The notes below the pieces were generated by a model that had not been told where the DNA came from, did not search any database, and saw only the letters and a list, made by a program, of their open reading frames with translations. A stretch of DNA of 62,460 bases from a virus (taxonomy: Duplodnaviria; Caudoviricetes). Each line of letters opens with the position of its first letter. Position 1 is the stretch's first letter. The position numbers and the translations under genes are program-made. This document shows positions 1-62,460 of this stretch, in pieces. The stretch lies in IMG/VR virus record IMGVR_UViG_3300027852_000006, positions 1 to 62,460 of that record; one strand, written 5' to 3'.

Positions 1-119
1 CACAGATATATTTTGACTTGCTACATTCTCGGCAATGTTGAAAGCTAGCACGGACTTGCCCATGCTAGGGCGACCAGCGACAACGATCATCTCGCCAGAA
101 TGCAAGCCGCCGGTTATCT
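1..119. repeat. Exact terminal overlap with 62342-62460 (circular assembly overlap)
   Basis: cacagatatattttgacttg...cggttatct is identical at both ends; lies inside dnaB. Confidence 0.97.
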
Positions 120-678
120 CATCGAGGTCAACGAAGCCGGTTGGTAATCCGTCCGCTCCATGAGTTGTGCGCCGTTTGATGTTATCTACAACATCAGGGA
201 GTATCTGGCTAATGAGTTGTGGTTTATCAATGTTGTGCCGCTGTGCAATAGTAAGCAACATTGACTCCGCGTGAGAAGCAAACACCTCCGACGTAGCGTC
301 TGGCTGGTAGGCCAATTGAACCAGATTTGAACAGCTTGAGATGTAACTACGCAGCAGTGACTTTCCCTTGACAATCTTGGCGTAGTAGCTGACGTTGGAC
401 GCCGATGGAACGCTTTCACCGAGACGGACAAGGTAGTCGACCCCTCCGACTTCTTTGAGTTTGCCCATTCGTTGTAATTCATCCCGCAGCGTAACTAGGT
501 CGATCGGTGTATTCACCCTGTGTAGATTGATCATTGCAGTGTATACGAGCCGGTGGTCGGGGCGGTAGAAGTCGTCGGCTTTTATTACATCAACAAACCT
601 ATCCATGGCGGCGTTATTCAGTATCAGACTGCCTAACGTGCATTGCTCAGCTTCCAGTGATTGCGGCGGTATTCTCAT
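1..678 (-). CDS. dnaB: Replicative DNA helicase DnaB, N-terminal part (continues across the circular junction into 61721-62341; about 432 aa total)
   Basis: Manual translation from ATG at 678: MRIPPQSLEAEQCTLGSLIL...FYRPDHRLVY...PIDLVTLRDEL...VPSASNVSYYAKIV...GLPTGFVDLDEITGGLHSGEMIVVAGRPSMGKS; in frame with ORF 61721..62446; missing from the ORF track. Confidence 0.95.
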   Translation of the reverse strand, partial: MRIPPQSLEAEQCTLGSLILNNAAMDRFVDVIKADDFYRPDHRLVYTAMINLHRVNTPIDLVTLRDELQRMGKLKEVGGVDYLVRLGESVPSASNVSYYAKIVKGKSLLRSYISSCSNLVQLAYQPDATSEVFASHAESMLLTIAQRHNIDKPQLISQILPDVVDNIKRRTTHGADGLPTGFVDLDEITGGLHSGEMIVVAGRPSMGKSVLAFNIAENVASQNISV

Positions 679-710
679 GTTTTTTATTCTTGGGTTTGTG
701 GTTTTATTTC

Positions 711-1364
711 CTACATAGACAGAGTTAGAGGGTTAGTTTTGCAAAGCAGTTTTGATATGGCGTGCCCCATCCTTCTTTCTTCTGTTCCCGTTTTTTCAAG
801 ACCAATACCAGAAAACAGCCTAGCTGTTACGCCCGCCAGTGAATCAAGCGGAATGCGATATCCTCTGTGATGAAATTTTAACACTCTTAAAAGAGAGGCT
901 CCAACCTCTTCGATTTGTTCCGGATAACAATACGCCAGTCTTTTGGCGGCGAGGTCCTGATAAAATCTTTCACCGCAGAGGCTGTGCCAGTTATTTCTGC
1001 TAAACCAAACCATTGCCTTGACAATGGTAAAATCAAAAAACGGCAAGATATCCTCCGGTTTTTTGTATTTCTGTTGGTATATAAATTGAATAGGAAATTG
1101 CGACGCACCAAAGAGTATATATGTATAATCCGTTTCTGTAAGAAGGCATTTGTCGATTTTCGTCTCTAATTTTTCTGCTGCCTTTTTAGCAATATCTCTG
1201 GTTTTCGAGAATATATCAATATCGCTTGGTGTCTCCTTGACAATACACGATCGGATAAAATCGCCCGTCATTATTAAAGAACCACGAGATTCGACCAACA
1301 TGTCCTCCACTATTTTCGGCAATCTTCGCAGTACATATTGTAGGTCCTCTTGTAGTAGCTCCAT
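711..1364 (-). CDS. Pol-beta-superfamily nucleotidyltransferase-like protein (polyA/CCA head-like)
   Basis: GDFIRS..., PSDIDIF (DxD), FDFTI, FYQDLAAKRL, RVLKFHHRGY motifs. Confidence 0.6.
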   Translation of the reverse strand: MELLQEDLQYVLRRLPKIVEDMLVESRGSLIMTGDFIRSCIVKETPSDIDIFSKTRDIAKKAAEKLETKIDKCLLTETDYTYILFGASQFPIQFIYQQKYKKPEDILPFFDFTIVKAMVWFSRNNWHSLCGERFYQDLAAKRLAYCYPEQIEEVGASLLRVLKFHHRGYRIPLDSLAGVTARLFSGIGLEKTGTEERRMGHAISKLLCKTNPLTLSM

Positions 1365-1365
1365 T

Positions 1366-1680
1366 TCAGTAGTCCTTTCTCTGTGTTTTTTTGTTCATAG
1401 CCTTGTTGGCTTGGGTTATAGCCTTGTGGCATTTCGCCAGTGCCCGCTTGGTGCGTTTCTGGTAATAACGACTTTCTTTGGACGCACACAACGGCACGTC
1501 GCTGGCAGGGACTCTGCCAGCTAACGCACCGTTGCTATCGCAGCCATGAAGGGATGAGTGACCGCGATGGTTAAGACCGTCAAATTCAGCAATCAGACCG
1601 TCCACGACCTTTTTAATCATAATTAACATGTCAATCGGTAATTTTCGCAGCATATTTAGTATGTCTATGAAATCTGTCAT
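1366..1680 (-). CDS. Hypothetical protein
   Basis: ORF in co-directional early operon; probable start MTDFID overlapping the upstream stop. Confidence 0.55.
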   Translation of the reverse strand: MTDFIDILNMLRKLPIDMLIMIKKVVDGLIAEFDGLNHRGHSSLHGCDSNGALAGRVPASDVPLCASKESRYYQKRTKRALAKCHKAITQANKAMNKKTQRKDY

Positions 1681-2207
1681 ATCTTCTTTTCCTTGAGATT
1701 TCCGCAGACAAACCAATACTGACAGTCAGGCTTGATTTTTATTCCATTTATTTCGTCACCCACTTTCGCGCAGTGGACTTTTTCAATACTCCAATTGTTG
1801 TTTAGATATCGCCAGTCTACCAGAACTATCCAGCCCTTCTCGGCTCTGGCCCTAGATTTTATTCCTAGCGAGCAAGAGATCGAGTTATCGCCAAAAGTGC
1901 TAGTGTTAGAGTTGCGACCAGTGGCGATAGCGTGGGAATGATTCCTGATTGTCCTAGCGTTAGACTTGAGCCCATCAGTATGGGCGTTGGAATCATTTCC
2001 AGCGGTGTCAGCGGGGGAATAGTCTCCGGCTGCGTAGGCGTTGGACTTGTGCCCGGCGGTACTAGCGGCTGAATAACAGCCAATGGTACTAGAATGGGAA
2101 TTGTAATCAGCAGTAAAGACGGAGCTATTATCACTAATTGTACTTCGTCCTTGCACGCTTGCGTACCTTTTCATTGTCATTGTCCCTTCATGTTTGTTCT
2201 TCGTCAT
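1677..2207 (-). CDS. Ser/Gly repeat solenoid protein, paralog family B (copy 1)
   Basis: 11-aa repeats such as G(D/N)xSxAxTx, then SISCSLG.KSRARAEKGWIVLVDW...AKVG...IKPD..YWF. Confidence 0.7.
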   Translation of the reverse strand: MTKNKHEGTMTMKRYASVQGRSTISDNSSVFTADYNSHSSTIGCYSAASTAGHKSNAYAAGDYSPADTAGNDSNAHTDGLKSNARTIRNHSHAIATGRNSNTSTFGDNSISCSLGIKSRARAEKGWIVLVDWRYLNNNWSIEKVHCAKVGDEINGIKIKPDCQYWFVCGNLKEKKI

Positions 2208-2391
2208 TGTGGTTCATTTCCCGCAAACACTGCAAGCCCAACCCTATAAGATAATTAGTACGTGCGGTAATGGTTTTGTTTTCTGGTGGAAACCTTTCGC
2301 TTCTAATTTGTATCATGTATGCCTCGCGAATCATGATGGGCGATTTAGTCTCTCTTGGCCACTTTTTTCTTCCGCCCGTACTGGTTGTCAT
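2188..2391 (-). CDS. Hypothetical protein
   Basis: Short ORF overlapping neighbours by a few bases in the operon. Confidence 0.45.
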   Translation of the reverse strand: MTTSTGGRKKWPRETKSPIMIREAYMIQIRSERFPPENKTITARTNYLIGLGLQCLREMNHNDEEQT

Positions 2392-2687
2392 CGTTTTGTC
2401 CTTTCAGTAAGTTCACCGTTTACAAACCGATATCGGTAGCCTGGCTTGATTACTACACCGTTTACTTTGTCGCCCACTTTTGCTCGGTAGGAGCCGTGAA
2501 TCCGCCACATGCCTTTGAAGTAGGTCCAATCACCTATGTCAATCTGTTGATTGTAAGAGAACGAACCAAGCCCTTTGGCAGTCGTGTCAGAACTATGTAT
2601 AGTGGTTATGGCTGGGCTATCAGAACTATTCATAGCGGTAATGGCTGGCCTGTCAGGTTTGGTGGTGGTGGCTTCGTACGTTTTCAT
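2388..2687 (-). CDS. Truncated paralog of family B (copy 2)
   Basis: C-terminus RAKVGDKVNGVVIKPGYRYRFVNGEL matches 1677..2207. Confidence 0.65.
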   Translation of the reverse strand: MKTYEATTTKPDRPAITAMNSSDSPAITTIHSSDTTAKGLGSFSYNQQIDIGDWTYFKGMWRIHGSYRAKVGDKVNGVVIKPGYRYRFVNGELTERTKR

Positions 2688-2738
2688 TTTATTGTCCTTC
2701 CAAGAAACACTTTAACATTAACACTTGCTGTTGTGCTC

Positions 2739-3134
2739 TCAAAAAGGGATTTCATCTCGCGGCGGCCCATCATCTGATGAACTAGCACCAGAATCTTGCT
2801 CTTGTTTCTTTGGCATAAGCTGGAAGCCGTTGATACGAATTGTATGCTTATTTCGCTCGCGGCCTTCTTTGTCTTCCCATTTTTCAAGGCGTAGTTCACC
2901 TTCAATTAGCAATAGATCGCCCTTGCCCACATACTTGTCAATTGTTTCGGCTTGCTTACCGAATGCTTTCACGTCGATGAAACATGTGTCGTCTACTTCT
3001 GTGCCATCTTTTTTTGTGTATCTTTTGTTGACTGCCATGCCAAAATTAACAACCGGCATTTGGCTTGGCAGATGCTTTAAGCTGGGGGTACGTGTTAGGC
3101 GGCCTAATAGTATCACTTTGTTGTAGTTTGACAT
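2739..3134 (-). CDS. ssb: Single-stranded DNA-binding protein
   Basis: NKVILLGRLTR...AFGKQAE...IEGEL; acidic tail ending DEIPF. Confidence 0.95.
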   Translation of the reverse strand: MSNYNKVILLGRLTRTPSLKHLPSQMPVVNFGMAVNKRYTKKDGTEVDDTCFIDVKAFGKQAETIDKYVGKGDLLLIEGELRLEKWEDKEGRERNKHTIRINGFQLMPKKQEQDSGASSSDDGPPRDEIPF

Positions 3135-3475
3135 TGTTTTTTCCTTTCAGTTTTATATTTTTCTTCATTGCGTAGTTTTTCAAAAAAAGTATTTACGTCC
3201 GCAAGGCAACCAGCAGACCATACCGTGTGTGGTTGTGGGCTTAATACATACTGTCGCCAATGACTATCATACTCAATTATACCTATTAGATTGCCGGATT
3301 TAGTGACTAGATCAAAGCGACACTTTGATACCGGGTCCTTGAAAACCGTAAAAAACTTATATTTGGCACAAGCAGGATTATGTTCCTCGCATATATTGCG
3401 GGCATGTTGTTCCTTCCAATCTGGCGATGTTATTTGGGGGACTGTCCCGCCATTTTTGTAATCGTAACACTTCAT
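3113..3475 (-). CDS. Hypothetical phage protein
   Basis: Operonic ORF with IEYDSHWRQYVLSP..TVWSAGCL motif. Confidence 0.6.
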   Translation of the reverse strand: MKCYDYKNGGTVPQITSPDWKEQHARNICEEHNPACAKYKFFTVFKDPVSKCRFDLVTKSGNLIGIIEYDSHWRQYVLSPQPHTVWSAGCLADVNTFFEKLRNEEKYKTERKKQCQTTTK

Positions 3476-3897
3476 GTTTTGTCTCCTGATTTTTTTTGGT
3501 TAATTTTCCAATTTGGATCAGGTGGCAACACTGGACACTCAATAGACTCCATGTAATCAAATATATTCTCCATCCATTCGGTTGTCTGTTTGACCGTCAA
3601 TGTTGATTTGCTCAAGATGTGAAGTTCACCGCTGATCTCTTTGATAAATAAATGTCCTGCACATTCCTTTTTAAGTGTGTTTTCAGCATCCAACTTGCTG
3701 CATCCCTTGTGCTTAGCCAATAGAGCTATGGGGCCTTTGTTACAGTGGAGCCATGCCTTCTGTTGCAATGAAATTTCCCGGTTCTCATCGAGTTTGCGGA
3801 CCTCAATAACAAAGTGTCCATACTTGACGCAGGCGTCCTGTATTTTATCCCATCTTGCTGCTGGCTGGCCGTCGATTGTTTTGCCACGGAATATCAC
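3472..3897 (-). CDS. NinB/Orf-like recombination-associated protein
   Basis: ISLQQKAWLH...SKSTLTVKQTTEWMENI...LPPD pattern; next to ssb. Confidence 0.55.
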   Translation of the reverse strand: MIFRGKTIDGQPAARWDKIQDACVKYGHFVIEVRKLDENREISLQQKAWLHCNKGPIALLAKHKGCSKLDAENTLKKECAGHLFIKEISGELHILSKSTLTVKQTTEWMENIFDYMESIECPVLPPDPNWKINQKKSGDKT

Positions 3898-4103
3898 TGG
3901 TTATCTACCTCGCGGCGATACTTAGCATTGACAGCATCTAGTATCTCCTGGTCATGGGCGTCAGAACCTATCTCTTGCCCACAGTTAATACATAGCTCCA
4001 CCGTAACTGGTACGGTGATTTCACGGCCATGCACAGTATAGGTTTCTTGCGTGTTGCTGATTTGTACAGCATGGTAACCTTCGCAATTGGGACAAAACTT
4101 CAT
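3894..4103 (-). CDS. MqsA/YgiT-type zinc-finger protein (no HTH)
   Basis: MKFCPNC...ETYTVHGREITV...CINCGQEI; ATGA overlap start at 4103. Confidence 0.7.
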   Translation of the reverse strand: MKFCPNCEGYHAVQISNTQETYTVHGREITVPVTVELCINCGQEIGSDAHDQEILDAVNAKYRREVDNQ

Positions 4104-4993
4104 GTCTTGCTTTCTTTTGATAAGTTTTTGTCCGTTTCGATGAGGTGTCCGCAAGCAACATTGCCGTTAATGAGACGACTGCAAATGATTTTCTCATCTT
4201 CATCGCTAATATCTCTCCAATCGCAAATCCCTGCGAAAATCCTCAATCCAACGTCTAACGTGGATTTACAAATAATTTGTGAACCACAGACGATGCTTCT
4301 GTCTGCTTTAATGATTCTGCCTGACTCAATGCTTCCGCCTGCTTTAATATATCCGCCTGATTTAATCAATGCTCCTGTAAGGCTTCCGCCTATCGTAATG
4401 TTCCCGTTAGACTCAATGATATTGTCTGCTTCAACATTCCCGCTAGATTCAATATTTTCGCCAGATTTAATACATGCGGCTGCTTCAATGTCTCCACCTG
4501 CTTTAATGCTTTCGCCTGATTGGATTGCCCAGCCAGATTTAATACTCCCGCCTGATTTAATACTTTCATCTGTTTCAACGTCTCCACCTGCTTTAATGTC
4601 TTTGCCTGTTTTAATTGCCCAGCCAGACTTGATGCTTCCGCCGGATTTAATACTTATGACTGCTTCAATGCTTCCGCCTATTGCAATGCTTCCGCGTGCT
4701 TTAATGTTTCCTCCTGCTTTGATACTTCCGCTTGTGTCAATGTCACAGAGTGCTACAATATCTTCGCTTGCTTCAATGCTTCCATCTACGTCAATGTCTC
4801 CGTCAGATTTAATGGTTCCGTTAGCTTTAATTCCTTGGTTAGATATAATGTCCCCGTCGGATATAAGGTTACCGTCGACATACAGTGGCTTGCTAAGTTT
4901 GATATGTATTGGCCCATATTCTTCGACCGAATCCTCAATCCTATATTCATATTTAACATTAACTAGTCCTTCAAATGTTTTGTCAATTATCAT
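4100..4993 (-). CDS. Beta-helical hexapeptide-repeat protein, family A (copy 1)
   Basis: MIIDKT...KPLYV N-cap, (I/V)x(A/S)GG(S/D) repeats, IICKS.L..G..IFAG C-cap. Confidence 0.85.
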   Translation of the reverse strand: MIIDKTFEGLVNVKYEYRIEDSVEEYGPIHIKLSKPLYVDGNLISDGDIISNQGIKANGTIKSDGDIDVDGSIEASEDIVALCDIDTSGSIKAGGNIKARGSIAIGGSIEAVISIKSGGSIKSGWAIKTGKDIKAGGDVETDESIKSGGSIKSGWAIQSGESIKAGGDIEAAACIKSGENIESSGNVEADNIIESNGNITIGGSLTGALIKSGGYIKAGGSIESGRIIKADRSIVCGSQIICKSTLDVGLRIFAGICDWRDISDEDEKIICSRLINGNVACGHLIETDKNLSKESKT

Positions 4994-5014
4994 GATACGC
5001 TCCTTTCGATTAGG

Positions 5015-6211
5015 CTAGTCCCTCCATGTCTCACCTGTTTCAGTGAGTTCTCCACAAATAATTTCCCCAAAAACGTGTTCACCGCAAATGATATTCTTTT
5101 CGTCTTTACTAACACTTTTGCGACGGCATCCCCCAGCAAAAATCTTTGTTTTAGCATTCAACTGGTATTTACAAATAATCTTACAACCACAGATAATACT
5201 TTTGCCTGAGTGAATATCTTCGCCCGACTCAATGTTTCCGCCCGCTTCAATATTCCAGTCAGATTCAATGTCCCCGCCGGATTTAATGTTCCCGTTTACT
5301 TCAATCTCCTCGTGGGATTTAATTCTCCCTCCAGATTCAATGTTTTTGTCGGTTTTAGTGCTTCCTTCTACTTCAATACATCCGCCTGCTTCAATACATC
5401 CACCTGCTTTAAGGTCTTTGCCGACTTTAATGTCACAGTCTGTCTTGATACCTCCACCTATTTCAATAAATTCACCAGCTTCAATTTTTTTTTTGGCTTT
5501 GACGCTGGACGCTTTGATATCTTCTTTTGCTTTAATGCACCCGCCGGATTCAATACTACCGGCTGCTTCAACGTCCACTTCTGCTTCAATGTCTCCGCCG
5601 GATATAATGCTTCCATCACGTGCAGTAATATGTTCGTCAACTTTAATATTTCCACCTGCTTTAATGTTGTATTCACAGTCAATGCAACCGTCACTGGATT
5701 GAATGTCCTTGGTTGCTTCAATGTTGTCGTAGGAAACAATGCTTCCGACAGATTCAATACTTCCCCCTGCTTTGATGTCGCCTGATTCAATTTCCCCGCC
5801 GCATTCAATGTTTCCGGCTGCTTCGATGTCCCCGTGCGTTTGCGATATAATGTCTCCGCCGGATATAATACTTCCGCCTGATTTAATGTCTCCGCCAGGT
5901 CTAATACCTTCGCCAGATTCAATATTTCCACCTGCTTCAATGTCTCCGCCAGTGTTAAAGTCTCCGCCAGATTTAATGGTTTTGTTTGCCCTAATGTTTC
6001 CATGACATATAATGTCTTTATCAGATGCAATGTCTCCGTCAGACGCAATGTATCCGTCAGATTTAATGTCTCCGTAGGATTTAATGTCCCCGCGGACATA
6101 CAACGGTTTATCAAGTTCAATATGTAGCGATTTGTTCGTTTTGATCGAACCCTTGATTTCATACGCCTGCCCAGTGTCAACTAGTTTTTTGTACGTTTTG
6201 TCAATCTTCAT
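5015..6211 (-). CDS. Beta-helical hexapeptide-repeat protein, family A (copy 2, longest)
   Basis: Start MKIDKT at 6211; same caps and repeats. Confidence 0.85.
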   Translation of the reverse strand: MKIDKTYKKLVDTGQAYEIKGSIKTNKSLHIELDKPLYVRGDIKSYGDIKSDGYIASDGDIASDKDIICHGNIRANKTIKSGGDFNTGGDIEAGGNIESGEGIRPGGDIKSGGSIISGGDIISQTHGDIEAAGNIECGGEIESGDIKAGGSIESVGSIVSYDNIEATKDIQSSDGCIDCEYNIKAGGNIKVDEHITARDGSIISGGDIEAEVDVEAAGSIESGGCIKAKEDIKASSVKAKKKIEAGEFIEIGGGIKTDCDIKVGKDLKAGGCIEAGGCIEVEGSTKTDKNIESGGRIKSHEEIEVNGNIKSGGDIESDWNIEAGGNIESGEDIHSGKSIICGCKIICKYQLNAKTKIFAGGCRRKSVSKDEKNIICGEHVFGEIICGELTETGETWRD

Positions 6212-6222
6212 AATACGTCCCT

Positions 6223-6744
6223 TTAATTGTTTTCGTCCGTTTCGATAAGGTGCCCGTAAGCAACTTCCCCGATAATGAGTTGGCTGCAAATGATTTCCTT
6301 ATCTTTGTCATCAACTTTTTTCTGGCCACAGTAAACCCCAGCGAAGATTCTCAATTTAGCATACAATGCGGCCTTACAAATAATAGTACAACCACAGATG
6401 ATGCTTTTGTCTGATTGAATGTTTCCGCCGGATTTAATGTCTAAGTCTGCTATAATATGCCCGCCAGATAAAATACCTTCGCCTATTACAATGTTTCCGC
6501 CGGATTTAATGTCTCCGTAGGATATAATGCCACCTTTCGTTTTAATGTCCCAGCCGGATTCAATACACCCACCAGACTGAATACTTTCGGTTGATATAAG
6601 CTCTCCGCCGGATTTGATGTCTCTACAGACATACAACGGTTTGTCGAGATTGATATGTAGTGATTCGTCTGTTTCGATCGAGCCCCTAATCTTATACCTA
6701 TGTCTAATATCAATTAGCCCTTCATACGTTTTGTCAATTATCAT
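6223..6744 (-). CDS. Beta-helical hexapeptide-repeat protein, family A (copy 3)
   Basis: Same caps, fewer repeats. Confidence 0.85.
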   Translation of the reverse strand: MIIDKTYEGLIDIRHRYKIRGSIETDESLHINLDKPLYVCRDIKSGGELISTESIQSGGCIESGWDIKTKGGIISYGDIKSGGNIVIGEGILSGGHIIADLDIKSGGNIQSDKSIICGCTIICKAALYAKLRIFAGVYCGQKKVDDKDKEIICSQLIIGEVAYGHLIETDENN

Positions 6745-6756
6745 GATACATCCCTT

Positions 6757-6969
6757 TCAATCTTCGTCCTCGAATTTAACGTTCTCGCAGAACTGTGTCA
6801 GCAGTCGCAGATTTGGTACAACCAGGTCTTCGATGATTTTATCGTTGGCCGGATGATCTTTAAGCCCGTGCACGGCATTTCTTAAAAATCTTATACGTAG
6901 CGTTACATCCTTCTCTATCTGTCCCCAGATAGTGTCCATGTATCGTGAATCGTTCTTTTTTTTACTCAT
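6757..6969 (-). CDS. Hypothetical protein
   Basis: Operonic ORF with RBS. Confidence 0.6.
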   Translation of the reverse strand: MSKKKNDSRYMDTIWGQIEKDVTLRIRFLRNAVHGLKDHPANDKIIEDLVVPNLRLLTQFCENVKFEDED

Positions 6970-6990
6970 ATAGTTGCTGTCCTTAAACTC

Positions 6991-7299
6991 CTAATCTTCC
7001 ATCTCAGGGTCGGTATAGTATTTCCGAGCAGTCTCAACCACCCAATTCCAGACAACCATACCTTCCGTCTCCAGTTCGCTTACGGTTACTAACTCGTTAA
7101 GTTTTTCGGGAGTAAAGTCCCTCATAAGCTGCCCAACGGCAAAATTAAAAAACGGTGAGGCGAATGCCTTGGTCCCGCTAAAATCTAGTTGAACATGTTC
7201 GCCTTTTTTTAACGGGCCGGATATTTCGTCAAAAACTTTCTGTCCATCTTCATGTGTAAGACAGAGCGGCCCGACGAGTTTTGCAATTTCCAGTTTCAT
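6991..7299 (-). CDS. STAS-like domain protein (DUF4325-like)
   Basis: CLTHEDGQKVF...VQLDFSGTKAFASPFFNFAVGQL. Confidence 0.75.
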   Translation of the reverse strand: MKLEIAKLVGPLCLTHEDGQKVFDEISGPLKKGEHVQLDFSGTKAFASPFFNFAVGQLMRDFTPEKLNELVTVSELETEGMVVWNWVVETARKYYTDPEMED

Positions 7300-7314
7300 T
7301 TTATCAAATTCCTT

Positions 7315-7542
7315 TTACACTCTCTTGTTCCAGTGTTCAGCAACTACATTTTCCAGCCAAGAAAACCCACATCCCAGATGTTTCAGGGATGAAACTGCCC
7401 TTTCAACTCTACATTTAGGACATTTAATTCTAACTGTCCGTTTTTTTGTGTGGTCGTTTCCTTGGTATTTTAGGTTCGGTTGTGATCCACAAAAGGGGCA
7501 GTCGAGTAATTCGAGATTTTTAGTCCCATCCCAATTATTCAT
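7315..7542 (-). CDS. Lar-family restriction alleviation zinc-finger protein
   Basis: LLDCPFCG...CPKC...WNKR. Confidence 0.7.
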
Positions 7543-7577
7543 TTTTTATTCTCCCAGACTGTCGTGTAACTCCGTCA

Positions 7578-8540
7578 TCAAGAGCACATTATCGTTTTTC
7601 GCCATTCCAATCGCTCACTAGCATCTTTTGCCGGTTGGGCTTTGAAATGCTTTTCGATCTGTTTCCAAGTAACAATCCATCTACCACAAGCTGTGTCTTG
7701 ACCCCGCACCAACAGTGAATCTCTTACCGCAGTTAGCTTTTTATATTCTTTAGCCGTCGGCTCCAGGTCCGCTATCTGATCTAATACAGCTTCTAATTCC
7801 CCATCGTCGCTGATTTTCAAATTCCCACCAGTCGAGTATTTCGGGCAGCAATGAGAAAAGAATTTGCATTGTGGGCATTCTTTGGGATCGTTAATCCCCT
7901 CCGGTGGAATTTCGTTTGCGATAGCTTGGTTAATTGTTTGGGCTTTTTTCAATAATTCCTCGCAATACTCCATGTCGATCGGGAAATCGATCATCTTCAT
8001 GTCATATAGATTCGTTTTGTTGACGCACAAAATAAAGCATTGTTCCAGGTTATGGGCCAGAGCATAAAGCATCAATTGCCCGCGGTAGCGTCGTGTCCAT
8101 GAGTACCTTGACAGACTGTCATAGCCAGTGATCTGAGGATAGATATTTGGACTCATTGTCTTAATGTCTATAACGCCCATCGTCTCCCATTTGCCTGCCG
8201 TCTCTGTTTGCAGGAACCCATCGATTGTCCCTGAAATTTGGTAGTCTTTTAATAGTTTGTCGTTGGTGGTTGTTTGTGTGCCAACGATACGAAATCTTGG
8301 TTCAGTCGCATATCCAACTTCTGAAACAATCCGCTCTATAACAGGCTCTAATATGTTGCCAGTCTCAAATATGCCTTGCAGCTTGTCGTCGGTCTCTGTC
8401 GCCTTGTTCCAGTCATGCCGGGCGAGATATAGCCGTCTAAGACACGGATCATCTAACGAGCTAATCCGGTTTACATGCTGTGGGAATGTTTTCTTTTTGC
8501 TTTGCAGTACAGAACTAAGTCCGTCGCTAATATCAATCAT
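7578..8540 (-). CDS. Cas4/AddB-like PD-(D/E)xK exonuclease with Fe-S cysteines
   Basis: CLRRLY, GTIDG, IDIKT, GQLMLY, CPQCKFFSHC. Confidence 0.8.
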   Translation of the reverse strand: MIDISDGLSSVLQSKKKTFPQHVNRISSLDDPCLRRLYLARHDWNKATETDDKLQGIFETGNILEPVIERIVSEVGYATEPRFRIVGTQTTTNDKLLKDYQISGTIDGFLQTETAGKWETMGVIDIKTMSPNIYPQITGYDSLSRYSWTRRYRGQLMLYALAHNLEQCFILCVNKTNLYDMKMIDFPIDMEYCEELLKKAQTINQAIANEIPPEGINDPKECPQCKFFSHCCPKYSTGGNLKISDDGELEAVLDQIADLEPTAKEYKKLTAVRDSLLVRGQDTACGRWIVTWKQIEKHFKAQPAKDASERLEWRKTIMCS

Positions 8541-9483
8541 TTTGGTTACTCCTAGTCATAAGTTTTTTGGCTTTTTCCAAAGTGATTTCGAGCCGCTTGC
8601 CCTTAAGTTGGCTTGCAAGTAAACCGGACACTGTTTCCCCCTTTTTATTAGTGAATGACGACAGGGCTGTGCATATTCCCTTCGCTACTTCCAACGTTTC
8701 TCTGCCATCATTTACTAATAGCTCTCCCAGTTCCCACCCGTCTGGCGTTTGTGTAACAGTCTGGCCAGCGTTGGCAATTTCTATGCAAATCTCACCAAGT
8801 TCTTTTTGCAATTGCCTGTCGTCATTCGAGGTGCCTCCCTTTGTGCCTTTGGCGTATTGGACTTTCCCCGCTTTGCTACTATCTTCGCCAGTGGCGCCCA
8901 TAATGTCTTGGAACCGTCCAATGGGTATCCCTCGCAACCCCAGCAAAGCCTTAATAGCGTTACCTATGAATATGTGGTATGCGGCGTTGCGGATATGGTT
9001 TTCGTTGAGGTCCTCTACCGGTCGCCATTTTTTATTGGCCCAGCCCAAAAATTTCTCCCTGGTAGAGTACACTCCTTGTGCATAGACCACGCGACCACTC
9101 ATTGCAGCTTTACCGTCAAAAACATATCTATAGCTTTTGCCCTCTGCGTCGGTGAACTCCTCTCGCTTGCTTTCCACATCATAAAACTGTATGTCAAATA
9201 ATCGAGCGACCCGCTCGGCACCAGCACTCGACAGACACATCGTGCCGTCAAATTCCTTCCAATCTTCTGCGAAAGTCTGTGTTACCAGTATGGTGTTTAT
9301 GGCCTTACGGAATCGCGGGGCAAGATCGGCCTTACGCTCCAACAGTGCAAGCTGTGTGTCTGGGTCTCCTTCATTAAGGACTTGGGCCAATTCCATACTT
9401 GGGTTTTCAGCCGGTGTGACCTCTGAGTTGATTACAGGGTCATTGATGACAGCAGGTTCTTTTTCAGTATTATTGTTATTCAT
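8533..9483 (-). CDS. Hypothetical protein, possible single-strand annealing recombinase
   Basis: 316 aa, translationally coupled upstream of the exonuclease; function inferred from position only. Confidence 0.45.
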   Translation of the reverse strand: MNNNNTEKEPAVINDPVINSEVTPAENPSMELAQVLNEGDPDTQLALLERKADLAPRFRKAINTILVTQTFAEDWKEFDGTMCLSSAGAERVARLFDIQFYDVESKREEFTDAEGKSYRYVFDGKAAMSGRVVYAQGVYSTREKFLGWANKKWRPVEDLNENHIRNAAYHIFIGNAIKALLGLRGIPIGRFQDIMGATGEDSSKAGKVQYAKGTKGGTSNDDRQLQKELGEICIEIANAGQTVTQTPDGWELGELLVNDGRETLEVAKGICTALSSFTNKKGETVSGLLASQLKGKRLEITLEKAKKLMTRSNQND

Positions 9484-9498
9484 TTTTACCCTCAGATA

Positions 9499-9777
9499 TT
9501 AAGATTGTGTCTTGTTGTTTTCGCCGCAGGTATAACACATATTCCATCCACCTATTCCAATGCCTAGTCCCCCGCCGACCTCTTTAGCAGTCTCAAAGCA
9601 CGCTTCGCAAAAAACTTTTTCACACCAGTCGCAAAGGCATGAGTGTTCATCACACATTATCTGGCCACAGTCACAGGTAAGCGTATCCATGGTCTCACCG
9701 CAGACATAACATCCCTGTGGTTCCGGTCGATAACATTTTCCGCAACACTTGCCAGTTTCATGTAGTTCGTCGCACAT
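9499..9777 (-). CDS. Cysteine-rich zinc-binding protein
   Basis: Multiple CxxC pairs. Confidence 0.6.
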   Translation of the reverse strand: MCDELHETGKCCGKCYRPEPQGCYVCGETMDTLTCDCGQIMCDEHSCLCDWCEKVFCEACFETAKEVGGGLGIGIGGWNMCYTCGENNKTQS

Positions 9778-9781
9778 AGTT

Positions 9782-9973
9782 TCATCCTTTTCTGGCCTTC
9801 AAGCGAGATGCCAAACATGTTATAACGCATAATAACAATACTGTAGCGTAGAGGCAGATTGCTATGTAATTAACTTCTGGCTTCCAGTAAAAAAATAACA
9901 ATGCTATACTAGTACCCGACACTATCACCATTTGCGCCCATAAACAAATGTCAATCAATTTGTCTGTATTCAT
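9782..9973 (-). CDS. Small two-TM membrane protein
   Basis: Two hydrophobic stretches; gaaaggatg RBS. Confidence 0.6.
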   Translation of the reverse strand: MNTDKLIDICLWAQMVIVSGTSIALLFFYWKPEVNYIAICLYATVLLLCVITCLASRLKARKG

Positions 9974-9985
9974 TATTTCATCCTT

Positions 9986-10234
9986 TCATGAAAGCCGGGG
10001 AGAGCCCGCTAAGTAAGACAAGAAAAATATCCAGCCTGCTGCGGAACAAGCAATGCCAGGCATAACACACAACATCGCACCCGTGAAGTATATATAAGCC
10101 GATAAAGAGGACACATCACATTCGTGTGCTGATACCCACAAAATCCATCCAATGAATAGCAACACAGCACCAATACTCAACAGTATTACTATTCGTAGCC
10201 ACGCCCAACTGCTAGTAGATTTGCCTATATTCAT
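9986..10234 (-). CDS. Small two-TM membrane protein, family C (copy 1)
   Basis: W..I...IGA.LLF.G...CDV...SAY.Y...PG motif. Confidence 0.7.
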   Translation of the reverse strand: MNIGKSTSSWAWLRIVILLSIGAVLLFIGWILWVSAHECDVSSLSAYIYFTGAMLCVMPGIACSAAGWIFFLSYLAGSPRLS

Positions 10235-10279
10235 TGTTTCATCCTTTCATAAATGCCGACTGGTTTATTAACTGTTTTT

Positions 10280-10537
10280 TTAATAAGAAAAATCTTTATC
10301 GAAGAAAAACAATAGGAATACTAAACCTACCGAGAAACAAACGACGCCTGGCAGAGCACACAACAAGCTAATGGCATAGAAATAAGCTGATATAAGGTAC
10401 ACGTCGCACGTATATGCTTCTGGCAGTAGCTTTACGCTACAGAATATCAATGTCCCACCGATGAGTATCAGTAGTATTATCCATGCCCACCTGTCGATAT
10501 GTTTGTTTGTACTCATTGTTTCGTTTCTCCTCACCAA
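10280..10537 (-). CDS. Small two-TM membrane protein, family C (copy 2)
   Basis: Same motif (TCDVYLISAYFY...LPGV). Confidence 0.7.
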   Translation of the reverse strand: MVRRNETMSTNKHIDRWAWIILLILIGGTLIFCSVKLLPEAYTCDVYLISAYFYAISLLCALPGVVCFSVGLVFLLFFFDKDFSY

Positions 10538-10776
10538 TCAAAAAAGTCTTTAGAGCAAGACACCGAGACTATCAAGCCTACTATGAGACAAACAATACCT
10601 GGTATAGTGTATAGTATTATACTCATGACGTAAAGACAAACTGGCACGGTGTCCATCTCGTACTCACATGTTAATATCGTTAGTTGCTTGCCGTAGAATA
10701 ACAATGTCGCACCAATGCCTAGTATTATCATCACCTGCATCCACATCCGTTGGTTAATATATTCGCGTACATTCAT
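10531..10776 (-). CDS. Small two-TM membrane protein, family C (copy 3)
   Basis: IGATLLFYG...LY..SII...IPGIVC. Confidence 0.7.
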   Translation of the reverse strand: MNVREYINQRMWMQVMIILGIGATLLFYGKQLTILTCEYEMDTVPVCLYVMSIILYTIPGIVCLIVGLIVSVSCSKDFFDW

Positions 10777-10780
10777 CGTT

Positions 10781-11227
10781 TCATCCTTTCAACATTGCCT
10801 TGCTTTTTTTGATCTTACCATCTTCGAACCAATACCAGTAGTCAGATTCGATCTTCATGTTTTTTATTTTTCCGCCAACCTTTGCATGGTATATACCTAT
10901 AATAATATACGATTCGTCCTCTATTCGCCAGTCGACTAAAATAATCCATCCATTTTCGACTCTGGCTTTGGAGTGTTCCCCTAGGGCACAAGATATCGAG
11001 TTAAATCCTCTGGTACTAGCGTTAGATTCATAACCAACAGTAATAGCATGGGAGCTATTGCCATTAGCAAATGAGTGAGCTTCGTCGCCATTGGTGTATG
11101 CGTGGGACACAAAACCATAGGTGCTGGCATGAAAACCATTCTCGCTGGTGCTGACATGAAAATTGTAACCATTGTCTTGGGTACTAGTCATTTTCCCTAT
11201 TTCATCTTCGTTATCTTCTACGCTCAT
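10781..11227 (-). CDS. Ser/Gly repeat solenoid protein, family B (copy 3)
   Basis: SISCALGEHSKARVENGWIILVDW...AKVG...YWYWF. Confidence 0.7.
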   Translation of the reverse strand: MSVEDNEDEIGKMTSTQDNGYNFHVSTSENGFHASTYGFVSHAYTNGDEAHSFANGNSSHAITVGYESNASTRGFNSISCALGEHSKARVENGWIILVDWRIEDESYIIIGIYHAKVGGKIKNMKIESDYWYWFEDGKIKKSKAMLKG

Positions 11228-11253
11228 AAGGTTTCACCCCTTTCTGTCTTGTC

Positions 11254-11532
11254 TTACTTTTCATCCTTTATTTGTGGCACCCCTTGAGGTGTCAACCACT
11301 TCCTACTTATTACATATTTTATTTTTGATCTATCGCCTTTTTCTTCGCCTTCGGCTGGCTCGAACCATCGCACTTCATAACCGTCTTGTCTGTCTTTTTG
11401 TATTTTCTCTTTAAGCTGTTTAAGCGTTGGACCGAAGATTTTCTCTTTACGCTCGTCTAGGGATGGTGGTTGTATCTGTGTCATGTGATTGCGTGCGTCT
11501 TTATTCGTTTTCATGCTCTGTTCCCTTCCCAT
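11254..11532 (-). CDS. Hypothetical protein
   Basis: Operonic ORF; likely start MTQIQPPSL. Confidence 0.5.
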   Translation of the reverse strand: MGREQSMKTNKDARNHMTQIQPPSLDERKEKIFGPTLKQLKEKIQKDRQDGYEVRWFEPAEGEEKGDRSKIKYVISRKWLTPQGVPQIKDEK

Positions 11533-11758
11533 ATCGTACGCTGTTTGGGTCTTTGCTCTCTGCTTCCAGAATATTTTTTGTTGTGATCATTATACTATCT
11601 GGGTCTGTCGAGAAGAGCCATTCATACCAGTCCTCTATATACTTTTTATGTGTATCTTCTATCAACTGCTGAACTGCACTGTTCATAAACTCTACAAGAT
11701 TATCGCCTAGGGACGGTGTTTGTTTCTGTGTCATGTTACTACTCTGCCTTTTTTGCAA
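11501..11758 (-). CDS. Hypothetical protein
   Basis: Operonic ORF; likely start MTQKQTPSL. Confidence 0.5.
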   Translation of the reverse strand: MQKRQSSNMTQKQTPSLGDNLVEFMNSAVQQLIEDTHKKYIEDWYEWLFSTDPDSIMITTKNILEAESKDPNSVRYGKGTEHENE

Positions 11759-12215
11759 GTGCTTTAGCTATTAACACTTGGATTTGGTGGAATGTCTCTT
11801 TGAGAGTTTGCGATTCTTCTCTGATTTTATGGAAATTCATGACGTTCTTGTCTGCGCTGGAGTTGTATTCGGCCTTCTCTGTACGTAGTTTACATAACTG
11901 AATAACGGCGGCACGGAATATGTGCATATAAGTTGTCTCTTGTACGCCGTTTGTTTGGCCTCTAACTATATGCTGTGCTGCTATCATATTACTGCATTGG
12001 GCTACTGTGGCGTCTGGGTAGTCAGTGTAGAAGCCCGCACTAGCTACTGCATCGTCCTTTTGCTGGTATGATGCTTTTTCCCAACATGGTTGTTCTTTGA
12101 AACTTACAAGTTCATTATATGCACGAGCTATCTCATACGCCGCCTTTGCTAGTTGTGTGCGGTTTATTTGTATTATCATTTTGTGTCCTTTCGTTTGCCT
12201 AGGCTCACTCGACAT
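11739..12215 (-). CDS. Hypothetical protein
   Basis: Operonic ORF; AKAAYEIARAY...QPCWEKA motif. Confidence 0.6.
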   Translation of the reverse strand: MSSEPRQTKGHKMIIQINRTQLAKAAYEIARAYNELVSFKEQPCWEKASYQQKDDAVASAGFYTDYPDATVAQCSNMIAAQHIVRGQTNGVQETTYMHIFRAAVIQLCKLRTEKAEYNSSADKNVMNFHKIREESQTLKETFHQIQVLIAKALAKKAE

Positions 12216-12612
12216 TTGCTTTTATCATGATACCTTTTATCTGTTCCACTTTCAGAGTTGCTGGAAATCTATAAGATACGGTTTCCATGTTAGTGTCACC
12301 TTTTAGCTTCTCCACATCGTCATTGACCATGTCCTTGTCACTGGCCTGTAAATACACAATGGAGTATTCCGGTGTTTTATTGTATATTTTCTCTGGTCTT
12401 TTTTTGCAATTTTCCATCTCCATCTTGTCGTATTCCGATTTCAATTTTGCGACTCGCTCCTCAATGTCAGACACGAGAGACTTGACCTCTTCTTTCACAT
12501 CGGCAAGTTTCTCTGCCAAAGCGTTTGCTATGTCTGTTTTCACAAAAGCCGCCTTGCCTAAGAGGTCTATTTCTTGTTCCATTGTTTTTATTTTCTGAGA
12601 TTTTTGGGTCAT
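12205..12612 (-). CDS. Coiled-coil hypothetical protein
   Basis: Heptad-like charged helix. Confidence 0.6.
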   Translation of the reverse strand: MTQKSQKIKTMEQEIDLLGKAAFVKTDIANALAEKLADVKEEVKSLVSDIEERVAKLKSEYDKMEMENCKKRPEKIYNKTPEYSIVYLQASDKDMVNDDVEKLKGDTNMETVSYRFPATLKVEQIKGIMIKANVE

Positions 12613-12616
12613 TGTT

Positions 12617-12868
12617 TCATTCCTTTATTTGTGGCGTGTAGTGTTCCTGGTAGTCACCACCAGGGCCAAAGACACACAGCGGGGCATCATTGATTGCCTT
12701 GATCTCCTTGAGGTCCTTCTCTAAAGCCTCGAGTACCTTCTCTGACGTGGTAAGTATTTTGTTTAGCACCTTCTCTGCCGCGTCTGTGTTTCCGAGAATG
12801 CTTTCAAGTAATTCGTCGATTTCTTTATTCATTGTTTTTGTCCCTTCTGAAATAATAGATAACCACAC
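12617..12868 (-). CDS. Hypothetical protein
   Basis: Operonic ORF. Confidence 0.5.
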   Translation of the reverse strand: MWLSIISEGTKTMNKEIDELLESILGNTDAAEKVLNKILTTSEKVLEALEKDLKEIKAINDAPLCVFGPGGDYQEHYTPQIKE

Positions 12869-13067
12869 ATGAACTGAGGAAAAGAATACATGGTATCGTG
12901 AATAGCACCACGCTTATAATGTTGAGGTATACTGATATGGACTCTATGTCGCATCCACGTGCTAATTTCAGCAGACACGAACCAGAGAGAATCGATGCCA
13001 TACCGATAGCCATCATCATCATTATCTGTGCCCATTTGTCAATGTCATTGTCACTGAGCATTGCCAA
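12825..13067 (-). CDS. Small two-TM membrane protein, family C (copy 4)
   Basis: IDKWAQI...IG...G...GCDIESISVYL...IPC. Confidence 0.65.
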   Translation of the reverse strand: MAMLSDNDIDKWAQIMMMMAIGMASILSGSCLLKLARGCDIESISVYLNIISVVLFTIPCILFLSSCVVIYYFRRDKNNE

Positions 13068-13117
13068 CCCTTTTGTTGTCCCTTCTGGATATCATTGTAG
13101 GTGTTTTGTTTTTACCT

Positions 13118-13945
13118 TTACATCCGCGTGAATTTAGTTTTATGGGACGTTGTAACGATCCCGCCAGCTTTGATATCTTCGTAGGGCACAATCTTCCCGC
13201 CGAATTCAATACTTCCGTAGGTTTTAATGTCCCCACCGGCTTCAACTCTTTCGGTTGATATAAGTTCCCCACCGATTATGATATCCCCGCTAACATACAG
13301 CGGTTTATCAAGGTCGATGTGTAGCGATTCATCCGACTTGATCGAGCCATTGATTCTGTATGGCTGTTCAGGACCAGCATCAATTAACCTATTATGCGAT
13401 TTGTTGATTATCTCTGTCTCAACTTGATCTGTGCCCTGATTCCTGTTAATCCCAACGACAATACTCAATCCCACATCCAGCTTGGTTTTATAAATAACCC
13501 GTGAACAGCTAACGGTTTTGCCTGCTTCAACGCTCCCGCCCGATATAATGTCTTTGCTGGCTTCAATGCTTTCTTCCACTTTAATGTTCCCGCCAGCTTC
13601 TAGGACTCCTTCGAGTATAATGCTTTCCCCAGCTGTAATGTTTTTGCCCGCTCTAAGACTGCCGTCGGCTTTAATGGTTTTGCCAGATTTAATATTTTTC
13701 CCAGCTTGGATTCTTCCACCAGATATCATGTATCCGCGAGACACAACGCTCTTGGTTGCTATAATATCTCCATTGCAAATAATGTCTGTGTTCGATTTGA
13801 TGCTGCCGCCAGATTTCAAGTCTCCGACGACAAATAGAGGTCTGTCAAGTTTGATATATATTGATTCCTTCGACTCGACTGAGCCAACAATCTTATACCC
13901 ATGCTCGAAAACCTCTAACCTCTTGTACTTTTTGTTGATTTTCAT
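13118..13945 (-). CDS. Beta-helical repeat protein, family A (copy 4; two units fused)
   Basis: N-cap occurs twice (LDRPLFV and LDKPLYV). Confidence 0.8.
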   Translation of the reverse strand: MKINKKYKRLEVFEHGYKIVGSVESKESIYIKLDRPLFVVGDLKSGGSIKSNTDIICNGDIIATKSVVSRGYMISGGRIQAGKNIKSGKTIKADGSLRAGKNITAGESIILEGVLEAGGNIKVEESIEASKDIISGGSVEAGKTVSCSRVIYKTKLDVGLSIVVGINRNQGTDQVETEIINKSHNRLIDAGPEQPYRINGSIKSDESLHIDLDKPLYVSGDIIIGGELISTERVEAGGDIKTYGSIEFGGKIVPYEDIKAGGIVTTSHKTKFTRM

Positions 13946-14004
13946 TGTTTCATCCCTTCAATAAATAATGCTTTTGCCTGCACTGGCTTCGCCGCTGGAT
14001 TTAA

Positions 14005-14706
14005 TTACTTAGTTCTGTTGCTTGATTTAATGCTACCAGCCACATTGGTGTTCTCAGGCTTGGGAATCATCCCGCCTGCTACAACATTCCCGTCGGATGT
14101 GAGGTAGATACATTCAATGTATTTCGCCACAATAACATCCTTGGCTGCGGTAATATGACCAATAGCCGCGATATAGCCGTCGGATTGTATTTTGCCGCCG
14201 GATTGCATGGATTTAGACGTCGATATATTGCCGCCCGATTCAATGCCTAATCCGACAAAAATATCTTTTCCGGCGCTGATGTCTTTGTCCGCAGTAAGGC
14301 TCCCTTTAACCTTAATCCCCCCATCCGTAACGATTGTCCCGTCGGATTGTATGTGCCCGTCGGATTCTATGGTTCTTGATGCAGCTATTTTGCCACCGGC
14401 TGTAATGCCGTCGACTGCATATATAGATTTATCCGACCCAATAGAACCGTCCACCTTGAGGCTGCCGCCCACACTTATGCACCCTTCTGCGTCAATGAGC
14501 CCAGAGACTTCCAGACTATTAAGTGACTCAAGGTTCCCGCCTACCCTGATGTTGCCTTGCAAAAACAGCGGTTTGTCGAGTTCGATTTTTACGTTGGTAT
14601 TACCGTCTATTCGATAACCTGCGTAGATATCTCCCGTGAATTTGTACGATTCACCATTGCCGACAAGGCCTTTGAGCGATGTGTCAATTTTTATGGTCTC
14701 TTCCAT
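14005..14706 (-). CDS. Beta-helical repeat protein, family A (copy 5; first early gene)
   Basis: IKIDTSLKGLV...ELDKPLFL plus repeats; start MEETIK at 14706. Confidence 0.8.
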   Translation of the reverse strand: MEETIKIDTSLKGLVGNGESYKFTGDIYAGYRIDGNTNVKIELDKPLFLQGNIRVGGNLESLNSLEVSGLIDAEGCISVGGSLKVDGSIGSDKSIYAVDGITAGGKIAASRTIESDGHIQSDGTIVTDGGIKVKGSLTADKDISAGKDIFVGLGIESGGNISTSKSMQSGGKIQSDGYIAAIGHITAAKDVIVAKYIECIYLTSDGNVVAGGMIPKPENTNVAGSIKSSNRTK

Positions 14707-14772
14707 TTTTTTAATCCCTTCTAAATGAAATCTTAACTTTCTAACCCACCACAACAGTAGGCTCTATTGTTA

Positions 14773-14801
14773 AGTATATCGTCAAAACATATAAAAGTCA
14801 A
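14773..14801 (-). promoter_or_regulatory. Sigma70-type early promoter
   Basis: TTGACT-17bp-TATACT on the - strand, upstream of the leftward operon. Confidence 0.75.
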
Positions 14802-15748
14802 TAGAAAAATATATATTTAATATGATTTTGTTCTAAGCATAGCAATACCAACAGGTTATACCAAAAAAAAGATTATAGAAAAACAACTGTTTTTTTGCAG
14901 ACGTGCTAATTTCCAGGGAACGCAAAAAGAATTGTAAACGTAAAATTGGATTTGTTTTTTATCTGTGATTGTAAGTATAGTAAAGACAATACTTTACAGA
15001 ATGAGCCATATAGGGGGACTGTGCTTGGTAGTGATTTTGGACTGAAATTGGGTAAATTTGGATAATAGTGATTGTGATTTGATTGTGTTTGTGATAAGAA
15101 GGTAATAAGGTTTAGTAGTTAATTTGAGCGATTAACGTGATAGATAACACACAGGGGTCGTCAACTGATCTTCGTTCAGCTGCCGACACACGTTAGAATA
15201 TTTTTCAGAGAATAGAAGAGAAGAATATGATATGCTTGTTTTCTCGTTTTGGGAATATAGGTAATATAGGGACATAAGAGAAAGATTGTAGTCTACTATA
15301 GTTCTGGAATACCCATCCCATCCCGTCCGCCCAACCCATGGTAAAAACTTTATTTATGTTTGTCTATAAGAAAAGAAACTTTTTTTAACTTCTTTGTTTG
15401 CTGGTAGTTATGGGTGTTTGGAGTTTGTTTTCTTTTGCTAAAAGTAAGCAACTCAAATAATTGCAGGGACGTTTTCGGGTGTTTTTATGCTCATTTTCGC
15501 TGAAAATCTGCGTTTTTGGGTTGTTATGGGGGTTTTTGGGGATAAAACTGCTATAGTCACTAAAAAACAGGTAATTCATAGACATTGAGAATACCTGCAA
15601 ATATGGGTAATTGCGATAAAAACTGCGTAAAAAATCAAGAAACAAGCTAAACTGAAAGCAAAACTGCGCAAAAAGGTGCAAAAAACTTTGATTAAAAATC
15701 ATCAAAAACCTGCTTTACGTGCGTGTATGGCTGTTTTTGGTGTTAAAC

Positions 15749-15781
15749 ACGTAACGGATACGTAACGGATACGTAACGGAT
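15749..15781 (+). repeat. 3 x 11-bp tandem repeat ACGTAACGGAT (iteron-like)
   Basis: Seen directly; reverse complement of the repeats inside the initiator gene. Confidence 0.9.
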
Positions 15782-15839
15782 GCGGCCCGTTTGCGTAATG
15801 TACGCGGGCATAGACTGTAACTACCTTATCGATGGTTAT

Positions 15840-15864
15840 AAAAAAGGGCCCAATTAAGGGCCCG
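15840..15864 (-). terminator. Intrinsic terminator
   Basis: GGGCCC-TTAATT-GGGCCC followed by a T run on the - strand. Confidence 0.75.
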
Positions 15865-15905
15865 GAAGAATCACCCGCACGGATAGCCGTGGTTCGGATT
15901 CTGAT
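15840..15905 (-). ncRNA. Putative ~65-nt small RNA
   Basis: Consensus promoter, stem-loop gaatc..cacgg/ccgtg..gattc, terminator, no ORF. Confidence 0.55.
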
Positions 15906-15911
15906 ACATGT

Positions 15912-15940
15912 ATTATAGCCTGTTATGTTGACTGTGTCAA
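15912..15940 (-). promoter_or_regulatory. Perfect-consensus sigma70 promoter
   Basis: TTGACA-17bp-TATAAT on the - strand. Confidence 0.85.
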
Positions 15941-15949
15941 ATTATAAGT

Positions 15950-15978
15950 TTGACAATTTATCAAGGCCTGTCTATTAT
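15950..15978 (+). promoter_or_regulatory. Near-consensus sigma70 promoter
   Basis: TTGACA-17bp-TATTAT on the + strand, back-to-back with the previous promoter. Confidence 0.8.
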
Positions 15979-15984
15979 ATAGAT

Positions 15985-16190
15985 AGACTTCTCTGTCAGC
16001 GGCAGTGGAAGATATCAAGGCCCGCGTGGAGCCAGCCTGGCGAATCTGCGTCAACGAGTATTCTACTGCCACGGGTGTAGTAAGAATATCAGTCGCCGTC
16101 GGTGTGAATTGGCGGCGACGGCTTTATAGCTCATCTGCCAGGTGCAGAAGTGAGAAACGGCGTCGTCCGGTTGGCGGCGTCAGTTTTTTT
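15985..16190 (+). ncRNA. Putative ~200-nt multi-hairpin RNA
   Basis: Promoter upstream; hairpins tattct..agaata, gtcgccgtc..ggcggcgac, ctcatctgc..gcagaagtgag; terminator ggcgtcgtc..ggcggcgtc followed by T7. Confidence 0.55.
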
Positions 16191-16415
16191 ATGCTCGGAC
16201 CTCGATGAGACTGTGCTCGCACCTCAGCAGCTTATTGACACAAATGAAAAACCGGCGGAGACTCGTAAAAGCCTGCCGCCGGCCAAGAGGAGGAGGAAAA
16301 CGCTCGATTCGTTAATGATTTTTACGTTGTAAAGTCACAGAATTTTGCACGTCAACGCACTTTATGTCTTAAGCGTTCAACTCAACATTGTCAACGATTT
16401 AACCCAGTCAACGAT

Positions 16416-16727
16416 TTAACCCACAGTTATGGCCGTTGATCGATTGGTGTAGACACGCAATCCATCAGTCCAGAACCATTCATATTCCTCGGTCATGGCC
16501 ACACAAGCGATTGTAACGAATGGTCCATAGTCAACGCATAACCCTGTATTTTTGCCGCTACGCCGATTTTTACCGCTGCCACGCCCGCCGCCTTTACCAC
16601 CACTTGGGCCACCTGACGGACAAGCTCCTGTCTTTTTACCACCACGACGCCCGCCTGGTTTACCTTTACCGCCGCCACTGCCGTCTTGTGGTCTGGAACC
16701 ACCGCCCGGCCTTGTTTTTTTAGCCAT
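16416..16727 (-). CDS. Gly/Lys/Arg-rich protein with a C-terminal cement-protein-like segment
   Basis: Start MAKKTR with aaggat RBS; ends VDYGPFVTIACVAMTEEYEWFWTDG. Confidence 0.6.
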   Translation of the reverse strand: MAKKTRPGGGSRPQDGSGGGKGKPGGRRGGKKTGACPSGGPSGGKGGGRGSGKNRRSGKNTGLCVDYGPFVTIACVAMTEEYEWFWTDGLRVYTNRSTAITVG

Positions 16728-16892
16728 AATCATATCCTTTATTGCTATTTTTTGCCCCAATCCCACAGAACGCACCAGAATGCCCCAGAATGGACGACAG
16801 TGCGAAAAAGGTACATTGATACGTCTTGGTGCCTGTTTTGCCCGATCGTGGCAATCTGGGGCGATTATTATTTCATTTCCTCACTAAAACCA

Positions 16893-17075
16893 TCAGATCA
16901 TCGTTCTACGCAAATTACGCAGAATACGCAGAATGTTCCAAGCAAAAAACCGGCAACGGCTCATTAAAGCCTGCCACCAGCTAGAGGAGGCTGGAAATAC
17001 TTGATATTGCCGACGATCACCGCCAACCCAGAACCACCCATAACGATCATCAGTATCCTGTCTTTTTTCCGCCAT
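16893..17075 (-). CDS. Micro-protein with a cement-protein-like motif
   Basis: TDDRYGWFWVGG...YQ..P; aaggt RBS. Confidence 0.5.
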   Translation of the reverse strand: MAEKRQDTDDRYGWFWVGGDRRQYQVFPASSSWWQALMSRCRFFAWNILRILRNLRRTMI

Positions 17076-17190
17076 GGTCTACCTTATAATATATAATCAA
17101 GGCATTTTCAAGGGTTATTTGAAATAAGGTGGTAAAATGTATACATTATATGTATCTTGGTCTATGATTGGGCAACTTTTGTAAAGTTTA

Positions 17191-17931
17191 TTGTCAAATA
17201 GGAGACAAGGTATCATGGTAAAGAAATACGAAGAATACCCCCTGAAACAGGCTTTGCTGAGAGTAGACTTTCAGAATCCACTGGCTGGCTATGAGAACGG
17301 TGTTTGTCCCGCGGTAGAGCAAGCCATGCAAGAAACATTCCCTGGCAAGATGGAGCAAGCCACACAGCAAGATATGTGGGTGTGGGCGTATTTTTCAAAA
17401 GACGGCAAAAAACGGGCACAAATCGAACCAACCGCATTTTATATCAAATACAACAATACATGCAATAATCATGAAACGCTCATAAAGGACTTTAGTCTGG
17501 TGTTTAATGCCATAATAAAGCACTATCAAGACTTGGATATAACAAGAATCGGCTTAAGGTACGTTGACGAAATGGAAATAAGGGAATCAGACTTTTTTGG
17601 TTGGAAAGAATACCTTAGCCCTGAGTTGTATTCTATTCTTAGTTTGCCTGATAACAATGATCAACAATATATATCAAGAGCTCTTTCGGTTCTTGAGTTT
17701 AACTATGGCGACCATAACCTGATATTAAAATATGGCCGGCATAACCCAGATTACCCATCACCGATAAGGCGAAAGGTGTTTCTCTTGGATTCTGATGCTT
17801 ATAAGCAAGATGCTATACCTGAATCCGATGTTTTAAGCACTATTGAGCAATTACACAGTTGCGTTGACAATTTGTTAAACAAGAGGGTTTTAATCTCCGA
17901 GCCCTGGGAAGCTATGTATGGTAAGGGATAA
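17191..17931 (+). CDS. TIGR04255-like protein
   Basis: PLKQALLRVDF...ITRIGLRYVD...FLLDSDAY. Confidence 0.7.
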   Translation: MSNRRQGIMVKKYEEYPLKQALLRVDFQNPLAGYENGVCPAVEQAMQETFPGKMEQATQQDMWVWAYFSKDGKKRAQIEPTAFYIKYNNTCNNHETLIKDFSLVFNAIIKHYQDLDITRIGLRYVDEMEIRESDFFGWKEYLSPELYSILSLPDNNDQQYISRALSVLEFNYGDHNLILKYGRHNPDYPSPIRRKVFLLDSDAYKQDAIPESDVLSTIEQLHSCVDNLLNKRVLISEPWEAMYGKG

Positions 17932-18156
17932 CGTCCAAGGTATCAAATGAGGTGTAGGCGATGAGCAAGAAAAAGAGCAAACTGTTTCGATCATTGCAGG
18001 AATATCGGGATTTTTATCGTAATCCCCCACCAAGGGAAAAAGTGGCAAGAAACAAATATTACCAGATGGGGGTAGATGCTGTCCGTCTGGCTCTCAAGCG
18101 ATTGCCAGCAAAGGAGTTATAAGTTTGTTTCCATTTTCTGCAAGATGTATACAAAG

Positions 18157-18232
18157 TCGCAGAACGGTCGGAATATAGTCGGAAAATGGTCGCAGAATGG
18201 TCGCAAGTTGGTCGCAGAATGGTCGCAGGAAT
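18157..18232 (+). repeat. Degenerate 11-bp tandem repeat (ATGGTCGCAGA), about 7 units
   Basis: Seen directly. Confidence 0.8.
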
Positions 18233-18263
18233 AGGTTGGTTTGTCTTTATATGTGGGGTCATT

Positions 18264-18701
18264 ATGGTTATTCGATTAAAATGGCAGGAAGCTGAAAAGC
18301 GGGTGTTTGTCTCAAAGGGGGATGAAGATTGTTTTGCTAAGGTAATCCAAGCGGCCGCAAGGGCAAGCTATGCGGATGAAAACTCCACAAAGTTCGATGG
18401 TAAGTTTCGCGAGCTACTTAAATACCTCACAGAGTCAATCAACACCGATTTTCGTCAATTCAGCATAAAAGACGTATATTTGACTATCCACCGCACTTAC
18501 CTTCTGTTTGTGCTTGTAACTGATGATATGGAATATAATTGTGATCTTGAAGATAGGTTAAGTGATTTGGAGCTTGCTGTTGCCCGCAATCCTGATTTTA
18601 GTTTGATTTGTCTCAGCGCCTTGTGTTTGCCGCCTGTTTCTTCGGATTCAATGTCGAGTTTTCTTAATTCTGATTACACGCTAGTTTTCCCACATATCTA
18701 A
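18264..18701 (+). CDS. Hypothetical protein
   Basis: Probable start MVIRLKW; the upstream extension is the DNA repeat. Confidence 0.6.
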   Translation: MVIRLKWQEAEKRVFVSKGDEDCFAKVIQAAARASYADENSTKFDGKFRELLKYLTESINTDFRQFSIKDVYLTIHRTYLLFVLVTDDMEYNCDLEDRLSDLELAVARNPDFSLICLSALCLPPVSSDSMSSFLNSDYTLVFPHI

Positions 18702-18702
18702 C

Positions 18703-18823
18703 ATTGTGACATAGATCACAATCTATTGGCTCGGAATAAGCACAGGAATGGGCCCAAAGTCACTTAAAAGTTAAGATAGGTAAACCTCGTGTATATATAG
18801 GTAATTGTGACATAGGTCACAAT
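18703..18823. promoter_or_regulatory. Two palindromic TGTGA-N6-TCACA (CRP/FNR-type) boxes upstream of terS
   Basis: tgtga-cataga-tcaca at 18705-18720 and tgtga-catagg-tcaca at 18806-18821. Confidence 0.65.
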
Positions 18824-18899
18824 CTATAGTTATTGCTGTATAAGACTTGTAATTCTTAATTTCCCTGTCAATTTAGGTAGTTTAGGTAATTGTGGTAAA

Positions 18900-19496
18900 A
18901 TGGGTAAACCAACAACAGGTGGGAAAAAAACCAAGGGTCGGCTTACGGCAGCTAATAAAAAGGCCTTTTTGCGTGCGTATCGCAAGACCGGCAATATAAC
19001 CAGTTCAGCTAAATCAGCCAAAATATGCAACACTTCCTTTTATAATATGGCCAAAAGGGACGAAGCATTTGCTGCCGATTGTGCTGCGGCTTTGGACGAA
19101 TACGCCGACTCATTGGAATTGGAAGCCGATAGACGGGCACGGGAAGGGGTAGAGGACCCTGTTTTCTATCAAGGCCAGCAGGTGGCCACCAGGCTCAAGT
19201 ATTCGGATTCTCTGCTGGCTTTATTGTTATGTGCCAATAGACCGGCCAAATTCGCAAGGAATCAGCAGCAGCAGGTGGTTGTCGGTGGCGAGGTGCAGCA
19301 TATCCACAAGCTCGAGCCAGAGGCACAGCGTCGGCAGGCAATGGAGATGGGTGAGCGTATGTCTGCATTGGGCTTATTGGATAAGCAAGACAGTGGATTG
19401 TTTGGCGGGCCGAAGGTGATAACGGAACCGGAACCAGTAGCGGTAGAGGTGGCAGCAACAGAACCGGCAGAGGAATCGGTAATAAAAGATGACTAA
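18900..19496 (+). CDS. Terminase small subunit
   Basis: KKAFLRAYRKTGNITSSAK HTH; LELEADRRAREG...KYSDSLL; coupled to TerL. Confidence 0.85.
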   Translation: MGKPTTGGKKTKGRLTAANKKAFLRAYRKTGNITSSAKSAKICNTSFYNMAKRDEAFAADCAAALDEYADSLELEADRRAREGVEDPVFYQGQQVATRLKYSDSLLALLLCANRPAKFARNQQQQVVVGGEVQHIHKLEPEAQRRQAMEMGERMSALGLLDKQDSGLFGGPKVITEPEPVAVEVAATEPAEESVIKDD

Positions 19497-21276
19497 TACT
19501 ATGTTGGCAGATGCTAGTCCATTACCACAAGACGTATGTGATGACCTTGCAAGACTTCGTCAGACTGTCCCTGCGTTCTGGATTGAGGACCATTGTAAGA
19601 TTGTCAGTAAAAGCGGCGAGCTTATTCCGCTGGCGTACAATGAAAGTCAGTGCCATACGGACCGGATTATCGGTGAAATGGAACTGGCTAAGATGCCGGT
19701 CAGGGTTATCCACCTCAAAGCTCGTCAGTTGGGTGAGACTACCAGGGGATGTGCCAGAATTTACAATAACGCTTGTACTCTCACGAACCGCAGATGTTTA
19801 ATAAGTGCTCACGACAGTGACAGTTCGATCAACATTTTCCGTAAGATTCAGTTATTTCAGGAGTGCAATCCGGAGAAAATAGCACATAAGTACAGTTCTC
19901 GCAAGGAGTTGACATTCAGTTCTGCCAACAATAGTTCAAGTATCTTGGTTGAGACTGCTGGTAAGGAGAAACTGGGTCGTGGTAGTACATTCGATGACTT
20001 TCACGGCTCTGAGGTAGCATTCTGGGACAATGCTGGCACGACCATGTTGTCAGTAAATCAGTGCATTCCGGGTATGCCTGGCACGATGTCGATTTTAGAG
20101 TCGACTGCAAATGGTGTTGGCGGTTATTTCTACGAAACATACAGGAAAGCCAAAAAGGCCAAATGTGACATTGACAATAAGGCGATGGTGATTCCTGAAC
20201 CTGACAAGCAGGATTGGAACGGTTATTACCGGGTGTTTAATCCATGGTTTGTATGCAGTGAATACAGGTCGGTGGTACCGAGTGATTTTGTCAGGTCTCG
20301 TGACGAGCAGCTTTTGGTTGATAGATACGGACTTGACAACGAGCAGTTGCAATGGCGACGCAAGGTGATATCTAGCGAGTGCAATGGTGACGGTGACTTA
20401 TTCAGGCAAGAATATCCATCTGACGACAGTGAAGCGTTTTTGGTTTCTGGTCGTGGGGTATTCGATTCGTTCATAATCAAGTCGATGGTTGACAATTGCA
20501 GGCCTGCTAAGCATATTGGTCAGATGGGCGGTCCGCAGGAATGTCCTGAATTTGACGAATACAACATGAAGTGGTTAGAGGTTTGGCAGTTACCATCGGT
20601 TAATAAGGATGATATATACGCTATTGGCGTTGACACATCGGAGGGGTTGGACCCTGAGCAGAGCAATAATCCTGACGCTCATAGTGCTCATGTTATTCAC
20701 GTCAATTCGGCTCGTGTGGTTGCCAAGATAAGTGGTCGATTTGACCCGGACATTTTCGGTGAACAGTTGGATTTGCTTGGTCGCTGGTATAATTGTGCAT
20801 TGCTTGGCGTTGAGGTGAATAATACAAGTGGTGGCAGTGTTCGCAGTATATTAAAGCGTTTGTGTTATCCCAATTTGTATTACAGGGAGATACTTACCAA
20901 GGAAATCAACACTGAGACTGACACAATTGGGTGGTATACTGACAAGGTAAGTCGTGGCATACTTGTGACTGACGGCACTAAGATGGTACGTGAGAGGTCG
21001 TTATATATACCATCTATACAGACCATATATCAGATGCAACAGTGGATTTTTGACAAGAACGGTCGGGCCACTCATACTGTTGGTGAGCATGACGACGATG
21101 TAATCAGTTTACTGATTTCATGGCAGATGGCAGCCATAGCGACTATTGTTGGAGCCAGACAGATAGTGGATACTACCGGAGAATACGCTGACGGTAGCAA
21201 TAGTGACGGTGTTCGTTTCACCTCTGACATGGTGGTTGGCGGTCATGAGTCACCTATGAGTTACCTTGACGAATAG
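19489..21276 (+). CDS. Terminase large subunit
   Basis: LKARQLGETT Walker A, HGSEVAFW Walker B, ESTANG, GVDTSEG and HDDDV nuclease motifs. Confidence 0.95.
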   Translation: MTNTMLADASPLPQDVCDDLARLRQTVPAFWIEDHCKIVSKSGELIPLAYNESQCHTDRIIGEMELAKMPVRVIHLKARQLGETTRGCARIYNNACTLTNRRCLISAHDSDSSINIFRKIQLFQECNPEKIAHKYSSRKELTFSSANNSSSILVETAGKEKLGRGSTFDDFHGSEVAFWDNAGTTMLSVNQCIPGMPGTMSILESTANGVGGYFYETYRKAKKAKCDIDNKAMVIPEPDKQDWNGYYRVFNPWFVCSEYRSVVPSDFVRSRDEQLLVDRYGLDNEQLQWRRKVISSECNGDGDLFRQEYPSDDSEAFLVSGRGVFDSFIIKSMVDNCRPAKHIGQMGGPQECPEFDEYNMKWLEVWQLPSVNKDDIYAIGVDTSEGLDPEQSNNPDAHSAHVIHVNSARVVAKISGRFDPDIFGEQLDLLGRWYNCALLGVEVNNTSGGSVRSILKRLCYPNLYYREILTKEINTETDTIGWYTDKVSRGILVTDGTKMVRERSLYIPSIQTIYQMQQWIFDKNGRATHTVGEHDDDVISLLISWQMAAIATIVGARQIVDTTGEYADGSNSDGVRFTSDMVVGGHESPMSYLDE

Positions 21277-21287
21277 GGATTAAGGCG

Positions 21288-21464
21288 ATGGATTTTGATC
21301 GTATAATATTTTTATCTGGTTTTTTATCTGGTGGTTTTATTTTCGCTTTAGGCTGTTGGTTTGGTGCCAGGATAGTATTACGTGCTATTGGTGGGAGTGG
21401 CAATGTAGTTTTTAATGGCGAATCTGACAGCATAGGTGATACGGCTGGTGAGATTTTACAATAA
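21288..21464 (+). CDS. Small single-TM protein (58 aa, below the ORF track cutoff)
   Basis: MDFDRIIFLSGFLSGGFIFALGCWFGARIV... Confidence 0.5.
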   Translation: MDFDRIIFLSGFLSGGFIFALGCWFGARIVLRAIGGSGNVVFNGESDSIGDTAGEILQ

Positions 21465-21479
21465 TAGAGGCACGTTGAT

Positions 21480-21812
21480 ATGAGTCATCCACTTTTTGAA
21501 AAACTAAAGCAGGCTATGGACGCTGAACATGCGACACCTTGGCAGGCTGGGGAAAAGACAAAAGAACAAATAGAGACCGCTCTTGATGTGGCTCCAAAGC
21601 AGTTGTCTGATAATTTTATTGCTAATGCCAGGACATGGGTGGTCCGTGAGCTTCAGGATGCCGAAAACGAAAAAGTCAGGGCATCGTTAATGGCAAGTTT
21701 ACCGAAGACGTTGACAGATAAGTTCCCTGCCGTTCAGTCAAGGTTCGATGGCCGCCACAGTAAGATCATAATCTATCTTGACGGTATATCTGTTGGGGCG
21801 GAAGATGACTGA
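21480..21812 (+). CDS. Hypothetical protein
   Basis: ORF with gagg RBS. Confidence 0.6.
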   Translation: MSHPLFEKLKQAMDAEHATPWQAGEKTKEQIETALDVAPKQLSDNFIANARTWVVRELQDAENEKVRASLMASLPKTLTDKFPAVQSRFDGRHSKIIIYLDGISVGAEDD

Positions 21813-23334
21813 TTATTACGCGAATAACGTAATGGTTGGCGATAGCCCTCCTGTTCCAATGGGCTTTAGGGAAACTATAACTCCTTGTCTTTTTTCAGGA
21901 GCATCCGCTAATATAGTAGGCCAAACAGATGCATTTACTAATGTTTCGGCAGGTGATCCGCTTTACATATGCGATGTTGGCGATGGAGCGGCGATTGTCG
22001 GGATGTATCGCGTTGAAACTAAGACTGACGACGAACACTTAACTCTTGACCGGAATGGGGCATCCGCTGAAGCAATGAATATAACAGTAGCGGCCAACCC
22101 TCGCAATGGGTTGCTTGAGACTGGTTCAGGTGGATTGGAATACGGGCCTTTCCCATCAATCAAATACGCTCTTGATGGACAACTATCGGCAGGCGACATT
22201 TTATGGGTCAAATCGGGCGATGGTTGGATACTTGATAATATAGATCAACAAGCAAGCACAATTACTGTATCTAGTTGCGGTGTGGTTGCAAACAATACAC
22301 GGGTATCAATCAAGGGCTACTACGAAACGAAAGGAGATATGTGTCCCGGCGGTACGTATCATGGAACACCAATGGACGCACTACTTGACTCCCTAAGCCT
22401 GCCAATGCTCAACCCAAACGCTAAGTGGGTGGATATTGACGGTGATGGGATAGCTGCTCATTTAATCAGTACCGCAGATGACAACATATTCTGGCATAAT
22501 TTTTCTATACACGGAACAACAGGTAATTATAATGCAATTATGACAACGGCGGCAGTTGTCGGTGGCGGGGCCGTTAATTGTGTATTCGACGACGTATTTG
22601 GAGCGGTATACTACCATACGTCATCACGCGGCGTTCTTTTTCGTAATTGCGCTGTTGGATTAAACACTGTTTTGCGGTCATCTGGAAGTTCAATCGCGAT
22701 GCGAGGTAGTGGATGCCTGGTGTTAAATAATATTGGCAAAGAGGCAAACGGCAGGAGGCACTTAGGTTTGGAATACGTAGGAGAGGATGAAACATATGGC
22801 GGCGCTGTGATAGGTAATTTATTTATCGGTGGCACTAGTTCTCGAAGCCAGACGGTAGGCTCTGTCTGGGCGAATAATACGTTCTGGGACTGTGAGCGGA
22901 CCAGCGATCCAACAGAGACTGGAGCGATCAATATTGTTGCTGGCACTAGTGGGCAAGACGCGATAAGTTTTATCTTCAACAATGTCATGTCTCCCAAACA
23001 CATCACTGGTTATGGCGTCAAGATAGATTCAGGAAAGGGTTCCGTGAGTGTCAACGACAACAATTTGATTTATAGTCAGACGGCTGGAGCCGTCTTGACT
23101 AATAAATATGGTTCCGGTGGCAACACAATTCCCGACGGAACCGGAATCATTGAGGTTGACCCGCAGTTAGCTACGAACTCATACGAGCCACGAAACAGGA
23201 ATGTATTAAATGGCGGACATTCGGGTATAGCCGGTTTGGCTTCTGGTATGGGCGTTAGACTCCCAGAGTTTATAGGTGGTAGTTTTGCCAGGCGTACAAG
23301 GTATCAGTCAGGTTTATTAAAATACAAGTGGTAA
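21805..23334 (+). CDS. Right-handed beta-helix (pectin-lyase-like) virion protein, copy 1
   Basis: PFPSIKYAL..AGD.LWVK.G entry motif; NC, NN and NNTF ladder; start MTDYYANN. Confidence 0.7.
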   Translation: MTDYYANNVMVGDSPPVPMGFRETITPCLFSGASANIVGQTDAFTNVSAGDPLYICDVGDGAAIVGMYRVETKTDDEHLTLDRNGASAEAMNITVAANPRNGLLETGSGGLEYGPFPSIKYALDGQLSAGDILWVKSGDGWILDNIDQQASTITVSSCGVVANNTRVSIKGYYETKGDMCPGGTYHGTPMDALLDSLSLPMLNPNAKWVDIDGDGIAAHLISTADDNIFWHNFSIHGTTGNYNAIMTTAAVVGGGAVNCVFDDVFGAVYYHTSSRGVLFRNCAVGLNTVLRSSGSSIAMRGSGCLVLNNIGKEANGRRHLGLEYVGEDETYGGAVIGNLFIGGTSSRSQTVGSVWANNTFWDCERTSDPTETGAINIVAGTSGQDAISFIFNNVMSPKHITGYGVKIDSGKGSVSVNDNNLIYSQTAGAVLTNKYGSGGNTIPDGTGIIEVDPQLATNSYEPRNRNVLNGGHSGIAGLASGMGVRLPEFIGGSFARRTRYQSGLLKYKW

Positions 23335-23393
23335 TACATGTTTGAGCAAATAGAAATAGAAGTCACTTCTGGTGGCTATGGGCGAGGTGGACA

Positions 23394-24923
23394 ATGACTG
23401 ATTATTACGCGAATAATGCGATGATTGGCGATAGCCCACCTATGCCGATCGGGTTTAGAGAATCTAATGCTCTGTGTTCTTTTGCCGGAGCGGCCACCAC
23501 GATAACAGGCCCGGCGAGTGTGTTTACTAATGTTTCGGCGGGCGACCCACTTTACATATGCGATGTTGGCAACGGCGCGGCAATCGTTGGGATGTATCGT
23601 GTCGAGACTAAAACTGATACAGAAAACTTAGTACTCGATCGCAATGGGGCGTCTGCTGCGGCGACAGGTGTAACAGCGGCATTTGTTCCGCACGATGGGA
23701 CGGCTGAGGATGGCACATACGTGCCATCAGACCACGGACCTTTTCCATCAATCAAATACGCTCTCGATGGTCAATTGACGGCAGGTGACACTTTATGGAT
23801 TAAGGCGGGCAGCGGTTGGACGCTTGACAACATAGATCAGCAGGCAAGTACGATTGATGTCACTAGCGGCGGTGTAGTACTAAACAATACACGGGTGTCG
23901 GTCAAGGGATATTATGAGACGATAGGAGACATGTGTCCCGGTGGTGCGTATCATGGGACGCCTATGGATACTTTGCTTGATTCCTTAAGTTTGTCAATGC
24001 TCAACCCGAACGCCAAATGGGTAGACATTGACGGTGATGGGTTAGGGGACCATTTGATTGGCATTGCAGACAATAACATATTCTTTCATAACTTCTCTAT
24101 ACACGGGACGACAGGTAGCCATTATGGAATCATAACATCGTCCGCAGTTGTCGGTGGCGGTGCCATAAATTGCGTGATTGATGACGTGCATGTAGCGTTT
24201 TACTGCCCACCTTCATCGTATGGCGTCCTCTTAAAGGATTGCTCTATCGGGCTAAATATCGACGTGCGAGCAACTGGTTATTTAATCGGGATGCGAGGTA
24301 GTGGATGTCTGGTATTGAATAACATTGCCAAGGCGGTAAGCGGTCGTGCGCATTTAAGGGTGGGTAGTGCAGGGGCGGATGAAATATACGGCGGCGCTGC
24401 AATAGGTAATTTGTTTATCGGCGGCACTCACTCCCAGGGTTACGCGATAGGAGTTGTATGGAAAAATAATACCTTCTGGGACTGTGAGAACACAAGTAGT
24501 CCAGCACTGGCAGGGGCGATAAATGTTGTTGCTGGCTCTGGCGGGCAAGACCCTCTGTCTTTTGTTTTCAGTAATATCATGTCTCCCAAATATATCACGG
24601 GTTATGGAATTAAGATAGATTCGGGTAAAGGGTCTGTAAATATCAACGATAATAATCTGATGTATAGCCAGACGGCTGGAGCCGTCTTAACCAATAAATA
24701 CGGCTCCGGTGGCAACACAATCACTGATGGAACTGGAATATTGGAGGTTGACCCACATCTGTCAGAAAACGTATACGAGCCACAAAACCACTTAGTACTA
24801 AGTGGTGGCCTACCAGACATAACTGGCTCGGCCACTGGCATGGGAGCGAGATTGCCTGAGTTTATAAGAAGGTCTATTAGACGCATAAGATATCATGTGG
24901 GATCGTTTATATATAAGTGGTGA
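23394..24923 (+). CDS. Right-handed beta-helix virion protein, copy 2 (tandem duplicate)
   Basis: Colinear paralog of copy 1 from MTDYYANN to YKW. Confidence 0.7.
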   Translation: MTDYYANNAMIGDSPPMPIGFRESNALCSFAGAATTITGPASVFTNVSAGDPLYICDVGNGAAIVGMYRVETKTDTENLVLDRNGASAAATGVTAAFVPHDGTAEDGTYVPSDHGPFPSIKYALDGQLTAGDTLWIKAGSGWTLDNIDQQASTIDVTSGGVVLNNTRVSVKGYYETIGDMCPGGAYHGTPMDTLLDSLSLSMLNPNAKWVDIDGDGLGDHLIGIADNNIFFHNFSIHGTTGSHYGIITSSAVVGGGAINCVIDDVHVAFYCPPSSYGVLLKDCSIGLNIDVRATGYLIGMRGSGCLVLNNIAKAVSGRAHLRVGSAGADEIYGGAAIGNLFIGGTHSQGYAIGVVWKNNTFWDCENTSSPALAGAINVVAGSGGQDPLSFVFSNIMSPKYITGYGIKIDSGKGSVNINDNNLMYSQTAGAVLTNKYGSGGNTITDGTGILEVDPHLSENVYEPQNHLVLSGGLPDITGSATGMGARLPEFIRRSIRRIRYHVGSFIYKW

Positions 24924-24972
24924 TAACAAAAAGCTGTCATGTCTATTTTTAGTAATGCAGAAAGGGTAAACG

Positions 24973-25236
24973 ATGGATGATTATGTAAAGGTATTTGTAA
25001 AGATTATTGGTGATGATGACGCTCACTCTATGGCGGTATCAAGGGAAGATTCTAAGGTTTTAATCCAGAAATTTGACGAGCAATTATCTTTGGTTATTAC
25101 TGGCAAGATAATAGAGTGCAGTGGTTTTCCAAAAAATGACATAATCACCAACAAAGATGTCACTGTTTTATTAAAGAAAGATTCTTTATCTTATATAGAG
25201 ATAACAGAAATAGGGATTGAAGGCGAAGAATGCTAG
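24973..25236 (+). CDS. Hypothetical protein
   Basis: ORF with RBS. Confidence 0.6.
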   Translation: MDDYVKVFVKIIGDDDAHSMAVSREDSKVLIQKFDEQLSLVITGKIIECSGFPKNDIITNKDVTVLLKKDSLSYIEITEIGIEGEEC

Positions 25237-25267
25237 ATAATTATTTGATATGTAAGGAAATTTAATT

Positions 25268-26101
25268 ATGAATCTTGACACACCACAAGATGCGTGGAAG
25301 GTTATGAACCAGGCGACGCAGACGGTAGCCGCTGGCATTGATGGTTCTATACTATCGTCTGCTGGTAGTACTTTAACGGTTAATGCTCCTGTATTAGCTT
25401 ATGGTTCTACCTGGGCTAATGCGGCGCAAAATCCAGCTAAGTGGCCGTCGGTGTCGAATCGCATACCAGCAGGCGAAGGTTATAATGGTATGATATTACG
25501 TTTTTTAGTTGCTGATAGTGATAATGATGAGGTAACGGCAACTATTTGGAATAGGGATGATACAAGCGGCTCTCCTTTTAATTTTTTAGTGCTTAATCCG
25601 ATCCGTGCTGGTACTGCGGTTTGTAATACTCATCCAGTAGCCAATACGGCTATTGGTAATTCTTTAATTAACCTTGCTTTTACTTCTGGTGGTACTGCCG
25701 CTGTTGTGGCAGGTGATACTATTACTGGGGCTACAAGTGGAAGCACTGCTACTGTAACTGGTGTTACGGTTACTTCTGGAACATGGTTGGGTGGTGATGC
25801 TGTAGGGATAATTTATGTTTCTTCTCCGTCTGCCGCTTTTCAATCGGAGAATCTAAATACTGGCACACAGGACAATATATGCACTATTGCTGCTGACGTT
25901 ACTTATTTTCGTTACGCGGATACAATTACAATAGCCACTAATCACTGTGAAGCAACATCGCTTGGCACCGCAGGTGACAATGGTATTATTGAAACAACTT
26001 TTGATTTGTTGGGCAATATGGATGCTTTTTGTGATTTTGATTGTGATTTAGGTAGTGGTACTGACGGCACTGACGCGATATGCTTATATAAACTCTTTTG
26101 A
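25268..26101 (+). CDS. Putative virion structural protein
   Basis: Thr/Gly/Ala-rich beta protein, AGDTITGATSGSTATV motif. Confidence 0.55.
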   Translation: MNLDTPQDAWKVMNQATQTVAAGIDGSILSSAGSTLTVNAPVLAYGSTWANAAQNPAKWPSVSNRIPAGEGYNGMILRFLVADSDNDEVTATIWNRDDTSGSPFNFLVLNPIRAGTAVCNTHPVANTAIGNSLINLAFTSGGTAAVVAGDTITGATSGSTATVTGVTVTSGTWLGGDAVGIIYVSSPSAAFQSENLNTGTQDNICTIAADVTYFRYADTITIATNHCEATSLGTAGDNGIIETTFDLLGNMDAFCDFDCDLGSGTDGTDAICLYKLF

Positions 26102-26112
26102 GATTTTAGTTA

Positions 26113-28194
26113 ATGAGTAAAAAGAGCAAAAAAAAGGCTTATAATCAGGATATTAAGCTCAACTGTAAAATTGACAGCATGGTGTCCGTTGGTCGTAAGC
26201 GTGTCCAGCAATTTGCTGATATGAACCGGTTGGGTGTTCGGTATATTTATGGCGATCAGATAAGCAAGAAACGTAAAAAGAACTGGGATTATCCGGTAAT
26301 CAATCGTTGTTATGCTGACATGACTCAAGAGATAGCGATATTAACTGCTAATAATCCTCGAATAGAAGTTTTACCAAGAGAAGATGGTGATATTGATGTA
26401 GCCAAGAATGCTGGAATTGCATTGAAGGGCTATTGGTCTGATGTACTCAAGATGCGGATAAAAATCATTCAGGCCGAATATGATTGTCATATAAATGGGG
26501 TAATGATAGCTAAATGGTTTTACGAGCCTAAATCTAAGTGGAATCATAAAAAAGCCGATCAAACGGGTGATGGATGGGAAGGCGAAATCAATGTAAACAT
26601 TGTGCGACCATGTTATTTTGGTTGTGACCCTGACGTTGAGTTAGCTGTTGAGATACCCACTAAGGCAAGATTTATTTTCACTGAACGCTGGGTGGATAAG
26701 CGATGGGCGGCTCATCGTTGGCCTAAATACGCCAAGTATTTGCAGGATTGTGGTGAAATAGACAAAGAGGGCAACTTTATAAGTGATGAAATAGAGGTTG
26801 ATGATACAGGTGGCGGAATAGGTGCCGACCAGATTGGTTTTGACCAGTCAACTAACGATTGGAATGGCAAAGAAAGTGATAATCTTAGCGAAGAACAATT
26901 ACAAAAAAGGCTAGCCAATGTGATATTGGGGGTGAATGATAGCGGTAAATCTGATGATTCTTCGTCAAATAATATGTCAGTAAGAGTTCAGGAGATATAT
27001 TTTCGGGATTATACCACAAAAACTGTTGAGTCATTGAAAAGTGACTGGCCTGCTGGTCAAGGTGAAGCTGAACACATATATCAACAGGATGACGACCCAA
27101 CTTATTATGATTCTACCAAGCCTAAATATGACGAAAATGACAACACTGTTGGGCATGAAGCATTTACTGGTGATTGGCCACAGAAGGAGATAAGGCCGGA
27201 ATATCAAGAACCGTTATATCCTACTGGCAGATTTGTCATCAGGTTGGGTGGTGATGTTATTGTTGAAGATAGGGCATGGGAATATGATAATTGGCCGTTT
27301 GCGGTAGCTCCATATTATCTATTGCCTCATATATGGCAGGGCGTCAATTGCGTAGAGCTTTCCCGTGGGTTCCAAGACTGGATGAATACAATTGCCAGTC
27401 ATCTGACTAATTACATCAAGTATTTTTCTGATCCTCACATATGGGTGGAAGAGGAAGCGTTAGTTAGGGACAGTGACAAGAAAAAACAAACTTTTCCTAA
27501 TTGGGCTGGTTCTATTGTACGATTCGCCAGGGGCAAGATAGGCCGTGCTATTCGACATGAACCACCTTCATTGCCACCAACATTATTTCAGATATTTGAA
27601 TTATTTAGAAGTTCTGACCAAGATTTGAAGGGTGTGCATGATGTAACCCAAGGCAAAGCGTCCACAGGAAAAAACACATTGGGCGAAATGGATATGCTCA
27701 ATCGCAATTCACGCCAGAGGCTTGCCTTGCAAGGTGCTTTTTTAGATGTATTCTTGCATCAGATTAACACCGGTATATTAGAGTTGATGCAAAGGCATTT
27801 AGACCCCGGCAAATGGATAAGATGGACTGGCGATAATGCTGATTCGGCAAAATCTTCTATTCAGTGGACGCAGGAAATGGTAGACTCTGAATTTGATGTG
27901 ATATTGGAGCCAGTTTCTACGCTTCCATACGACGAGGAACGCGAGTCAGGTAAATATAAGATGGCTTTAGATGTGGTCGGCCCGGCTATGCTGGAAGATT
28001 TTCTAAAGAAATTAAAGATTCAGAACGTACCTAAAATTATGGCTAACCATGAAATTGTTGGTCCATTGACTCAACTATTGGAAATGGCTAAACAAAGTGG
28101 CGTGGGACCTGAACAGTTACTTATTGCTGTAAAAGCTCAATTGGATCAGGTTAAGATTATGACAGAAAAAGGAGAAACTGATGGTATCGAATAA
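26113..28194 (+). CDS. Portal protein (P22/BPP-1-like)
   Basis: 693 aa; PVIN...NNPRIEVLPRE, WPFAV.P, QD.MN, GVHDVTQG, FDVI motifs; position before scaffold and capsid. Confidence 0.85.
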   Translation: MSKKSKKKAYNQDIKLNCKIDSMVSVGRKRVQQFADMNRLGVRYIYGDQISKKRKKNWDYPVINRCYADMTQEIAILTANNPRIEVLPREDGDIDVAKNAGIALKGYWSDVLKMRIKIIQAEYDCHINGVMIAKWFYEPKSKWNHKKADQTGDGWEGEINVNIVRPCYFGCDPDVELAVEIPTKARFIFTERWVDKRWAAHRWPKYAKYLQDCGEIDKEGNFISDEIEVDDTGGGIGADQIGFDQSTNDWNGKESDNLSEEQLQKRLANVILGVNDSGKSDDSSSNNMSVRVQEIYFRDYTTKTVESLKSDWPAGQGEAEHIYQQDDDPTYYDSTKPKYDENDNTVGHEAFTGDWPQKEIRPEYQEPLYPTGRFVIRLGGDVIVEDRAWEYDNWPFAVAPYYLLPHIWQGVNCVELSRGFQDWMNTIASHLTNYIKYFSDPHIWVEEEALVRDSDKKKQTFPNWAGSIVRFARGKIGRAIRHEPPSLPPTLFQIFELFRSSDQDLKGVHDVTQGKASTGKNTLGEMDMLNRNSRQRLALQGAFLDVFLHQINTGILELMQRHLDPGKWIRWTGDNADSAKSSIQWTQEMVDSEFDVILEPVSTLPYDEERESGKYKMALDVVGPAMLEDFLKKLKIQNVPKIMANHEIVGPLTQLLEMAKQSGVGPEQLLIAVKAQLDQVKIMTEKGETDGIE

Positions 28195-28486
28195 TGGAGA
28201 TTTGAACGAACGGGAAAAGGCGTTAAAGGAAGGCCATACTTGTGGTAGTTGTTCATTTGCTGCTTTAGTGGCTATTCCAGCGATACCGCCGAATGATCAT
28301 GTAGCTACTCCGGGCAAGATAATGGCGGCGTTTTTGGTTAGTTGTATGAACAGGGACAGTCAAAAATTTACTGATGCCGTAACTGTGAACTATAGTTGTT
28401 CTTTATGGAATCAGCGGGAAAAGCAAAAGGAATCAAAAATAATCACATTGCCAAAAGGTAGTAAGCTGGCGGACAGAATACAATAA
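28181..28486 (+). CDS. Small Cys-containing hypothetical protein
   Basis: CGSC...C...CSLW. Confidence 0.55.
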   Translation: MVSNNGDLNEREKALKEGHTCGSCSFAALVAIPAIPPNDHVATPGKIMAAFLVSCMNRDSQKFTDAVTVNYSCSLWNQREKQKESKIITLPKGSKLADRIQ

Positions 28487-28500
28487 AAGGAACATACAAA

Positions 28501-28722
28501 ATGAGTCAACATGAAGATTCAATGATTAAAATAGGAAAGTATTTTGATTATTTTCTAAATCAGCAGCCAAGATTTTATGGTTCTGTGAAGATCAATTTTC
28601 AAAATGGAGTGCCAGGCAAATTTGTTAATATCGAGGGCACTGACAGTATGTCGAAAGATTCAACAGAATGTACAATTGATTCTGGCATAGATACTGATGA
28701 TAAAGGTTGTGAGTCGACATAA
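28501..28722 (+). CDS. Small protein, DUF2292/YezD-like
   Basis: FYGSVKINFQNG motif. Confidence 0.45.
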   Translation: MSQHEDSMIKIGKYFDYFLNQQPRFYGSVKINFQNGVPGKFVNIEGTDSMSKDSTECTIDSGIDTDDKGCEST

Positions 28723-28763
28723 GACCACAGTGTTATAAAATAATTAGGTATTTGGAAAAACCA

Positions 28764-28801
28764 AAGCCCTAGCCAAACTTATATTGGTTGGGGTTTTTTT
28801 T
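28764..28801 (+). terminator. Intrinsic terminator
   Basis: gccctagccaa/ttggttggggt stem followed by a T run. Confidence 0.7.
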
Positions 28802-28940
28802 GTGTATAGCCCAATATATAACTAATTGAATCATTTTTGGACATGTGCTGAAATGACAATTGGTGAGTATTATTGGGATTAAACTATTTTATTGGTGTGA
28901 TTTGGACATGTGCTGAATCGCAAAAATGAAAGGATATAAA

Positions 28941-29747
28941 ATGTCTGACAAAGAAAAAGCATCTGAAGTTTTGGATCAAAAAAATGATGATGCAGGAGAT
29001 GGTGTATTAGAAGATGGCAACGTAATCGGTGATGGTGCAAAAGAAGTTGAATCTGATATTCCAGAAGCTAACTCTTCGGATGGCGACTGGGACAAGCAGC
29101 GGCAATTTCGCGATGAACTTTCAGCGGCCAATAAACGTCAGCTACAAGCCGAGCAACACATCAAAGAGTTGACCGACAAAGCTGACGCGGCCCAATCGCA
29201 GTTGGAAGAAATTAAAAGAGAAAATGCCAACAACGACGATCCTGACCTTGACGAATATGATGATATGCAAAAGCATGTCAAGAATATGACTAGCAAGTTA
29301 AGTGATCTGGAAGGACAAGTCGTAGATTCTCGTACAAAAGCTATTGAGGCTCAATCTCAATTAACTGAACTTCAAAATCAGATAATTGACAGGGAAGCCA
29401 GGGCTGAAGGCACAAGGCTGCTTAATCAGGAAATCAAAAACAATGAGAAGCGATTGGGCACCACCAAACATACCAATAAGATTTTGGATTTGGTTAATAA
29501 AGAATACGATGACAATCAAATACATCTAATGCCAGACAAACCACGAAAGGCGTGGATACAAAATACGTTAAAATTGCGGTTCACTGAAGCTGCTGAAAAA
29601 GCAGGTTCTTCTACCGCTAAAACTAAAAACGCCAATGCTCCAGTAGACACTGGTTCTGGTGGTAGCGGTCCTCCTGACGCTGAGATTACTGAAGGCAACA
29701 TAAATGATGTTGTTGCTCAAATGAAAGCCAAGTATGAGGGCGGCTAA
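28941..29747 (+). CDS. Capsid scaffolding protein
   Basis: Acidic N-terminus, long coiled coil, Gly/Ser linker; directly upstream of the capsid gene. Confidence 0.75.
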   Translation: MSDKEKASEVLDQKNDDAGDGVLEDGNVIGDGAKEVESDIPEANSSDGDWDKQRQFRDELSAANKRQLQAEQHIKELTDKADAAQSQLEEIKRENANNDDPDLDEYDDMQKHVKNMTSKLSDLEGQVVDSRTKAIEAQSQLTELQNQIIDREARAEGTRLLNQEIKNNEKRLGTTKHTNKILDLVNKEYDDNQIHLMPDKPRKAWIQNTLKLRFTEAAEKAGSSTAKTKNANAPVDTGSGGSGPPDAEITEGNINDVVAQMKAKYEGG

Positions 29748-29781
29748 TTTCTTAAAAGAAAATGAAAGGATGTGATTTTTT

Positions 29782-30915
29782 ATGGCTAGTAATTTAACTG
29801 AAGCGACCAGGGAAATGGTCGATAAAACATGGAGAAGCGCTGTAAGTTATGGCAGTCCATTGTTTACTCGTTTGATTGAACGTAAGCAAGTGATTGAAGG
29901 TGGTCTTAAATTCCAGCAATTGCTTGAAACTTCTGATATGCAATCACTTGTGCAGGAATATGGGCCCAATGACGGTCTTGTTGGTGGTTCAAAAGAATTT
30001 ATTGATAAGCCGGAGTTTGTAAGGGCTTTCATTCAAGTTCCTTTGGAAAAGAGTGTTGACGAAAGTGTCATGAATGCTCCGAAGGGCGACCATCAGTTGC
30101 TCAATATTGCCAAGAAAAATACGCAGCGTGGCATAAAGGGCGTCAAATTACAAATGATGCACCGTATGTATGGCTGTGCTACTGATACTGAAATTGACGC
30201 ATATCATACTTATATGCAGGGTCTACCGTCAGCTTTGCTGGAAAATACCACTTATGGTAGTATTGCCAGGTCTGGTACTACTACTGGTGGCTTTTGGCAA
30301 TCTGCCGATTATTCAGCATGGGACACAGCGGTCAATATTAACAAATACAATGTTAATACATGGCTTGACTCTTGCTTGGAATACTCAGAAGATCGCGGCG
30401 AATTTCTCATTGTCATGGGTAATACACTTTATAACCGGCTCAAAGGCATTTTTGAGGCATCTAACACATACACGCCAAAGGCTAATAAATCTGAACAGGG
30501 GTTTGAGTCGATGGAATTTGATGGCATAGAGATCGCCAAGTGTTATTTGCTTGATAGAATGGTTTCGACTGGTTCAACCAATAACCAGGGAAGTGTTTCT
30601 ATTTTGCATAATGGGTCCAAGACAATCAATTCCGATATAGGAGCAACTACATCCGCTGGTCTATGCGGAAATTCCTCTTATGATGGCAATCAGTATGTCT
30701 TTGTTCTTGACTTGCGAACGTGGAACTTGAGATATAGTTTTAATCCAGATGACAGTGGTAAAAGGGCTGGTGATAGTCCTTTCATCATCACTGATTATTT
30801 CGATCAATCTCAGCTTGAGGGTGGTGTTGAAAAAGCACTAGCTCGCGTTAAGTTCCGTGGCAATCTATGTTGTGACCTTCCCAATCATAATCTTATGAGA
30901 GCGAATGTCTCTTAA
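29782..30915 (+). CDS. Major capsid protein (HK97 fold, BPP-1 Bbp17-like)
   Basis: SPLFTRL..IEGG, TYGSIAR..FWQ, GFESMEFDG, GNLCC.LP; strong RBS; canonical position. Confidence 0.85.
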   Translation: MASNLTEATREMVDKTWRSAVSYGSPLFTRLIERKQVIEGGLKFQQLLETSDMQSLVQEYGPNDGLVGGSKEFIDKPEFVRAFIQVPLEKSVDESVMNAPKGDHQLLNIAKKNTQRGIKGVKLQMMHRMYGCATDTEIDAYHTYMQGLPSALLENTTYGSIARSGTTTGGFWQSADYSAWDTAVNINKYNVNTWLDSCLEYSEDRGEFLIVMGNTLYNRLKGIFEASNTYTPKANKSEQGFESMEFDGIEIAKCYLLDRMVSTGSTNNQGSVSILHNGSKTINSDIGATTSAGLCGNSSYDGNQYVFVLDLRTWNLRYSFNPDDSGKRAGDSPFIITDYFDQSQLEGGVEKALARVKFRGNLCCDLPNHNLMRANVS

Positions 30916-30944
30916 TTTTTTCTAATGAAAGGATGTGATTTCTT

Positions 30945-31553
30945 ATGGCAGAATCAACAATGGATCCTTCGACATTATTTCTTTACGATTTAGTGCCGGG
31001 GCCGATAACTTATGATTTGCCCCCAGCGGATGCTTCTGGGGATGTGTTTGGTAATGCTACTCATTGTAATGTGGCTACCGCCGCATATCAGATAGGTAAA
31101 AAAGTAGGAGTATATTCAACTGCTACAGATGGAACAACTTCTCAGCCTGGCTGGTCTGTTCTAACCTATCTGAGGTTTCAGAAGGGTGCTGACACAGACG
31201 CGGCAATTGGTGATTTGTGTTGCAAGCCTCTTAGCGCGACGGTGCCGTGGTATGATGTAACCCAGGACGGCGATTCGGCTGCTGTTAATTATGGACCATT
31301 CGCTGCAGTTGCTTGTGTCGCCATGACTGATAATTACTATGGGTGGTTCTGGACTGGTGGAGTGTGTCCGTATCAGCACGCACCAGACTTAGCGGCTGAT
31401 ACGACTTGTATTGTTTCAGCCACAGATGATGTGGCTGCTGGCGACGCCTTGGTTTTGGCAGACGCTTCAACGGCAAAGCAGTTGGGTGTTGATAATGTTG
31501 GTACTTTGACTTTACCGATTATTGGTTATGCTTTGACTGATGACGCCGAATAG
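30945..31553 (+). CDS. Capsid cement/decoration protein (Bbp16-like)
   Basis: Follows the capsid gene with a near-identical RBS (aatgaaaggatgtgattt); VA..AM..N.YGW motif. Confidence 0.65.
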   Translation: MAESTMDPSTLFLYDLVPGPITYDLPPADASGDVFGNATHCNVATAAYQIGKKVGVYSTATDGTTSQPGWSVLTYLRFQKGADTDAAIGDLCCKPLSATVPWYDVTQDGDSAAVNYGPFAAVACVAMTDNYYGWFWTGGVCPYQHAPDLAADTTCIVSATDDVAAGDALVLADASTAKQLGVDNVGTLTLPIIGYALTDDAE

Positions 31554-31571
31554 AAAGGTGGTATATAGATT

Positions 31572-32219
31572 ATGGCTAATTATTTCGATAATCCTATCAC
31601 CGGTTATAAGCAATATCGTGGTAAGTTCGATGGTGGTTTTATAGAACATGGAGAGTATTCGTTTACGACTACCTCGACCACCGTGTCAGTTCCAACTTAT
31701 TTCAGTAAGATTGTTGCGGTTATGATTACACCGCAGGAAACACTGGGATATAATGAAACTCTTTTTGCCGATCTTACTATTGCCACTGGAACAATCACTG
31801 TTTCACGGGTAGCGAATACTAAGTACCGTGAATTTCATTTTGCTATCGACAATGGTCAGTTTGCCAGTGATGATTTATCGGCAACTCCTTTGATGATAGC
31901 TCAATCGGCAATGACTTTGACAGCGGTAGAGGTGTATTGCGGTACAATAAATACTGGTACACCGATATTTGATCTTGGCGATGCGGTCGATGACGATGAG
32001 TATGTAGAATCTGAATCGGTGACTGGCGGCGATGGTGCTACAATTGAGTGTACTATTGACGATTCTACTGTGGCTGCTGATGACGTGCTTATTGCTCAGA
32101 CAACTGGTGGTACTGGTGGTACGCCTGCGGATTGGTGTATAAGTTTGGCTGCTACCGAAGCTGCGGGCTCTTACACGAGTGCATTAACCTTTAACTATAT
32201 GTTTGTCGGCATCTATTAA
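31572..32219 (+). CDS. Putative head decoration protein, family D (copy 1)
   Basis: EHGEYSFTTTSTTVSVPT...ITVSR...LTFNYMFVGI. Confidence 0.6.
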   Translation: MANYFDNPITGYKQYRGKFDGGFIEHGEYSFTTTSTTVSVPTYFSKIVAVMITPQETLGYNETLFADLTIATGTITVSRVANTKYREFHFAIDNGQFASDDLSATPLMIAQSAMTLTAVEVYCGTINTGTPIFDLGDAVDDDEYVESESVTGGDGATIECTIDDSTVAADDVLIAQTTGGTGGTPADWCISLAATEAAGSYTSALTFNYMFVGIY

Positions 32220-32235
32220 GAAAGGCAGGTGTGAT

Positions 32236-32994
32236 ATGGCGGTAGATATTACCAATCACTTTGCCGGTCATATGAATGGGGTGCAGATTGAATATGGTCA
32301 AAGTTCTTTTAGCGGAACAGGGTTGACGGTGCAAGTGCCTTGTAGTTTCGGTAAAATTACAGGTTGTTTCATAACGCCTAAACAAGAGACAAACAGTGCA
32401 GAGCGTTATGTTTGCGATTTGGTTTCCGACGGTGGTGTTACGACTGTGACACGAGTGTGTGCGTTGCGGCAGGTGAGTTTTCCTATTGATAATGCTCAAT
32501 CGGAAAGCTCCAATTTGCCATTTACGCCATTGATGATTGCTCAGCGTGGCATGGTATTGTCAAATGTCAATTGGTTTCATGGCACAAGCTGGGGGCCAAG
32601 TAGTCCTTTGTTTTATCTTGGCACTTCAGCTAGCAATGGAGCCTATATCAATGGTTCTGCGATAAGTGGTGCAGCGACTAACAACACAGCGACTACATTT
32701 AGTAGTTTTGTTGCTTCCAGTATTGATGATGGAACAGTTATCGGTTTTAAGACGACTGATGGGCTTGGCCAATCCTCTACGCCGTCTGCGACTTCTACGG
32801 GCACTCCTAGTGCAACGTCAACCGGTTCTGCGTCTCCGTCATCTACCCAATCAATTACTGCATCCGCAACGGATTCGGCGACCGCTTCTGCTTCTGTACA
32901 AGCAGAGCAGCCGTCTGACTGTTTTGTTGCAGTCAATTATTTTACGCCGGAAAGTGATTTGCAGTTTAGCTATATCATTTTAGGTATATGGTGA
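32236..32994 (+). CDS. Putative head decoration protein, family D (copy 2) with Ser/Thr-rich insert
   Basis: Paralog of copy 1 plus SSTPSATSTGTPSATSTGSASPSSTQSITASAT. Confidence 0.6.
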   Translation: MAVDITNHFAGHMNGVQIEYGQSSFSGTGLTVQVPCSFGKITGCFITPKQETNSAERYVCDLVSDGGVTTVTRVCALRQVSFPIDNAQSESSNLPFTPLMIAQRGMVLSNVNWFHGTSWGPSSPLFYLGTSASNGAYINGSAISGAATNNTATTFSSFVASSIDDGTVIGFKTTDGLGQSSTPSATSTGTPSATSTGSASPSSTQSITASATDSATASASVQAEQPSDCFVAVNYFTPESDLQFSYIILGIW

Positions 32995-33024
32995 TAGTTA
33001 TGTTTTTTAAGTAAGGATAACATT

Positions 33025-33324
33025 ATGGCATTTGATGAAAATACAATGTTTACCAGTTCAATTAGTGGGTTTGTAGTTGATCTTGGCGAATACTCCTTTG
33101 TTACTACAGGCACAACCGTGGAAATTCCGACTAGGCTATCTGTCTGTTACGCTTCATACGTTATGTCCAAAGTAACCATGACAAGCGGCATAGAGATTTT
33201 TTTCAGTGATAAAATTATCACTAATGGGGCTATTACAGTTAGTAGATTAGCTCAGACAGATACCGGGGGATCACCAGGTTATACAAGTGGACTGACAATT
33301 AGTTATATGTTCATCGGTGTTTGA
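33025..33324 (+). CDS. Putative head decoration protein, family D (copy 3, short)
   Basis: GEYSFVTTGTTVEIPT...ITVSR...LTISYMFIGV. Confidence 0.6.
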   Translation: MAFDENTMFTSSISGFVVDLGEYSFVTTGTTVEIPTRLSVCYASYVMSKVTMTSGIEIFFSDKIITNGAITVSRLAQTDTGGSPGYTSGLTISYMFIGV

Positions 33325-33347
33325 AAGTTATCGTTCCTTTTCTCCTG

Positions 33348-33396
33348 CTTGCAGTCGGCGTAAGACTAAGGTTTTGCGTCGGCTGTAAGTTTTTTT
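33348..33396 (+). terminator. Intrinsic terminator after the head genes
   Basis: cttgcagtcggcgtaagac/gttttgcgtcggctgtaag stem followed by T7. Confidence 0.8.
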
Positions 33397-33429
33397 GAAA
33401 AGGGAGTATTTGTTCTAGGAGAAAATCTT

Positions 33430-36144
33430 TTGAGTAATGAAAAACTGGCAATAGTTATACCGGCTCGGAACGAGATATATCTACAGAGAACCATTGATGG
33501 AATATTGGAAAAAGCTGAAGGTGATATAGAAGTTATTGCTATCTTAGATGGTTACGATGTGCCTGTGACCCAAGAGGGTAAAGACTCACGGGTAAAAGTA
33601 ATTCGTAACAAGACTTCTATAGGCCAACGGGCGTCAACTAATCTTGGAGCAAGAAGTAGTGACGCTAAGTATTTCATGAAATGCGACGCTCACGTATCGT
33701 TCGATCAAGGCTTTGATGTTAAATTAGAGGCTGATTTTGAGGACGATTGGACGGTAATGCCGCAGATGTATATTATTGATGGACAGGAAAGGATTGCGAC
33801 CTGTCCGAAATGTCACACCAGAACAACCTCGAAGAAAGACAGCAAGGGCAAAAAACACCCTTACTATTGCAAAGCGTGTGATAGATTATATGAGGAACAG
33901 GATTGCTTAGTTATAGATAATCCATCTTTTTGGCAGCCGAAATGGCATAAGAAAATGGATTTTATGTATATTTCCAATGAACCTGGGTTAGTCCATAGGG
34001 CCCAATACTGGTATAAGTTTGCCAAGCGACCAGAAGCTAAGCAAGATTTGGTAGAAGTAATGACTGGCCAGGGAGCGGTATGGTTTCAAGACAGGAAGAG
34101 ATTTTTGGACCTTGGCGGCCTTGACGAAGGTCATGGAAGTTGGGGTCAAGTTGGAATGGAGGTAGCTTGTAAGGCATGGTTGTCTGGTGGTCGACATTTA
34201 ATCAATAAAAAAACATGGTTTGCTCATTGGTTCCGCGGTAATAATCCTGGGTTTCCTTATCCTTTACGACAAAAGGATATGAATTACGCTAGGGATTATT
34301 CAAGAGACTTGTGGCGTAACAGCAAATGGCCATTACAAAAACTACCACTTACATGGCTAGTACGTAAGTTTTGGCCGGTACCAACATGGACTGATGAAGC
34401 GATAACTGAATTAGATAAAACATGTAACAAAAAAGCAATTATTTATTATACAGATGGCACTTTGGATAGCATACTAGCTGAACAAATACGCAAGAGATTG
34501 AAAGAAGCTGCTGGCGATATACCAATTATATCTGTATCACAAAAGAAAATGTATTTTGAAACCGATGTCCGCGTTGGCAAAATAGGCAGATCACATTTGT
34601 CAATGTTCAAACAGATATTGGCAGGACTGGAAAAAGCTAAGGAAATGGGAGTTAATGTTGTATTTTTGGCAGAACATGATTGTCTTTATAGCCCTGAACA
34701 TTTCAAGGTTTCTCTTTACAGTGATAAAAAGTTTTTCTATAACAATAATTTCCTGTGGGTACGACATGGAGGAAAGAAACATGGTCAGTACTCAAAGCCC
34801 CCCAAGTCTCGCAAGTTGATGTCACAATTGACATGTAACAGAGAGTGTCTGACTAAAGCAATAAAAGAGAGAATTGCTATGTTGGAAAAAGGCTTGGAAA
34901 TGCCACGTGGTATAGTTGGTATATGTGAGCCTGGCGCCAATGAGCAGGTATTAAAGAGAAAAATACTAGAACAATGCAAAGACAAGAATATAGACACAGG
35001 ATTTCTTGATGGATTTTTTGATTGGAAATCAGAAGATTTTGCCACAAAACGATCTAATTTGGATATCAGGCATGGTGGGAATTGGACTGGTACCCGTAAT
35101 GGAACTGATGTTTCTGACACCGCTCCATATTGGGGAAAGATGTTACATGCTTTATCTGGTTTGTCTTACAGGGTTATTGACAGTAAATGGTATCAACCTG
35201 CGACTATAGACGGAGTCAAAATGTTGGCACGATTTTCACGGTCGCGGCAGAGTAAGTTTTATGGGCAAGGTAGGTGGGATAATTTTATAGAACCGCTTAT
35301 TCCATTCAAAGACTGTAAGAATCGTGTTTTCGTAGACGCCGGATGTAATGCTGGCATGTATCTTGTTAATGCCGCCGATATGGGATTTGGGAAAGTTATA
35401 GGCATTGAAGCAAATAAAACTTATTTCGATCAAGCCTGTTTTTTGCTGGAGCATTATGACCATAAAATAAAAGTGATCAATAAAACTATTGGTGGTGATA
35501 TGCAATTAAAAGAATTGCCAATCGCTGATATTACATTAGCCGCCAATGTATTATATTGGATCAAACCTAAGTTGGTTCAACAATATGTAGATCAGTTAGC
35601 AGAAAAAACACTTTATTGTTTAGTGGTTAGCAGGGATATGGAGAGCAGGAAATTTGCCAGCAAGGCTAATGGTGATTTCGTTAAAGCGATGTTTGGTTCT
35701 AACTGGCAGTTGGAAAAAGTCATTGAAAATGTGGATCAATTTGGTGATCCGGCACCAACGCCAATGTTCAGTATGCTATTTAAGAGTAATCTTATAACAA
35801 GATATAAAGTTGATGATCTTTATAACGAAGAAACATTTTGCAACAAAGCCGTATACAGAGATAGTTATAAAAAATTCAACGAAAAAGCAATGATTGGCCG
35901 TATTTTTGATGTGAGGACTACAGACTTTTATAAGTATGTAGTTAGTCGGGGTAAATGGGGCAATGATCCAATTGCAAGAGTAAGGAAGTGGGGACAGACG
36001 GCTTATGATATCAAGAAAAATGGACAAAAGACTCCTATTGAAATCAACTCGAACGGTTCGATAGAACATGGACTCCATCGATTGATTGTCTGTCATCAGT
36101 TAAATAAGGAATATATTGTAGCATACACCAAAAGAAAGAAATAG
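33430..36144 (+). CDS. Multidomain glycosyltransferase: ppGalNAc-T-like GT-A with Zn ribbon, second GT-A, SAM methyltransferase, ParB/Srx-like tail
   Basis: IVIPARNE, KCDAH (DxH), GGLDEGHGSWG..GME...KAWLSGG, HWFR; FLAEHDCLY; VDAGCNAG; IEHGLHRL. Confidence 0.85.
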   Translation: MSNEKLAIVIPARNEIYLQRTIDGILEKAEGDIEVIAILDGYDVPVTQEGKDSRVKVIRNKTSIGQRASTNLGARSSDAKYFMKCDAHVSFDQGFDVKLEADFEDDWTVMPQMYIIDGQERIATCPKCHTRTTSKKDSKGKKHPYYCKACDRLYEEQDCLVIDNPSFWQPKWHKKMDFMYISNEPGLVHRAQYWYKFAKRPEAKQDLVEVMTGQGAVWFQDRKRFLDLGGLDEGHGSWGQVGMEVACKAWLSGGRHLINKKTWFAHWFRGNNPGFPYPLRQKDMNYARDYSRDLWRNSKWPLQKLPLTWLVRKFWPVPTWTDEAITELDKTCNKKAIIYYTDGTLDSILAEQIRKRLKEAAGDIPIISVSQKKMYFETDVRVGKIGRSHLSMFKQILAGLEKAKEMGVNVVFLAEHDCLYSPEHFKVSLYSDKKFFYNNNFLWVRHGGKKHGQYSKPPKSRKLMSQLTCNRECLTKAIKERIAMLEKGLEMPRGIVGICEPGANEQVLKRKILEQCKDKNIDTGFLDGFFDWKSEDFATKRSNLDIRHGGNWTGTRNGTDVSDTAPYWGKMLHALSGLSYRVIDSKWYQPATIDGVKMLARFSRSRQSKFYGQGRWDNFIEPLIPFKDCKNRVFVDAGCNAGMYLVNAADMGFGKVIGIEANKTYFDQACFLLEHYDHKIKVINKTIGGDMQLKELPIADITLAANVLYWIKPKLVQQYVDQLAEKTLYCLVVSRDMESRKFASKANGDFVKAMFGSNWQLEKVIENVDQFGDPAPTPMFSMLFKSNLITRYKVDDLYNEETFCNKAVYRDSYKKFNEKAMIGRIFDVRTTDFYKYVVSRGKWGNDPIARVRKWGQTAYDIKKNGQKTPIEINSNGSIEHGLHRLIVCHQLNKEYIVAYTKRKK

Positions 36145-36146
36145 TA

Positions 36147-36335
36147 ATGGCGAAGAAAAAAACAAAAAGTAAGAGTGCTGTGCCTAGTTATCCAGTCTTG
36201 CAAAGAATTAACGCTTCTATTACAAAAGCCAAAAATGGTTATGTAGTTGAATCTTACGGGCCAAATGGTGAATCAACTTATATAGCTAAAACTAAAAAAG
36301 AGGCCAAAGAGCGGGCAGCTAAACTTTTGGGATAA
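36147..36335 (+). CDS. Small basic hypothetical protein
   Basis: ITKAKNGYVVE motif. Confidence 0.55.
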   Translation: MAKKKTKSKSAVPSYPVLQRINASITKAKNGYVVESYGPNGESTYIAKTKKEAKERAAKLLG

Positions 36336-36341
36336 AAAATA

Positions 36342-37034
36342 ATGGCTCTTAATTTCACAGAACTTGGGACAGAGTTGCAAGCTGAACTTGGCAAAACTGG
36401 CGACACTTCTCTTATTACAACCACAAGGGTTGGAAGATGGATTAACCAGTCATTGATAGATATTATTTATCAATGGCCCGGTTTGCGTGATGTGAATGTT
36501 TTGGATAAACATACATGGCAATGTCAAAGTGATACGTATGAATATGATGTAAAGGATTTTATTGATAAGCCGATAGCTCATATTATAAAGATCAGGTATG
36601 TTGACACAACGAATAGTAATTATCGTCAGATAGAGCCATTTACTGGTGGGCTGGATCAATGGGATGCCCAATATCCTTATATTCCTAATTTAAGCACTGG
36701 TATTCCGACGTGTTATTGCAGACGTGGTAATACAGTCGAGTTGGCTCCGATGCCTGGAAGTGACCAGGACTTAGTTCCTATCTGGATAGAATACACTTAT
36801 TTGCCGCGGGCATTGTCTGGGACCGACACTCCTGTTTTAACTAATTTTGATGAATGTTTAATTCAATGGGGCAAGTCTTATGCGATGCGGCTATTAGGTA
36901 AAACCAACGAAGATACTGCTATGTTGATGGCAGCTAACGAGCAAAAACAATATGCCATGCAATTAGTAGGTGATCGAGTAAAAGGTGAAAGGGATTGGGA
37001 TTACATGGACCAGATTCCTTACAATGGTCCGTAA
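36342..37034 (+). CDS. Head-tail adaptor (tubular protein A / gp4-like)
   Basis: RWINQSL, GIPTCY, LAPMP motifs; position. Confidence 0.7.
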   Translation: MALNFTELGTELQAELGKTGDTSLITTTRVGRWINQSLIDIIYQWPGLRDVNVLDKHTWQCQSDTYEYDVKDFIDKPIAHIIKIRYVDTTNSNYRQIEPFTGGLDQWDAQYPYIPNLSTGIPTCYCRRGNTVELAPMPGSDQDLVPIWIEYTYLPRALSGTDTPVLTNFDECLIQWGKSYAMRLLGKTNEDTAMLMAANEQKQYAMQLVGDRVKGERDWDYMDQIPYNGP

Positions 37035-37061
37035 GTTATAAAAATCTTTGAGAGGCAACCC

Positions 37062-37286
37062 ATGATATTAGAACTATTGGCACAAGGAAATCTTGCTGTA
37101 GAACCTGGGATTACAATTGGTACTGGAGCGGCTGGGTTGATGGTTGGTATTATTGCTAAACATTATTGGCCAAAAAATGGGAGATATACCACAAAAGAAT
37201 TATGTAATGAAAAACATAAAAACCTTGAGGGGTGGATGAAACGCATTGATTGCAAATTAGACGATGCCTTAAATAACCGGAGGTAA
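37062..37286 (+). CDS. Small TM plus coiled-coil protein (holin-like candidate)
   Basis: One hydrophobic segment, then C..KHK.L...MKRID.KLD. Confidence 0.4.
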   Translation: MILELLAQGNLAVEPGITIGTGAAGLMVGIIAKHYWPKNGRYTTKELCNEKHKNLEGWMKRIDCKLDDALNNRR

Positions 37287-37291
37287 AACTA

Positions 37292-37690
37292 ATGGCAGGG
37301 ACAGCTACCGTTAGAATAATGGCAGCGATAACTGATTTAGGTCAGGTAGCACCATTATCAACGACATATACAGTAAGTGGAGTGGATGAATATGCAGGTC
37401 CTTTTTATGAAGAACTCGCCGCTACAACTACAGTCGAGGTGAGCAGTGGACAAATTGATACAGTAACAGGAATGTATATTAAATTAGTATCTGGGGGGAC
37501 AACTGCGGCAACTGGATTATCAATTGATATAGCCGCTGCTTCTGACTGGACTACGGGAGACATGGTTTTGGTGTCCGGTCAATCAATCTTCTTTGTGCCT
37601 GTTTACACAGCAGGCGATGAAACCTATATTAAAAACCTGAATAGCTCGGCAGCAACGATACAATATCTTGTTTTTGGTGATAGTACCTGA
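37292..37690 (+). CDS. Putative virion protein
   Basis: Beta-rich ORF in the tail module. Confidence 0.55.
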   Translation: MAGTATVRIMAAITDLGQVAPLSTTYTVSGVDEYAGPFYEELAATTTVEVSSGQIDTVTGMYIKLVSGGTTAATGLSIDIAAASDWTTGDMVLVSGQSIFFVPVYTAGDETYIKNLNSSAATIQYLVFGDST

Positions 37691-39582
37691 TGCCTGCTGT
37701 AAAACCTATTGTAATACCAGGAATCTTTGGCGGTCTTAATAGCGGTTCTCCCAGAGAACTTATCAGTCCGATTGAATCTCCGTCGATAACAAATTTTATA
37801 GTTAAAGACGGCGTATTACAGAAACGAACAGGTTATACTGATAATTCAGGGGCAATAAGTACTAGCTCTGCTACTCCGAGTGCGACTATCACTGGGACAG
37901 GCAGTGCCAGCCCAACTACAACAGGCACACCGAGTGCTACGACAACAGGTACACCAAGTGCCACTACAACGGGCACGCCGTCTGCTTCATCAGGTCAATC
38001 TGACTCGATTACACAATCAGCTACCCAATCAATTACGCAGTCGGCTACCCAATCTATCACACAGTCGGCAACTTCATCTTTAAGTACAACATCTAGTGCG
38101 ACTCAGTCTATTACCGCTACGGCAAGTGCGACAGGATCGGTATCAGGTTCGGTAGGTGCTACGCTTGCCAAGTTTTTTCATGGTCATCACTATCAGGACG
38201 GCGTATCTGGTGATAAACGGTTCTGGTTATTTGGTGAGGATGTTTTATATAAAGATGGTATAGATGATATGTGGCACTCTGGGGCTGGGACTAATGACTT
38301 TCTAACAAATAGCGCTGAAGATTATTATTTTACTACAACAGAGATTGTCGAGTTAGACGATTATAAAAACTATATGATTGTTAATCAGTCGGATACCAAG
38401 CGTATTGGCGGTACGTTCCGAAAAGTATGTTATTCAAGTAGTCCTACATCACCATTGGTTATACTTGCCGGTGGTGATGGTTATAATGGCACCGGCACTG
38501 ATCATTATTGCAAACGGGTAATAAGTTATGGTGACCATTTGCATTTACTTCATACAAAAGAACATCTTGGCGGTGAATGGCTGGATATGTTCCAACGCCA
38601 CAGATGGAGTAATCTTGCCCATTTTACTGCTACCGCCGATTGGAATGATGTTGCTACAGCGGGAGCAGGATACAAAGACTTGAAAACAGATTTTGGGTCT
38701 ATAATGAATGGCGAAGTTTTAGTAGATACTCTTTATGATTATCTGGAAGGTGCCATTTATGCGTGTTATAGAACTGGAAGTAGCACTGATCCATTTCATT
38801 TTGAGCCAATGCTGGCTGGATTAGGATTATATTCGCCTCGTCTTTTAGCAAGTAATGGCGAGTCTCATTTTTTCGTTGGTAGCGATCATAATATATATCA
38901 GTATTATGGTGGTAGGAATAAAGTGCCAATTGGCGATAAGATAAAAACTGAATTTTTCGACAATATCAATAATACTCAAAGTAGTGGTTATGCTAGAGCG
39001 GATCGGTCATGGGCTTTTGTTTTGCGTGATATTGAAGCTGTGATATTTGCCATACCAACTGGTAGTGGTAATACTGATCCAACATTGTTTTATGTTTATT
39101 TTTGGCGTGATGGTCGTTGGGATAAATGGGACTACATTGATACTATTTGTGGAATGGGTAATTATGAACGACCATCAGCAATGAGTGTAAACGATTTGCC
39201 GATATTTTCTGATAGCAATGGTTGTATTTATCAATACGATTATTCGTCAACCGATGATGACGGTATAGCTATAGACGCGACAGTAGAGACTAAAGATTTT
39301 GTAATTGATTTGAAAAATGAATATCGGGATATGAATGTTTGGTTTGAGGCTAGTGGCGATGGAGCATCTTCGTCAGTTGACGTGTCGGTTAGTGTTGATT
39401 CTGGAAATACTTTCAGCACTGCTGTTACTAAGACAATAACGAGTACTTGGGATTTGTATAAAGCGAATTTCAATGTTTCTGGTTATGTGATGCGATTCAA
39501 ATTCCGTAATAATACAGTAGGGAAAAAATTGTTGTTGGGTAGAATAAGATCGGAACTCGTGAAAAGCAACGAAAAGGGTTAG
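37690..39582 (+). CDS. Tail nozzle / packaged-DNA stabilisation protein with mucin-like Ser/Thr insert
   Basis: FGGLN...LQKRTGY N-terminus, RWSN, propeller-like body; ~100-aa S/T tract at about 37858-38152. Confidence 0.7.
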   Translation: MPAVKPIVIPGIFGGLNSGSPRELISPIESPSITNFIVKDGVLQKRTGYTDNSGAISTSSATPSATITGTGSASPTTTGTPSATTTGTPSATTTGTPSASSGQSDSITQSATQSITQSATQSITQSATSSLSTTSSATQSITATASATGSVSGSVGATLAKFFHGHHYQDGVSGDKRFWLFGEDVLYKDGIDDMWHSGAGTNDFLTNSAEDYYFTTTEIVELDDYKNYMIVNQSDTKRIGGTFRKVCYSSSPTSPLVILAGGDGYNGTGTDHYCKRVISYGDHLHLLHTKEHLGGEWLDMFQRHRWSNLAHFTATADWNDVATAGAGYKDLKTDFGSIMNGEVLVDTLYDYLEGAIYACYRTGSSTDPFHFEPMLAGLGLYSPRLLASNGESHFFVGSDHNIYQYYGGRNKVPIGDKIKTEFFDNINNTQSSGYARADRSWAFVLRDIEAVIFAIPTGSGNTDPTLFYVYFWRDGRWDKWDYIDTICGMGNYERPSAMSVNDLPIFSDSNGCIYQYDYSSTDDDGIAIDATVETKDFVIDLKNEYRDMNVWFEASGDGASSSVDVSVSVDSGNTFSTAVTKTITSTWDLYKANFNVSGYVMRFKFRNNTVGKKLLLGRIRSELVKSNEKG

Positions 39583-39585
39583 GTC

Positions 39586-41799
39586 ATGGCAAATACATCA
39601 GTGCTTGGTTACAGCGGATTGGACATGTTGCCTCCAATGCCGCAAGCCGGTGCGAATCAGCAAGAGACTATAGACAACTTGCTTGATTTTTGTCAGAAGA
39701 TGCTTTTGGCCAATAGTGATTTACTGGCCAGATTGCATACACAGGCCAATATTGGTTTTTTGTCTTATACTGACGGGACGAATACTGAATACTCTAAAGA
39801 CGATTCAGCTTTGGACTTGTCGTCTCTTGCGGCAACTATTGATTTTGATTTGCCATTAACGGAAGGCATTACATGGTCGGTAGATAATGGTGTTCCAAAA
39901 TGGACATCTGGGACAGTAAGTTATGGTGGAACTAATTATACAATAACCGCATGGCAAAGCGGTAATACAACAAATAGTACAAGAGGGATATATTGGGACT
40001 TATCCAGTCCGACTGTCTTAAGTGGTAGTGATTTGCCAACATCTGCGTCCAATCGTTGGTATTTGGCGTTTTTTGATGGGACTGAAATTTATTCGGCAAT
40101 GCAAAGTACCATTATTCACGGTGGTCTGATTCAAGGTAGCACGATTACAGCAAACAAGATAATACTGTCAGAGATCAATACATCAGATATTACTAATGAT
40201 TCTAATTGGGATGATACCAATACAGTACTTAATAATACGACAATTACCGGTGGAAAGATTGATATAGATACATTGTATCAAAATACATCTACCGGAACTT
40301 ACAATTTGGTAAAGAGAGCATCGCTGACATCAACAGGGCTAGTCGTATGGTCACAGATAGATGACGATGATCTCAAAAAACCTGACGATAATGCTGATGT
40401 TACTGGCGATAATGTAGCTGCCTCTATAGTTGGTCAACAAGCTCTAGCAACTGCTACACATGCTGCGTGGGCAACACAACTATCAGGCATACCAAGTTAT
40501 CTTGGTACTGCTGCTGGCGGTATACCTGCCGGTCATTCAGGAGTAATTATAACAGCCGCTGCTCTAGGTTATTATGATACAGGTGTCTTAAAATCATATA
40601 TAGATAATACTGGTGTTTGTTATTTTGGAGATGGTACTGACCCTGCTACTGATTCAGGTAATTATCTTTATTTTAATCCATCAACAAATAAAATCAAGAT
40701 ACGGGCCGAGTATGGTTATCTGGGCTCAGCGGACACGTATCTAAACATTGACTCTGGAAAATTGGTGCTTAAAGGTTCTAGTTGGAAACTAACTGGTGAT
40801 GACGATTTAGGGATTAGAATAGACCCGTATAACGCTATCAATGCTATAACCGTGATTGATGCGGCCGGAATAGATTGTTATGTAAAGTCAGTTAATACAT
40901 ATAATGGAATATATATAAGGGCTACATCAGATATCTACGCCCAACTGACGGCAACATATTATGGAGCCGGTGCACCAGCTATAAACCCACAGTTTATGGT
41001 GAGGGACAGAAATAGCTACGGATCGTCGACTAAGTACATTCAGTATGAAACATCTGGGACCAGCACAACGTTCAACATAAAAGGCCCAAGCGTATCTTAT
41101 GCTGACTTGTCAAGCTCTACAATTGCTAAAACATGCACAGCAACAAGCAGTTTTACTACCATAGCTTCAGGTGGTAGCGTGTATGGAAGTAACATTGTCG
41201 AAACATACGGAGCATCCTCAGAGTACTCCTACATGATGCTGCGTAAGTCAAAGTCGAACACAGATGGAACAGTGGCTGCTACATCATCTGGTGATAATTT
41301 AGGGTCTGTTCGTATACATGGTGCAAACTCTGCTGGTACACCTGCATTTGCTTATGGTGGTTATATTCGCGTTATGCAAGAGGGCGCTGCCACTACTACG
41401 TACTGCCCTAGCAGGATGGAGTTTACTGTAGCTGACGCTGCTGGTACTGGTTTAGAAACCATGACATTTGATAGCAATGGTGACTTGGATGTACCTGGTG
41501 ATATAGTAGTTGATGGTGATACATCAGACTTGATTAAAAATGCTTGGTTTAAAGGTAATACCTATACTGGTGATGGCAATGCTACTCAATCTATAACACA
41601 CGGTTTAGGTAGAACACCTAAATTTGTAATTGTTGGCAGTCACGTACATATTAGTAGGAATACACAGACATGGTCAATAGGTGGTGGAAGCTCAAAAATA
41701 ACAAGTGTTGGTGGTACCACATTCACAGTTAATGACAGTGCAGCTAATTATCACGCATTAAATACTAATACTGTGGGTTACTATTGGGTATGTTTCTAA
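39586..41799 (+). CDS. Tail fibre / receptor-binding protein
   Basis: TITANKI, KPDDNADVT, C-terminal TYTGDG..QSITHGLGRTPKFVIV. Confidence 0.7.
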   Translation: MANTSVLGYSGLDMLPPMPQAGANQQETIDNLLDFCQKMLLANSDLLARLHTQANIGFLSYTDGTNTEYSKDDSALDLSSLAATIDFDLPLTEGITWSVDNGVPKWTSGTVSYGGTNYTITAWQSGNTTNSTRGIYWDLSSPTVLSGSDLPTSASNRWYLAFFDGTEIYSAMQSTIIHGGLIQGSTITANKIILSEINTSDITNDSNWDDTNTVLNNTTITGGKIDIDTLYQNTSTGTYNLVKRASLTSTGLVVWSQIDDDDLKKPDDNADVTGDNVAASIVGQQALATATHAAWATQLSGIPSYLGTAAGGIPAGHSGVIITAAALGYYDTGVLKSYIDNTGVCYFGDGTDPATDSGNYLYFNPSTNKIKIRAEYGYLGSADTYLNIDSGKLVLKGSSWKLTGDDDLGIRIDPYNAINAITVIDAAGIDCYVKSVNTYNGIYIRATSDIYAQLTATYYGAGAPAINPQFMVRDRNSYGSSTKYIQYETSGTSTTFNIKGPSVSYADLSSSTIAKTCTATSSFTTIASGGSVYGSNIVETYGASSEYSYMMLRKSKSNTDGTVAATSSGDNLGSVRIHGANSAGTPAFAYGGYIRVMQEGAATTTYCPSRMEFTVADAAGTGLETMTFDSNGDLDVPGDIVVDGDTSDLIKNAWFKGNTYTGDGNATQSITHGLGRTPKFVIVGSHVHISRNTQTWSIGGGSSKITSVGGTTFTVNDSAANYHALNTNTVGYYWVCF

Positions 41800-42123
41800 A
41801 TGAAGTTTAGTTGTCAAAGATGTGGAAGTTGTTGTAAGTTAGCTTTCGTTAAGGTATTGGCTGAGCCTGAATTGGCTGATGTGTTTATATGTCGAGAGGA
41901 CGGCAGTTGCGGTCATCTTAAAAAAAATAAAGAAGGTGTATATTATTGTGATATATACCAAACTCGGCCTAATTCTTGTAGATCAGATTGGGTAGTTAAA
42001 AACTTAGGCCCATCTTTGAGTATGAAAACTGAAGATTATGATTCTATCGCGCCAAGGATATGCAGAGCCTTGAGGGCTTTTTTGCGAGGTGAAAATTATG
42101 AATATATTGATCAGTACCATTGA
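41800..42123 (+). CDS. YkgJ/FliB-family CxxCxxCC cluster protein
   Basis: CQRCGSCC...CGHL...CDIYQTRPNSCR. Confidence 0.8.
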   Translation: MKFSCQRCGSCCKLAFVKVLAEPELADVFICREDGSCGHLKKNKEGVYYCDIYQTRPNSCRSDWVVKNLGPSLSMKTEDYDSIAPRICRALRAFLRGENYEYIDQYH

Positions 42124-44416
42124 CACCAATGGCAGCCTTTTTAGGATAGAAAAAAGCCCAATTGCAATGGGGCGTATCTTTCTTACAAAAGGACCTACGA
42201 ATAAAGGACGTAACCAACGGTGGGAGCCTATATCTACGGGGCTTGCTGCGGCTGGTGCTGCGGCTGGTACTGGTGCTGCTGCTGGTAGTTCGTTAGGGTC
42301 ATATATACTTGGCGGTTCTGCTATTATGGGCGGGTCCCAGTTGGCAGGTGGATTACTTGGCGGTGGAACCAAAAGCCCAAAAGCTAAAACCACATTTAGC
42401 CCACAGCAAAAACAAATGAATCAATTGATTTTTGATTTCTTGATGGGTATAGAACGGGACGCAAAAGGCAGGGAAATCAGTCGCAACCCTTTGTTGACTC
42501 AAATGAAAGATCGACCGGTTCCTAAAATGCGGAAAGCACCATTGACTGGTAGCCAAAAACAAGGACTTAATCTAGCTCAAGGCATGATGGGTAAAATAGG
42601 GGCCAGCAGGCCAGATACCAGTTATACAAGTCAGTTGAAAAAGGGGATATTGCCTACTGATCCCAGATTTAAGGGCAATACCAGGTTTTTGAAAGATGGT
42701 GGCAAAATTAAACCTGGGGAATCAGCTATTGTTGGCGAAGCTGGACTCCCAGAAAAGATAATAGCTTTACCCAAAGGCGGGGTAGAGGTTATACCAAACC
42801 CTAAAACTTTTTCCAGTAGAAAAACCTTGTCTGATGCCATAAGTAAATCTAAAAAAGCTGAACGAAAATTTAGATTGCCTGCCAAAGCATTAGGAACATT
42901 AACACCAAAACGTCAATATGGTGATTATTTCTTGGATTATGATGCCAATATAAGTGATGCTAATTATTGGGATTATGATAAACCGTATACTACTGATACT
43001 AAAAAAGGTTTTGAAGATTGGTTAGGAGAAAACAGAGGCGATGAACTTTGGTATAAACGATTGATGGGCACGGACAGAAACAATCCTCTTTTCCAGACGT
43101 GGGGGCGTACTAGAGATACATTTAAGCCCGGTGATATTTCCAGTATTCCTACCAGAAGGGGCGTTAATAGTGTGCCGTATGCTCCGGGGTCGCCTACCGG
43201 TCAAGTGCATGAAGGTTATTCTGGTGCTTTACAAGAATGGTGGAAACAACTGCCACAGGTTTCTGGTAACACATCTTTGGATACTCTTTTGGGTACTATA
43301 CCGGATGATCAGCGATCTGATTTTGGTGATTGGCTGACAAATTATGGCCAAAAATATGGGCCAGACGCAGCAACCAATCAGTATGGATTGCGAGAAGGTC
43401 AATACAGTTTTGAGGACCCTTATAATGTAGATTTGGCTAGTTTAGGCTTGGGAATCAATAAATATATGACTGACCAAGGTTATGAGCAAGCAGATGGGCA
43501 ATGGGCGGCTCCTAATGCTGTCGAAGAAACACCGATGGATTGGAGCGGCTTATTGGGCCAATTGACCCCAGATCAATATAGCAACTTCAATAAGTACTTG
43601 GAAAATTATCAGGGTGGGGCTTTGGCCGATCAAGGTCTTGTATGGAATCCTGAAACTGGCAAAGCTGAATTTGTAGCACCAGATAATTATTATGTTGGTA
43701 TGGGGCAAGCGGTATCTGACTTCTTAGGCCAGCCGCCAGCAGACCCTAACGCTATAGCTGGACAGCCTACGCCGACTACACCAACTGATACATCTGGTCA
43801 AATTATCAATAATTTAACGCCACTCATTACTGGTCTGGCAACGTCGAAATTTGACCCAACTAAATACCAAGAGCAATTTCAAGCGGGGGTTGCTGATCCT
43901 GCTTATAAACGATTTGAAGAATCTACTCGACCAGCCATTAGGGAGACTTTTGGTGGGGGAAATTTATTTGGTTCAGCTAGAGAGAAAGCTGAATTGAAAG
44001 GTCAGAGCGATCTTGATTCAGCATTAGCGGCTAAGCAAGCTGAATATATGGTGGGTGCCGAGGAAGGTTTTGAGAACAGGCGAAGTACAGCGATAAACCA
44101 GGCAATGAATCTAGCTAAATTGCCGTCTGATATTGCTGGCCAAACAGCATCTACTGATTATAAAAAGGCCGCTGCTGCTGGAATGTTCCATGATATGGAA
44201 CTCCAGGAAGCGGTTGTAAATTCAAATCTTGATAATCAAGACATCGTGATGTTGCAAAGTTTAATGAGTATTTATCAGATAGAACAAAATCAAATAGATA
44301 GCGAGTTCAAGACTTCATTTATCAATGCGATGCAAGGTCCGTATGGGTTTGATTGGAATACAATCATGTCTCTTTTGAGTGGATATCAGGGGCAGTCCCA
44401 GATTGCTTATACATAA
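42089..44416 (+). CDS. Internal virion / DNA ejection protein
   Basis: Gly/Ala hydrophobic N-segment; DGG.I..G...IVGEAG.PE motif; helical C-terminus; position. Confidence 0.6.
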   Translation: MKIMNILISTIDTNGSLFRIEKSPIAMGRIFLTKGPTNKGRNQRWEPISTGLAAAGAAAGTGAAAGSSLGSYILGGSAIMGGSQLAGGLLGGGTKSPKAKTTFSPQQKQMNQLIFDFLMGIERDAKGREISRNPLLTQMKDRPVPKMRKAPLTGSQKQGLNLAQGMMGKIGASRPDTSYTSQLKKGILPTDPRFKGNTRFLKDGGKIKPGESAIVGEAGLPEKIIALPKGGVEVIPNPKTFSSRKTLSDAISKSKKAERKFRLPAKALGTLTPKRQYGDYFLDYDANISDANYWDYDKPYTTDTKKGFEDWLGENRGDELWYKRLMGTDRNNPLFQTWGRTRDTFKPGDISSIPTRRGVNSVPYAPGSPTGQVHEGYSGALQEWWKQLPQVSGNTSLDTLLGTIPDDQRSDFGDWLTNYGQKYGPDAATNQYGLREGQYSFEDPYNVDLASLGLGINKYMTDQGYEQADGQWAAPNAVEETPMDWSGLLGQLTPDQYSNFNKYLENYQGGALADQGLVWNPETGKAEFVAPDNYYVGMGQAVSDFLGQPPADPNAIAGQPTPTTPTDTSGQIINNLTPLITGLATSKFDPTKYQEQFQAGVADPAYKRFEESTRPAIRETFGGGNLFGSAREKAELKGQSDLDSALAAKQAEYMVGAEEGFENRRSTAINQAMNLAKLPSDIAGQTASTDYKKAAAAGMFHDMELQEAVVNSNLDNQDIVMLQSLMSIYQIEQNQIDSEFKTSFINAMQGPYGFDWNTIMSLLSGYQGQSQIAYT

Positions 44417-44428
44417 GGAAGTATTAAG

Positions 44429-45589
44429 ATGCCGTCAATACAATATATGCCAAGACGACCAGATGCCAGACGGGAATCATTAGCCCGTGGTATTACGGGG
44501 ATGGGGCAAGCCATGGGACAAGGGCTAAAAGATTTTGGTATGATTAAAAATCAGGAAAATCTTAGATTAGACAGACAGCAATATATAGAAGATAAGAACT
44601 TTGAACGGTTTGCTTCTATGTATAGCAAATCTACCGATCCCTTACAGCGTAAAAGTCTTGAAAGTATGGGCCAGTCGTTTGGATACGATAAGCGTTTCCC
44701 TGAAAAGTGGAAAATAATTACTAATCCTGACATTAACTTTGGTCCAACTATGCCTGAGAAGGTTGAGAAAGAGCTTGAAAGGTTTAGTGGGTGGCCTGAC
44801 GACTATGAAGGTGACAAGGGCCAAGATATTGTTAATTATACTAGCAGGGTTCTTGACCGTTTAGGGCAAAGTGCGGTGGATGAAATAGGACATCAATTTC
44901 CAGCGGGGTATCCTGAATATGCCGAAAATATAAGAACTGCCGTAGATAATTGGAGAAAGAAGAATCCAGCAACAGCGGATACACCTGCAACAGCGGAATC
45001 TGTTTCTACGCCAGCGAGTGTATTGAGTCAAGGCATGACAGCAAGAAAAGACCCTAATCAACCTTCGTCATTGCAAGAATTAGCTACACTTGCAATGCGG
45101 CCTGAGCCGACAACAGAGACAACCGCTCCGAACAGATTATCTGGTGTAGAAGATTTAACGACTCCTTCCGAATGGTCTGGCATAAATGCTCCGCTACCTG
45201 ATCCATCTAGTGTTTTGCCTCCTGGTTCTATGTCTGGTATGGGTTCATTTCAGAATCTGCCGCCAATACCGGAGTCACCGGCAAGGGACCCAAATCAGCC
45301 GATTACACCGCCATCTACACTACAGGAACTAGCCGTAGCTTCCATGCAGCCAGCGACAGCGAATAATATGGACCAAGGAATGGCTACGACTCAACAAACG
45401 CCTGCGACTATTCCGGCCGATGTCCAAGAATGGCTGGATTATCTTGGGAAAACATCACCAGATATAATGAAGTTAGCTATGAAGTCAAGAAAGACTACAG
45501 GTAGAGATTGGAATGAGATATTTCAGGCAATTCAGGAAAGTGGTATTTTCAATAATAGTAAATGGGGACAGAACCGAGGGGCAAGATAA
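44429..45589 (+). CDS. Internal virion / DNA ejection protein
   Basis: Position; internal duplication RxDPNQP..SxLQELA. Confidence 0.55.
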   Translation: MPSIQYMPRRPDARRESLARGITGMGQAMGQGLKDFGMIKNQENLRLDRQQYIEDKNFERFASMYSKSTDPLQRKSLESMGQSFGYDKRFPEKWKIITNPDINFGPTMPEKVEKELERFSGWPDDYEGDKGQDIVNYTSRVLDRLGQSAVDEIGHQFPAGYPEYAENIRTAVDNWRKKNPATADTPATAESVSTPASVLSQGMTARKDPNQPSSLQELATLAMRPEPTTETTAPNRLSGVEDLTTPSEWSGINAPLPDPSSVLPPGSMSGMGSFQNLPPIPESPARDPNQPITPPSTLQELAVASMQPATANNMDQGMATTQQTPATIPADVQEWLDYLGKTSPDIMKLAMKSRKTTGRDWNEIFQAIQESGIFNNSKWGQNRGAR

Positions 45590-45595
45590 ATATAA

Positions 45596-48500
45596 ATGGC
45601 AACTGTATTAGAACAACTTGAGCAAAGATTACTAACTCCCAAGCCAGAACCGATAGTAACACATGATCCCGCTGTTATTAAATCGCTTGAAACTGGGTTA
45701 GCGGATTCTCCACCGCCACAAACGGACCCATTTGTGGTAAAGACCCTTGAGGATAAACTTCTGTCTCAGCCACATTCTAGCGTATCAACTGGTGCATCGA
45801 CTGGCGTGTCGCCTGGTCAGTCTCCATATAAGAGCCCTGTATTTGCAAAAGAAAGCGGTTTGCCTAAAGTGTCAACTGGGCTGGAGGGTGGACTGAGCAA
45901 TAAGCCAGTTTATGATGATTTTGGCTATGGTGTCGGTGGCTCGTGGGACGAACCGGACCCGCATACGACTCGCATGACTGGTATGAAGGACGCTTATGTT
46001 GAAGAAATACTAAAAATGTCACCCAATAAACGTCGGGCGTGGATGGGTGCTCATGCTAACGATGAGTTTTTTGGCCTTAATGAATGGATGAGCCGAAAAA
46101 ACATTCACCCTACTGAATGGTTGCAATACTTGTTTGATGGCGTGGACGTAAGAGGCTTTAACGCTGCCGAAAAAGCTGCGATAGAAAAAGTGGTCTCTGA
46201 ATCGCCTCTAAAAGAAAAGGTTATTCAAGGGGCTGCGTCTGTTCCCCGTCTGGCTGTTGAGTTTGGTGCGACAGGTATGGGGTTGGGTGCGTTAGCAAAA
46301 ACGGCTGGTCTTGGGAGCAAGATATCGGGTTCTGCTCCGCTTGTAGACAGGGCTCTATCGAGTGCTGGCAAGGCGGCGGCTGTATTCGGGGCCCACGAGG
46401 GTATGCAGGCTCCGAGGAAAGACGAGACGATACCTGGTAGGGTTGCCAGTACTGTTGGTGCCGCTGGCACTGGGGTTATGCTGGGAGCTCTTGGAGCGGC
46501 TGTTCCATCCACAGCAATTAGGGCCCCGGCGGTTATTGCTGGTTTCGGCGGAAAAACCTATATGGAGACCGGCGGAGACGTAGACGCTACTATTGAGGCG
46601 ATGGTTCAGATAGCGGCTTTTGAGGCACTTGGATTAAGCAAGCAAGCTGCCAGATACGGAAAAAGCCGATATGAGTCCTACCGGGCAGGCGATAAACTGG
46701 CTGTAGCCGAAGCCGTCAAGCGAACATCCGCTGATCTGTTCAGAATGAGATCGAAAGCACTCGAAGAACTAGGGTTAGGGCCAGAGGCCACATCTGAACA
46801 GATTAGACAAGCCAAGCGCCAAGCTGGAATGAAACTCCACCCGGACATCGCTGGTAAACAGGCTGAACCGGCTTTTAAGCAGAAAATCGCCGCTGCGGAG
46901 TTTTTGGAGGGTAAGCGAGGTCAGTTTGTCCCAGAAACCGCGAAAATTCGCCCGTTTCCTGCCCAAGGCTTAACGAAAACAAAAAAAACGACTCCAAGTA
47001 CGTCTTTAGCAACAAAGTCCACTACAGAGCAAGCTAGGGCCCCTGAAGCGAAAACCGTGTTTTCCAGGATGCCAGACGACATATTAAAGCAGCAAGCAGA
47101 TCATGGAGTGCTAGGGGCCCAAAAAGAGCAGGTTTTGCGACAGTCAGGCCCCAAGGCAGTAGAATCACAAAAGAAGCCAGGTAAACCGCCCAAACCATCT
47201 TTTAAGCAAAAAATTGAACCAGAACAGACTACTGTGCAGGAACCCGCCTCCCAAGTGGCCCCGACACGGCAGCCAGGACCGCAGGAACCAATGGAACCGG
47301 TCGGGGAAAAGGCGGGGACGAAAGAACTTGCTAAGGCAGAAAAAACCCAAATAGCTAAAGAAGCAAATCTGAAACAGAAAGATATTTCCCCCGCAAAAGA
47401 AAAACAACAGTTGGCTGAAAAAACTGGCGAAACTATCAAGCCAGAGGTTGTTACGCCAGACGCAAAAGAGATAGTGCCAATTAAAACGCACAGGGTTACT
47501 ATTGAAGGCACTACCCAAATTGCGAAAAAATTGTTTGTTCGCAAGCAATTACAAAATATAATCAAGACGTTACCTGAAAAAACTACTACAGAACATCAGA
47601 ATTTGCTTAATGAATTAGCTAAACGGGATGTAAGAAGGGCATGGGTAGAAACAGGAGATGAAAAAGACAAAATCAAAAAACTTACAGCCCTACTCCGGTC
47701 GCATTCTGTAAAGGTCGAATTTGACAATGACACAACTCTTTGGATACCAAATAGCCGAGATGTTATTGACCGTGATCCAAAATGGATAAATAAGTCTGTT
47801 GGCGCAGTTATAGCAACCTCAGCTAAACCTAGAAAAAAGATTACTTTACCTGTTGCACGTAAAAAAACTAAGATTAGTTCTCCGCAATTGAAAGCTGGCA
47901 AAGATTATGTAAAACTTGTTCACATTGCCGCTGCTAGTAAAGTAACCGAGAAAGGACAATCGTTAAGCGGGGTAAAAGCTACTGAAGATGAGATTGTGGC
48001 TACTGATGGCCGCATATTGTTTACTATAAAACGCGAAGGAGCATTTAAGGATGTTGCCCAAGTCTATAAAGATAATAAAGGTATGTTTTTAGGCAAAGAT
48101 GGAAAGCCAATTACTAATGAAAACTTATCATTTCCTACGCATGAAAAAGTCATACCTGAAGATAATTTAATAACCACTGAAACTGATTTGCAGCAATTAT
48201 TTAGAAACATTAAAAAGGCTAGTCTGTTTGCTGGCAAAGCAAAAGACCCCGAAAAAGAAGGTGTTCATGCTTACTTGAATCCAGATAAAACATTAGGTTT
48301 TACCTGCCTTGAACCATCAACAACGTCCAAAGTCAATGTTCAAGACGGAGCTAGTTACGTTGCATCTATGAATCCCCATAATTTAATGAGGTTGATAACG
48401 GCCCATATTAAGGTTGGTAGCAAAAAACTAAAAATACATATAAAAGAAGGCGAGAATAATTTTGGTGTATTAAAACTTGTTGGGGAAAAAGGGGACACAA

Positions 48501-51064
48501 GTGTAATAATTGGACCTTTTGGTGAAAAAGAGTATGGTGATATATATAACAAATCAGAAGCTGGTTTTGCTGCAATTCCAGATTGGAATGATGCTAAAGA
48601 GTTTATGTCTTTGCCACACAAAACAGCTAAGGGGATTGCATCGCTTGGCGGTAGATTTACTCAACAAAGCGTTGATCAATTAGCTAAATGGGCGCCTATA
48701 TCAGGCAAGGCTCTCGGTGACAGCTTCTTTACTATCACACATAGAGAGAGTGAATTAGTCGGTCTTTGGATGGACGAAATGCGTAACGCTATGGGGAAAA
48801 TGACAAAGGCAGAACAGGATAACTACCGCAGGGCTGTACGTGGCAATGCTACCGCAACAAATAAAAAAGTAAAAACAGCTATTGATTTGACTTTGAAATT
48901 GTCCGATAAAATGGGTGTTTTGAAAGAAGATGTCGGACTAAGCTCTTATGGCCCTAAAGGCGAAACGCCATTTAAGCTATTGCAGAAGCAGTACCCCTTA
49001 CGGTTGAGCAAACAAGCAAGAGAATCAATCCAGAAAGAAAGCGGTAAGGAGTATGAAGATTTAGCGGAATGGATAGCTCTTGATATGGATAAAAGGGGAA
49101 TCGAGTATGTAGAAAAACAGATAAGGGAAAAGACTAAAAATAGATCAAAGGCAACCTATATTAAACAAGCTAAAAGGTTTTTAAGAGATTCACGCAAATA
49201 TAGCCCATCTGGTCAAGAACTGGAGGAATTATATTTACGCTTATCTCAAGGCAAAAAAACAGGCCCTAGATTTGAGAGTAAAATAGCTAAATGGCAGTAC
49301 CATCGAGCTTTTGAGTATCCTGATATGTTTTTGGATAAGAATCCTTATAAGGTGTGGGAACAACATATTTATTCATCAGGACGACGAATAGCTGAAGCGG
49401 AGGTATGGGGGCCAAAAAGTGACAGGCTTAAAAAAACTATTAAAGCCGGGTATGTGGAAACTGGCAAGATAGCTCGCAAAAAAGGTAAGGACATTGACAG
49501 GGAACAACAATCATTCCTAGATGCAGCTAGCCACCTTGTAGGTTACGAAAGTGATATTGGGGGGTTGAAAACCCAGCCGTCTAAAGTTTCAGTTAAGATG
49601 ATGCGTGGGGGGCGGATAGCTACTGGTGCTATTCACTTGTTTAATCTCACCGCTCCACTCCGTAACACTATATGGGGACAAGCGGCATCTATGACGCACT
49701 TTGGATCGTTAATGCCACACGCTCAGTATTTACGGGTTATATTTCAACCGAAATCGATTAAGGAAGCTCGGAAAGCGGGGGCCTTAGAGCATAGCGGAAC
49801 AAATCATTTCTTTGCTGAAGGTGTTGCTCCAGAAATCGTATCGGTTGCAAGACTACCAATGGGTATAGCAGAAATCATGTTACGGACCACATCTGCTTTT
49901 ACTGGGGCCGGTGTTTGGAGCAGGGCAGTTAAACGAGCAAACAAAAAGTACAAAAAAACCGGAAAGATTCATAAAGATAATTGGTTGATACGAGAACTGA
50001 CAAATAGGGATGTTGGGTTTACCAAAGAGCAATGTATCGACATGATCAAGCGTGGTTCTGTGAGTACCGCTGAGAGATACCGCATGATGCGAGGCGCTGT
50101 GAACGTCACACAGTTCAGTGCTGACGCTAAAGATATTCCGCTTTCATGGTCTACTGAAGGCGGACGATTCTGGACACAATTTTATTCAATGGCGTATAAG
50201 CATACGCAAAATACTATTGGTTACGCACTCGAAGAATTGGGACATGTCAGACTAAAACCATTATTGAGGTTTGCGATTGCGGCTATATTCGCCGGATGGT
50301 CCATAGAAAAAGTCCGCGAAGTGTTTAGTGGTAAGATGCCAGGCAAAAAAGATGTAGACAGGCTTGATAAGTGGTTGAGGCGTATTGGCAATGCTTTGGG
50401 TGTCATAGAGGTTCCAATACGTCTTTTGTCTACCAGTGATCCAGGGCAAGTTTTGCGGACAATTACCCCTGCACCTGTTGGCACTGCTGCTAACTTAGTA
50501 GCGGCAGCACATAAGGCAGCAGCAACTTACGCAGGGCCAGAGGCAACTACCGAAAAAAAACAACAAAAGAAAGAAGCATCGGCTATTAAAGGAGTTGCGA
50601 CAACAACGGGATTGGGAAGGAATATTTATGGTATATTACAAAAAGCCAGGCAAGGACGGCCGTTGCTTGGGATACAAGCGGTGTCAGAAAAAGAAGATAC
50701 TGTAGCTGAGTATTATCGACGTAAGCTGGCTAACCTATACAGAGAAAGTAAACCAGAATCAGAGATTAAAAAACATGATGATTGGGCTAGGAAAAAGGGT
50801 ATAAATATCAAAAAGGAGAAGGAAAAAGCTCAAATAACTGTACGTTCAGAGTTATATGACGAATTATATATGGCTAAAAAGAAAGAAGATTCAGTTAAAT
50901 ATGATGCAATCAATGAACGTCTAAAGACTCAATTGGGAACCAAGTCGTCCAATATTCGCCAAGCCATAGAAAACCGTACAGCTAATGATGAAGATCGTAA
51001 GCCACGGAAAGTTGGTGGTTCTTCAAGAAGAAATAGACGCAGTCGAGCAAGACGTAGCCGCTAG
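45596..51064 (+). CDS. Large (1822 aa) polyvalent ejection protein with J-domain and beta-clamp-like segment
   Basis: LGLGPEAT.EQIRQA.R....LHPD; VATDGRIL...FP..EKVIP; last gene of the late module. Confidence 0.7.
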   Translation: MATVLEQLEQRLLTPKPEPIVTHDPAVIKSLETGLADSPPPQTDPFVVKTLEDKLLSQPHSSVSTGASTGVSPGQSPYKSPVFAKESGLPKVSTGLEGGLSNKPVYDDFGYGVGGSWDEPDPHTTRMTGMKDAYVEEILKMSPNKRRAWMGAHANDEFFGLNEWMSRKNIHPTEWLQYLFDGVDVRGFNAAEKAAIEKVVSESPLKEKVIQGAASVPRLAVEFGATGMGLGALAKTAGLGSKISGSAPLVDRALSSAGKAAAVFGAHEGMQAPRKDETIPGRVASTVGAAGTGVMLGALGAAVPSTAIRAPAVIAGFGGKTYMETGGDVDATIEAMVQIAAFEALGLSKQAARYGKSRYESYRAGDKLAVAEAVKRTSADLFRMRSKALEELGLGPEATSEQIRQAKRQAGMKLHPDIAGKQAEPAFKQKIAAAEFLEGKRGQFVPETAKIRPFPAQGLTKTKKTTPSTSLATKSTTEQARAPEAKTVFSRMPDDILKQQADHGVLGAQKEQVLRQSGPKAVESQKKPGKPPKPSFKQKIEPEQTTVQEPASQVAPTRQPGPQEPMEPVGEKAGTKELAKAEKTQIAKEANLKQKDISPAKEKQQLAEKTGETIKPEVVTPDAKEIVPIKTHRVTIEGTTQIAKKLFVRKQLQNIIKTLPEKTTTEHQNLLNELAKRDVRRAWVETGDEKDKIKKLTALLRSHSVKVEFDNDTTLWIPNSRDVIDRDPKWINKSVGAVIATSAKPRKKITLPVARKKTKISSPQLKAGKDYVKLVHIAAASKVTEKGQSLSGVKATEDEIVATDGRILFTIKREGAFKDVAQVYKDNKGMFLGKDGKPITNENLSFPTHEKVIPEDNLITTETDLQQLFRNIKKASLFAGKAKDPEKEGVHAYLNPDKTLGFTCLEPSTTSKVNVQDGASYVASMNPHNLMRLITAHIKVGSKKLKIHIKEGENNFGVLKLVGEKGDTSVIIGPFGEKEYGDIYNKSEAGFAAIPDWNDAKEFMSLPHKTAKGIASLGGRFTQQSVDQLAKWAPISGKALGDSFFTITHRESELVGLWMDEMRNAMGKMTKAEQDNYRRAVRGNATATNKKVKTAIDLTLKLSDKMGVLKEDVGLSSYGPKGETPFKLLQKQYPLRLSKQARESIQKESGKEYEDLAEWIALDMDKRGIEYVEKQIREKTKNRSKATYIKQAKRFLRDSRKYSPSGQELEELYLRLSQGKKTGPRFESKIAKWQYHRAFEYPDMFLDKNPYKVWEQHIYSSGRRIAEAEVWGPKSDRLKKTIKAGYVETGKIARKKGKDIDREQQSFLDAASHLVGYESDIGGLKTQPSKVSVKMMRGGRIATGAIHLFNLTAPLRNTIWGQAASMTHFGSLMPHAQYLRVIFQPKSIKEARKAGALEHSGTNHFFAEGVAPEIVSVARLPMGIAEIMLRTTSAFTGAGVWSRAVKRANKKYKKTGKIHKDNWLIRELTNRDVGFTKEQCIDMIKRGSVSTAERYRMMRGAVNVTQFSADAKDIPLSWSTEGGRFWTQFYSMAYKHTQNTIGYALEELGHVRLKPLLRFAIAAIFAGWSIEKVREVFSGKMPGKKDVDRLDKWLRRIGNALGVIEVPIRLLSTSDPGQVLRTITPAPVGTAANLVAAAHKAAATYAGPEATTEKKQQKKEASAIKGVATTTGLGRNIYGILQKARQGRPLLGIQAVSEKEDTVAEYYRRKLANLYRESKPESEIKKHDDWARKKGINIKKEKEKAQITVRSELYDELYMAKKKEDSVKYDAINERLKTQLGTKSSNIRQAIENRTANDEDRKPRKVGGSSRRNRRSRARRSR

Positions 51065-51092
51065 CTGTCCTCATATAGTTCATAACATGCAA

Positions 51093-51572
51093 TCAGTTTT
51101 TCAATGATGTCTTGTAGTATTTTTCGATTAGTTCATTGTCTATTGTAAGCCCCTTTGGCAAAACACCTATTAACATGTATGGTTCAATGGTAACCCACCA
51201 TGGTGTCCCTTTTTGATGTGTCAATGCGGACAGTTGTAGTCCAAAATAGTTTTTGTATCCATCCCAAATGGCCTCCAGAAATTTTATTCCATCGCAGTCA
51301 TCTGGTGGCACACAATATTCTATTGGTGCAGTGATTGGGTTGTTGCGATGTTTTTTAAGACTCTGGTATATAGATTCTATTGCAGGACCATATTTCCATG
51401 CTTCGGCGCGCTCTTCAAACAAAGGCTTACTCAACAACGCTAAATGCCAACCATGGGCAATATAAGTCAATTTATTGCCTTGTATGGGTGTTATAGGCAC
51501 CTTTTCTTCAATTCCCTTTCTTATAAAGAAATTTACGATTTGTTGTGGGTCATAATTCATGTTAGCCCTCAC
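51093..51572 (-). CDS. Panacea-domain (DUF4065/SocA-like) antitoxin-like protein
   Basis: NKLTYIAHGWHL...PLF.E..EAWKYGP, LSALTH..GTPW. Confidence 0.85.
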   Translation of the reverse strand: MRANMNYDPQQIVNFFIRKGIEEKVPITPIQGNKLTYIAHGWHLALLSKPLFEERAEAWKYGPAIESIYQSLKKHRNNPITAPIEYCVPPDDCDGIKFLEAIWDGYKNYFGLQLSALTHQKGTPWWVTIEPYMLIGVLPKGLTIDNELIEKYYKTSLKN

Positions 51573-51945
51573 ATTTCATTTGTTTTTCTAACACCCTAAC
51601 TAATCGTTCATTTTCTTCGTTTATCTCATTTTCTGTTGTGTAGCGACTTTCTGCTAACCACGATATTTTACTTAAGAATAAGTGCATTGCCTCGTGCCTT
51701 GCGTGTGACTCTGGTGTACAGTACTCGCCTACATCGCTTTTGTCTATTTCAGTACAAAGGGTGACAACCGCAAGTTTTGCTGGCTCACTTACATGTATTG
51801 ATGCGTAGGCTCCGTTAATTGGTTCATGGCGATAAGTAATGCGGTATCCATTCAAACCCAACTTGTCAATATACCGATCAAACTCACGCTTGAATCTGTT
51901 AAAATGAGTCTTTGTTATACGCATCGAATTTTCCTTTCTAATCAT
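51562..51945 (-). CDS. Small HExxH metallopeptidase-like protein
   Basis: ARHEAMHL plus downstream EENE. Confidence 0.6.
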   Translation of the reverse strand: MIRKENSMRITKTHFNRFKREFDRYIDKLGLNGYRITYRHEPINGAYASIHVSEPAKLAVVTLCTEIDKSDVGEYCTPESHARHEAMHLFLSKISWLAESRYTTENEINEENERLVRVLEKQMKCEG

Positions 51946-52029
51946 GGCATGTAACTTACTGCGAAATAAGGTGTTATGTGAATTGCAAATTTTTGTTGCA
52001 TCGGCAAGCTATAATTCGTATACTTCAAT

Positions 52030-52102
52030 GTACTCGGTGGCCATTGGTTTCCCATGTAAGAGCCGAAGGAGATGGACTCGCCTTTGAGCGGGTCTTTTTT
52101 TT
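52030..52102 (+). ncRNA. Putative ~70-nt small RNA ending in an intrinsic terminator
   Basis: TTGCAT-17-TATACT at 51996-52024; gactcgc/gcgggtc stem followed by T8. Confidence 0.4.
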
Positions 52103-52172
52103 AACAAATCCTATCTTTATATGTCCTCTGGGTATATAAATACTTTATTTCTTTTGTTTCTCCCTGATTATG

Positions 52173-53309
52173 TCAGATATACCTACGACCACGGCAGTGC
52201 TGGTTGTCTTTCTTGCTAAACTTCTTGCCATACTCCTCAATATGTTTAATGAAACTTTTCCCTATAACTTCGCCGAGTTTTACGGGTACTGCATTGCCAA
52301 TCAATCGACCGATAGTTTTGCGTTGAATAGGATATCCTGTTCGCACAAATTTGTAAGCCTTTGGAAAGCCCTGCAGAATTGCTCCTTCCCTGAGTGATAT
52401 CGCTCTATTTTGCTTTGGATGTCCGAAACGACCGTTGCCAAAACCATAAAACTGAGTCGTGATTGTAGGTGCTACTTCATCCCATTGCATACGACCATAT
52501 ACACCAGAATAAGTCTTGCCTGTTTTTTTCTTATGGCATTGTGCAACTAATTTGAAATTCCAATCTCGCCATGTACCTCCAGGTTTGGAAGCCTTGATGC
52601 GTTTCAAATTTATTGGTGACAACATACTTGACTGATGTATCGGATCCTTTTCGTAAACACCACCGGCTACTATCGGTGGTAATTTACCAATAGCGTCACG
52701 AACGGTTTTGAGCTTTGTTTTTTTCTGACGAGAAAGCATTTGTATTGGTCCTAATTTGGATGCTAACAGTACAAGCCTTCGCCTATGTTGAGGAATGCCA
52801 TAATTAGAACATCTGACAATCTGATAATTCACTTCGTAGCCTTCTTGCTTCAGATCCGAAATGAATCCATCAAATATATCATATTTTACCAAGCCTGGGA
52901 CATTTTCCATCGCGACAAGTTCGGGGGATAGTTCTTTTATGAGCCGGAAAAACCCTATCAACAACCACCAGCGGTGATCTTCAAAATTGGCCTTAGCAAT
53001 TTTTTGATTGTAGGACGAAAACGTTTGGCAAGGAGCACATCCAGCCAATAAACGTATTGTTCTTGGAACATATTTAGATTCAATTTCTTCCAATTCCACA
53101 TCATGAACGGATTTCAAAAGAAATTCAGAATTATTGTTTGCTGTATACGGATATTCACACGCAGGATCAATGTCAACTCCAAGCCTTACATCAATTCCTG
53201 CTTTTTCTAAACCCTTAGTTAAGCCACCCACACCACAGAATAAATCTATAGCAGATATTTTTGTTTTAGTCTCAAAGGAGCTCTCTATTTTTCTTTTGCG
53301 ATTTACCAT
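52173..53309 (-). CDS. C5-cytosine DNA methyltransferase (orphan)
   Basis: DLFCGVGG, GCAPCQ, ENVPG, PQHRRR, LREGAILQGFP, IGNAVP. Confidence 0.95.
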   Translation of the reverse strand: MVNRKRKIESSFETKTKISAIDLFCGVGGLTKGLEKAGIDVRLGVDIDPACEYPYTANNNSEFLLKSVHDVELEEIESKYVPRTIRLLAGCAPCQTFSSYNQKIAKANFEDHRWWLLIGFFRLIKELSPELVAMENVPGLVKYDIFDGFISDLKQEGYEVNYQIVRCSNYGIPQHRRRLVLLASKLGPIQMLSRQKKTKLKTVRDAIGKLPPIVAGGVYEKDPIHQSSMLSPINLKRIKASKPGGTWRDWNFKLVAQCHKKKTGKTYSGVYGRMQWDEVAPTITTQFYGFGNGRFGHPKQNRAISLREGAILQGFPKAYKFVRTGYPIQRKTIGRLIGNAVPVKLGEVIGKSFIKHIEEYGKKFSKKDNQHCRGRRYI

Positions 53310-53334
53310 ATTTCCTTCTGGGCATCTAAGTATT

Positions 53335-53520
53335 TTATTTTTTTTGTTTTTCTTTGATTATGTCAGCTATACCTACGACTCTTTCCGGCCAATAGCCATG
53401 TATTTCCTGTTGTTCAAACAACTGGCCGCTGGGTGTCCGCAGCCATTGCCTCCTTACGTTGCATACTTTCGTATCCAATCCCCATTGATCTATATCTTCT
53501 CGGCTATATGGTAAACTCAT
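53335..53520 (-). CDS. Hypothetical protein
   Basis: ATGA-coupled short ORF. Confidence 0.45.
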   Translation of the reverse strand: MSLPYSREDIDQWGLDTKVCNVRRQWLRTPSGQLFEQQEIHGYWPERVVGIADIIKEKQKK

Positions 53521-53777
53521 AATTGCTCTATTTTTTGTCGTTTTTTTTGTTTGCTATGATGCCTTCTGGCAAAATTTATTACTGTTTTTGTTAAGTACGA
53601 TTGAATGTTGCGTATATGACTGCGATCCATGGACATTACGCTAACAAAAGCATCTTGGATAGCATCTTCGGCTGACCCACTGTCTCCCCTTAGTATTTTT
53701 GTTGCAATCATCAACAATTTATCGTGCATATCTCTATATATATCACCTAGATCATTCAATATGTTTGTCCAAACCAA
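53517..53777 (-). CDS. ECF sigma factor region-2-only protein
   Basis: IY......LL.IA..IL..D...AEDAIQDAFV...SYL...VIN..R; no region 4. Confidence 0.7.
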   Translation of the reverse strand: MVWTNILNDLGDIYRDMHDKLLMIATKILRGDSGSAEDAIQDAFVSVMSMDRSHIRNIQSYLTKTVINFARRHHSKQKKRQKIEQL

Positions 53778-54037
53778 GCGTTAATAGCCATATTATAGCC
53801 TTGATCAGTTAGGCTAAAAGCGACTATTTTATTATTTTGTTTGTGTATTTTTATGGTTCCTTTTGTCTTGCCATTGATACGTGATACAACTTGCATAAGG
53901 TTTTCTTGGGTTATATTGTCCATCATGGTTTTTATTTCTTCAATAGGCGTTGGTTTTTTGCTCAATAATGTTAATAGTTGCTGGCCTAAAGTTAAAAATT
54001 GGCCCATTGTTTTGTCGTATTGTCGTGGTGTTTTCAT
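53756..54037 (-). CDS. Small winged-helix-like protein
   Basis: Helical N-terminus, FSLTDQG wing motif. Confidence 0.45.
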   Translation of the reverse strand: MKTPRQYDKTMGQFLTLGQQLLTLLSKKPTPIEEIKTMMDNITQENLMQVVSRINGKTKGTIKIHKQNNKIVAFSLTDQGYNMAINAWFGQTY

Positions 54038-54441
54038 TGATTCTTATTTGCCTCACGAATAGCGACGATAGTTTGTCTAATACTCCAGCCATCCTCAATA
54101 GCCTCAACTTGAATTGCGTTATGCTCGCCCGCACAAGCATCATTGATTCCCTTAATACGATCACGCTCGTCAATTCTAGCCTTCGCGATGATGGCAGCCT
54201 TATCGATTACTTCTGTTTTCTTGTGATTCTTCATTCTTTTCCCTTTCCTTTTGTCTGGCAAGGAATACCAATCCTTGAATGCGTGGATTTTCCAGCCATC
54301 TTTGCTTGCATTTTTGATAATTTCTATGGTCAGATCCGTATCGCGTTCGGTATTAGTGCCAAACATATACTTTGTGATGTCTCTAATATGAGCCGGGTCT
54401 GGATTCAGATAGGCCAATAGCTTTGTGGTTAGTTTTATCAT
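54034..54441 (-). CDS. Protein with C-terminal scaffold-like segment (possible internal start at 54234)
   Basis: ERDRIKGINDACAGEH..IQVEAIEDGWS...T...IRE; internal RBS aaggaaaggga. Confidence 0.55.
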   Translation of the reverse strand: MIKLTTKLLAYLNPDPAHIRDITKYMFGTNTERDTDLTIEIIKNASKDGWKIHAFKDWYSLPDKRKGKRMKNHKKTEVIDKAAIIAKARIDERDRIKGINDACAGEHNAIQVEAIEDGWSIRQTIVAIREANKNQ

Positions 54442-54462
54442 GGTGAGATTCCTTTTTTTGTT

Positions 54463-54930
54463 TTATGAGCCGCTAGTCAGGCTGAATATTGTCCTGACTG
54501 GCGTCTGCTCGGTGTTGGTGGTATTGATGTCCACGATGGAAATTTCCTGCGATGTCGATTGTTTAATGTGATAGAATGGTGCTTTGTGTTTGATGCCATT
54601 TATTTCACGAGTTCCCTTTCTGACAAGTTCGATGTTGATAGATTCCGTATCAATAGAAACTTGCCATCTAGCCGTAGACACGGTTTGTTTAATAACATCC
54701 TTAGTAAATCCCTTGGTAATGCTAAAATCAACTTCAAGCATCAACGAATCGTTTTCGATTATGACGGATGCCACGCCCAGGGCACGTTTCTTACGTTTTT
54801 TATGATTGATTGAAAGTCCCGTATTACAGCGACCTTGCAATCCTTCCAAGTCTACCACGACTGGACGTTCCCTGTTGGGAAAGTTTGTTTTGCCACCATC
54901 GTAAATCTGAATTTTTTCGGTTACACTCAT
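54463..54930 (-). CDS. Prohead-protease-like protein (divergent)
   Basis: YDGG...PVVVDLEGL...NH...G...WQVSI...ING....P.Y.I..S..QEISIVD. Confidence 0.6.
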   Translation of the reverse strand: MSVTEKIQIYDGGKTNFPNRERPVVVDLEGLQGRCNTGLSINHKKRKKRALGVASVIIENDSLMLEVDFSITKGFTKDVIKQTVSTARWQVSIDTESINIELVRKGTREINGIKHKAPFYHIKQSTSQEISIVDINTTNTEQTPVRTIFSLTSGS

Positions 54931-54953
54931 TGTGTTATCTCCTTGCGAGTAGT

Positions 54954-55301
54954 TTATCTTTTGCCCTTCCTAAACCTGCTGATTAGCCAGATTTGATAAC
55001 TTTCTTTTCCATCAGTTTTCCCGTTGGCAATCTCCAGCAGAACATCTGCATGGCATGGCCGATCTAGCGGACACCAACAAGCTAAGTTTTTTCCTTTTAA
55101 TTCTTTTATGATTTCCTCTGTTGATGGCGGTTTCGGATAATCCATAAGGTCTCCCGCCAGATATTTTTTGTATAAATCAACTTGAGCGTATGGATTAGCC
55201 CAACGGCTCGGCCTGCCGACATAAACAACTGGCAGCCCATTAGGTGATTCTAGCCTAGCGCCTTTACGGCGACTGCGTTGTAGTCTGACTGGCTTTATCA
55301 T
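54954..55301 (-). CDS. DUF4326-like protein
   Basis: YVGRPSRWANP, ELKGKNLACWCP...CHADVL. Confidence 0.85.
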   Translation of the reverse strand: MIKPVRLQRSRRKGARLESPNGLPVVYVGRPSRWANPYAQVDLYKKYLAGDLMDYPKPPSTEEIIKELKGKNLACWCPLDRPCHADVLLEIANGKTDGKESYQIWLISRFRKGKR

Positions 55302-55336
55302 TTTTTCTCTCCGCGTCATAGTAGTTTTTGGACATT

Positions 55337-56491
55337 TTAGCCGGTAGCCAAACCTCTGATATACCCATGCGCTTCTTCGTTTCGTATTTCCAGAGTATAT
55401 TCTCCGATCAGTTCCCCACATTCGTAATCTCCGTTGGACGTCAGAGGTTTGAAGTGGAAACTTCGTCCTCTTAACGGCGTCACCGACAATCTTGTGCTAT
55501 CAAGCAATAGTACTGCATCTTGCGGCATCCATCGCGACACGATAACCTTGCAAAGTCCGAAGTCACTTTCATAGAGGATCATCAAATCTCTGTATTTTTG
55601 GTCTTCGGCCCCGAATTTTCGGTTGCTGCTCATAAAGTCATTGATTTGTCGTTTTTGGTATTCATTAACAACGATGAGGTTGGTATTGCCGCTGCTATTT
55701 TCCCATATATGTCTCAGCGCGTAATTGATTTTTGCTTCGTCAAGCGTTGTCCCGCTCGGAAATCCAGCATCTCCTGTCTGAAACTGATTTGTTGTAATGC
55801 TTTGGAAAATACCTCTCAAAGTTCTTCGTACCGTATCCGACCCTTGTGGATTACTGGTTGGTGATCCACCATTTATGATGGTATTTTCCAGGTCTCTCAA
55901 CAGTTCTCTGAGTCGTTCCTGTTTCTGGTAGTCCAGTTCATCTGATACCGCCATTTGTCGTGCCATCATGGCACTTCCTGAGACTTTTATCGCTGCGGTG
56001 AATATCTGTGTATAGTTTCCTTTTCTGGTTCGGTTGGTGAATCTCACTGTTGGTTTGCCACTGCCTTCAAGAGCGGCATTCCCCAGAATGTTGATGACCA
56101 GGTTGTCCTTGAGGTCCTCTGCCGTTGTGCCTCCATACCCCCGCACCACGGTTAGCGTGTCACTGTTGATGTTAGTCACCATCATTAGTTCTTTGCTGCT
56201 CTCAACTTGGATTTGATCACCCACTTGGAATCTGCTGCCGTTATCCACAACGAACTCAGTATCTTTCGCCGGATCAGTGAAAGTACTATCATTGATAGCA
56301 TCTTTGTTGGGCAACAGGTGGTCCTCCAGCCATTCATGGTATGTGTTCGTTGCTGGGCGTAGTGGGTCTTCTAGTATATCCAATAATGGCGTCTCATAGG
56401 GCGATACAATGTTTACTATGTCTGCCACATCTTCTGCTGTTCCCGGTAGACTTGTGTCTGCCGAGTATGTTGATTTTCCTGTAAAAGACAT
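55337..56491 (-). CDS. Second major capsid protein (SU10/DUF5309 type), outside the structural module
   Basis: EDVADI...SPYETPLL, HEWLED, NYTQIF...VSG, RDLE...ING, R..RG, YESDFG, GEYTLEIRNE.AHG. Confidence 0.85.
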   Translation of the reverse strand: MSFTGKSTYSADTSLPGTAEDVADIVNIVSPYETPLLDILEDPLRPATNTYHEWLEDHLLPNKDAINDSTFTDPAKDTEFVVDNGSRFQVGDQIQVESSKELMMVTNINSDTLTVVRGYGGTTAEDLKDNLVINILGNAALEGSGKPTVRFTNRTRKGNYTQIFTAAIKVSGSAMMARQMAVSDELDYQKQERLRELLRDLENTIINGGSPTSNPQGSDTVRRTLRGIFQSITTNQFQTGDAGFPSGTTLDEAKINYALRHIWENSSGNTNLIVVNEYQKRQINDFMSSNRKFGAEDQKYRDLMILYESDFGLCKVIVSRWMPQDAVLLLDSTRLSVTPLRGRSFHFKPLTSNGDYECGELIGEYTLEIRNEEAHGYIRGLATG

Positions 56492-56492
56492 T

Positions 56493-56879
56493 TTAGATTT
56501 CCTTTCTTTTGTTTATGCAACATTTCTTAAACTTCTTTCCGCTGCCGCAAGGGCATGGTTGGTTTCGGCCAACAGCTTCTGTTTTTACAGAGACAAAACC
56601 TCTTTGCTTTGACTCCTCACGAGCCGCATCAATTGCGGCATCTAGTGAGCCATAAAAATCGCGTGTTTCTATCGTTTCTATTTTTTTTATTGCTTTCATT
56701 CTTGATACCTCCGTTTCCCACCACTCGCTTTCGCTGACAAAACCTTTTTGCTTTGATGCCTCACAAATTGCATCAATTGCCGCCGGTGAGTCAGCATATT
56801 TTTTCGCTGCGGCAATGCTTTCGCTCATTCTTTCGGCAAATGCTTTGGTGATTTCATCGCGTGTTTCTATTGTCTTCAT
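56493..56879 (-). CDS. SEC-C motif protein with an internal duplication
   Basis: [19 protein letters not shown]; TIETRD..AAIDA..E.SKQ.GFVS twice. Confidence 0.8.
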
Positions 56880-56954
56880 TTTTAATGCTTCCGTTCCCCC
56901 GCCCGCTTACGATTGCGGACGGGGGCTTGTGATTGGGACTCATTGTCTTAATGT

Positions 56955-57458
56955 CTATAACCCCGGCTCCGCGGCAGGGCTTGGCCTTGTTTTGCCTGCA
57001 ATAACCTTATCCTTACGCCTGCCGTCCAAATAGGAACTACCGCCGAATAGCGTTAATGCCAATAAAGACACCGCACCAACAGCGTTGACAGGATTGATGT
57101 TGCCGGTGACAATGCCAATGGCAAATTCGCCCAACGTGTTGATGACGTTCTCGCGTACTTCGTATTGCCTGGCTAACTCATCGAAAGCAAGGGCCGACTG
57201 GCTCGCGAACGCCTCGACCTGGGCGTTGTGTGCGACTATTGCGGCATCAAGTTCAGCTTGCTGTCTGGCAAGGACTGCCTGCTGATTAGCTACCTCCATC
57301 TGTAACGTCGCATCATCCACCTTGTTGCCAGATACCGGACTGACAACTGTTGGCTGGCAACCTACCAGCCATACCGCCACAACAGCCGCCAACACAATGC
57401 CGAGCGTTTTGTACCTGTTGTGGTCCACAGCTTTGAGTAATTTGTTAAACACATCCAT
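56955..57458 (-). CDS. Lipoprotein with coiled coil and C-terminal hydrophobic segment
   Basis: Signal peptide with LVGC lipobox; AVGAVSLLALTLFGG. Confidence 0.65.
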   Translation of the reverse strand: MDVFNKLLKAVDHNRYKTLGIVLAAVVAVWLVGCQPTVVSPVSGNKVDDATLQMEVANQQAVLARQQAELDAAIVAHNAQVEAFASQSALAFDELARQYEVRENVINTLGEFAIGIVTGNINPVNAVGAVSLLALTLFGGSSYLDGRRKDKVIAGKTRPSPAAEPGL

Positions 57459-57487
57459 AACACACCTTCTTTCCGCTGGTTTTCCAG

Positions 57488-59257
57488 CTAAGTTAAAACG
57501 ACAGGCAATGGTTTTACGGATACCTTCTCCGCCGGAGCGATTACAACATCTCCCTGTTGATACCAGTTGGCCCCATTGCTGCTAATTGGATATTCCTTAA
57601 ACCAATCTGGTTTACGGAAATGCAATGCCTTTTCCACAGTATCACAATCGTCAAGCACACCCTCGATATGAATGATTTCATTTTCCGGCGTTGACAGTGA
57701 CGGGTTAATCATCTTTAACATGGTCCATGCGGTTTCACCACCAACATCAAGCTGTATTACTTCGTATTTGTGCCGAAAAACATCATCACCATTACTTATT
57801 AAGATATTTTGTTTATCCAACGTTTTCCCGCCCAGTTTGTAATATAACCGTTCGTAGCCGACTTTGCGGATAAACTCTCGGCGCACTTCATCGTTAGCTA
57901 TCTCTTTAATCATAGAGACATCAATTTGATCGCCAGGTGTTTCCGCGAGCCATTGGGGAACACGAACGCCATTCAATGACCACACTTTCACATACCCACC
58001 TGCGTATTCAATCGACGGTGAGCCGTCGGAATGTAGTTTGCCATCCACAAATTTAATGTGTGTCGGCTTTTGCGAAACAACACAGAAATCATCAAGCGGA
58101 TAAACCGGACCCAGATCACAACATTTTTTGAAATGGGAATAACCTTTTATGCCAGAGAAATCTATACCAACTACTTGCTCCATGTAGTCGAAAAAGGCAT
58201 ACCAGTTAGAAAAAAAGGAACCTTCAAAGTAAGGGAAGAAAAAATCTTTGAATTGATTCTTGACTTGCCCATTGGTTTGTTCCTTGATTTGACCTATAAC
58301 TTGATCCCAGACATGGCCCTCAACTTGACCCATGACTTGATTCCAGACATGGCCCTTGACTTGAGCCTTGACTTGATTCATGGCCTGAGTCTCGATCCGA
58401 GTCCTGACTTGAGTCAAGACTTGGTCTACGATCTGATTATAGACTTGAGCCCAGACTTGATCCACGGCCGTAGCCGCGACCTGAGGCCCAACTTGCTCTC
58501 TGGTCTGTTCCTTGACTTGAACTATGGCTTGATCCAAGAATTGGTCCCTGACATAATTCCTAAGCTGATCTCCGACCTGCTCTCTAACTTGAGCCTCGAT
58601 ATAAAACCAGACCTGAGCCCAGACTTGTTTATCAGCTTGATCTCCGACCTGATCCCAGACCTTATCCACGACTTGATTTTCAGCTTGAGCCTTAACTTGA
58701 TCGCCGACTTGGGCCCTGGCTTGATTCCAAATCTTAGGCCTGACCTTATCCACGACCTGGGCATGGACATGATCCCTGACTTGGGCCTCAACCTTCTCCC
58801 AGACATGATTGCAGACCCGAGCCTCAAACTGACTCTGGGAAAGGACCTTGGCCTGAAAATTAATCTGATCCCTGATATGATCCTCGGCCTGAGCCTTAAC
58901 TTGATCGCCGACTTGAGCTACAACCTGATTCTCGGCCCGTTCCCAGACCTGAGCCTTAACCTGATCCCAGACATGATCCATGACCTGTTCCTTGAAATAT
59001 CCTATGGACAGATCGTTTTTACCGGCCTGGCAATTAACCTGAGCACAAAGCATCACCGCCAAATACGCTTGCAACGGATCGTCCATCAGTAAAATTATCT
59101 GTGGAGGTTTCTTTTTCAGAACGTATTCATAGAAACCGTTAATCTTCGGTCTGACCTCCGATAGCTTAAGTCTATCTGTGGATAATCCGTTCTTTACCCA
59201 TTTGTCTGCATATATTGGCATTTGATCTTCTTGTTGTTTTGTAAGTTCGGTAATCAT
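57488..59257 (-). CDS. DUF6745-like protein with long QV repeat
   Basis: QVxxQVxx repeats; GKLHSDGSPSIEY, NGVRVP, N.EVRR. Confidence 0.8.
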   Translation of the reverse strand: MITELTKQQEDQMPIYADKWVKNGLSTDRLKLSEVRPKINGFYEYVLKKKPPQIILLMDDPLQAYLAVMLCAQVNCQAGKNDLSIGYFKEQVMDHVWDQVKAQVWERAENQVVAQVGDQVKAQAEDHIRDQINFQAKVLSQSQFEARVCNHVWEKVEAQVRDHVHAQVVDKVRPKIWNQARAQVGDQVKAQAENQVVDKVWDQVGDQADKQVWAQVWFYIEAQVREQVGDQLRNYVRDQFLDQAIVQVKEQTREQVGPQVAATAVDQVWAQVYNQIVDQVLTQVRTRIETQAMNQVKAQVKGHVWNQVMGQVEGHVWDQVIGQIKEQTNGQVKNQFKDFFFPYFEGSFFSNWYAFFDYMEQVVGIDFSGIKGYSHFKKCCDLGPVYPLDDFCVVSQKPTHIKFVDGKLHSDGSPSIEYAGGYVKVWSLNGVRVPQWLAETPGDQIDVSMIKEIANDEVRREFIRKVGYERLYYKLGGKTLDKQNILISNGDDVFRHKYEVIQLDVGGETAWTMLKMINPSLSTPENEIIHIEGVLDDCDTVEKALHFRKPDWFKEYPISSNGANWYQQGDVVIAPAEKVSVKPLPVVLT

Positions 59258-59505
59258 TAGTCCACAGCTCTCCTAACTGCTTCTGAAGCTGAATCATATA
59301 CCAATACCTGGTCGCTTCTGTACTTGCCTGGTGGTAACTGGATTGTGCCATGCTCTTGATGCTCGACTTCCGTCGCCTCCTCGGTAATGACTTTTAGCGA
59401 GTCATCACCAAAAGCATCCTCGAACACCTCGGCATTGGGGCCCACCTTATGATAGTGCCCAGTTGCTTCGCCTTCTGCCAAATGATTGTTCTTTCGCTTT
59501 TTCAT
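59257..59505 (-). CDS. Small His-rich partner of the DUF6745-like protein
   Basis: LAEGEATGHYH, HQEHGTIQLPPGKY, RRAVD. Confidence 0.75.
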   Translation of the reverse strand: MKKRKNNHLAEGEATGHYHKVGPNAEVFEDAFGDDSLKVITEEATEVEHQEHGTIQLPPGKYRSDQVLVYDSASEAVRRAVD

Positions 59506-59539
59506 AACACACCTACTTTCTGCCCTATTGGGCAATTGG

Positions 59540-59995
59540 TTATCCCTCCATGCTTATGCCAGTACTCAAAATCCACAGAGCATCAGCGACATTATCGTCG
59601 TCGCCGTCGTATCCAAATGTTTCCCTCGCGGCATTGATCATAGCTTGTTTGCCAGCGTTGCCCTTGCCTGTAGCATGTTTCTTGATTGTGCCGACGTGAA
59701 TCCCGCAATATGGAATCTTGTGTTTCTCACACCACAGTTGCAAAGTCGCAAGAAAACCACCGTAGACATGAGCCGCAGCAGTGCCTTTGTGTCTGGCGAC
59801 CAACTCATAATACACCACGTCAGGGCAAGGTTTGAAATTCTCCAAGTATAGATTGAATTTGAGATATCGCATACCGCCACCCTCGTGCCTGCTGTTTGTA
59901 AAGTCCAAACAGTCAAAACGGAAACTTTTGAGTTCACGGTCCTTATCATACGCGACGCCGCAATGTGTACCTAGATCAAACGCAAGTCTAAACAT
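59540..59995 (-). CDS. RuvC-like Holliday junction resolvase
   Basis: AFDLGT, YE.V, IKKHATGKGNA.K, DDNVADA. Confidence 0.85.
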   Translation of the reverse strand: MFRLAFDLGTHCGVAYDKDRELKSFRFDCLDFTNSRHEGGGMRYLKFNLYLENFKPCPDVVYYELVARHKGTAAAHVYGGFLATLQLWCEKHKIPYCGIHVGTIKKHATGKGNAGKQAMINAARETFGYDGDDDNVADALWILSTGISMEG

Positions 59996-60230
59996 TTTTT
60001 TGCCCTTTCGCCTTATTTTGTTTGCTGTTAAGTCCTATATCGCACTGATGTCTACCGATCTTCTTGAAGGCACAATCTTCACAATAAAACTTTTCGTAGC
60101 TTGTAAAAAGTGTAAGTATCATTGTCATTGATTCTTTATCACATTGTTTCAAACAGCCGTCACACTTCATGTTTTTTAAGTTCTGACTCCCGGCGGTCGG
60201 TTTAATTGTCCAGCTTCCGATAACGACCAC
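59988..60230 (-). CDS. Small zinc-finger protein
   Basis: CDGC...CEDC. Confidence 0.5.
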   Translation of the reverse strand: MVVIGSWTIKPTAGSQNLKNMKCDGCLKQCDKESMTMILTLFTSYEKFYCEDCAFKKIGRHQCDIGLNSKQNKAKGQKNV

Positions 60231-60247
60231 CGGGAGTATTTGTTTTA

Positions 60248-60478
60248 TTATGTGGCATCGTCAGAATCAAACAGCGGGAACAATTGGCCACGTTTATAAG
60301 CCAACGAGCCCAAACGTATCATAGTTTCGCTAAGCATTTTCCGGGCTGTCTTGCATTCTAAGTGCTTTCGTTCCATGATTGAATGTAAATATTGGGCGCG
60401 CCGTTCCAGTCTAGCTATGTCAGAATCAAGCTCCTTTGCCTTGCTCTCAACATCCATTTCTTTTTCTTTTTTTCCCAT
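60248..60478 (-). CDS. Coiled-coil hypothetical protein
   Basis: ORF with aggag RBS. Confidence 0.55.
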   Translation of the reverse strand: MGKKEKEMDVESKAKELDSDIARLERRAQYLHSIMERKHLECKTARKMLSETMIRLGSLAYKRGQLFPLFDSDDAT

Positions 60479-60639
60479 TTCTTATTACTCCTGTTTTTTG
60501 GTCGGCCCATTATTTGAGCAAAAACGGATAGGCATGCCTGTCTTTGCTCCTGGAACCACCAAATTTCGCCCGTTTTCTATCCATAGCTTGACGATAATTC
60601 AAAAAACGACTCCCAATGCGTCTTTTTAGATAAAGTCTC

Positions 60640-61716
60640 TTACGGTGAAAGCCAGGCACCTTGTAGGGAAAATCCGCTTTTTTCGCTTTTTTTAGGATTA
60701 TCCAATTCTTCCAAAGCCTGGTCCGCCCAATCTTCACCGGCGAACAATCTCAAATCTTTGGCTGACACTGGCTTGCCTGATTCTACCTTAGCCCGCAGAT
60801 ATGGACGGTTGCGTTCCCTTGCTTCACGCTTGGTCTGCTCTACGCCGTCGAATACATCACCCATGGACGGCGATTGCGAAGCGCATTCGTCAAGCCACCT
60901 CTCTTGATTAAGCCACGTCGATGGATTCGGAATAAACTGCCCATGTTCACTCTGCCATTGCTGTGACCCACATTGTTTTTTCACCGCGGCGATTATGTCC
61001 TCAGTCAATTCTGGCGATGGCTTAATCTTGAGCCATTTACTCCGGGCGGCCCCCTTGCCAATCTTGCGGGGGTATGACTCCCAGAATTTATCGAACTGAG
61101 CGAGCAGGGCTTTCTTCGCAATGGCAGATTTTTTTTTCTTCACTGAAGAACTCTCGTTGGTGACCGTTTCGGTCGCCGACCCCTGTGGGCTGGGCTGTTC
61201 AGTGTGTGACGTATCCGTTACGCGTTCGGGGTATGTAGTTGTAGTTGTAGTTGTAGTTGAATATAGCGGCCCGCGTCCGTTACGCGCCCGTTCCGGGTCC
61301 TGTAACGTATCCGTTACGCGTCCGTTACGTGCGGAATCATCAAAAACAGCCTTTTCGTGTGCGTAAGGCGGGAATCTGATGTCTTGCTTGATGTCTTTCC
61401 GTAGGTGTTTCTTGCACTTTTTTATGTGGATATATATTTCGTTTTCGTGGCGAAATTTTACGATCAGTCCAATTTCGACCAACTCTTTGACCCATTTTTT
61501 GATTTTTCGCTCAGAAACTTGTCCGTTTTTTTTGCGTTCTGCGAAAAGTTTGCATAAAATTAGTGAAGAGTCTCCATCAAAATTGGCTCCATCATCGCTC
61601 CTGGCAATGAGTCTGGTGAACAAAGTTTCGGCCTCGAAACTGACAGCATTTACCTTTTTGCTATCGGGATACGAACACCGTAAAGGTGTCCATGGATCGC
61701 GTATAGGCTCTGCCAT
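60640..61716 (-). CDS. Replication initiator (lambda O-like) containing the origin iterons
   Basis: N-terminal wHTH; repeat linker; FWESYPRK.GK..A, FIPNPSTWLNQERW.DE; downstream of dnaB. Confidence 0.85.
   Translation of the reverse strand: MAEPIRDPWTPLRCSYPDSKKVNAVSFEAETLFTRLIARSDDGANFDGDSSLILCKLFAERKKNGQVSERKIKKWVKELVEIGLIVKFRHENEIYIHIKKCKKHLRKDIKQDIRFPPYAHEKAVFDDSARNGRVTDTLQDPERARNGRGPLYSTTTTTTTTYPERVTDTSHTEQPSPQGSATETVTNESSSVKKKKSAIAKKALLAQFDKFWESYPRKIGKGAARSKWLKIKPSPELTEDIIAAVKKQCGSQQWQSEHGQFIPNPSTWLNQERWLDECASQSPSMGDVFDGVEQTKREARERNRPYLRAKVESGKPVSAKDLRLFAGEDWADQALEELDNPKKSEKSGFSLQGAWLSP
61209..61330. repeat. Origin iterons TCCGTTACG x4 plus (GTAGTT)n tract
   Basis: Copies at 61214, 61276, 61310 and 61321. 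Confidence 0.8.
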
Positions 61717-61720
61717 TACT

Positions 61721-62460
61721 TTACTCCTTACTTGTGAATCTCATCGAGTTGCCTTCCCAGTCGAGTCGGACTTCGCCGGTCGGCCCAGACCTCTGTTTGG
61801 CCAAAACAATAATTCCCTCACCGGTCTTTTTGGTCTCGTCACGGATGTAATAATCCGGTCTGTAGAGCAACATAACCGTGTCGGCATCCTGTTCGATATT
61901 GCCAGATTCGCGTAGATCGGATAGCCTGGGCCGGTGGTTTTCTCGCGTCTCGGCTTCACGATTCAACTGGCAGACGACCATCACTGGTATCTTTAATTCA
62001 CGTGCCAAGAGTTTTAATTGCCGCGAACATTCGCCGACCTTTTCATATCGCTTTTTATCCCCAGGCAGGTCCATGAGTTGCATATAATCAACCACTATGA
62101 GCTTTATGTCGTGTGTTCGCTTTAGTGCCCTTGCTTGGCTTCGCAGGGATGTAGGCGTGAGCTTCGGCGTATCGTTAATCAACAGCGGCATCTGTGATAT
62201 TTCGTGAGCCGTTTCGTCAAGCGTGCGAATACCGTCATCATTGAGATAGCCCTTTTGCATCTGGTGCATACCAAGATTGCTATGGCGGGCGATAGACCGT
62301 TCGCCTAGCTGCAATTTTGACATCTCCAGCGAAAAAACTACCACAGATATATTTTGACTTGCTACATTCTCGGCAATGTTGAAAGCTAGCACGGACTTGC
62401 CCATGCTAGGGCGACCAGCGACAACGATCATCTCGCCAGAATGCAAGCCGCCGGTTATCT
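61721..62460 (-). CDS. dnaB: DnaB helicase, C-terminal RecA-like part
   Basis: AGRPSMGKS, FSLEMS, VVDYMQL, QLNR, DLRESGNIEQDAD, KQRSGPTG. Confidence 0.97.
   Translation of the reverse strand, partial: ITGGLHSGEMIVVAGRPSMGKSVLAFNIAENVASQNISVVVFSLEMSKLQLGERSIARHSNLGMHQMQKGYLNDDGIRTLDETAHEISQMPLLINDTPKLTPTSLRSQARALKRTHDIKLIVVDYMQLMDLPGDKKRYEKVGECSRQLKLLARELKIPVMVVCQLNREAETRENHRPRLSDLRESGNIEQDADTVMLLYRPDYYIRDETKKTGEGIIVLAKQRSGPTGEVRLDWEGNSMRFTSKE

What the first reader, a model, noticed from the sequence alone, without database searches (positions are those of the whole stretch)
32236..39582. Candidate virion mucin-type O-glycosylation system: ppGalNAc-T-like polyprotein beside virion proteins with mucin-like Ser/Thr inserts
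Seen: the 904-aa ORF at 33430-36144 lies inside the structural operon. Its first domain has KCDAH and GQGAVW..DRKRF..LGGLDEGHGSWG..GME...KAWLSGG...AHWFR...PY. These match the DxH and Gal/GalNAc-T motifs of eukaryotic polypeptide GalNAc transferases (GT27), which initiate mucin O-glycans on Ser/Thr. The domain carries a CxxC..CxxC insertion and is fused to a second GT-A domain, a SAM methyltransferase and a ParB/Srx-like tail. Seen: two flanking virion genes carry related TPSAT/TQS(I/A)T tracts. One is in decoration paralog 32236-32994 (about 32773-32895) and is absent from its paralogs; the other is in the nozzle (about 37858-38152). Known: glycosylated virions made by phage GTs are reported in actinobacteriophages. 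Inference: one enzyme initiates, extends and methyl-caps glycans on dedicated acceptor tracts, giving the particle a glycan coat.
Basis: partly seen in the sequence, partly recalled or inferred. Interest (0 to 1): 0.87.

Follow-up and report, generated by a model that had tools for sequence, protein, structure and literature searches.

The report
Phage mucin-type virion glycosylation enzyme
A complete uncultured tailed phage carries, inside its particle-building operon, a four-part soluble enzyme whose first part most resembles the animal enzymes that start mucin sugar chains, flanked by two particle-module proteins with mucin-like serine/threonine repeats, so the phage probably sugar-coats its own particle, although no sugar has been measured.

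Summary
ORF 33430-36144 (904 aa) lies between the head-module paralogs and the SU10-type adaptor and nozzle of a complete 62.5-kb phage. Its four parts are:
- a GT-A domain whose best solved relatives are all polypeptide GalNAc-transferases (profile E 3e-14), with DxH and the third His conserved;
- a second domain with a GT-A/NDP-sugar-transferase fold (pLDDT 93.8);
- a class I SAM methyltransferase (Z 18.5);
- a weakly ParB/Srx-like tail.

Only 2 of 72 ORFs carry dense Ser/Thr tracts, and both flank the enzyme.

Among syntenic relatives, all 3 lineages with the enzyme have tracts, inserted at the same site in the dec2 orthologue. None of 6-7 lineages without it do.

The family is large. After removing duplicates, 36 of 70 viral loci carrying it hold a tract protein, against 4 of 62 random viral loci (p 1e-8). 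In genome bins, 22 of 61 loci do.

Best reading (0.7): a phage-encoded, cytoplasmic, mucin-type-like O-glycosylation line for virion proteins. No chemistry has been done. The sugar, the roles of each domain, and the virion location of the "decoration" paralog are all inferred.

This is a new variant of known mycobacteriophage virion glycosylation. Earlier notes of this scan describe the same pairing on other DNA.

The parts
31572..32219 (+). dec1: small head-module paralog without a tract (215 aa)
   Evidence: Aligns with dec2 and dec3 at N and C ends (A1; A6). Conserved in relatives. No known family.
32236..32994 (+). dec2: paralog carrying the Ser/Thr tract (252 aa); candidate acceptor
   Evidence: Orthologues in the two other enzyme-bearing lineages carry a tract at the same alignment site. 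Orthologues in L092 and L096, which lack the enzyme, do not (A6).
32746..32901 (+). dec2 Ser/Thr tract (aa 171-222: ...SSTPSATSTGTPSATSTGSASPSSTQSITASATDSATASASVQ)
   Evidence: 52% S+T over 52 aa; maximum 0.63 in 30 aa.
33025..33324 (+). dec3: short paralog (99 aa) made of the N and C ends only
   Evidence: A1.
33347..33390 (+). terminator-like hairpin (20 pairs) followed by a T run, between the head genes and the enzyme gene
   Evidence: This is a consensus match only.
33430..34404 (+). enzyme domain 1 (aa 1-325): GT27-like GT-A domain with D86-x-H88, E244 and H266
   Evidence: Pfam PF00535 E 1.2e-10. PDB profile hits are all ppGalNAc-T, E 2.8e-12 and 3e-14. D86, H88, E244 and H266 are nearly invariant in 39 sequences.
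33802..33879 (+). CxxC...CxxC zinc-ribbon-like insertion (aa 125-150) in domain 1
   Evidence: Sequence. Weak Pfam Zn_ribbon_PaaD hit, E 0.0068. Present in most homologues of A2 and absent in several, such as P0037 and P0046.
34417..35169 (+). enzyme domain 2 (aa 330-580): GT-A/NDP-sugar-transferase fold with invariant E415-H416-D417
   Evidence: AF2 pLDDT 93.8, pTM 0.91. Foldseek best hits are GlcAT-P, BoGT6a, WrtF and PBCV-1 A64R, E 1e-5 to 1e-4. VIA gives IspD Z 12.5 and GT-A transferases Z 11-12. No sequence hit in PDB.
35173..35793 (+). enzyme domain 3 (aa 582-788): class I SAM methyltransferase (GCNAG motif)
   Evidence: PHROG methyltransferase E 1.2e-5. Pfam Methyltransf_25 in 9 of 13 homologues. 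PDB profile E 1.2e-4. Fold: NodS Z 18.5, rmsd 2.5, 171 aligned; CmoB E 2.5e-10.
35794..36141 (+). enzyme tail (aa 789-904): helical region plus a ParB/Srx-like end (conserved DG[DN]HR; EHGLHR here)
   Evidence: PHROG 21315 E 0.002 and PHROG 12305 (ParB-like) E 0.0078. Pfam ParB_N in 3 of 13 homologues, best E 0.038. G881, H883 and R884 are nearly invariant. The fold was not tested on its own because the methyltransferase filled the hit lists.
36342..37034 (+). head-to-tail adaptor
   Evidence: Pfam SU10_adaptor E 1.3e-9.
37690..39582 (+). tail nozzle protein (630 aa); candidate acceptor
   Evidence: Profile A3 against PDB: SU10 tail protein 7z47_G E 2.3e-14, 9nwi_Y E 8.8e-16, nozzle gp16 8zkk_O E 0.0014.
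37828..38154 (+). nozzle Ser/Thr tract (aa 47-155) with TTGTPSAT and TQSATQSI tandem repeats
   Evidence: Among 10 homologues with a complete N end, the insertion at this site occurs in 3: the window's own protein, P0123 and P0124 (A3).

Best explanation
The 904-aa protein is a soluble, late-expressed, phage-encoded protein O-glycosylation line.

Proposed steps:
1. Domain 1, a homologue of polypeptide GalNAc-transferases, puts a first sugar from a nucleotide sugar onto Ser/Thr of the mucin-like repeat tracts of the dec2 paralog and the tail nozzle. This happens in the host cytoplasm, before or during assembly.
2. Domain 2, a second GT-A-fold transferase, adds a further sugar.
3. The SAM methyltransferase modifies the glycan.
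4. The ParB/Srx-like tail has an unknown role, possibly nucleotide binding.

The result would be glycan-bearing flexible tracts on the head surface and at the tail tip.

Shown here: the domain homologies and folds, the position in the virion operon, and the co-occurrence and co-variation of enzyme and tracts.

Inferred: that sugars are transferred, the acceptor, the sugar identity, the order of steps, and the benefit to the phage (shielding, stability or adhesion).
For: Enzyme:
- Profile against PDB gives only ppGalNAc-Ts at the top (E 2.8e-12; 3e-14 over the whole catalytic domain).
- The Mn ligands of GT27 are conserved: D86, H88 and H266, plus E244 of the Gal/GalNAc-T motif.
- Domain 2 has a GT-A-type fold at pLDDT 93.8, with an invariant EHD at the end of strand 81-86.
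- The methyltransferase fold gives Z 18.5.
- No hydrophobic segment was found.

Context:
- The genome is complete and has a single PF00535 gene.
- The enzyme lies between the head paralogs and the adaptor and nozzle.
- The only 2 of 72 ORFs with dense S/T tracts flank it.

Natural experiment in syntenic relatives:
- The window, L088/L089 and L097 have the enzyme. All have a tract at the same site of the dec2 orthologue, and L097 also has one in its nozzle.
- L081/95, L082/83, L084/90/91, L085, L092/93 and L096 (plus the distant L086) have neither the enzyme nor tracts.
- 0 of 112 ORFs in those loci hit any Pfam glycosyltransferase.
- The 95%-complete record of L083 has no PF00535 anywhere.
- By my own arithmetic, 3/3 against 0/6 gives a hypergeometric p of 1/84.
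- On the nozzle tree the enzyme-bearing phages are not one clade; at least 2 changes are forced.

Wider association:
- 37 of 80 viral loci with the family have a tract ORF, against 5 of 80 loci sampled by an arbitrary 14-mer.
- After removing near-duplicates this is 36/70 against 4/62, p 1.0e-8. At the 0.55 threshold it is 49/70 against 7/62, p 3.8e-12.
- All 44 tract ORFs are on the enzyme's strand.
- It is repeated in an independent collection: 22 of 61 genome-bin loci.
- Of 33 flanking ORFs with a named PHROG category, 22 are tail, connector or head proteins (147 ORFs scanned from 32 loci).

Tract motifs are genome-specific and shared between the two acceptors of one phage: 4-mer sharing of 0.33 and 0.39 within a genome against 0.05-0.21 between genomes.
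Against: - There is no chemical evidence of any glycan.
- The dec family has no known fold or family, so its place on the particle is inferred from gene order only.
- 34 of 70 family loci show no tract at the 0.6 threshold, so the pairing is not obligatory within 10 kb, or the acceptors can be less obvious.
- Within loci, tract ORFs are not significantly more often the immediate neighbour of the enzyme than chance: 13 of 44 against 10.0 expected, p 0.18.
- The random control loci are not centred on virion modules, so part of the enrichment could reflect module type.
- Only 2 of 45 tract proteins in other loci have a named structural PHROG.
- Domain 2 is tied in fold score between glycosyltransferases and nucleotidyltransferases.
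- The ParB-like tail and a C5 DNA methylase elsewhere in the genome leave some room for a nucleic-acid role.
- The family has no BLAST-level relative in 50,697 deposited phage genomes, so nothing links it to an experimentally studied phage enzyme.
Confidence: 0.7

Rival explanations
1. The enzyme modifies host envelope glycans (O-antigen, teichoic acid, capsule or S-layer glycan) during infection, for example to block superinfection. The Ser/Thr tracts are unrelated linkers.
For: Pfam files domain 1 under the general GT2 family PF00535. The fold neighbours of domain 2 include polysaccharide and teichoic-acid transferases: TarS, TarP, hyaluronan and chondroitin synthases, Z 11-12. In other loci the family sits beside UDP-glucose dehydrogenase and heptose-activating genes. 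That phage GT2 enzymes do serotype conversion is textbook knowledge, also stated in the passage read from PMC12619734.
Against: No membrane segment was found. The gene is in the late virion operon on the structural strand. The closest solved relatives act on peptides, not on lipid-linked glycans. The enzyme comes and goes with the tracts in syntenic relatives and is associated with them at p 1e-8.
Confidence: 0.1
2. The enzyme hypermodifies phage DNA by glycosylating and methylating a modified base, with the ParB-like tail binding DNA.
For: The tail is weakly ParB-like. The genome has a C5 cytosine methylase at 52173-53309. Phage GT-A enzymes that glycosylate 5hmC exist and are often near ParB-like and methyltransferase genes (passages read in bioRxiv 10.1101/2023.12.21.572611).
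Against: No Tet/JBP (PF12851) or thymidylate-synthase-type (PF00303) gene was found at E<=1 in six frames of the complete genome. The enzyme is 17 kb from the C5 methylase, on the other strand block. The DNA GT-A enzymes described there resemble TarP/JGT with R..DDD..EDY motifs, not GT27. Only 1 of 33 categorised neighbours in other loci is DNA-related. This reading does not explain the tract association.
Confidence: 0.05
3. The tracts are glycosylated as proposed, but the enzyme and tract proteins serve a non-virion purpose, or the tracts are plain disordered spacers that travel with the enzyme only because both ride on the same mobile accessory cassette.
For: The dec family has no demonstrated virion role. 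Most tract proteins in other loci are unannotated. The family also occurs on contigs of 190-916 kb in CPR bacterial bins, where the acceptors could be cell-surface proteins. Immediate adjacency is not above chance.
Against: The nozzle is a bona fide tail protein by homology to SU10 and carries the same tract motifs as dec2. The tracts are insertions inside conserved core virion genes rather than separate cassette genes. Peptide motifs are kept through synonymous and Ser-codon-family changes.
Confidence: 0.12

Closest known systems
Virion O-glycosylation of mycobacteriophages Che8, Corndog and Myrna (Freeman et al. 2023, Cell Host Microbe). The paper itself was not held. I know it only through passages in PMC11600133, PMC12363180, PMC12619734 and PMC12582341.
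   Same: Phage-encoded glycosyltransferases, in cluster O together with an O-methyltransferase, modify the phage's own capsid and tail proteins. The proposed benefit is a glycan shield.
   Different: There the glycans sit at the C-termini of the capsid and tail-tube subunits, in siphophages of Actinobacteria, made by separate enzymes. Here there is one four-domain fusion with a GT27-like first domain, the acceptors are internal tandem-repeat insertions in a head paralog and the nozzle of a podophage-type virion, and the host is unknown. tblastn of aa 1-580 against 50,697 phage records found no actinophage match, only one weak partial hit.
Eukaryotic UDP-GalNAc:polypeptide N-acetylgalactosaminyltransferases (CAZy GT27; GalNAc-T1 1xhb/8v9q, T2 2ffu/4d0t, T10 2d7i, Toxoplasma T3 8uhv)
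   Same: Homologous GT-A catalytic domain over its full length (E 3e-14). DxH, the WG..E motif and the third His are conserved. The presumed acceptors are Pro/Ala-containing Ser/Thr tandem repeats like mucin PTS domains.
   Different: There is no signal anchor and no C-terminal ricin-type lectin domain. A zinc-ribbon insertion is present. The domain is fused to a second GT-A domain, a methyltransferase and a ParB-like tail. It would work in a bacterial cytoplasm. The sugar donor is unknown.
Serine-rich-repeat adhesin glycosylation of Gram-positive cocci (GtfA/B and follow-on GT-A enzymes such as GalT1, PDB 5hea). The biology is recalled, not read here.
   Same: Cytoplasmic multi-step O-glycosylation of long Ser-X repeats. 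In other loci the family sits beside (SxSPSSS)n proteins. 5hea matches the N-terminal half of domain 1 (E 6e-8) and domain 2 by fold (Z 11.6).
   Different: The initiating enzyme there is a GT-B (GT4) pair, the acceptors are secreted adhesins, and no phage is involved.
PBCV-1 A64R, a virus-encoded GT-A enzyme that glycosylates the chlorovirus major capsid protein (PDB 2p72/2p6w)
   Same: A virus-encoded, soluble GT-A enzyme acting on the virus's own capsid protein. It is among the best Foldseek matches of domain 2 (E 5e-5).
   Different: It is from a eukaryotic virus and builds N-linked atypical glycans. The likeness is at fold level only (9% identity).
WbdD-type glycan chain terminators (methyltransferase plus kinase; PDB 4azt). 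The function is recalled.
   Same: A SAM methyltransferase fused to a second nucleotide-using module that caps a glycan. 4azt appears among the Foldseek hits of the C-terminal model (E 7.5e-9).
   Different: The match is to the common methyltransferase fold. The window's tail is ParB/Srx-like, not a protein-kinase fold. A capping role is speculation.

Membership tests
CAZy GT27 (polypeptide GalNAc-transferases) | GT-A catalytic domain homologous to ppGalNAc-T over its full length | tested here: met
   A4 profile against PDB: the best 15 hits are all ppGalNAc-Ts, E 3e-14 to 3.3e-9, in one stretch (profile 6-245 against T1 32-288). Bacterial GT2 structures match only the N-terminal half, at E 1e-8 or weaker.
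CAZy GT27 (polypeptide GalNAc-transferases) | DxH Mn-binding motif in place of DxD | tested here: met
   D86-A-H88 aligns with the DSH/DAH of T2/T1. D86 and H88 are nearly invariant in 39 family members.
CAZy GT27 (polypeptide GalNAc-transferases) | Gal/GalNAc-T motif (WGGE..E) and third Mn-ligand His | tested here: met
   SWGQVGME...FAHWFR aligns with WGGENLE...VGHVFR of GalNAc-T2. W238, G239, E244 and H266 are nearly invariant. That the T2 His is a Mn ligand is recalled.
CAZy GT27 (polypeptide GalNAc-transferases) | C-terminal ricin-type (beta-trefoil) lectin domain | tested here: not met
   No ricin/CBM13 family was found in Pfam scans of the protein or of 13 homologues. The region after domain 1 is a GT-A fold, a methyltransferase and a tail.
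CAZy GT27 (polypeptide GalNAc-transferases) | Type II membrane anchor, lumenal enzyme | tested here: not met
   No 20-residue window has 15 or more hydrophobic residues. The protein starts directly with the first beta-strand of the GT-A domain.
CAZy GT27 (polypeptide GalNAc-transferases) | Transfers GalNAc from UDP-GalNAc to Ser/Thr of peptides | not testable with these tools
   Needs an enzyme assay.
Phage virion glycosylation systems (mycobacteriophage type) | Phage-encoded glycosyltransferase(s), optionally with a methyltransferase, in a phage genome | tested here: met
   The virus record is complete. The GT and methyltransferase domains are established.
Phage virion glycosylation systems (mycobacteriophage type) | Glycans on virion structural proteins | not testable with these tools
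   Only indirect support: the tracts lie in the nozzle (SU10 homologue) and in a head-module paralog, and they co-vary with the enzyme.
Phage virion glycosylation systems (mycobacteriophage type) | Sequence homology to the characterised enzymes (Che8 gp110, Corndog gp38) | tested here: not met
   tblastn of aa 1-580 against 50,697 phage records at E<=1e-3 gave 1 record, a fecal metagenome phage covering 15% of the query, and no mycobacteriophage. A distant fold-level relation was not tested.
GT-A fold glycosyltransferase (domain 2) | Rossmann-like NDP-sugar-binding fold with an acidic DxD-type motif after strand 4 | tested here: met
   pLDDT 93.8. Foldseek matches GT43, GT6, WrtF, A64R and EXTL2 at E 1e-5 to 1e-4. 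VIA Z is 11-12.5. E415-H416-D417 is invariant and directly follows strand 81-86 of the model. The fold score is tied with IspD-type nucleotidyltransferases, so catalytic class is inferred from the motif.
Class I SAM-dependent methyltransferase (domain 3) | Seven-strand Rossmann-like methyltransferase fold with a glycine-rich SAM loop | tested here: met
   NodS gives Z 18.5, rmsd 2.5, 171 aligned; 50 of the 50 rows listed are methyltransferases or methyltransferase-fold proteins. The G638-C-N640-A-G642 loop is invariant. Pfam Methyltransf_25/11/23 is found in 6-9 of 13 homologues.
ParB/Srx superfamily (tail) | ParB N-terminal/sulfiredoxin core with a conserved Gly-x-His/Arg-Arg loop | tested here: inconclusive
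   PHROG E 0.002-0.008. Pfam ParB_N in 3 of 13 homologues, best E 0.038. The DG[DN]HR loop is conserved. Fold search could not isolate the tail.
SU10/P22-type podophage tail nozzle | Homology to solved nozzle proteins | tested here: met
   A3 profile: 7z47_G (SU10) E 2.3e-14; 8zkk_O/8zkm_E 'nozzle' E 0.0014. The gene lies after a SU10-type adaptor.

The most novel reading that the evidence does not exclude
This enzyme belongs to a very large family carried by phages and ultra-small prokaryotes. The family would be the prokaryotic and viral counterpart of eukaryotic mucin-type O-glycosylation. In this reading, a self-contained cytoplasmic assembly line (initiate, extend, methylate, and perhaps phosphorylate through the ParB/Srx-like tail) writes glycans onto insertable Ser/Thr repeat cassettes. 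Those cassettes can land in any exposed virion protein and co-evolve with the resident enzyme, so each phage carries its own private acceptor motif. If so, glycan-coated virions are common far beyond actinobacteriophages, and GT27 has deep viral or prokaryotic relatives.
Probability: 0.35. Interest if true: 0.85.

Novelty: new variant of a known kind. Interest (0 to 1): 0.72.

Why it matters
In what I could read, virion glycosylation by phage enzymes is documented only for mycobacteriophages, where it blunts antibody recognition (passages in PMC11600133 and PMC12363180).

Here a different enzyme lineage is paired with mucin-like repeat insertions in core virion genes of a podophage-type virus. 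Its nearest solved relatives are the animal mucin-initiating transferases. The same pairing recurs in many unrelated uncultured phages and in CPR/DPANN genome bins.

If the chemistry is confirmed:
- Glycan-coated particles would be a widespread phage trait, bearing on adsorption, particle stability, mucus or biofilm adherence, immune recognition of therapeutic phages, and proteomic identification of virion proteins.
- It would yield a compact soluble enzyme with short defined acceptor peptides, useful for bacterial glyco-engineering.
- It would bear on the origin of GT27.

My searches found no paper describing GT27-like phage enzymes beside Ser/Thr tracts. Subscription journals are largely outside that library.

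Tried and rejected
- Related-locus search with the single protein found nothing: 25 pattern matches, 0 confirmed. The alignment A2 was needed.
- The dec family has no hit in Pfam or PHROGs or in a PDB profile search. Atlas rows all fell below its naming bar. 'Decoration protein' therefore stays positional.
- The positional major capsid protein 29782-30915 and the following 202-aa protein have no PDB profile hit.
- Domain 2 has no sequence-level PDB hit; only the fold search worked.
- The C-terminal model was searched whole, and the methyltransferase filled both hit lists, so the tail's fold is untested.
- Domain 1 was not folded. Its GT27 likeness rests on profile searches.
- Immediate adjacency of tract ORFs to the enzyme within loci was not above chance (13/44 against 10.0 expected, p 0.18), so I do not use adjacency as evidence.
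- Tract proteins of other loci: 11 of 45 had a PHROG hit and only 2 had a named structural role. 5 of 45 had a Pfam hit.
- Deposited phage genomes gave one weak partial hit.
- The Freeman et al. 2023 paper was not held.
- The metagenome records behind L092 and L096 could not be searched whole.
- L099 has a nozzle tract, but its contig ends where the enzyme would lie. It was left out of the count.
- Near-duplicate loci were merged before counts: L082=L083, L081=L095, L084=L090=L091, L088=L089, L092=L093.
- No complex prediction, read mapping or protein-representative search was run.

Full report
**What the window is.** The window is a complete virus record of 62,460 bases with direct terminal repeats, CheckV 100%. 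The + strand block from about 18.9 to 51 kb is the late operon:
- small and large terminase, 18900-21276 (PHROG E 2.5e-32 and 6e-21);
- portal, 26113-28194 (SU10/P22 type; PHROG portal E 2.8e-22);
- a scaffold-like protein;
- a conserved 377-aa protein in the capsid position;
- a 202-aa protein;
- three small paralogs (dec1, dec2, dec3);
- the 904-aa ORF;
- a SU10-type adaptor (E 1.3e-9);
- a nozzle;
- fibre-like and large internal proteins.

The nozzle assignment is tested. A profile of 11 homologues matches the SU10 tail protein 7z47_G at E 2.3e-14 and chains named nozzle at E 0.0014. The 'decoration' assignment is not tested: the paralog family has no Pfam, PHROG, PDB or Atlas family.

**The observation.** The gene starts at a TTG eight bases after AGGAG. 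It is preceded by a 20-pair hairpin with a T run, 33347-33390. This would fit lower expression than the head genes, but that is an inference from a consensus match.

The three paralogs align at both ends, and the middle one alone has a Ser/Thr tract. The nozzle tract is two 24-nt tandem arrays plus flanks. Of 72 non-overlapping ORFs of 80 aa or more, only these two reach 60% Ser+Thr in 30 residues (0.63 each). The next highest are 0.53, a poly-Thr run in a replication-initiator-like protein, and 0.50.

**The enzyme, domain by domain.**

*Domain 1 (aa 1 to about 325).*
- The single sequence already finds GalNAc-T10 and T2 as its best solved relatives, but weakly (E 0.002-0.004).
- A profile of 39 family members gives ppGalNAc-Ts as the best 13 hits (E 2.8e-12).
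- A profile of 13 full-length homologues gives them as the best 15 hits (E 3e-14 to 3e-9). This is a single stretch covering the whole catalytic domain of GalNAc-T1, residues 32-288.
- Bacterial GT2 structures match only the N-terminal half, and more weakly.
- D86, H88, E244 and H266 are nearly invariant. They align with the DxH, the WGGE..E motif and the His of VGHVFR in GalNAc-T2.
- A CxxC...CxxC insertion (aa 125-150) is present in most but not all relatives.
- I did not fold this domain.

*Domain 2 (aa 330-580).*
- It has no sequence-level relative in PDB.
- It folds with pLDDT 93.8 and pTM 0.91.
- Foldseek puts GT-A transferases first: GlcAT-P, BoGT6a, WrtF, the chlorovirus capsid-glycosylating A64R and EXTL2, at E 1e-5 to 1e-4.
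- The Foldseek-independent search ties IspD-type nucleotidyltransferases (Z 12.5, rmsd 3.2, 170 aligned) with GT-A transferases (Z 11-12).
- The invariant E415-H416-D417 directly after the fourth strand sits where GT-A enzymes carry DxD. I therefore read the domain as a second glycosyltransferase; this is an inference.

*Domain 3 (aa 582-788).* It is a class I SAM methyltransferase:
- NodS Z 18.5, rmsd 2.5, 171 aligned;
- CmoB E 2.5e-10;
- Pfam methyltransferase families in 6-9 of 13 homologues;
- PDB profile E 1.2e-4.

*The tail (aa 789-904).* It ends in a conserved DG[DN]HR loop. It has only weak ParB-like hits, and its fold was not isolated.

*General features.*
- The protein has no hydrophobic segment.
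- The methyltransferase-plus-tail unit also occurs as a separate 323-aa protein (L063) and fused to domain 2 alone (L054-L056, P0059, P0069).
- The four parts are therefore modules of one recurring toolkit.

**Does the enzyme go with the tracts? Syntenic relatives.** I searched viral and metagenome contigs with the nozzle alignment. This returned relatives that share portal, capsid-position protein, dec paralogs, adaptor, nozzle and fibre in the same order. Near-identical loci were merged.

Three lineages have the enzyme between the dec genes and the adaptor:
- the window;
- L088/L089, with a 965-aa form;
- L097, with a 1210-aa form.

All three have a tract in the dec2 orthologue at the same alignment column (A6). 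L097 also has one in its nozzle. The L097 tracts are (SA)n and (TQ)n and reach 0.57, just under my first threshold. I found them by reading the sequences.

Six lineages have no enzyme and no tract: L081/95, L082/83, L084/90/91, L085, L092/93 and L096. The more distant L086 is the same. L092 and L096 have dec2 orthologues without the insertion.
- None of the 112 ORFs of these seven loci hits any Pfam glycosyltransferase.
- The 95%-complete record behind L083 has no PF00535 match at all.
- The records behind L081 and L085 are fragments, and those behind L092 and L096 could not be searched whole.

L099 has a nozzle tract and an FkbM-like methyltransferase ORF in the slot before the adaptor. Its contig ends there, so I left it out.

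By my own arithmetic, 3/3 against 0/6 has a hypergeometric probability of 1/84. On a nozzle tree the three enzyme-bearing phages are not one clade. L097 groups with L092 and L096 (support 98/96), so at least two changes of state are forced. Phage mosaicism could move the cassette rather than the nozzle.

**Does the enzyme go with the tracts? Across unrelated phages.** The family is large:
- 1791 proteins at E<=0.001 among the 8000 candidates scored;
- 196 confirmed places in IMG/VR, of which 80 loci were fetched.

Apart from the enzyme, these loci share nothing with the window except one nozzle homologue.

Counts of loci with at least one ORF holding a tract:

| Set | Threshold 0.6 | Threshold 0.55 | Threshold 0.5 |
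|---|---|---|---|
| Family loci | 37 of 80 | 52 of 80 | 64 of 80 |
| Random loci (arbitrary 14-mer) | 5 of 80 | 8 of 80 | 19 of 80 |
| Family loci, near-duplicates merged | 36 of 70 | 49 of 70 | - |
| Random loci, near-duplicates merged | 4 of 62 | 7 of 62 | - |

Fisher p is 1.0e-8 at 0.6 and 3.8e-12 at 0.55 for the merged sets. Mean G+C is similar in the two sets, 0.46 and 0.48.

The tracts in these loci are mostly (SxSPSSS)n, with every second residue Ser. All 44 tract ORFs lie on the enzyme's strand, against a background of 91%.

An independent collection repeats the pattern. 61 loci in genome bins hold the family, all of them MAGs, mostly CPR/Patescibacteria and DPANN. Of these, 22 hold such a tract ORF, often starting within a few hundred bases downstream.

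Among 147 ORFs flanking the enzyme block in 32 loci, 33 have a named PHROG category:
- 22 are tail, connector or head proteins;
- 10 are sugar, methyl or other enzymes;
- 1 is an endolysin.

**Results against my reading.**
- About half of the family loci show no tract at 0.6.
- Immediate adjacency is not above chance (13 of 44 against 10.0 expected, p 0.18).
- The random control is not matched for virion-module context.
- Only 2 of 45 tract proteins elsewhere have a named structural PHROG.

**The tracts look selected as peptides.** The two tracts of one phage share more 4-residue words with each other than with tracts of other phages, including orthologous proteins. The values are 0.33 in the window and 0.39 in L097, against 0.05-0.21 between genomes.

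In the window the shared TPSAT unit is written ACGCCGTCTGCGACT in dec2 and ACACCGAGTGCTACG in the nozzle. The Ser codon has changed family. DNA identity of the best shared block is 73-76% over 33 nt. This fits a motif kept for a resident enzyme better than it fits recent slippage or copying. It is an inference.

**Rivals.**
- *Envelope-glycan modification.* This is disfavoured by the lack of a membrane segment, the late-operon position, the peptide-acting nearest relatives and the tract co-variation.
- *DNA glycosylation.* This is disfavoured because the complete genome has no Tet/JBP or thymidylate-synthase-type gene at E<=1. The published DNA GT-A enzymes are TarP/JGT-like and cluster with such genes (passages read). 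Still, the ParB-like tail and a C5 methylase at 52173-53309 keep it alive at a low level.
- *Coincidental travel of enzyme and spacers on one cassette.* This is hard to square with tracts being insertions inside conserved core genes.

**Comparison with what is known.** Phage-encoded virion glycosylation is established for mycobacteriophages. I could read it only through citing papers, since the primary paper is not held.

The present system differs in several ways:
- the enzyme lineage, with no BLAST-level match in 50,697 phage records;
- the single-polypeptide architecture;
- internal repeat acceptors;
- the virion type.

Against GT27, the catalytic-domain features are met, while the lectin domain and the membrane anchor are not. 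I therefore call it GT27-like, not a member in the eukaryotic sense.

Literature searches for GT27 or polypeptide GalNAc-transferase with phage, and for mucin-like or serine-rich tracts with phage glycosyltransferases, listed nothing on this pairing (listings and abstracts only).

**Earlier notes of this scan.** Notes on other genomes describe the same kind of pairing many times: 57 notes in at least 48 genomes mention GT27-like phage enzymes. One of them shares short words with this protein. They are unchecked AI notes. I reached my reading before seeing them and did not use them as evidence.

**Verdict.**
- Observation: confirmed.
- Interpretation: supported by every comparative test available, but without chemistry.
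- Confidence in phage-encoded O-glycosylation of the tract-bearing virion-module proteins: 0.7.
- Novelty: new variant of a known kind.

Noticed in passing
window 55337-56491 (-): A second, strongly scoring capsid-family gene (Pfam SU10_MCP E 5.6e-83; PHROG major head protein E 6.9e-73) lies on the opposite strand among early and replication genes. It is unrelated by BLASTP to the conserved 377-aa protein in the capsid position (29782-30915), which itself has no known family. Which of the two builds the head is open.
   Followed up: partly
window 4334-6529, 13118-14754 (-): Three genes (5015-6289, 13118-13945, 14005-14754) encode beta-solenoid-like repeat proteins with weak to moderate FapA, bactofilin and MinC_C hits. 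They are built from 18-nt DNA repeats.
   Followed up: no
window 60640-61716 (-): A replication-initiator-like protein (PHROG E 4.8e-30) contains a run of eight Thr (STTTTTTTTYPERV). It is the third most Ser/Thr-dense spot of the genome and lies outside the virion operon.
   Followed up: no
window 51093-53309 (-): A SocA/Panacea antitoxin-like gene (E 3.8e-16) and a C5 cytosine DNA methylase (E 4.2e-56). No Tet/JBP or thymidylate-synthase-type partner was found in the genome.
   Followed up: partly
window 33347-33390 (+): A 20-pair terminator-like hairpin with a T run lies between the last head-module paralog and the enzyme gene. The enzyme may be read by read-through at a lower level.
   Followed up: no
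window 57488-59257 (-), repeats 58285-58991: A DUF6745-like 589-aa protein contains 12/36/48-nt tandem DNA repeats.
   Followed up: no
L086:5036-6151 and L086:12713-13204: A distant syntenic relative without the enzyme carries a radical-SAM/B12-binding gene and a GNAT acetyltransferase inside its virion module. This may be another kind of virion protein modification.
   Followed up: no
L099:9-551 and L099:2178-4343: A short contig has a 722-aa nozzle with a 99-aa Thr-rich tract at a different site. An FkbM-like methyltransferase ORF sits where the enzyme lies in the window. The contig ends there.
   Followed up: partly
L218-L278 (genome bins): In one-per-species prokaryote genomes the family is found only in MAGs, mostly CPR/Patescibacteria and DPANN archaea. 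Some are on contigs of 190-916 kb, often followed by giant (up to 2529 aa) SxSPS-repeat proteins. It may be cellular or prophage-borne there.
   Followed up: partly
L082:17039-21334: The large internal-protein homologue of a relative that lacks the enzyme carries a ddrB-like ParB-superfamily domain (E 4.7e-17). ParB-type domains therefore occur in virion-module proteins of this phage group independently of the enzyme.
   Followed up: no

What the first reader, a model, noticed from the sequence alone, without database searches (positions are those of the whole stretch)
54034..56491. A second, foreign set of head-assembly genes (capsid, protease-like, scaffold fragment) in the early arm
Seen: besides the cognate capsid at 29782-30915, the early strand encodes an intact 384-aa SU10/DUF5309-type capsid with no obvious sequence similarity to it. 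Two genes downstream are a stand-alone prohead-protease-like ORF (PVVVDL.GL, WQVSI, EISIVD) and a scaffold-like peptide (ER.RI..I...CAGEH...EAIEDGW) with its own internal RBS. No second portal or terminase is present. From recall, the capsid resembles that of a conserved phage-like cluster in Phycisphaerae chromosomes, and the protease/scaffold resemble planctomycete Mu-like prophage head proteins, so there may be two donors. Inference: these are captured parts used as dominant-negative poisons of competing prophage/GTA assembly (compare PICI Ccm and PLE TcaP), as decoys for capsid-sensing immunity, or to build an alternative shell.
Basis: partly seen in the sequence, partly recalled or inferred. 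Interest (0 to 1): 0.85.

Follow-up and report, generated by a model that had tools for sequence, protein, structure and literature searches.

The report
Phage carrying a host-cluster capsid copy
A complete 62-kb phage that has its own capsid gene also keeps, among its DNA-replication genes, an intact copy of the capsid protein of a virus-like gene cluster found in most Phycisphaerae bacteria, plus a broken remnant of another phage's head-protease gene, which suggests that phages meddle with their hosts' domesticated virus particles.

Summary
The window is a complete phage genome with a 119-bp terminal repeat. Its own head module (terminase, portal, coiled-coil scaffold) ends in 29782-30915, which a confident model places among HK97-fold capsids. 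On the minus-strand replication arm (DnaB, C5 methylase), 55337-56491 is an intact SU10/DUF5309 capsid. It is 67-77% identical to the capsid of a single-copy portal-scaffold-capsid-tail cluster with no adjacent terminase, matched in 117 of 201 sampled Phycisphaerae-class genomes. The phage shares only the capsid with that cluster.

The "protease" and "scaffold" ORFs (54930-54034) form one colinear, in-frame stretch split by a single TAA. It matches the N-terminal half of the protease-scaffold-capsid fusion genes (Mu gpT type) of Phycisphaerae prophages. It is degenerate and lacks the capsid domain.

A new point is that two unrelated viral records also carry a copy of this capsid beside recombination genes. 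One of them has its own capsid as well, plus the C-terminal tail of the cluster's scaffold.

The two-donor origin is supported. The direction of transfer is unresolved. The function is inferred only. The capsid copy is under purifying selection, and its changes are concentrated in the N-arm and residues 174-182. My best guess is a mimic subunit that perturbs or exploits assembly of the host particle.

The parts
55337..56491 (-). Second capsid gene (MCP2), 384 aa, SU10/DUF5309 type. It is intact and its AAGGAAA ribosome-binding site is close-coupled to the upstream gene.
   Evidence: PF17236 E 5.6e-83 and phrog_1328. 67-77% identity to Phycisphaerae cluster capsids. A family profile hits the solved capsids 9ny2, 9in6 and 7z45. 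Sequence read.
54954..55319 (-). DUF4326 gene between MCP2 and the protease-like ORF. The listed ORF runs to 55421, but the likely start is the ATG at 55301 (behind GGAGAG) or at 55319.
   Evidence: PF14216 E 1.9e-15 and phrog_464 E 6e-27. Start codons read.
54463..54930 (-). Protease-like ORF, 155 aa. It is a divergent stand-alone copy of the N-terminal protease domain of protease-scaffold-capsid fusion proteins. His43 and Ser92 are kept, and 15 of 38 family-conserved columns are changed.
   Evidence: tblastn with the G120 fusion: 41% over 142 aa, E 1e-30.
54034..54441 (-). 135-aa ORF in the same frame as the protease-like ORF, behind one TAA. Residues 1-~63 correspond to the variable linker. 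Residues ~64-131 are the scaffold segment (ER.RI...C.GE...AI..GW). There is an internal ATG at 54234. The frame ends where the capsid domain would begin.
   Evidence: No family hit on its own.
56493..56879 (-). Upstream neighbour: a 128-aa protein with a C-terminal SEC-C zinc motif and an internal repeat. It is unrelated to the cluster scaffold.
   Evidence: PF02810 E 4.4e-10. hhalign against the scaffold profile gives probability 0.3%. A low-depth variant skips 188 bases inside it.
29782..30915 (+). Cognate major capsid protein (MCP1), 377 aa, HK97 fold.
   Evidence: Model pLDDT 85. 288 PDB matches at E<=1e-3, the listed ones capsids and encapsulins. 48% identical and syntenic in the related phage G001.
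18900..29747 (+). The phage's own packaging and head module: small terminase 18900-19496, large terminase 19489-21276, portal 26113-28194, coiled-coil scaffold-like 28926-29747.
   Evidence: phrog_4044, phrog_2, phrog_156, PF23899 and PF16510. Coiled-coil-type weak hits.

Best explanation
The window is a complete tailed-phage genome, probably of a Phycisphaerae host. It builds its head from its own portal, scaffold and HK97-fold capsid module. In its replication arm it carries two accessory pieces of foreign head genes.

(a) The first is an intact capsid gene that is kept under selection. It belongs to the clade of capsids encoded by an old, single-copy, phage-like (GTA-like) cluster in Phycisphaerae chromosomes. 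None of that cluster's other genes came with it.

(b) The second lies about 400 bases downstream. It is a decaying remnant (truncated, split by a stop, degenerate) of the protease-scaffold half of a Mu gpT-type fused head gene from Phycisphaerae prophages.

Inferred mechanism: the capsid copy is made together with the replication genes and acts as a mimic subunit. It still fits the host particle's scaffold and capsid lattice, but it is altered in the N-arm and at residues 174-182. It therefore perturbs (poisons) or exploits the assembly of the host's domesticated particles during infection.

What is shown: identity, relatives, context, recurrence and constraint. What is inferred: timing of expression, co-assembly and the effect on the host particle. 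The protease-scaffold remnant is most likely debris of a recombination event, possibly with a residual binding role.
For: Identity and completeness:
- IMG/VR classes the record as having direct terminal repeats and as 100% complete. An exact 119-bp terminal repeat is present.
- MCP2 matches PF17236.

Relatives:
- 4323 proteins at E<=1e-3 among the 8000 candidates scored. The 120 listed are 69-77% identical, and the source names that are given read Phycisphaerae, Sedimentisphaerales or Planctomycetota.
- 312 of 352 pattern matches in species-representative genomes encode a relative.
- 117 of 201 sampled class genomes have a match, nearly all single, at 47-70% identity. There is one copy in each of 5 of 5 complete chromosomes.

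Cluster:
- The portal, scaffold and capsid are found in 74, 77 and 79 of the 79 other bacterial loci. Seven further cluster genes are found in 51-75 of them. Annotation.
- The flanks are housekeeping genes, and there is no adjacent terminase.
- Only the capsid is shared with the window.

Constraint:
- The window keeps 170 of the 187 columns that are >=97% conserved in 81 cluster capsids, but differs from the consensus at 95 of 197 variable columns.
- dN is 0.17 against the nearest cluster capsid, with synonymous sites saturated.
- A 384-codon open frame has a chance of about 8e-9.
- The 17 departures are clustered: 7 of 30 conserved columns in residues 1-50, 5 of 10 in residues 170-185, and 0 of 44 in residues 51-140 (the windows were chosen post hoc).

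Recurrence:
- The unrelated 41-kb terminal-repeat virus G003 has its own terminase, portal and phrog_334 capsid. It also carries a 63%-identical copy between RecT/exonuclease and resolvase/methylases. It shares nothing else with the window.
- The 92-aa ORF just upstream of the G003 copy carries the conserved C-terminal tail of the cluster scaffold (hhalign probability 91%, E 1e-6).
- A third viral record (G211) has a 46-55%-identical copy two genes from a RecE/YqaJ-type exonuclease.
- The two phage copies share 6 departures against 2.8 expected, including identical G181A and L182V.

Accessory status: the related phage G001 (95% complete, syntenic structural arm) has no SU10-type capsid.

Binding: ESMFold2 complex of MCP2 with residues 115-191 of the nearest cluster scaffold. 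Verdict: weak support. Score 0.39, best of 3 controls 0.01, partner pLDDT at least 56, runs agreeing in at least 44% of contacts. The mark was reached by 58 of 80 solved complexes and 2 of 110 mismatched pairs, but at 0.60 or under by only 7 of those 80 and by both mismatches that passed.

Remnant.
Against: - No expression, virion or assembly data exist. The only run holding the sequence is DNA.
- The host is not identified.
- That the host cluster makes particles at all is inferred from gene content.
- The direction of transfer is unresolved. The ML tree nests the window copy in a 23-row subclade with cluster-context capsids (SH-aLRT 91). However, AU tests reject neither a window+G003 clade (p 0.284) nor monophyly of all other rows (p 0.396).
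- The terminal branch of the window copy is about 3 times the median (0.31 against 0.10). This could be relaxed constraint rather than adaptation.
- The enrichment windows were chosen after seeing the data. N-arm enrichment is absent in G003 (6 of 30 against 25 of 157, p 0.37).
- My AlphaFold2 model of MCP2 was unusable (pLDDT 41), so the changed residues could not be mapped to interfaces.
- The complex result is only weak support.
- Only two or three viral records were found, in pattern-limited scans. G211 is 51% complete, so its own capsid was not seen.
- The genomic contexts of the closest database proteins (P0028-P0032, on contigs of 3.5-72 kb) could not be seen.
Confidence: 0.45

Rival explanations
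1. Passenger DNA. The capsid copy, like the protease-scaffold remnant, is debris of illegitimate recombination with host or prophage DNA and has no role for the phage.
For: - The protease-scaffold stretch next to it is clearly decaying: an in-frame TAA, 15 of 38 conserved columns lost, and the capsid domain missing.
- The non-structural arm is highly mosaic. Only one gene of it is shared with the related phage G001.
- The terminal branch of MCP2 is long.
Against: - 170 of 187 family-conserved columns are kept, while 95 of 197 variable columns differ.
- Synonymous sites are saturated at dN 0.17.
- The frame is intact and has a ribosome-binding site.
- GC3 is 46.5%. This lies within the phage's range and below all 80 bacterial cluster genes measured (49.9-86.5%), so residence has been long.
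- Intact copies occur in two other unrelated viral records.
Confidence: 0.17
2. Alternative shell. The phage uses MCP2 to build a closed, portal-less HK97-fold compartment (encapsulin-like) in the infected cell, unrelated to the host cluster's particles.
For: - Only the capsid gene is carried, with no portal.
- HK97-fold proteins can form such shells, and encapsulins are among the fold matches of this protein class (for MCP1).
- The gene is placed among replication genes.
Against: - No cargo-type gene or targeting peptide was recognised.
- The cluster scaffold tail kept beside the G003 copy and the conserved lattice-forming core point to the cluster's own assembly pathway.
- Self-assembly was not tested.
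Confidence: 0.12
3. Component of the phage's own virion, for example a vertex, cement or second-shell protein.
For: Some phages use a second HK97-fold protein at the vertices (T4 gp24, recalled). MCP2 is intact.
Against: - MCP1 and MCP2 are not detectably related.
- MCP2 lies on the opposite strand among replication genes.
- The related phage G001, with the same head module, lacks it.
- G003 has a different head module yet carries the same gene.
Confidence: 0.08
4. Immune decoy or mask. MCP2 titrates or blinds a host defence that senses capsid proteins, or marks the infected cell as 'self'.
For: Capsid-sensing defences exist (CapRel, PMC9712102, search listing only). GTA release is tied to an immune-like system in Caulobacter (PMC13236601, search listing only).
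Against: - A sensor of the phage's own capsid would not be fooled by an unrelated protein.
- No defence gene was linked to the cluster in the loci read.
- This reading is purely speculative.
Confidence: 0.08
5. Assembly artefact, or MCP2 is the relocated true capsid.
For: The genome comes from a metagenome. The only holder run may be the source.
Against: - A second assembler gives a 49.9-kb contig that covers window 50000-56639, from the tail-end structural gene through MCP2, with 0 differences and even depth of 47 and 45.
- 29782-30915 has a confident HK97 fold in the canonical position.
Confidence: 0.03

Closest known systems
Ccm of SaPIbov5 (cos-type staphylococcal pathogenicity island)
   Same: A mobile element carries a homolog of another element's HK97-fold capsid protein, without that element's other head genes. 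The homolog enters the other element's assembly pathway (PMC8569155 and PMC5052747: search listing and start of abstract only).
   Different: Ccm is encoded by a satellite and aimed at its helper phage. Here a complete phage carries the homolog, and the presumed target is a chromosomal, domesticated cluster. Co-assembly is shown for Ccm and is only inferred here.
PLE TcaP, P4 Sid and capsid-forming PICIs
   Same: These are extra head-assembly genes that redirect or replace another element's capsid (8g1r and 7jw1 appear among the fold matches; 10.1101/2022.09.08.507074, listing only).
   Different: TcaP and Sid are external scaffolds and not capsid homologs. cf-PICIs carry a full head module. 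All of them are satellites.
GTA-like structural genes in Rhodobacter and roseobacter phages
   Same: Phages and a host's domesticated phage-like element share homologous structural genes (PMC8601537, PMC4961962, PMC5454422: listings only).
   Different: As I recall, in those phages the shared genes are part of the phage's own structural module. Here the shared capsid is additional to the phage's own capsid and sits among replication genes.
SU10 / Pa223 / VP1 major capsid proteins (PF17236; PDB 7z45, 9ny2, 9in6)
   Same: Same sequence family: profile E 7.6e-12, 1.5e-25 and 3.8e-14.
   Different: About 25-35% identity only. MCP2 and the cluster capsids have an ~80-residue insertion (about residues 61-139) relative to the Pa223 alignment.
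Protease-scaffold-capsid fusion head proteins of Mu gpT / Phage_capsid_4 type
   Same: 54930-54034 is colinear with their first ~245 residues: the protease domain, the linker and the ER.R...AI..GW scaffold segment.
   Different: The window copy is split by a stop, lacks the capsid domain and is the most degenerate of the 50 sequences compared.

Membership tests
SU10_MCP / DUF5309 capsid family (PF17236) | Match to the family model above the curated cut-off, over the full length | tested here: met
   279.3 bits against a cut-off of 24.1; residues 13-381 on model positions 5-291 of 292.
SU10_MCP / DUF5309 capsid family (PF17236) | HK97 fold | tested here: inconclusive
   My AlphaFold2 model was poor (pLDDT 41). 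By sequence, the family profile matches solved capsids 9ny2, 9in6 and 7z45.
Capsid of the Phycisphaerae chromosomal phage-like cluster | Belongs to the clade of cluster capsids | tested here: inconclusive
   67-76% identity to the 81 cluster-context rows and up to 77% to database proteins. Nested in a 23-row subclade with SH-aLRT 91. The AU test does not reject placing it outside (p 0.396).
Capsid of the Phycisphaerae chromosomal phage-like cluster | Sits between the cluster's scaffold and its 218-aa downstream gene, behind the SPP1-type portal | tested here: not met
   No other cluster gene is in the window. The neighbours are a SEC-C protein and a DUF4326 protein.
Peptidase_S78 prohead protease | Match to the family model | tested here: not met
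   No Pfam or PHROG hit even at E<=10. The link is only transitive: 17 of 50 aligned relatives match PF04586. ESM Atlas gives leads.
Peptidase_S78 prohead protease | Catalytic His and Ser (residue roles recalled, not from a call) | tested here: inconclusive
   His43 and Ser92 align with a nearly invariant and an invariant family column. However, 15 of 38 conserved columns are changed, among them Gly94 and the GAD motif at 136-138.
Protease-scaffold-capsid fusion (Mu gpT / Phage_capsid_4 type) | One polypeptide with protease, scaffold segment and capsid domain | tested here: not met
   The protease and scaffold segments are present and colinear in one frame, but they are split by a TAA. No capsid domain: PF25209 gives no match at E<=1, and tblastn matches only fusion residues 24-165 and 190-242.
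Ccm-type capsid-homolog assembly redirector | Homolog of the target's capsid protein, carried without the rest of the head module | tested here: met
Ccm-type capsid-homolog assembly redirector | Encoded by a satellite that depends on the target | tested here: not met
   The carrier is a complete phage with its own terminase, portal and capsid.
Ccm-type capsid-homolog assembly redirector | Co-assembles with the target capsid and changes the product | not testable with these tools
   There is only weak support for binding the cluster scaffold tail: score 0.39 against a best control of 0.01.
Gene transfer agent (for the host cluster) | Chromosomal head-tail gene cluster that is vertically kept, without replication or integration genes | tested here: met
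   Conserved order in 51-79 of 79 loci. Single copy in 5 of 5 complete chromosomes. Matches in 117 of 201 class genomes. Housekeeping genes on both flanks.
Gene transfer agent (for the host cluster) | Own terminase, and packaging of host DNA into released particles | not testable with these tools
   No terminase lies next to the cluster. Terminase-like matches occur elsewhere in 4 of 5 chromosomes, one of them weak and one with stops. Particle production is unknown.

The most novel reading that the evidence does not exclude
Phycisphaerae carry a class-wide, so far undescribed GTA-like particle system, and phages that infect them have repeatedly acquired its capsid gene (in one case together with the scaffold tail). 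They would express it with their replication genes as a poison or mimic subunit. This would be the first phage counter-measure aimed at a host's domesticated virus particle, the mirror image of satellite capsid piracy. It would imply that the host particle interferes with phage infection or is triggered by it.
Probability: 0.25. Interest if true: 0.9.

Novelty: new variant of a known kind. Interest (0 to 1): 0.74.

Why it matters
Until now, capsid homologs used against another element's assembly have been a weapon of satellites against phages. A complete phage that keeps a copy of its host's domesticated capsid would show the conflict running the other way. The copy is under selection, sits away from the phage's own head genes, and recurs in unrelated viral genomes. 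It would also give a handle on what GTA-like particles do during infection.

The finding also points to an apparently undescribed phage-derived cluster. It is single-copy and very strongly conserved: mean 85% capsid identity across 81 loci (80 species-representative genomes and one provirus record). It was matched in more than half of the sampled Phycisphaerae genomes. The proteins are short and can be co-expressed, so the hypothesis can be tested directly.

Tried and rejected
Rejected readings:
- Relocated true capsid. 29782-30915 has a confident HK97 fold in the canonical place.
- Chimeric assembly.
- Protease and scaffold as two independent, intact genes. They form one frame with a single stop and are degenerate.
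- The SEC-C neighbour as a disguised cluster scaffold (hhalign probability 0.3%).
- The scaffold-like ORF as a cluster-type scaffold (probability 3.9%).

Steps that led nowhere:
- The single-protein scans of viral and metagenome contigs found nothing close.
- The scan with the two phage copies returned only relatives at <=35%.
- The near-length word search for the protease-like ORF found only the ORF itself.
- The AlphaFold2 model of MCP2 from 20 close sequences was unusable (pLDDT 41), so the changed residues could not be mapped.
- NG86 dS was undefined (saturated) for every pair that included a phage copy.
- No tRNA genes.
- The promoter scan gave fewer sites than shuffles, 10 against 20.2, so operon boundaries are not known.
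- No RNA holder was listed.
- The complex job gave only weak support.
- Two neighbours of the G211 copy had no match in cultured phages.
- Cultured phages hold no relative above 30% identity.

Literature searches that found no description of a Phycisphaerae or Planctomycetota GTA-like cluster, or of DUF5309 in this role. A search for phage-encoded capsid homologs aimed at GTAs found none. These four searches are the only basis for 'not found in print'. Of all cited papers I saw only search listings and the starts of abstracts. No supplements were consulted, and none bears on a claim.

As a result, the contexts of the closest database proteins (P0028-P0032) remain unseen.

Full report
WHAT THE WINDOW IS. 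The 62,460-base window is a whole virus record. IMG/VR classes it as having direct terminal repeats and as 100% complete, and I found an exact 119-base terminal repeat. The plus strand carries the packaging and structural genes:
- small terminase 18900-19496 (phrog_4044);
- large terminase 19489-21276 (phrog_2);
- portal 26113-28194 (phrog_156; weak SU10_portal and P22_portal matches);
- a coiled-coil scaffold-like gene 28926-29747;
- the candidate capsid 29782-30915, followed by long tail and injection-type genes up to 51064.

The minus strand from 62446 down to 51093 carries non-structural genes:
- DnaB-type helicase 61721-62446 (E 1.7e-86);
- C5 cytosine methylase 52173-53309 (E 4.2e-56);
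- an ORF holding only sigma-70 region 2, 53517-53777;
- a SocA/Panacea-domain protein 51093-51572.

The finding lies in this arm. That the arm is 'early' is inferred from gene content and has not been shown.

THE COGNATE CAPSID IS REAL. 29782-30915 has no Pfam, PHROG or PDB sequence match. It has 25 homologs at 36-68% identity. An AlphaFold2 model built on their alignment is confident (pLDDT 85, pTM 0.84). Foldseek finds 288 PDB chains at E<=1e-3, and the listed ones are phage capsids (PhiTE, HRP29, T5/DT57C, P4 procapsid and others) and encapsulins, with TM 0.36-0.51. The gene is 48% identical and syntenic in a related 59-kb phage, G001, which shares the whole structural arm. This removes the refuting scenario 'the SU10-type gene is simply the relocated true capsid'.

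THE SECOND CAPSID. 55337-56491(-) is an intact 384-codon frame. It has an AAGGAAA ribosome-binding site and starts two bases after the stop of the upstream gene. It matches SU10_MCP PF17236 at E 5.6e-83 and phrog_1328 at E 6.9e-73. A profile of its family matches the solved capsids of Pseudomonas phage Pa223 (9ny2, E 1.5e-25), Vibrio phage VP1 (9in6) and SU10 (7z45, E 7.6e-12). Relative to Pa223 there is an insertion of about 80 residues. It is not detectably related to the cognate capsid: BLASTP E 1.1 and hhalign probability 1.6%.

ITS RELATIVES ARE CHROMOSOMAL.
- The word-indexed protein search gave 4323 hits at E<=1e-3 among the 8000 candidates scored. The 120 listed are nearly all 384 aa long and 69-77% identical. 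The source names that are given read Phycisphaerae, Sedimentisphaerales or Planctomycetota, and the contigs reach 631 kb.
- In one-genome-per-species contigs, 312 of 352 pattern matches encode a relative. The best 80 (68-76% identity) include five complete chromosomes.
- With locus L008 as reference, a same-strand gene order is conserved. It runs: SPP1-type portal (514 aa), scaffold (174 aa; weak Phage_scaffold hit), capsid, then proteins of 218, 122, 260, 262 and 151 aa, a podophage fibre-type gp80, a Laminin_G_3 protein of 524 aa, and a 613-aa protein.
- The portal, scaffold and capsid have homologs in 74, 77 and 79 of the 79 other bacterial loci. Seven further cluster genes I tallied have homologs in 51-75 of them. 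Many loci are cut by contig ends, so a miss is not an absence.
- The flanks are housekeeping genes: a pfkB kinase, a GH5 hydrolase, a nitroreductase and a spore-photoproduct-lyase-like protein.
- Each of the five complete chromosomes has exactly one SU10-type match. None has a terminase beside the cluster. Terminase-like matches lie megabases away in 4 of 5, one of them weak and one with stops.
- In an even sample of 201 genomes of the class, 117 have a match at E<=1e-20, nearly all single, at 47-70% identity over the full length.
- The cluster capsids are very alike: mean pairwise identity 84.6% and minimum 70.8% among 81 rows (80 bacterial loci plus the provirus locus L083).

I read this as an old, vertically kept, domesticated phage-like element, GTA-like by gene content. 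Whether it makes particles is unknown. Three literature searches found no description of it.

ONLY THE CAPSID IS SHARED. BLASTP of all window ORFs of 40 aa or more against all ORFs of 90 loci, and the reverse search with the cluster proteins, link only the capsid and its shadow ORFs. There are two exceptions. One is a 19-residue SEC-C motif. The other is a weak family link for two structural-arm paralogs, described under 'noticed in passing'. tblastn with the cluster portal and two cluster scaffolds finds nothing in the window.

SELECTION AND AGE.
- Of the 187 alignment columns that are at least 97% conserved in the 81 cluster capsids, the window copy keeps 170. It differs from the consensus at 95 of the 197 variable columns. 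The constraint pattern of the family therefore still applies to it. Cluster rows depart at a mean of 1.0 and a maximum of 7 of those 187 columns.
- dN against the nearest cluster gene is 0.17, with synonymous sites saturated.
- GC3 is 46.5%. This is inside the phage's range (33-48% in ten genes) and below all 80 bacterial cluster genes measured (49.9-86.5%). The gene has therefore been in a low-GC genome for a long time.
- The 17 departures are not spread evenly: 7 fall in the 30 conserved columns of residues 1-50, 5 in the 10 of residues 170-185, and none in the 44 of residues 51-140. One-sided Fisher p values are 0.008 and 0.0006, but I chose the windows after seeing the data, so these are indications only.
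- I could not map these residues. The AlphaFold2 model of MCP2 from 20 close sequences failed (pLDDT 41). By alignment to Pa223, residues 174-182 precede the long helix (low confidence).

DIRECTION OF TRANSFER. A FastTree of 121 rows puts the window copy at the unresolved base of the cluster clade. The G003 copy is sister to all of them. An IQ-TREE (LG+C20 PMSF, quick search) used 46 of those 121 rows. I chose them to cover the basal lineages, a sample of the crown, and three outgroups. It nests the window copy in a 23-row subclade (SH-aLRT 91) that includes capsids verified to sit in the cluster (L002, L003, L005, L011). Its terminal branch is 0.31 against a median of 0.10. AU tests reject neither a window+G003 clade (p 0.284) nor monophyly of all other rows (p 0.396). 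Capture from a host cluster is the simplest reading. The truncated scaffold in G003 fits it, but it is not proven.

RECURRENCE IN OTHER VIRUSES. This is the main new evidence.

G003 is a 41,165-base viral record with terminal repeats. It has its own large terminase, a phrog_156 portal (E 1.6e-93) and a phrog_334 major head protein (E 2.9e-68). It also has an intact 386-aa copy of the cluster-type capsid, 63% identical to the window's. This copy lies between a RecT-like annealing protein and exonuclease on one side and a Holliday-junction resolvase and DNA methylases on the other.

G003 shares no other protein with the window at E<1e-4, and its own capsid is unlike the window's. The 92-aa ORF that ends 11 bases before this copy carries the most conserved part of the cluster scaffold, its C-terminal tail (BLASTP 36% over 70 aa, E 6e-6; hhalign probability 91%, E 1.1e-6). 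G003 therefore holds the 3' end of the scaffold gene and the capsid gene in cluster order.

A third record, G211 (39.5 kb, 51% complete), has a 421-aa copy. It is 46-55% identical in the N-arm and the C-terminal 226 residues, with a different middle. It lies two genes from a RecE/YqaJ-type exonuclease and about 26 kb from a weak terminase-like match. It shares only this gene with G003, the cluster and the window, apart from a methylase-type match to the window. Its own capsid could not be checked.

The window and G003 copies depart together from the cluster-conserved residues at 6 columns against 2.8 expected (p 0.04). The changes G181A and L182V are identical in both. In contrast, G001, the true relative of the window phage, has no SU10-type capsid (95% complete). 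Its non-structural arm is almost wholly different. The gene is therefore accessory.

THE PROTEASE-LIKE AND SCAFFOLD-LIKE ORFS.
- 54463-54930 has no direct family hit and no near-length relatives. ESM Atlas gave leads to Peptidase_S78 and to protease-capsid fusions.
- The exhaustive phmmer search found 125 relatives at E<=1e-3 (best 37% identity, E 1.3e-21). Most matches cover residues ~9-150 of the query and the first ~170 residues of 600-800-aa proteins.
- Of the 50 I aligned out of those 125, 26 match Phage_capsid_4, 23 Mu-like_gpT and 17 Peptidase_S78. The alignment profile also matches solved Mu GpT-domain capsids (8rkx, 8rkc).
- Residues 79-128 of 54034-54441 align with exactly that segment (hhalign probability 93%, E 3.1e-7).
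- In a sample of 201 Phycisphaerae-class genomes, 52 have a match to the protease-like ORF. Most matches lie in open frames of 600-770 aa, and some genomes have several (up to 8). The best is G120, with 40% identity and E 1.6e-31. There, a 640-aa fusion follows a portal gene.
- tblastn with that fusion hits the window only at 54903-54478 (fusion residues 24-165, 41%, E 1e-30) and at 54207-54049 (residues 190-242, 45%, E 7e-8). Nothing matches the capsid part, residues 243-640. PF25209 has no match in the window at E<=1.
- The two ORFs are in one reading frame, separated by a single TAA and seven codons. The first ~63 residues of the second ORF take the place of the family's variable linker.
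- The protease-like part keeps His43 and Ser92, which sit in a nearly invariant and an invariant family column. That these are the catalytic pair is my recollection of the S78 family. It departs at 15 of 38 columns that are at least 85% conserved in the 49 relatives. The relatives depart at a mean of 2.3, a median of 2 and a maximum of 10.
- Both pieces have good ribosome-binding sites, and there is an internal ATG with one at Met70. Open frames of 135-155 codons have a chance of about 1e-3 here.

I conclude that 54930-54034 is the truncated, split and degenerating N-terminal half of a Mu gpT-type fused head gene. It probably came from a prophage of the same host group. It may be debris, or it may retain a binding role. 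Neither G001, G002 nor G003 has a relative of it.

ASSEMBLY CHECK. Only one public run holds the region, and it may be the source sample. In Logan's independent assembly of that run, a 49,883-base contig covers window 50000-56639 with no differences at depth 47.1. A 12,518-base contig covers 56610-60500 at depth 45.4. The break coincides with a low-depth (3.6) variant that skips 188 bases inside the repeat-containing SEC-C gene. MCP2, the remnant, the methylase and the end of the 1822-aa structural gene are thus on one contig. There is no sign of a chimera.

MECHANISM. The following are shown:
- an intact, constrained copy of the host cluster's capsid, carried without partners;
- its location among replication or recombination genes in three otherwise unrelated viral records;
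- a scaffold-tail fragment accompanying it in one of them;
- changes concentrated in the N-arm and at residues 174-182.

From this I infer that the protein still engages the cluster's assembly partners and is made to disturb or use that assembly.

One direct computational test was run: an ESMFold2 complex of MCP2 with residues 115-191 of the nearest cluster scaffold. The verdict was weak support. The score was 0.39 (three runs: 0.38, 0.39, 0.57) and the best of 3 controls was 0.01. The partner pLDDT was at least 56, and the runs agreed in at least 44% of contacts. In the tool's calibration, the mark was reached by 58 of 80 solved complexes and 2 of 110 mismatched pairs. At 0.60 or under it was reached by only 7 of those 80 and by both mismatches that passed. 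I supplied my own alignments, so these counts hold only roughly.

This slightly raises the odds that the phage copy can still bind the host scaffold. It says nothing about the outcome. The rival readings (passenger DNA, an independent shell, a virion component, an immune decoy) are listed with their tests.

COMPARISON WITH THE KNOWN. The nearest mechanistic analogue is Ccm of SaPIbov5. It is a capsid homolog carried by a satellite that redirects its helper's capsid (PMC8569155; listing and start of abstract only). Here the carrier is a full phage and the presumed target is a domesticated chromosomal element, so a defining membership feature (a satellite) is not met. Phages that share structural genes with a host GTA are known in Rhodobacter and roseobacters (PMC8601537, PMC4961962; listings only). 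As far as I recall, those shared genes are the phages' own structural genes. I therefore rate this a new variant of a known kind. The function is unproven.

LIMITS.
- The host is not identified.
- There are no expression data.
- The viral-contig scans are pattern-limited.
- Papers were seen only as search listings.

Noticed in passing
L008:7789-19722 (and the same region of L002-L081): A conserved, single-copy phage-like cluster of portal, scaffold, SU10-type capsid and about ten further genes. It has housekeeping flanks and no adjacent terminase. Capsid matches occur in 117 of 201 sampled Phycisphaerae-class genomes, and capsid identity averages 85%. No paper describing it was found in three searches. 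It looks like an undescribed GTA-like element.
   Followed up: partly
L082:6734-7012 and L082:7023-8183 (virus record G003): An unrelated 41-kb terminal-repeat virus with its own phrog_334 capsid carries a 63%-identical copy of the cluster capsid between recombination genes. Directly upstream of the copy is a 92-aa ORF that holds the C-terminal tail of the cluster scaffold.
   Followed up: yes
L189:2759-4024 (virus record G211): A third viral contig with a 421-aa relative of the cluster capsid. The N-arm and C-terminal two thirds are 46-55% identical, and the middle domain is replaced. It lies two genes from a RecE/YqaJ-type exonuclease. The record is only 51% complete.
   Followed up: partly
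window 21778-23334 and 23394-24923: Two tandem paralogs (69% identical) between terminase and portal. They are ~30% identical (E 1e-34) to a 473-aa protein in a variable slot of the chromosomal cluster in L034 (10083-11504), and more weakly to proteins in the same slot of four other loci. They may be shared receptor-binding or tail proteins, which would hint at a Phycisphaerae host.
   Followed up: partly
window 56655-56844: A low-depth (3.6 against 47) variant contig skips 188 bases inside the SEC-C-motif gene, which contains an internal repeat (IET..TRD, twice). This looks like population heterogeneity at the gene just upstream of the second capsid.
   Followed up: no
window 51093-51945: A SocA/Panacea-domain (antitoxin-type) ORF, 51093-51572, overlaps the end of an unannotated 127-aa ORF, 51562-51945. 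This may be a toxin-antitoxin-like pair in the phage.
   Followed up: no
window 53517-53777: An 86-aa ORF that matches only region 2 of sigma-70 factors (E 4e-8). It may be a truncated or minimal sigma-like protein.
   Followed up: no
window 57488-59257: A 589-aa protein with long runs of Q-V-x-D-Q-V-type repeats and a C-terminal DUF6745 domain. The repeats also keep a 344-codon frame open on the opposite strand (58058-59092).
   Followed up: no
window 33430-36144: A 904-aa protein in the structural arm with an N-terminal family-2 glycosyltransferase domain and methyltransferase-like and ParB-like weak matches. This is unusual among virion genes.
   Followed up: no
G133 and other genomes: Mu gpT-type protease-scaffold-capsid fusion genes occur in several copies per genome in some Phycisphaerae-class genomes (8 matches in G133). 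This suggests active transposable-phage-like prophages in this class.
   Followed up: no
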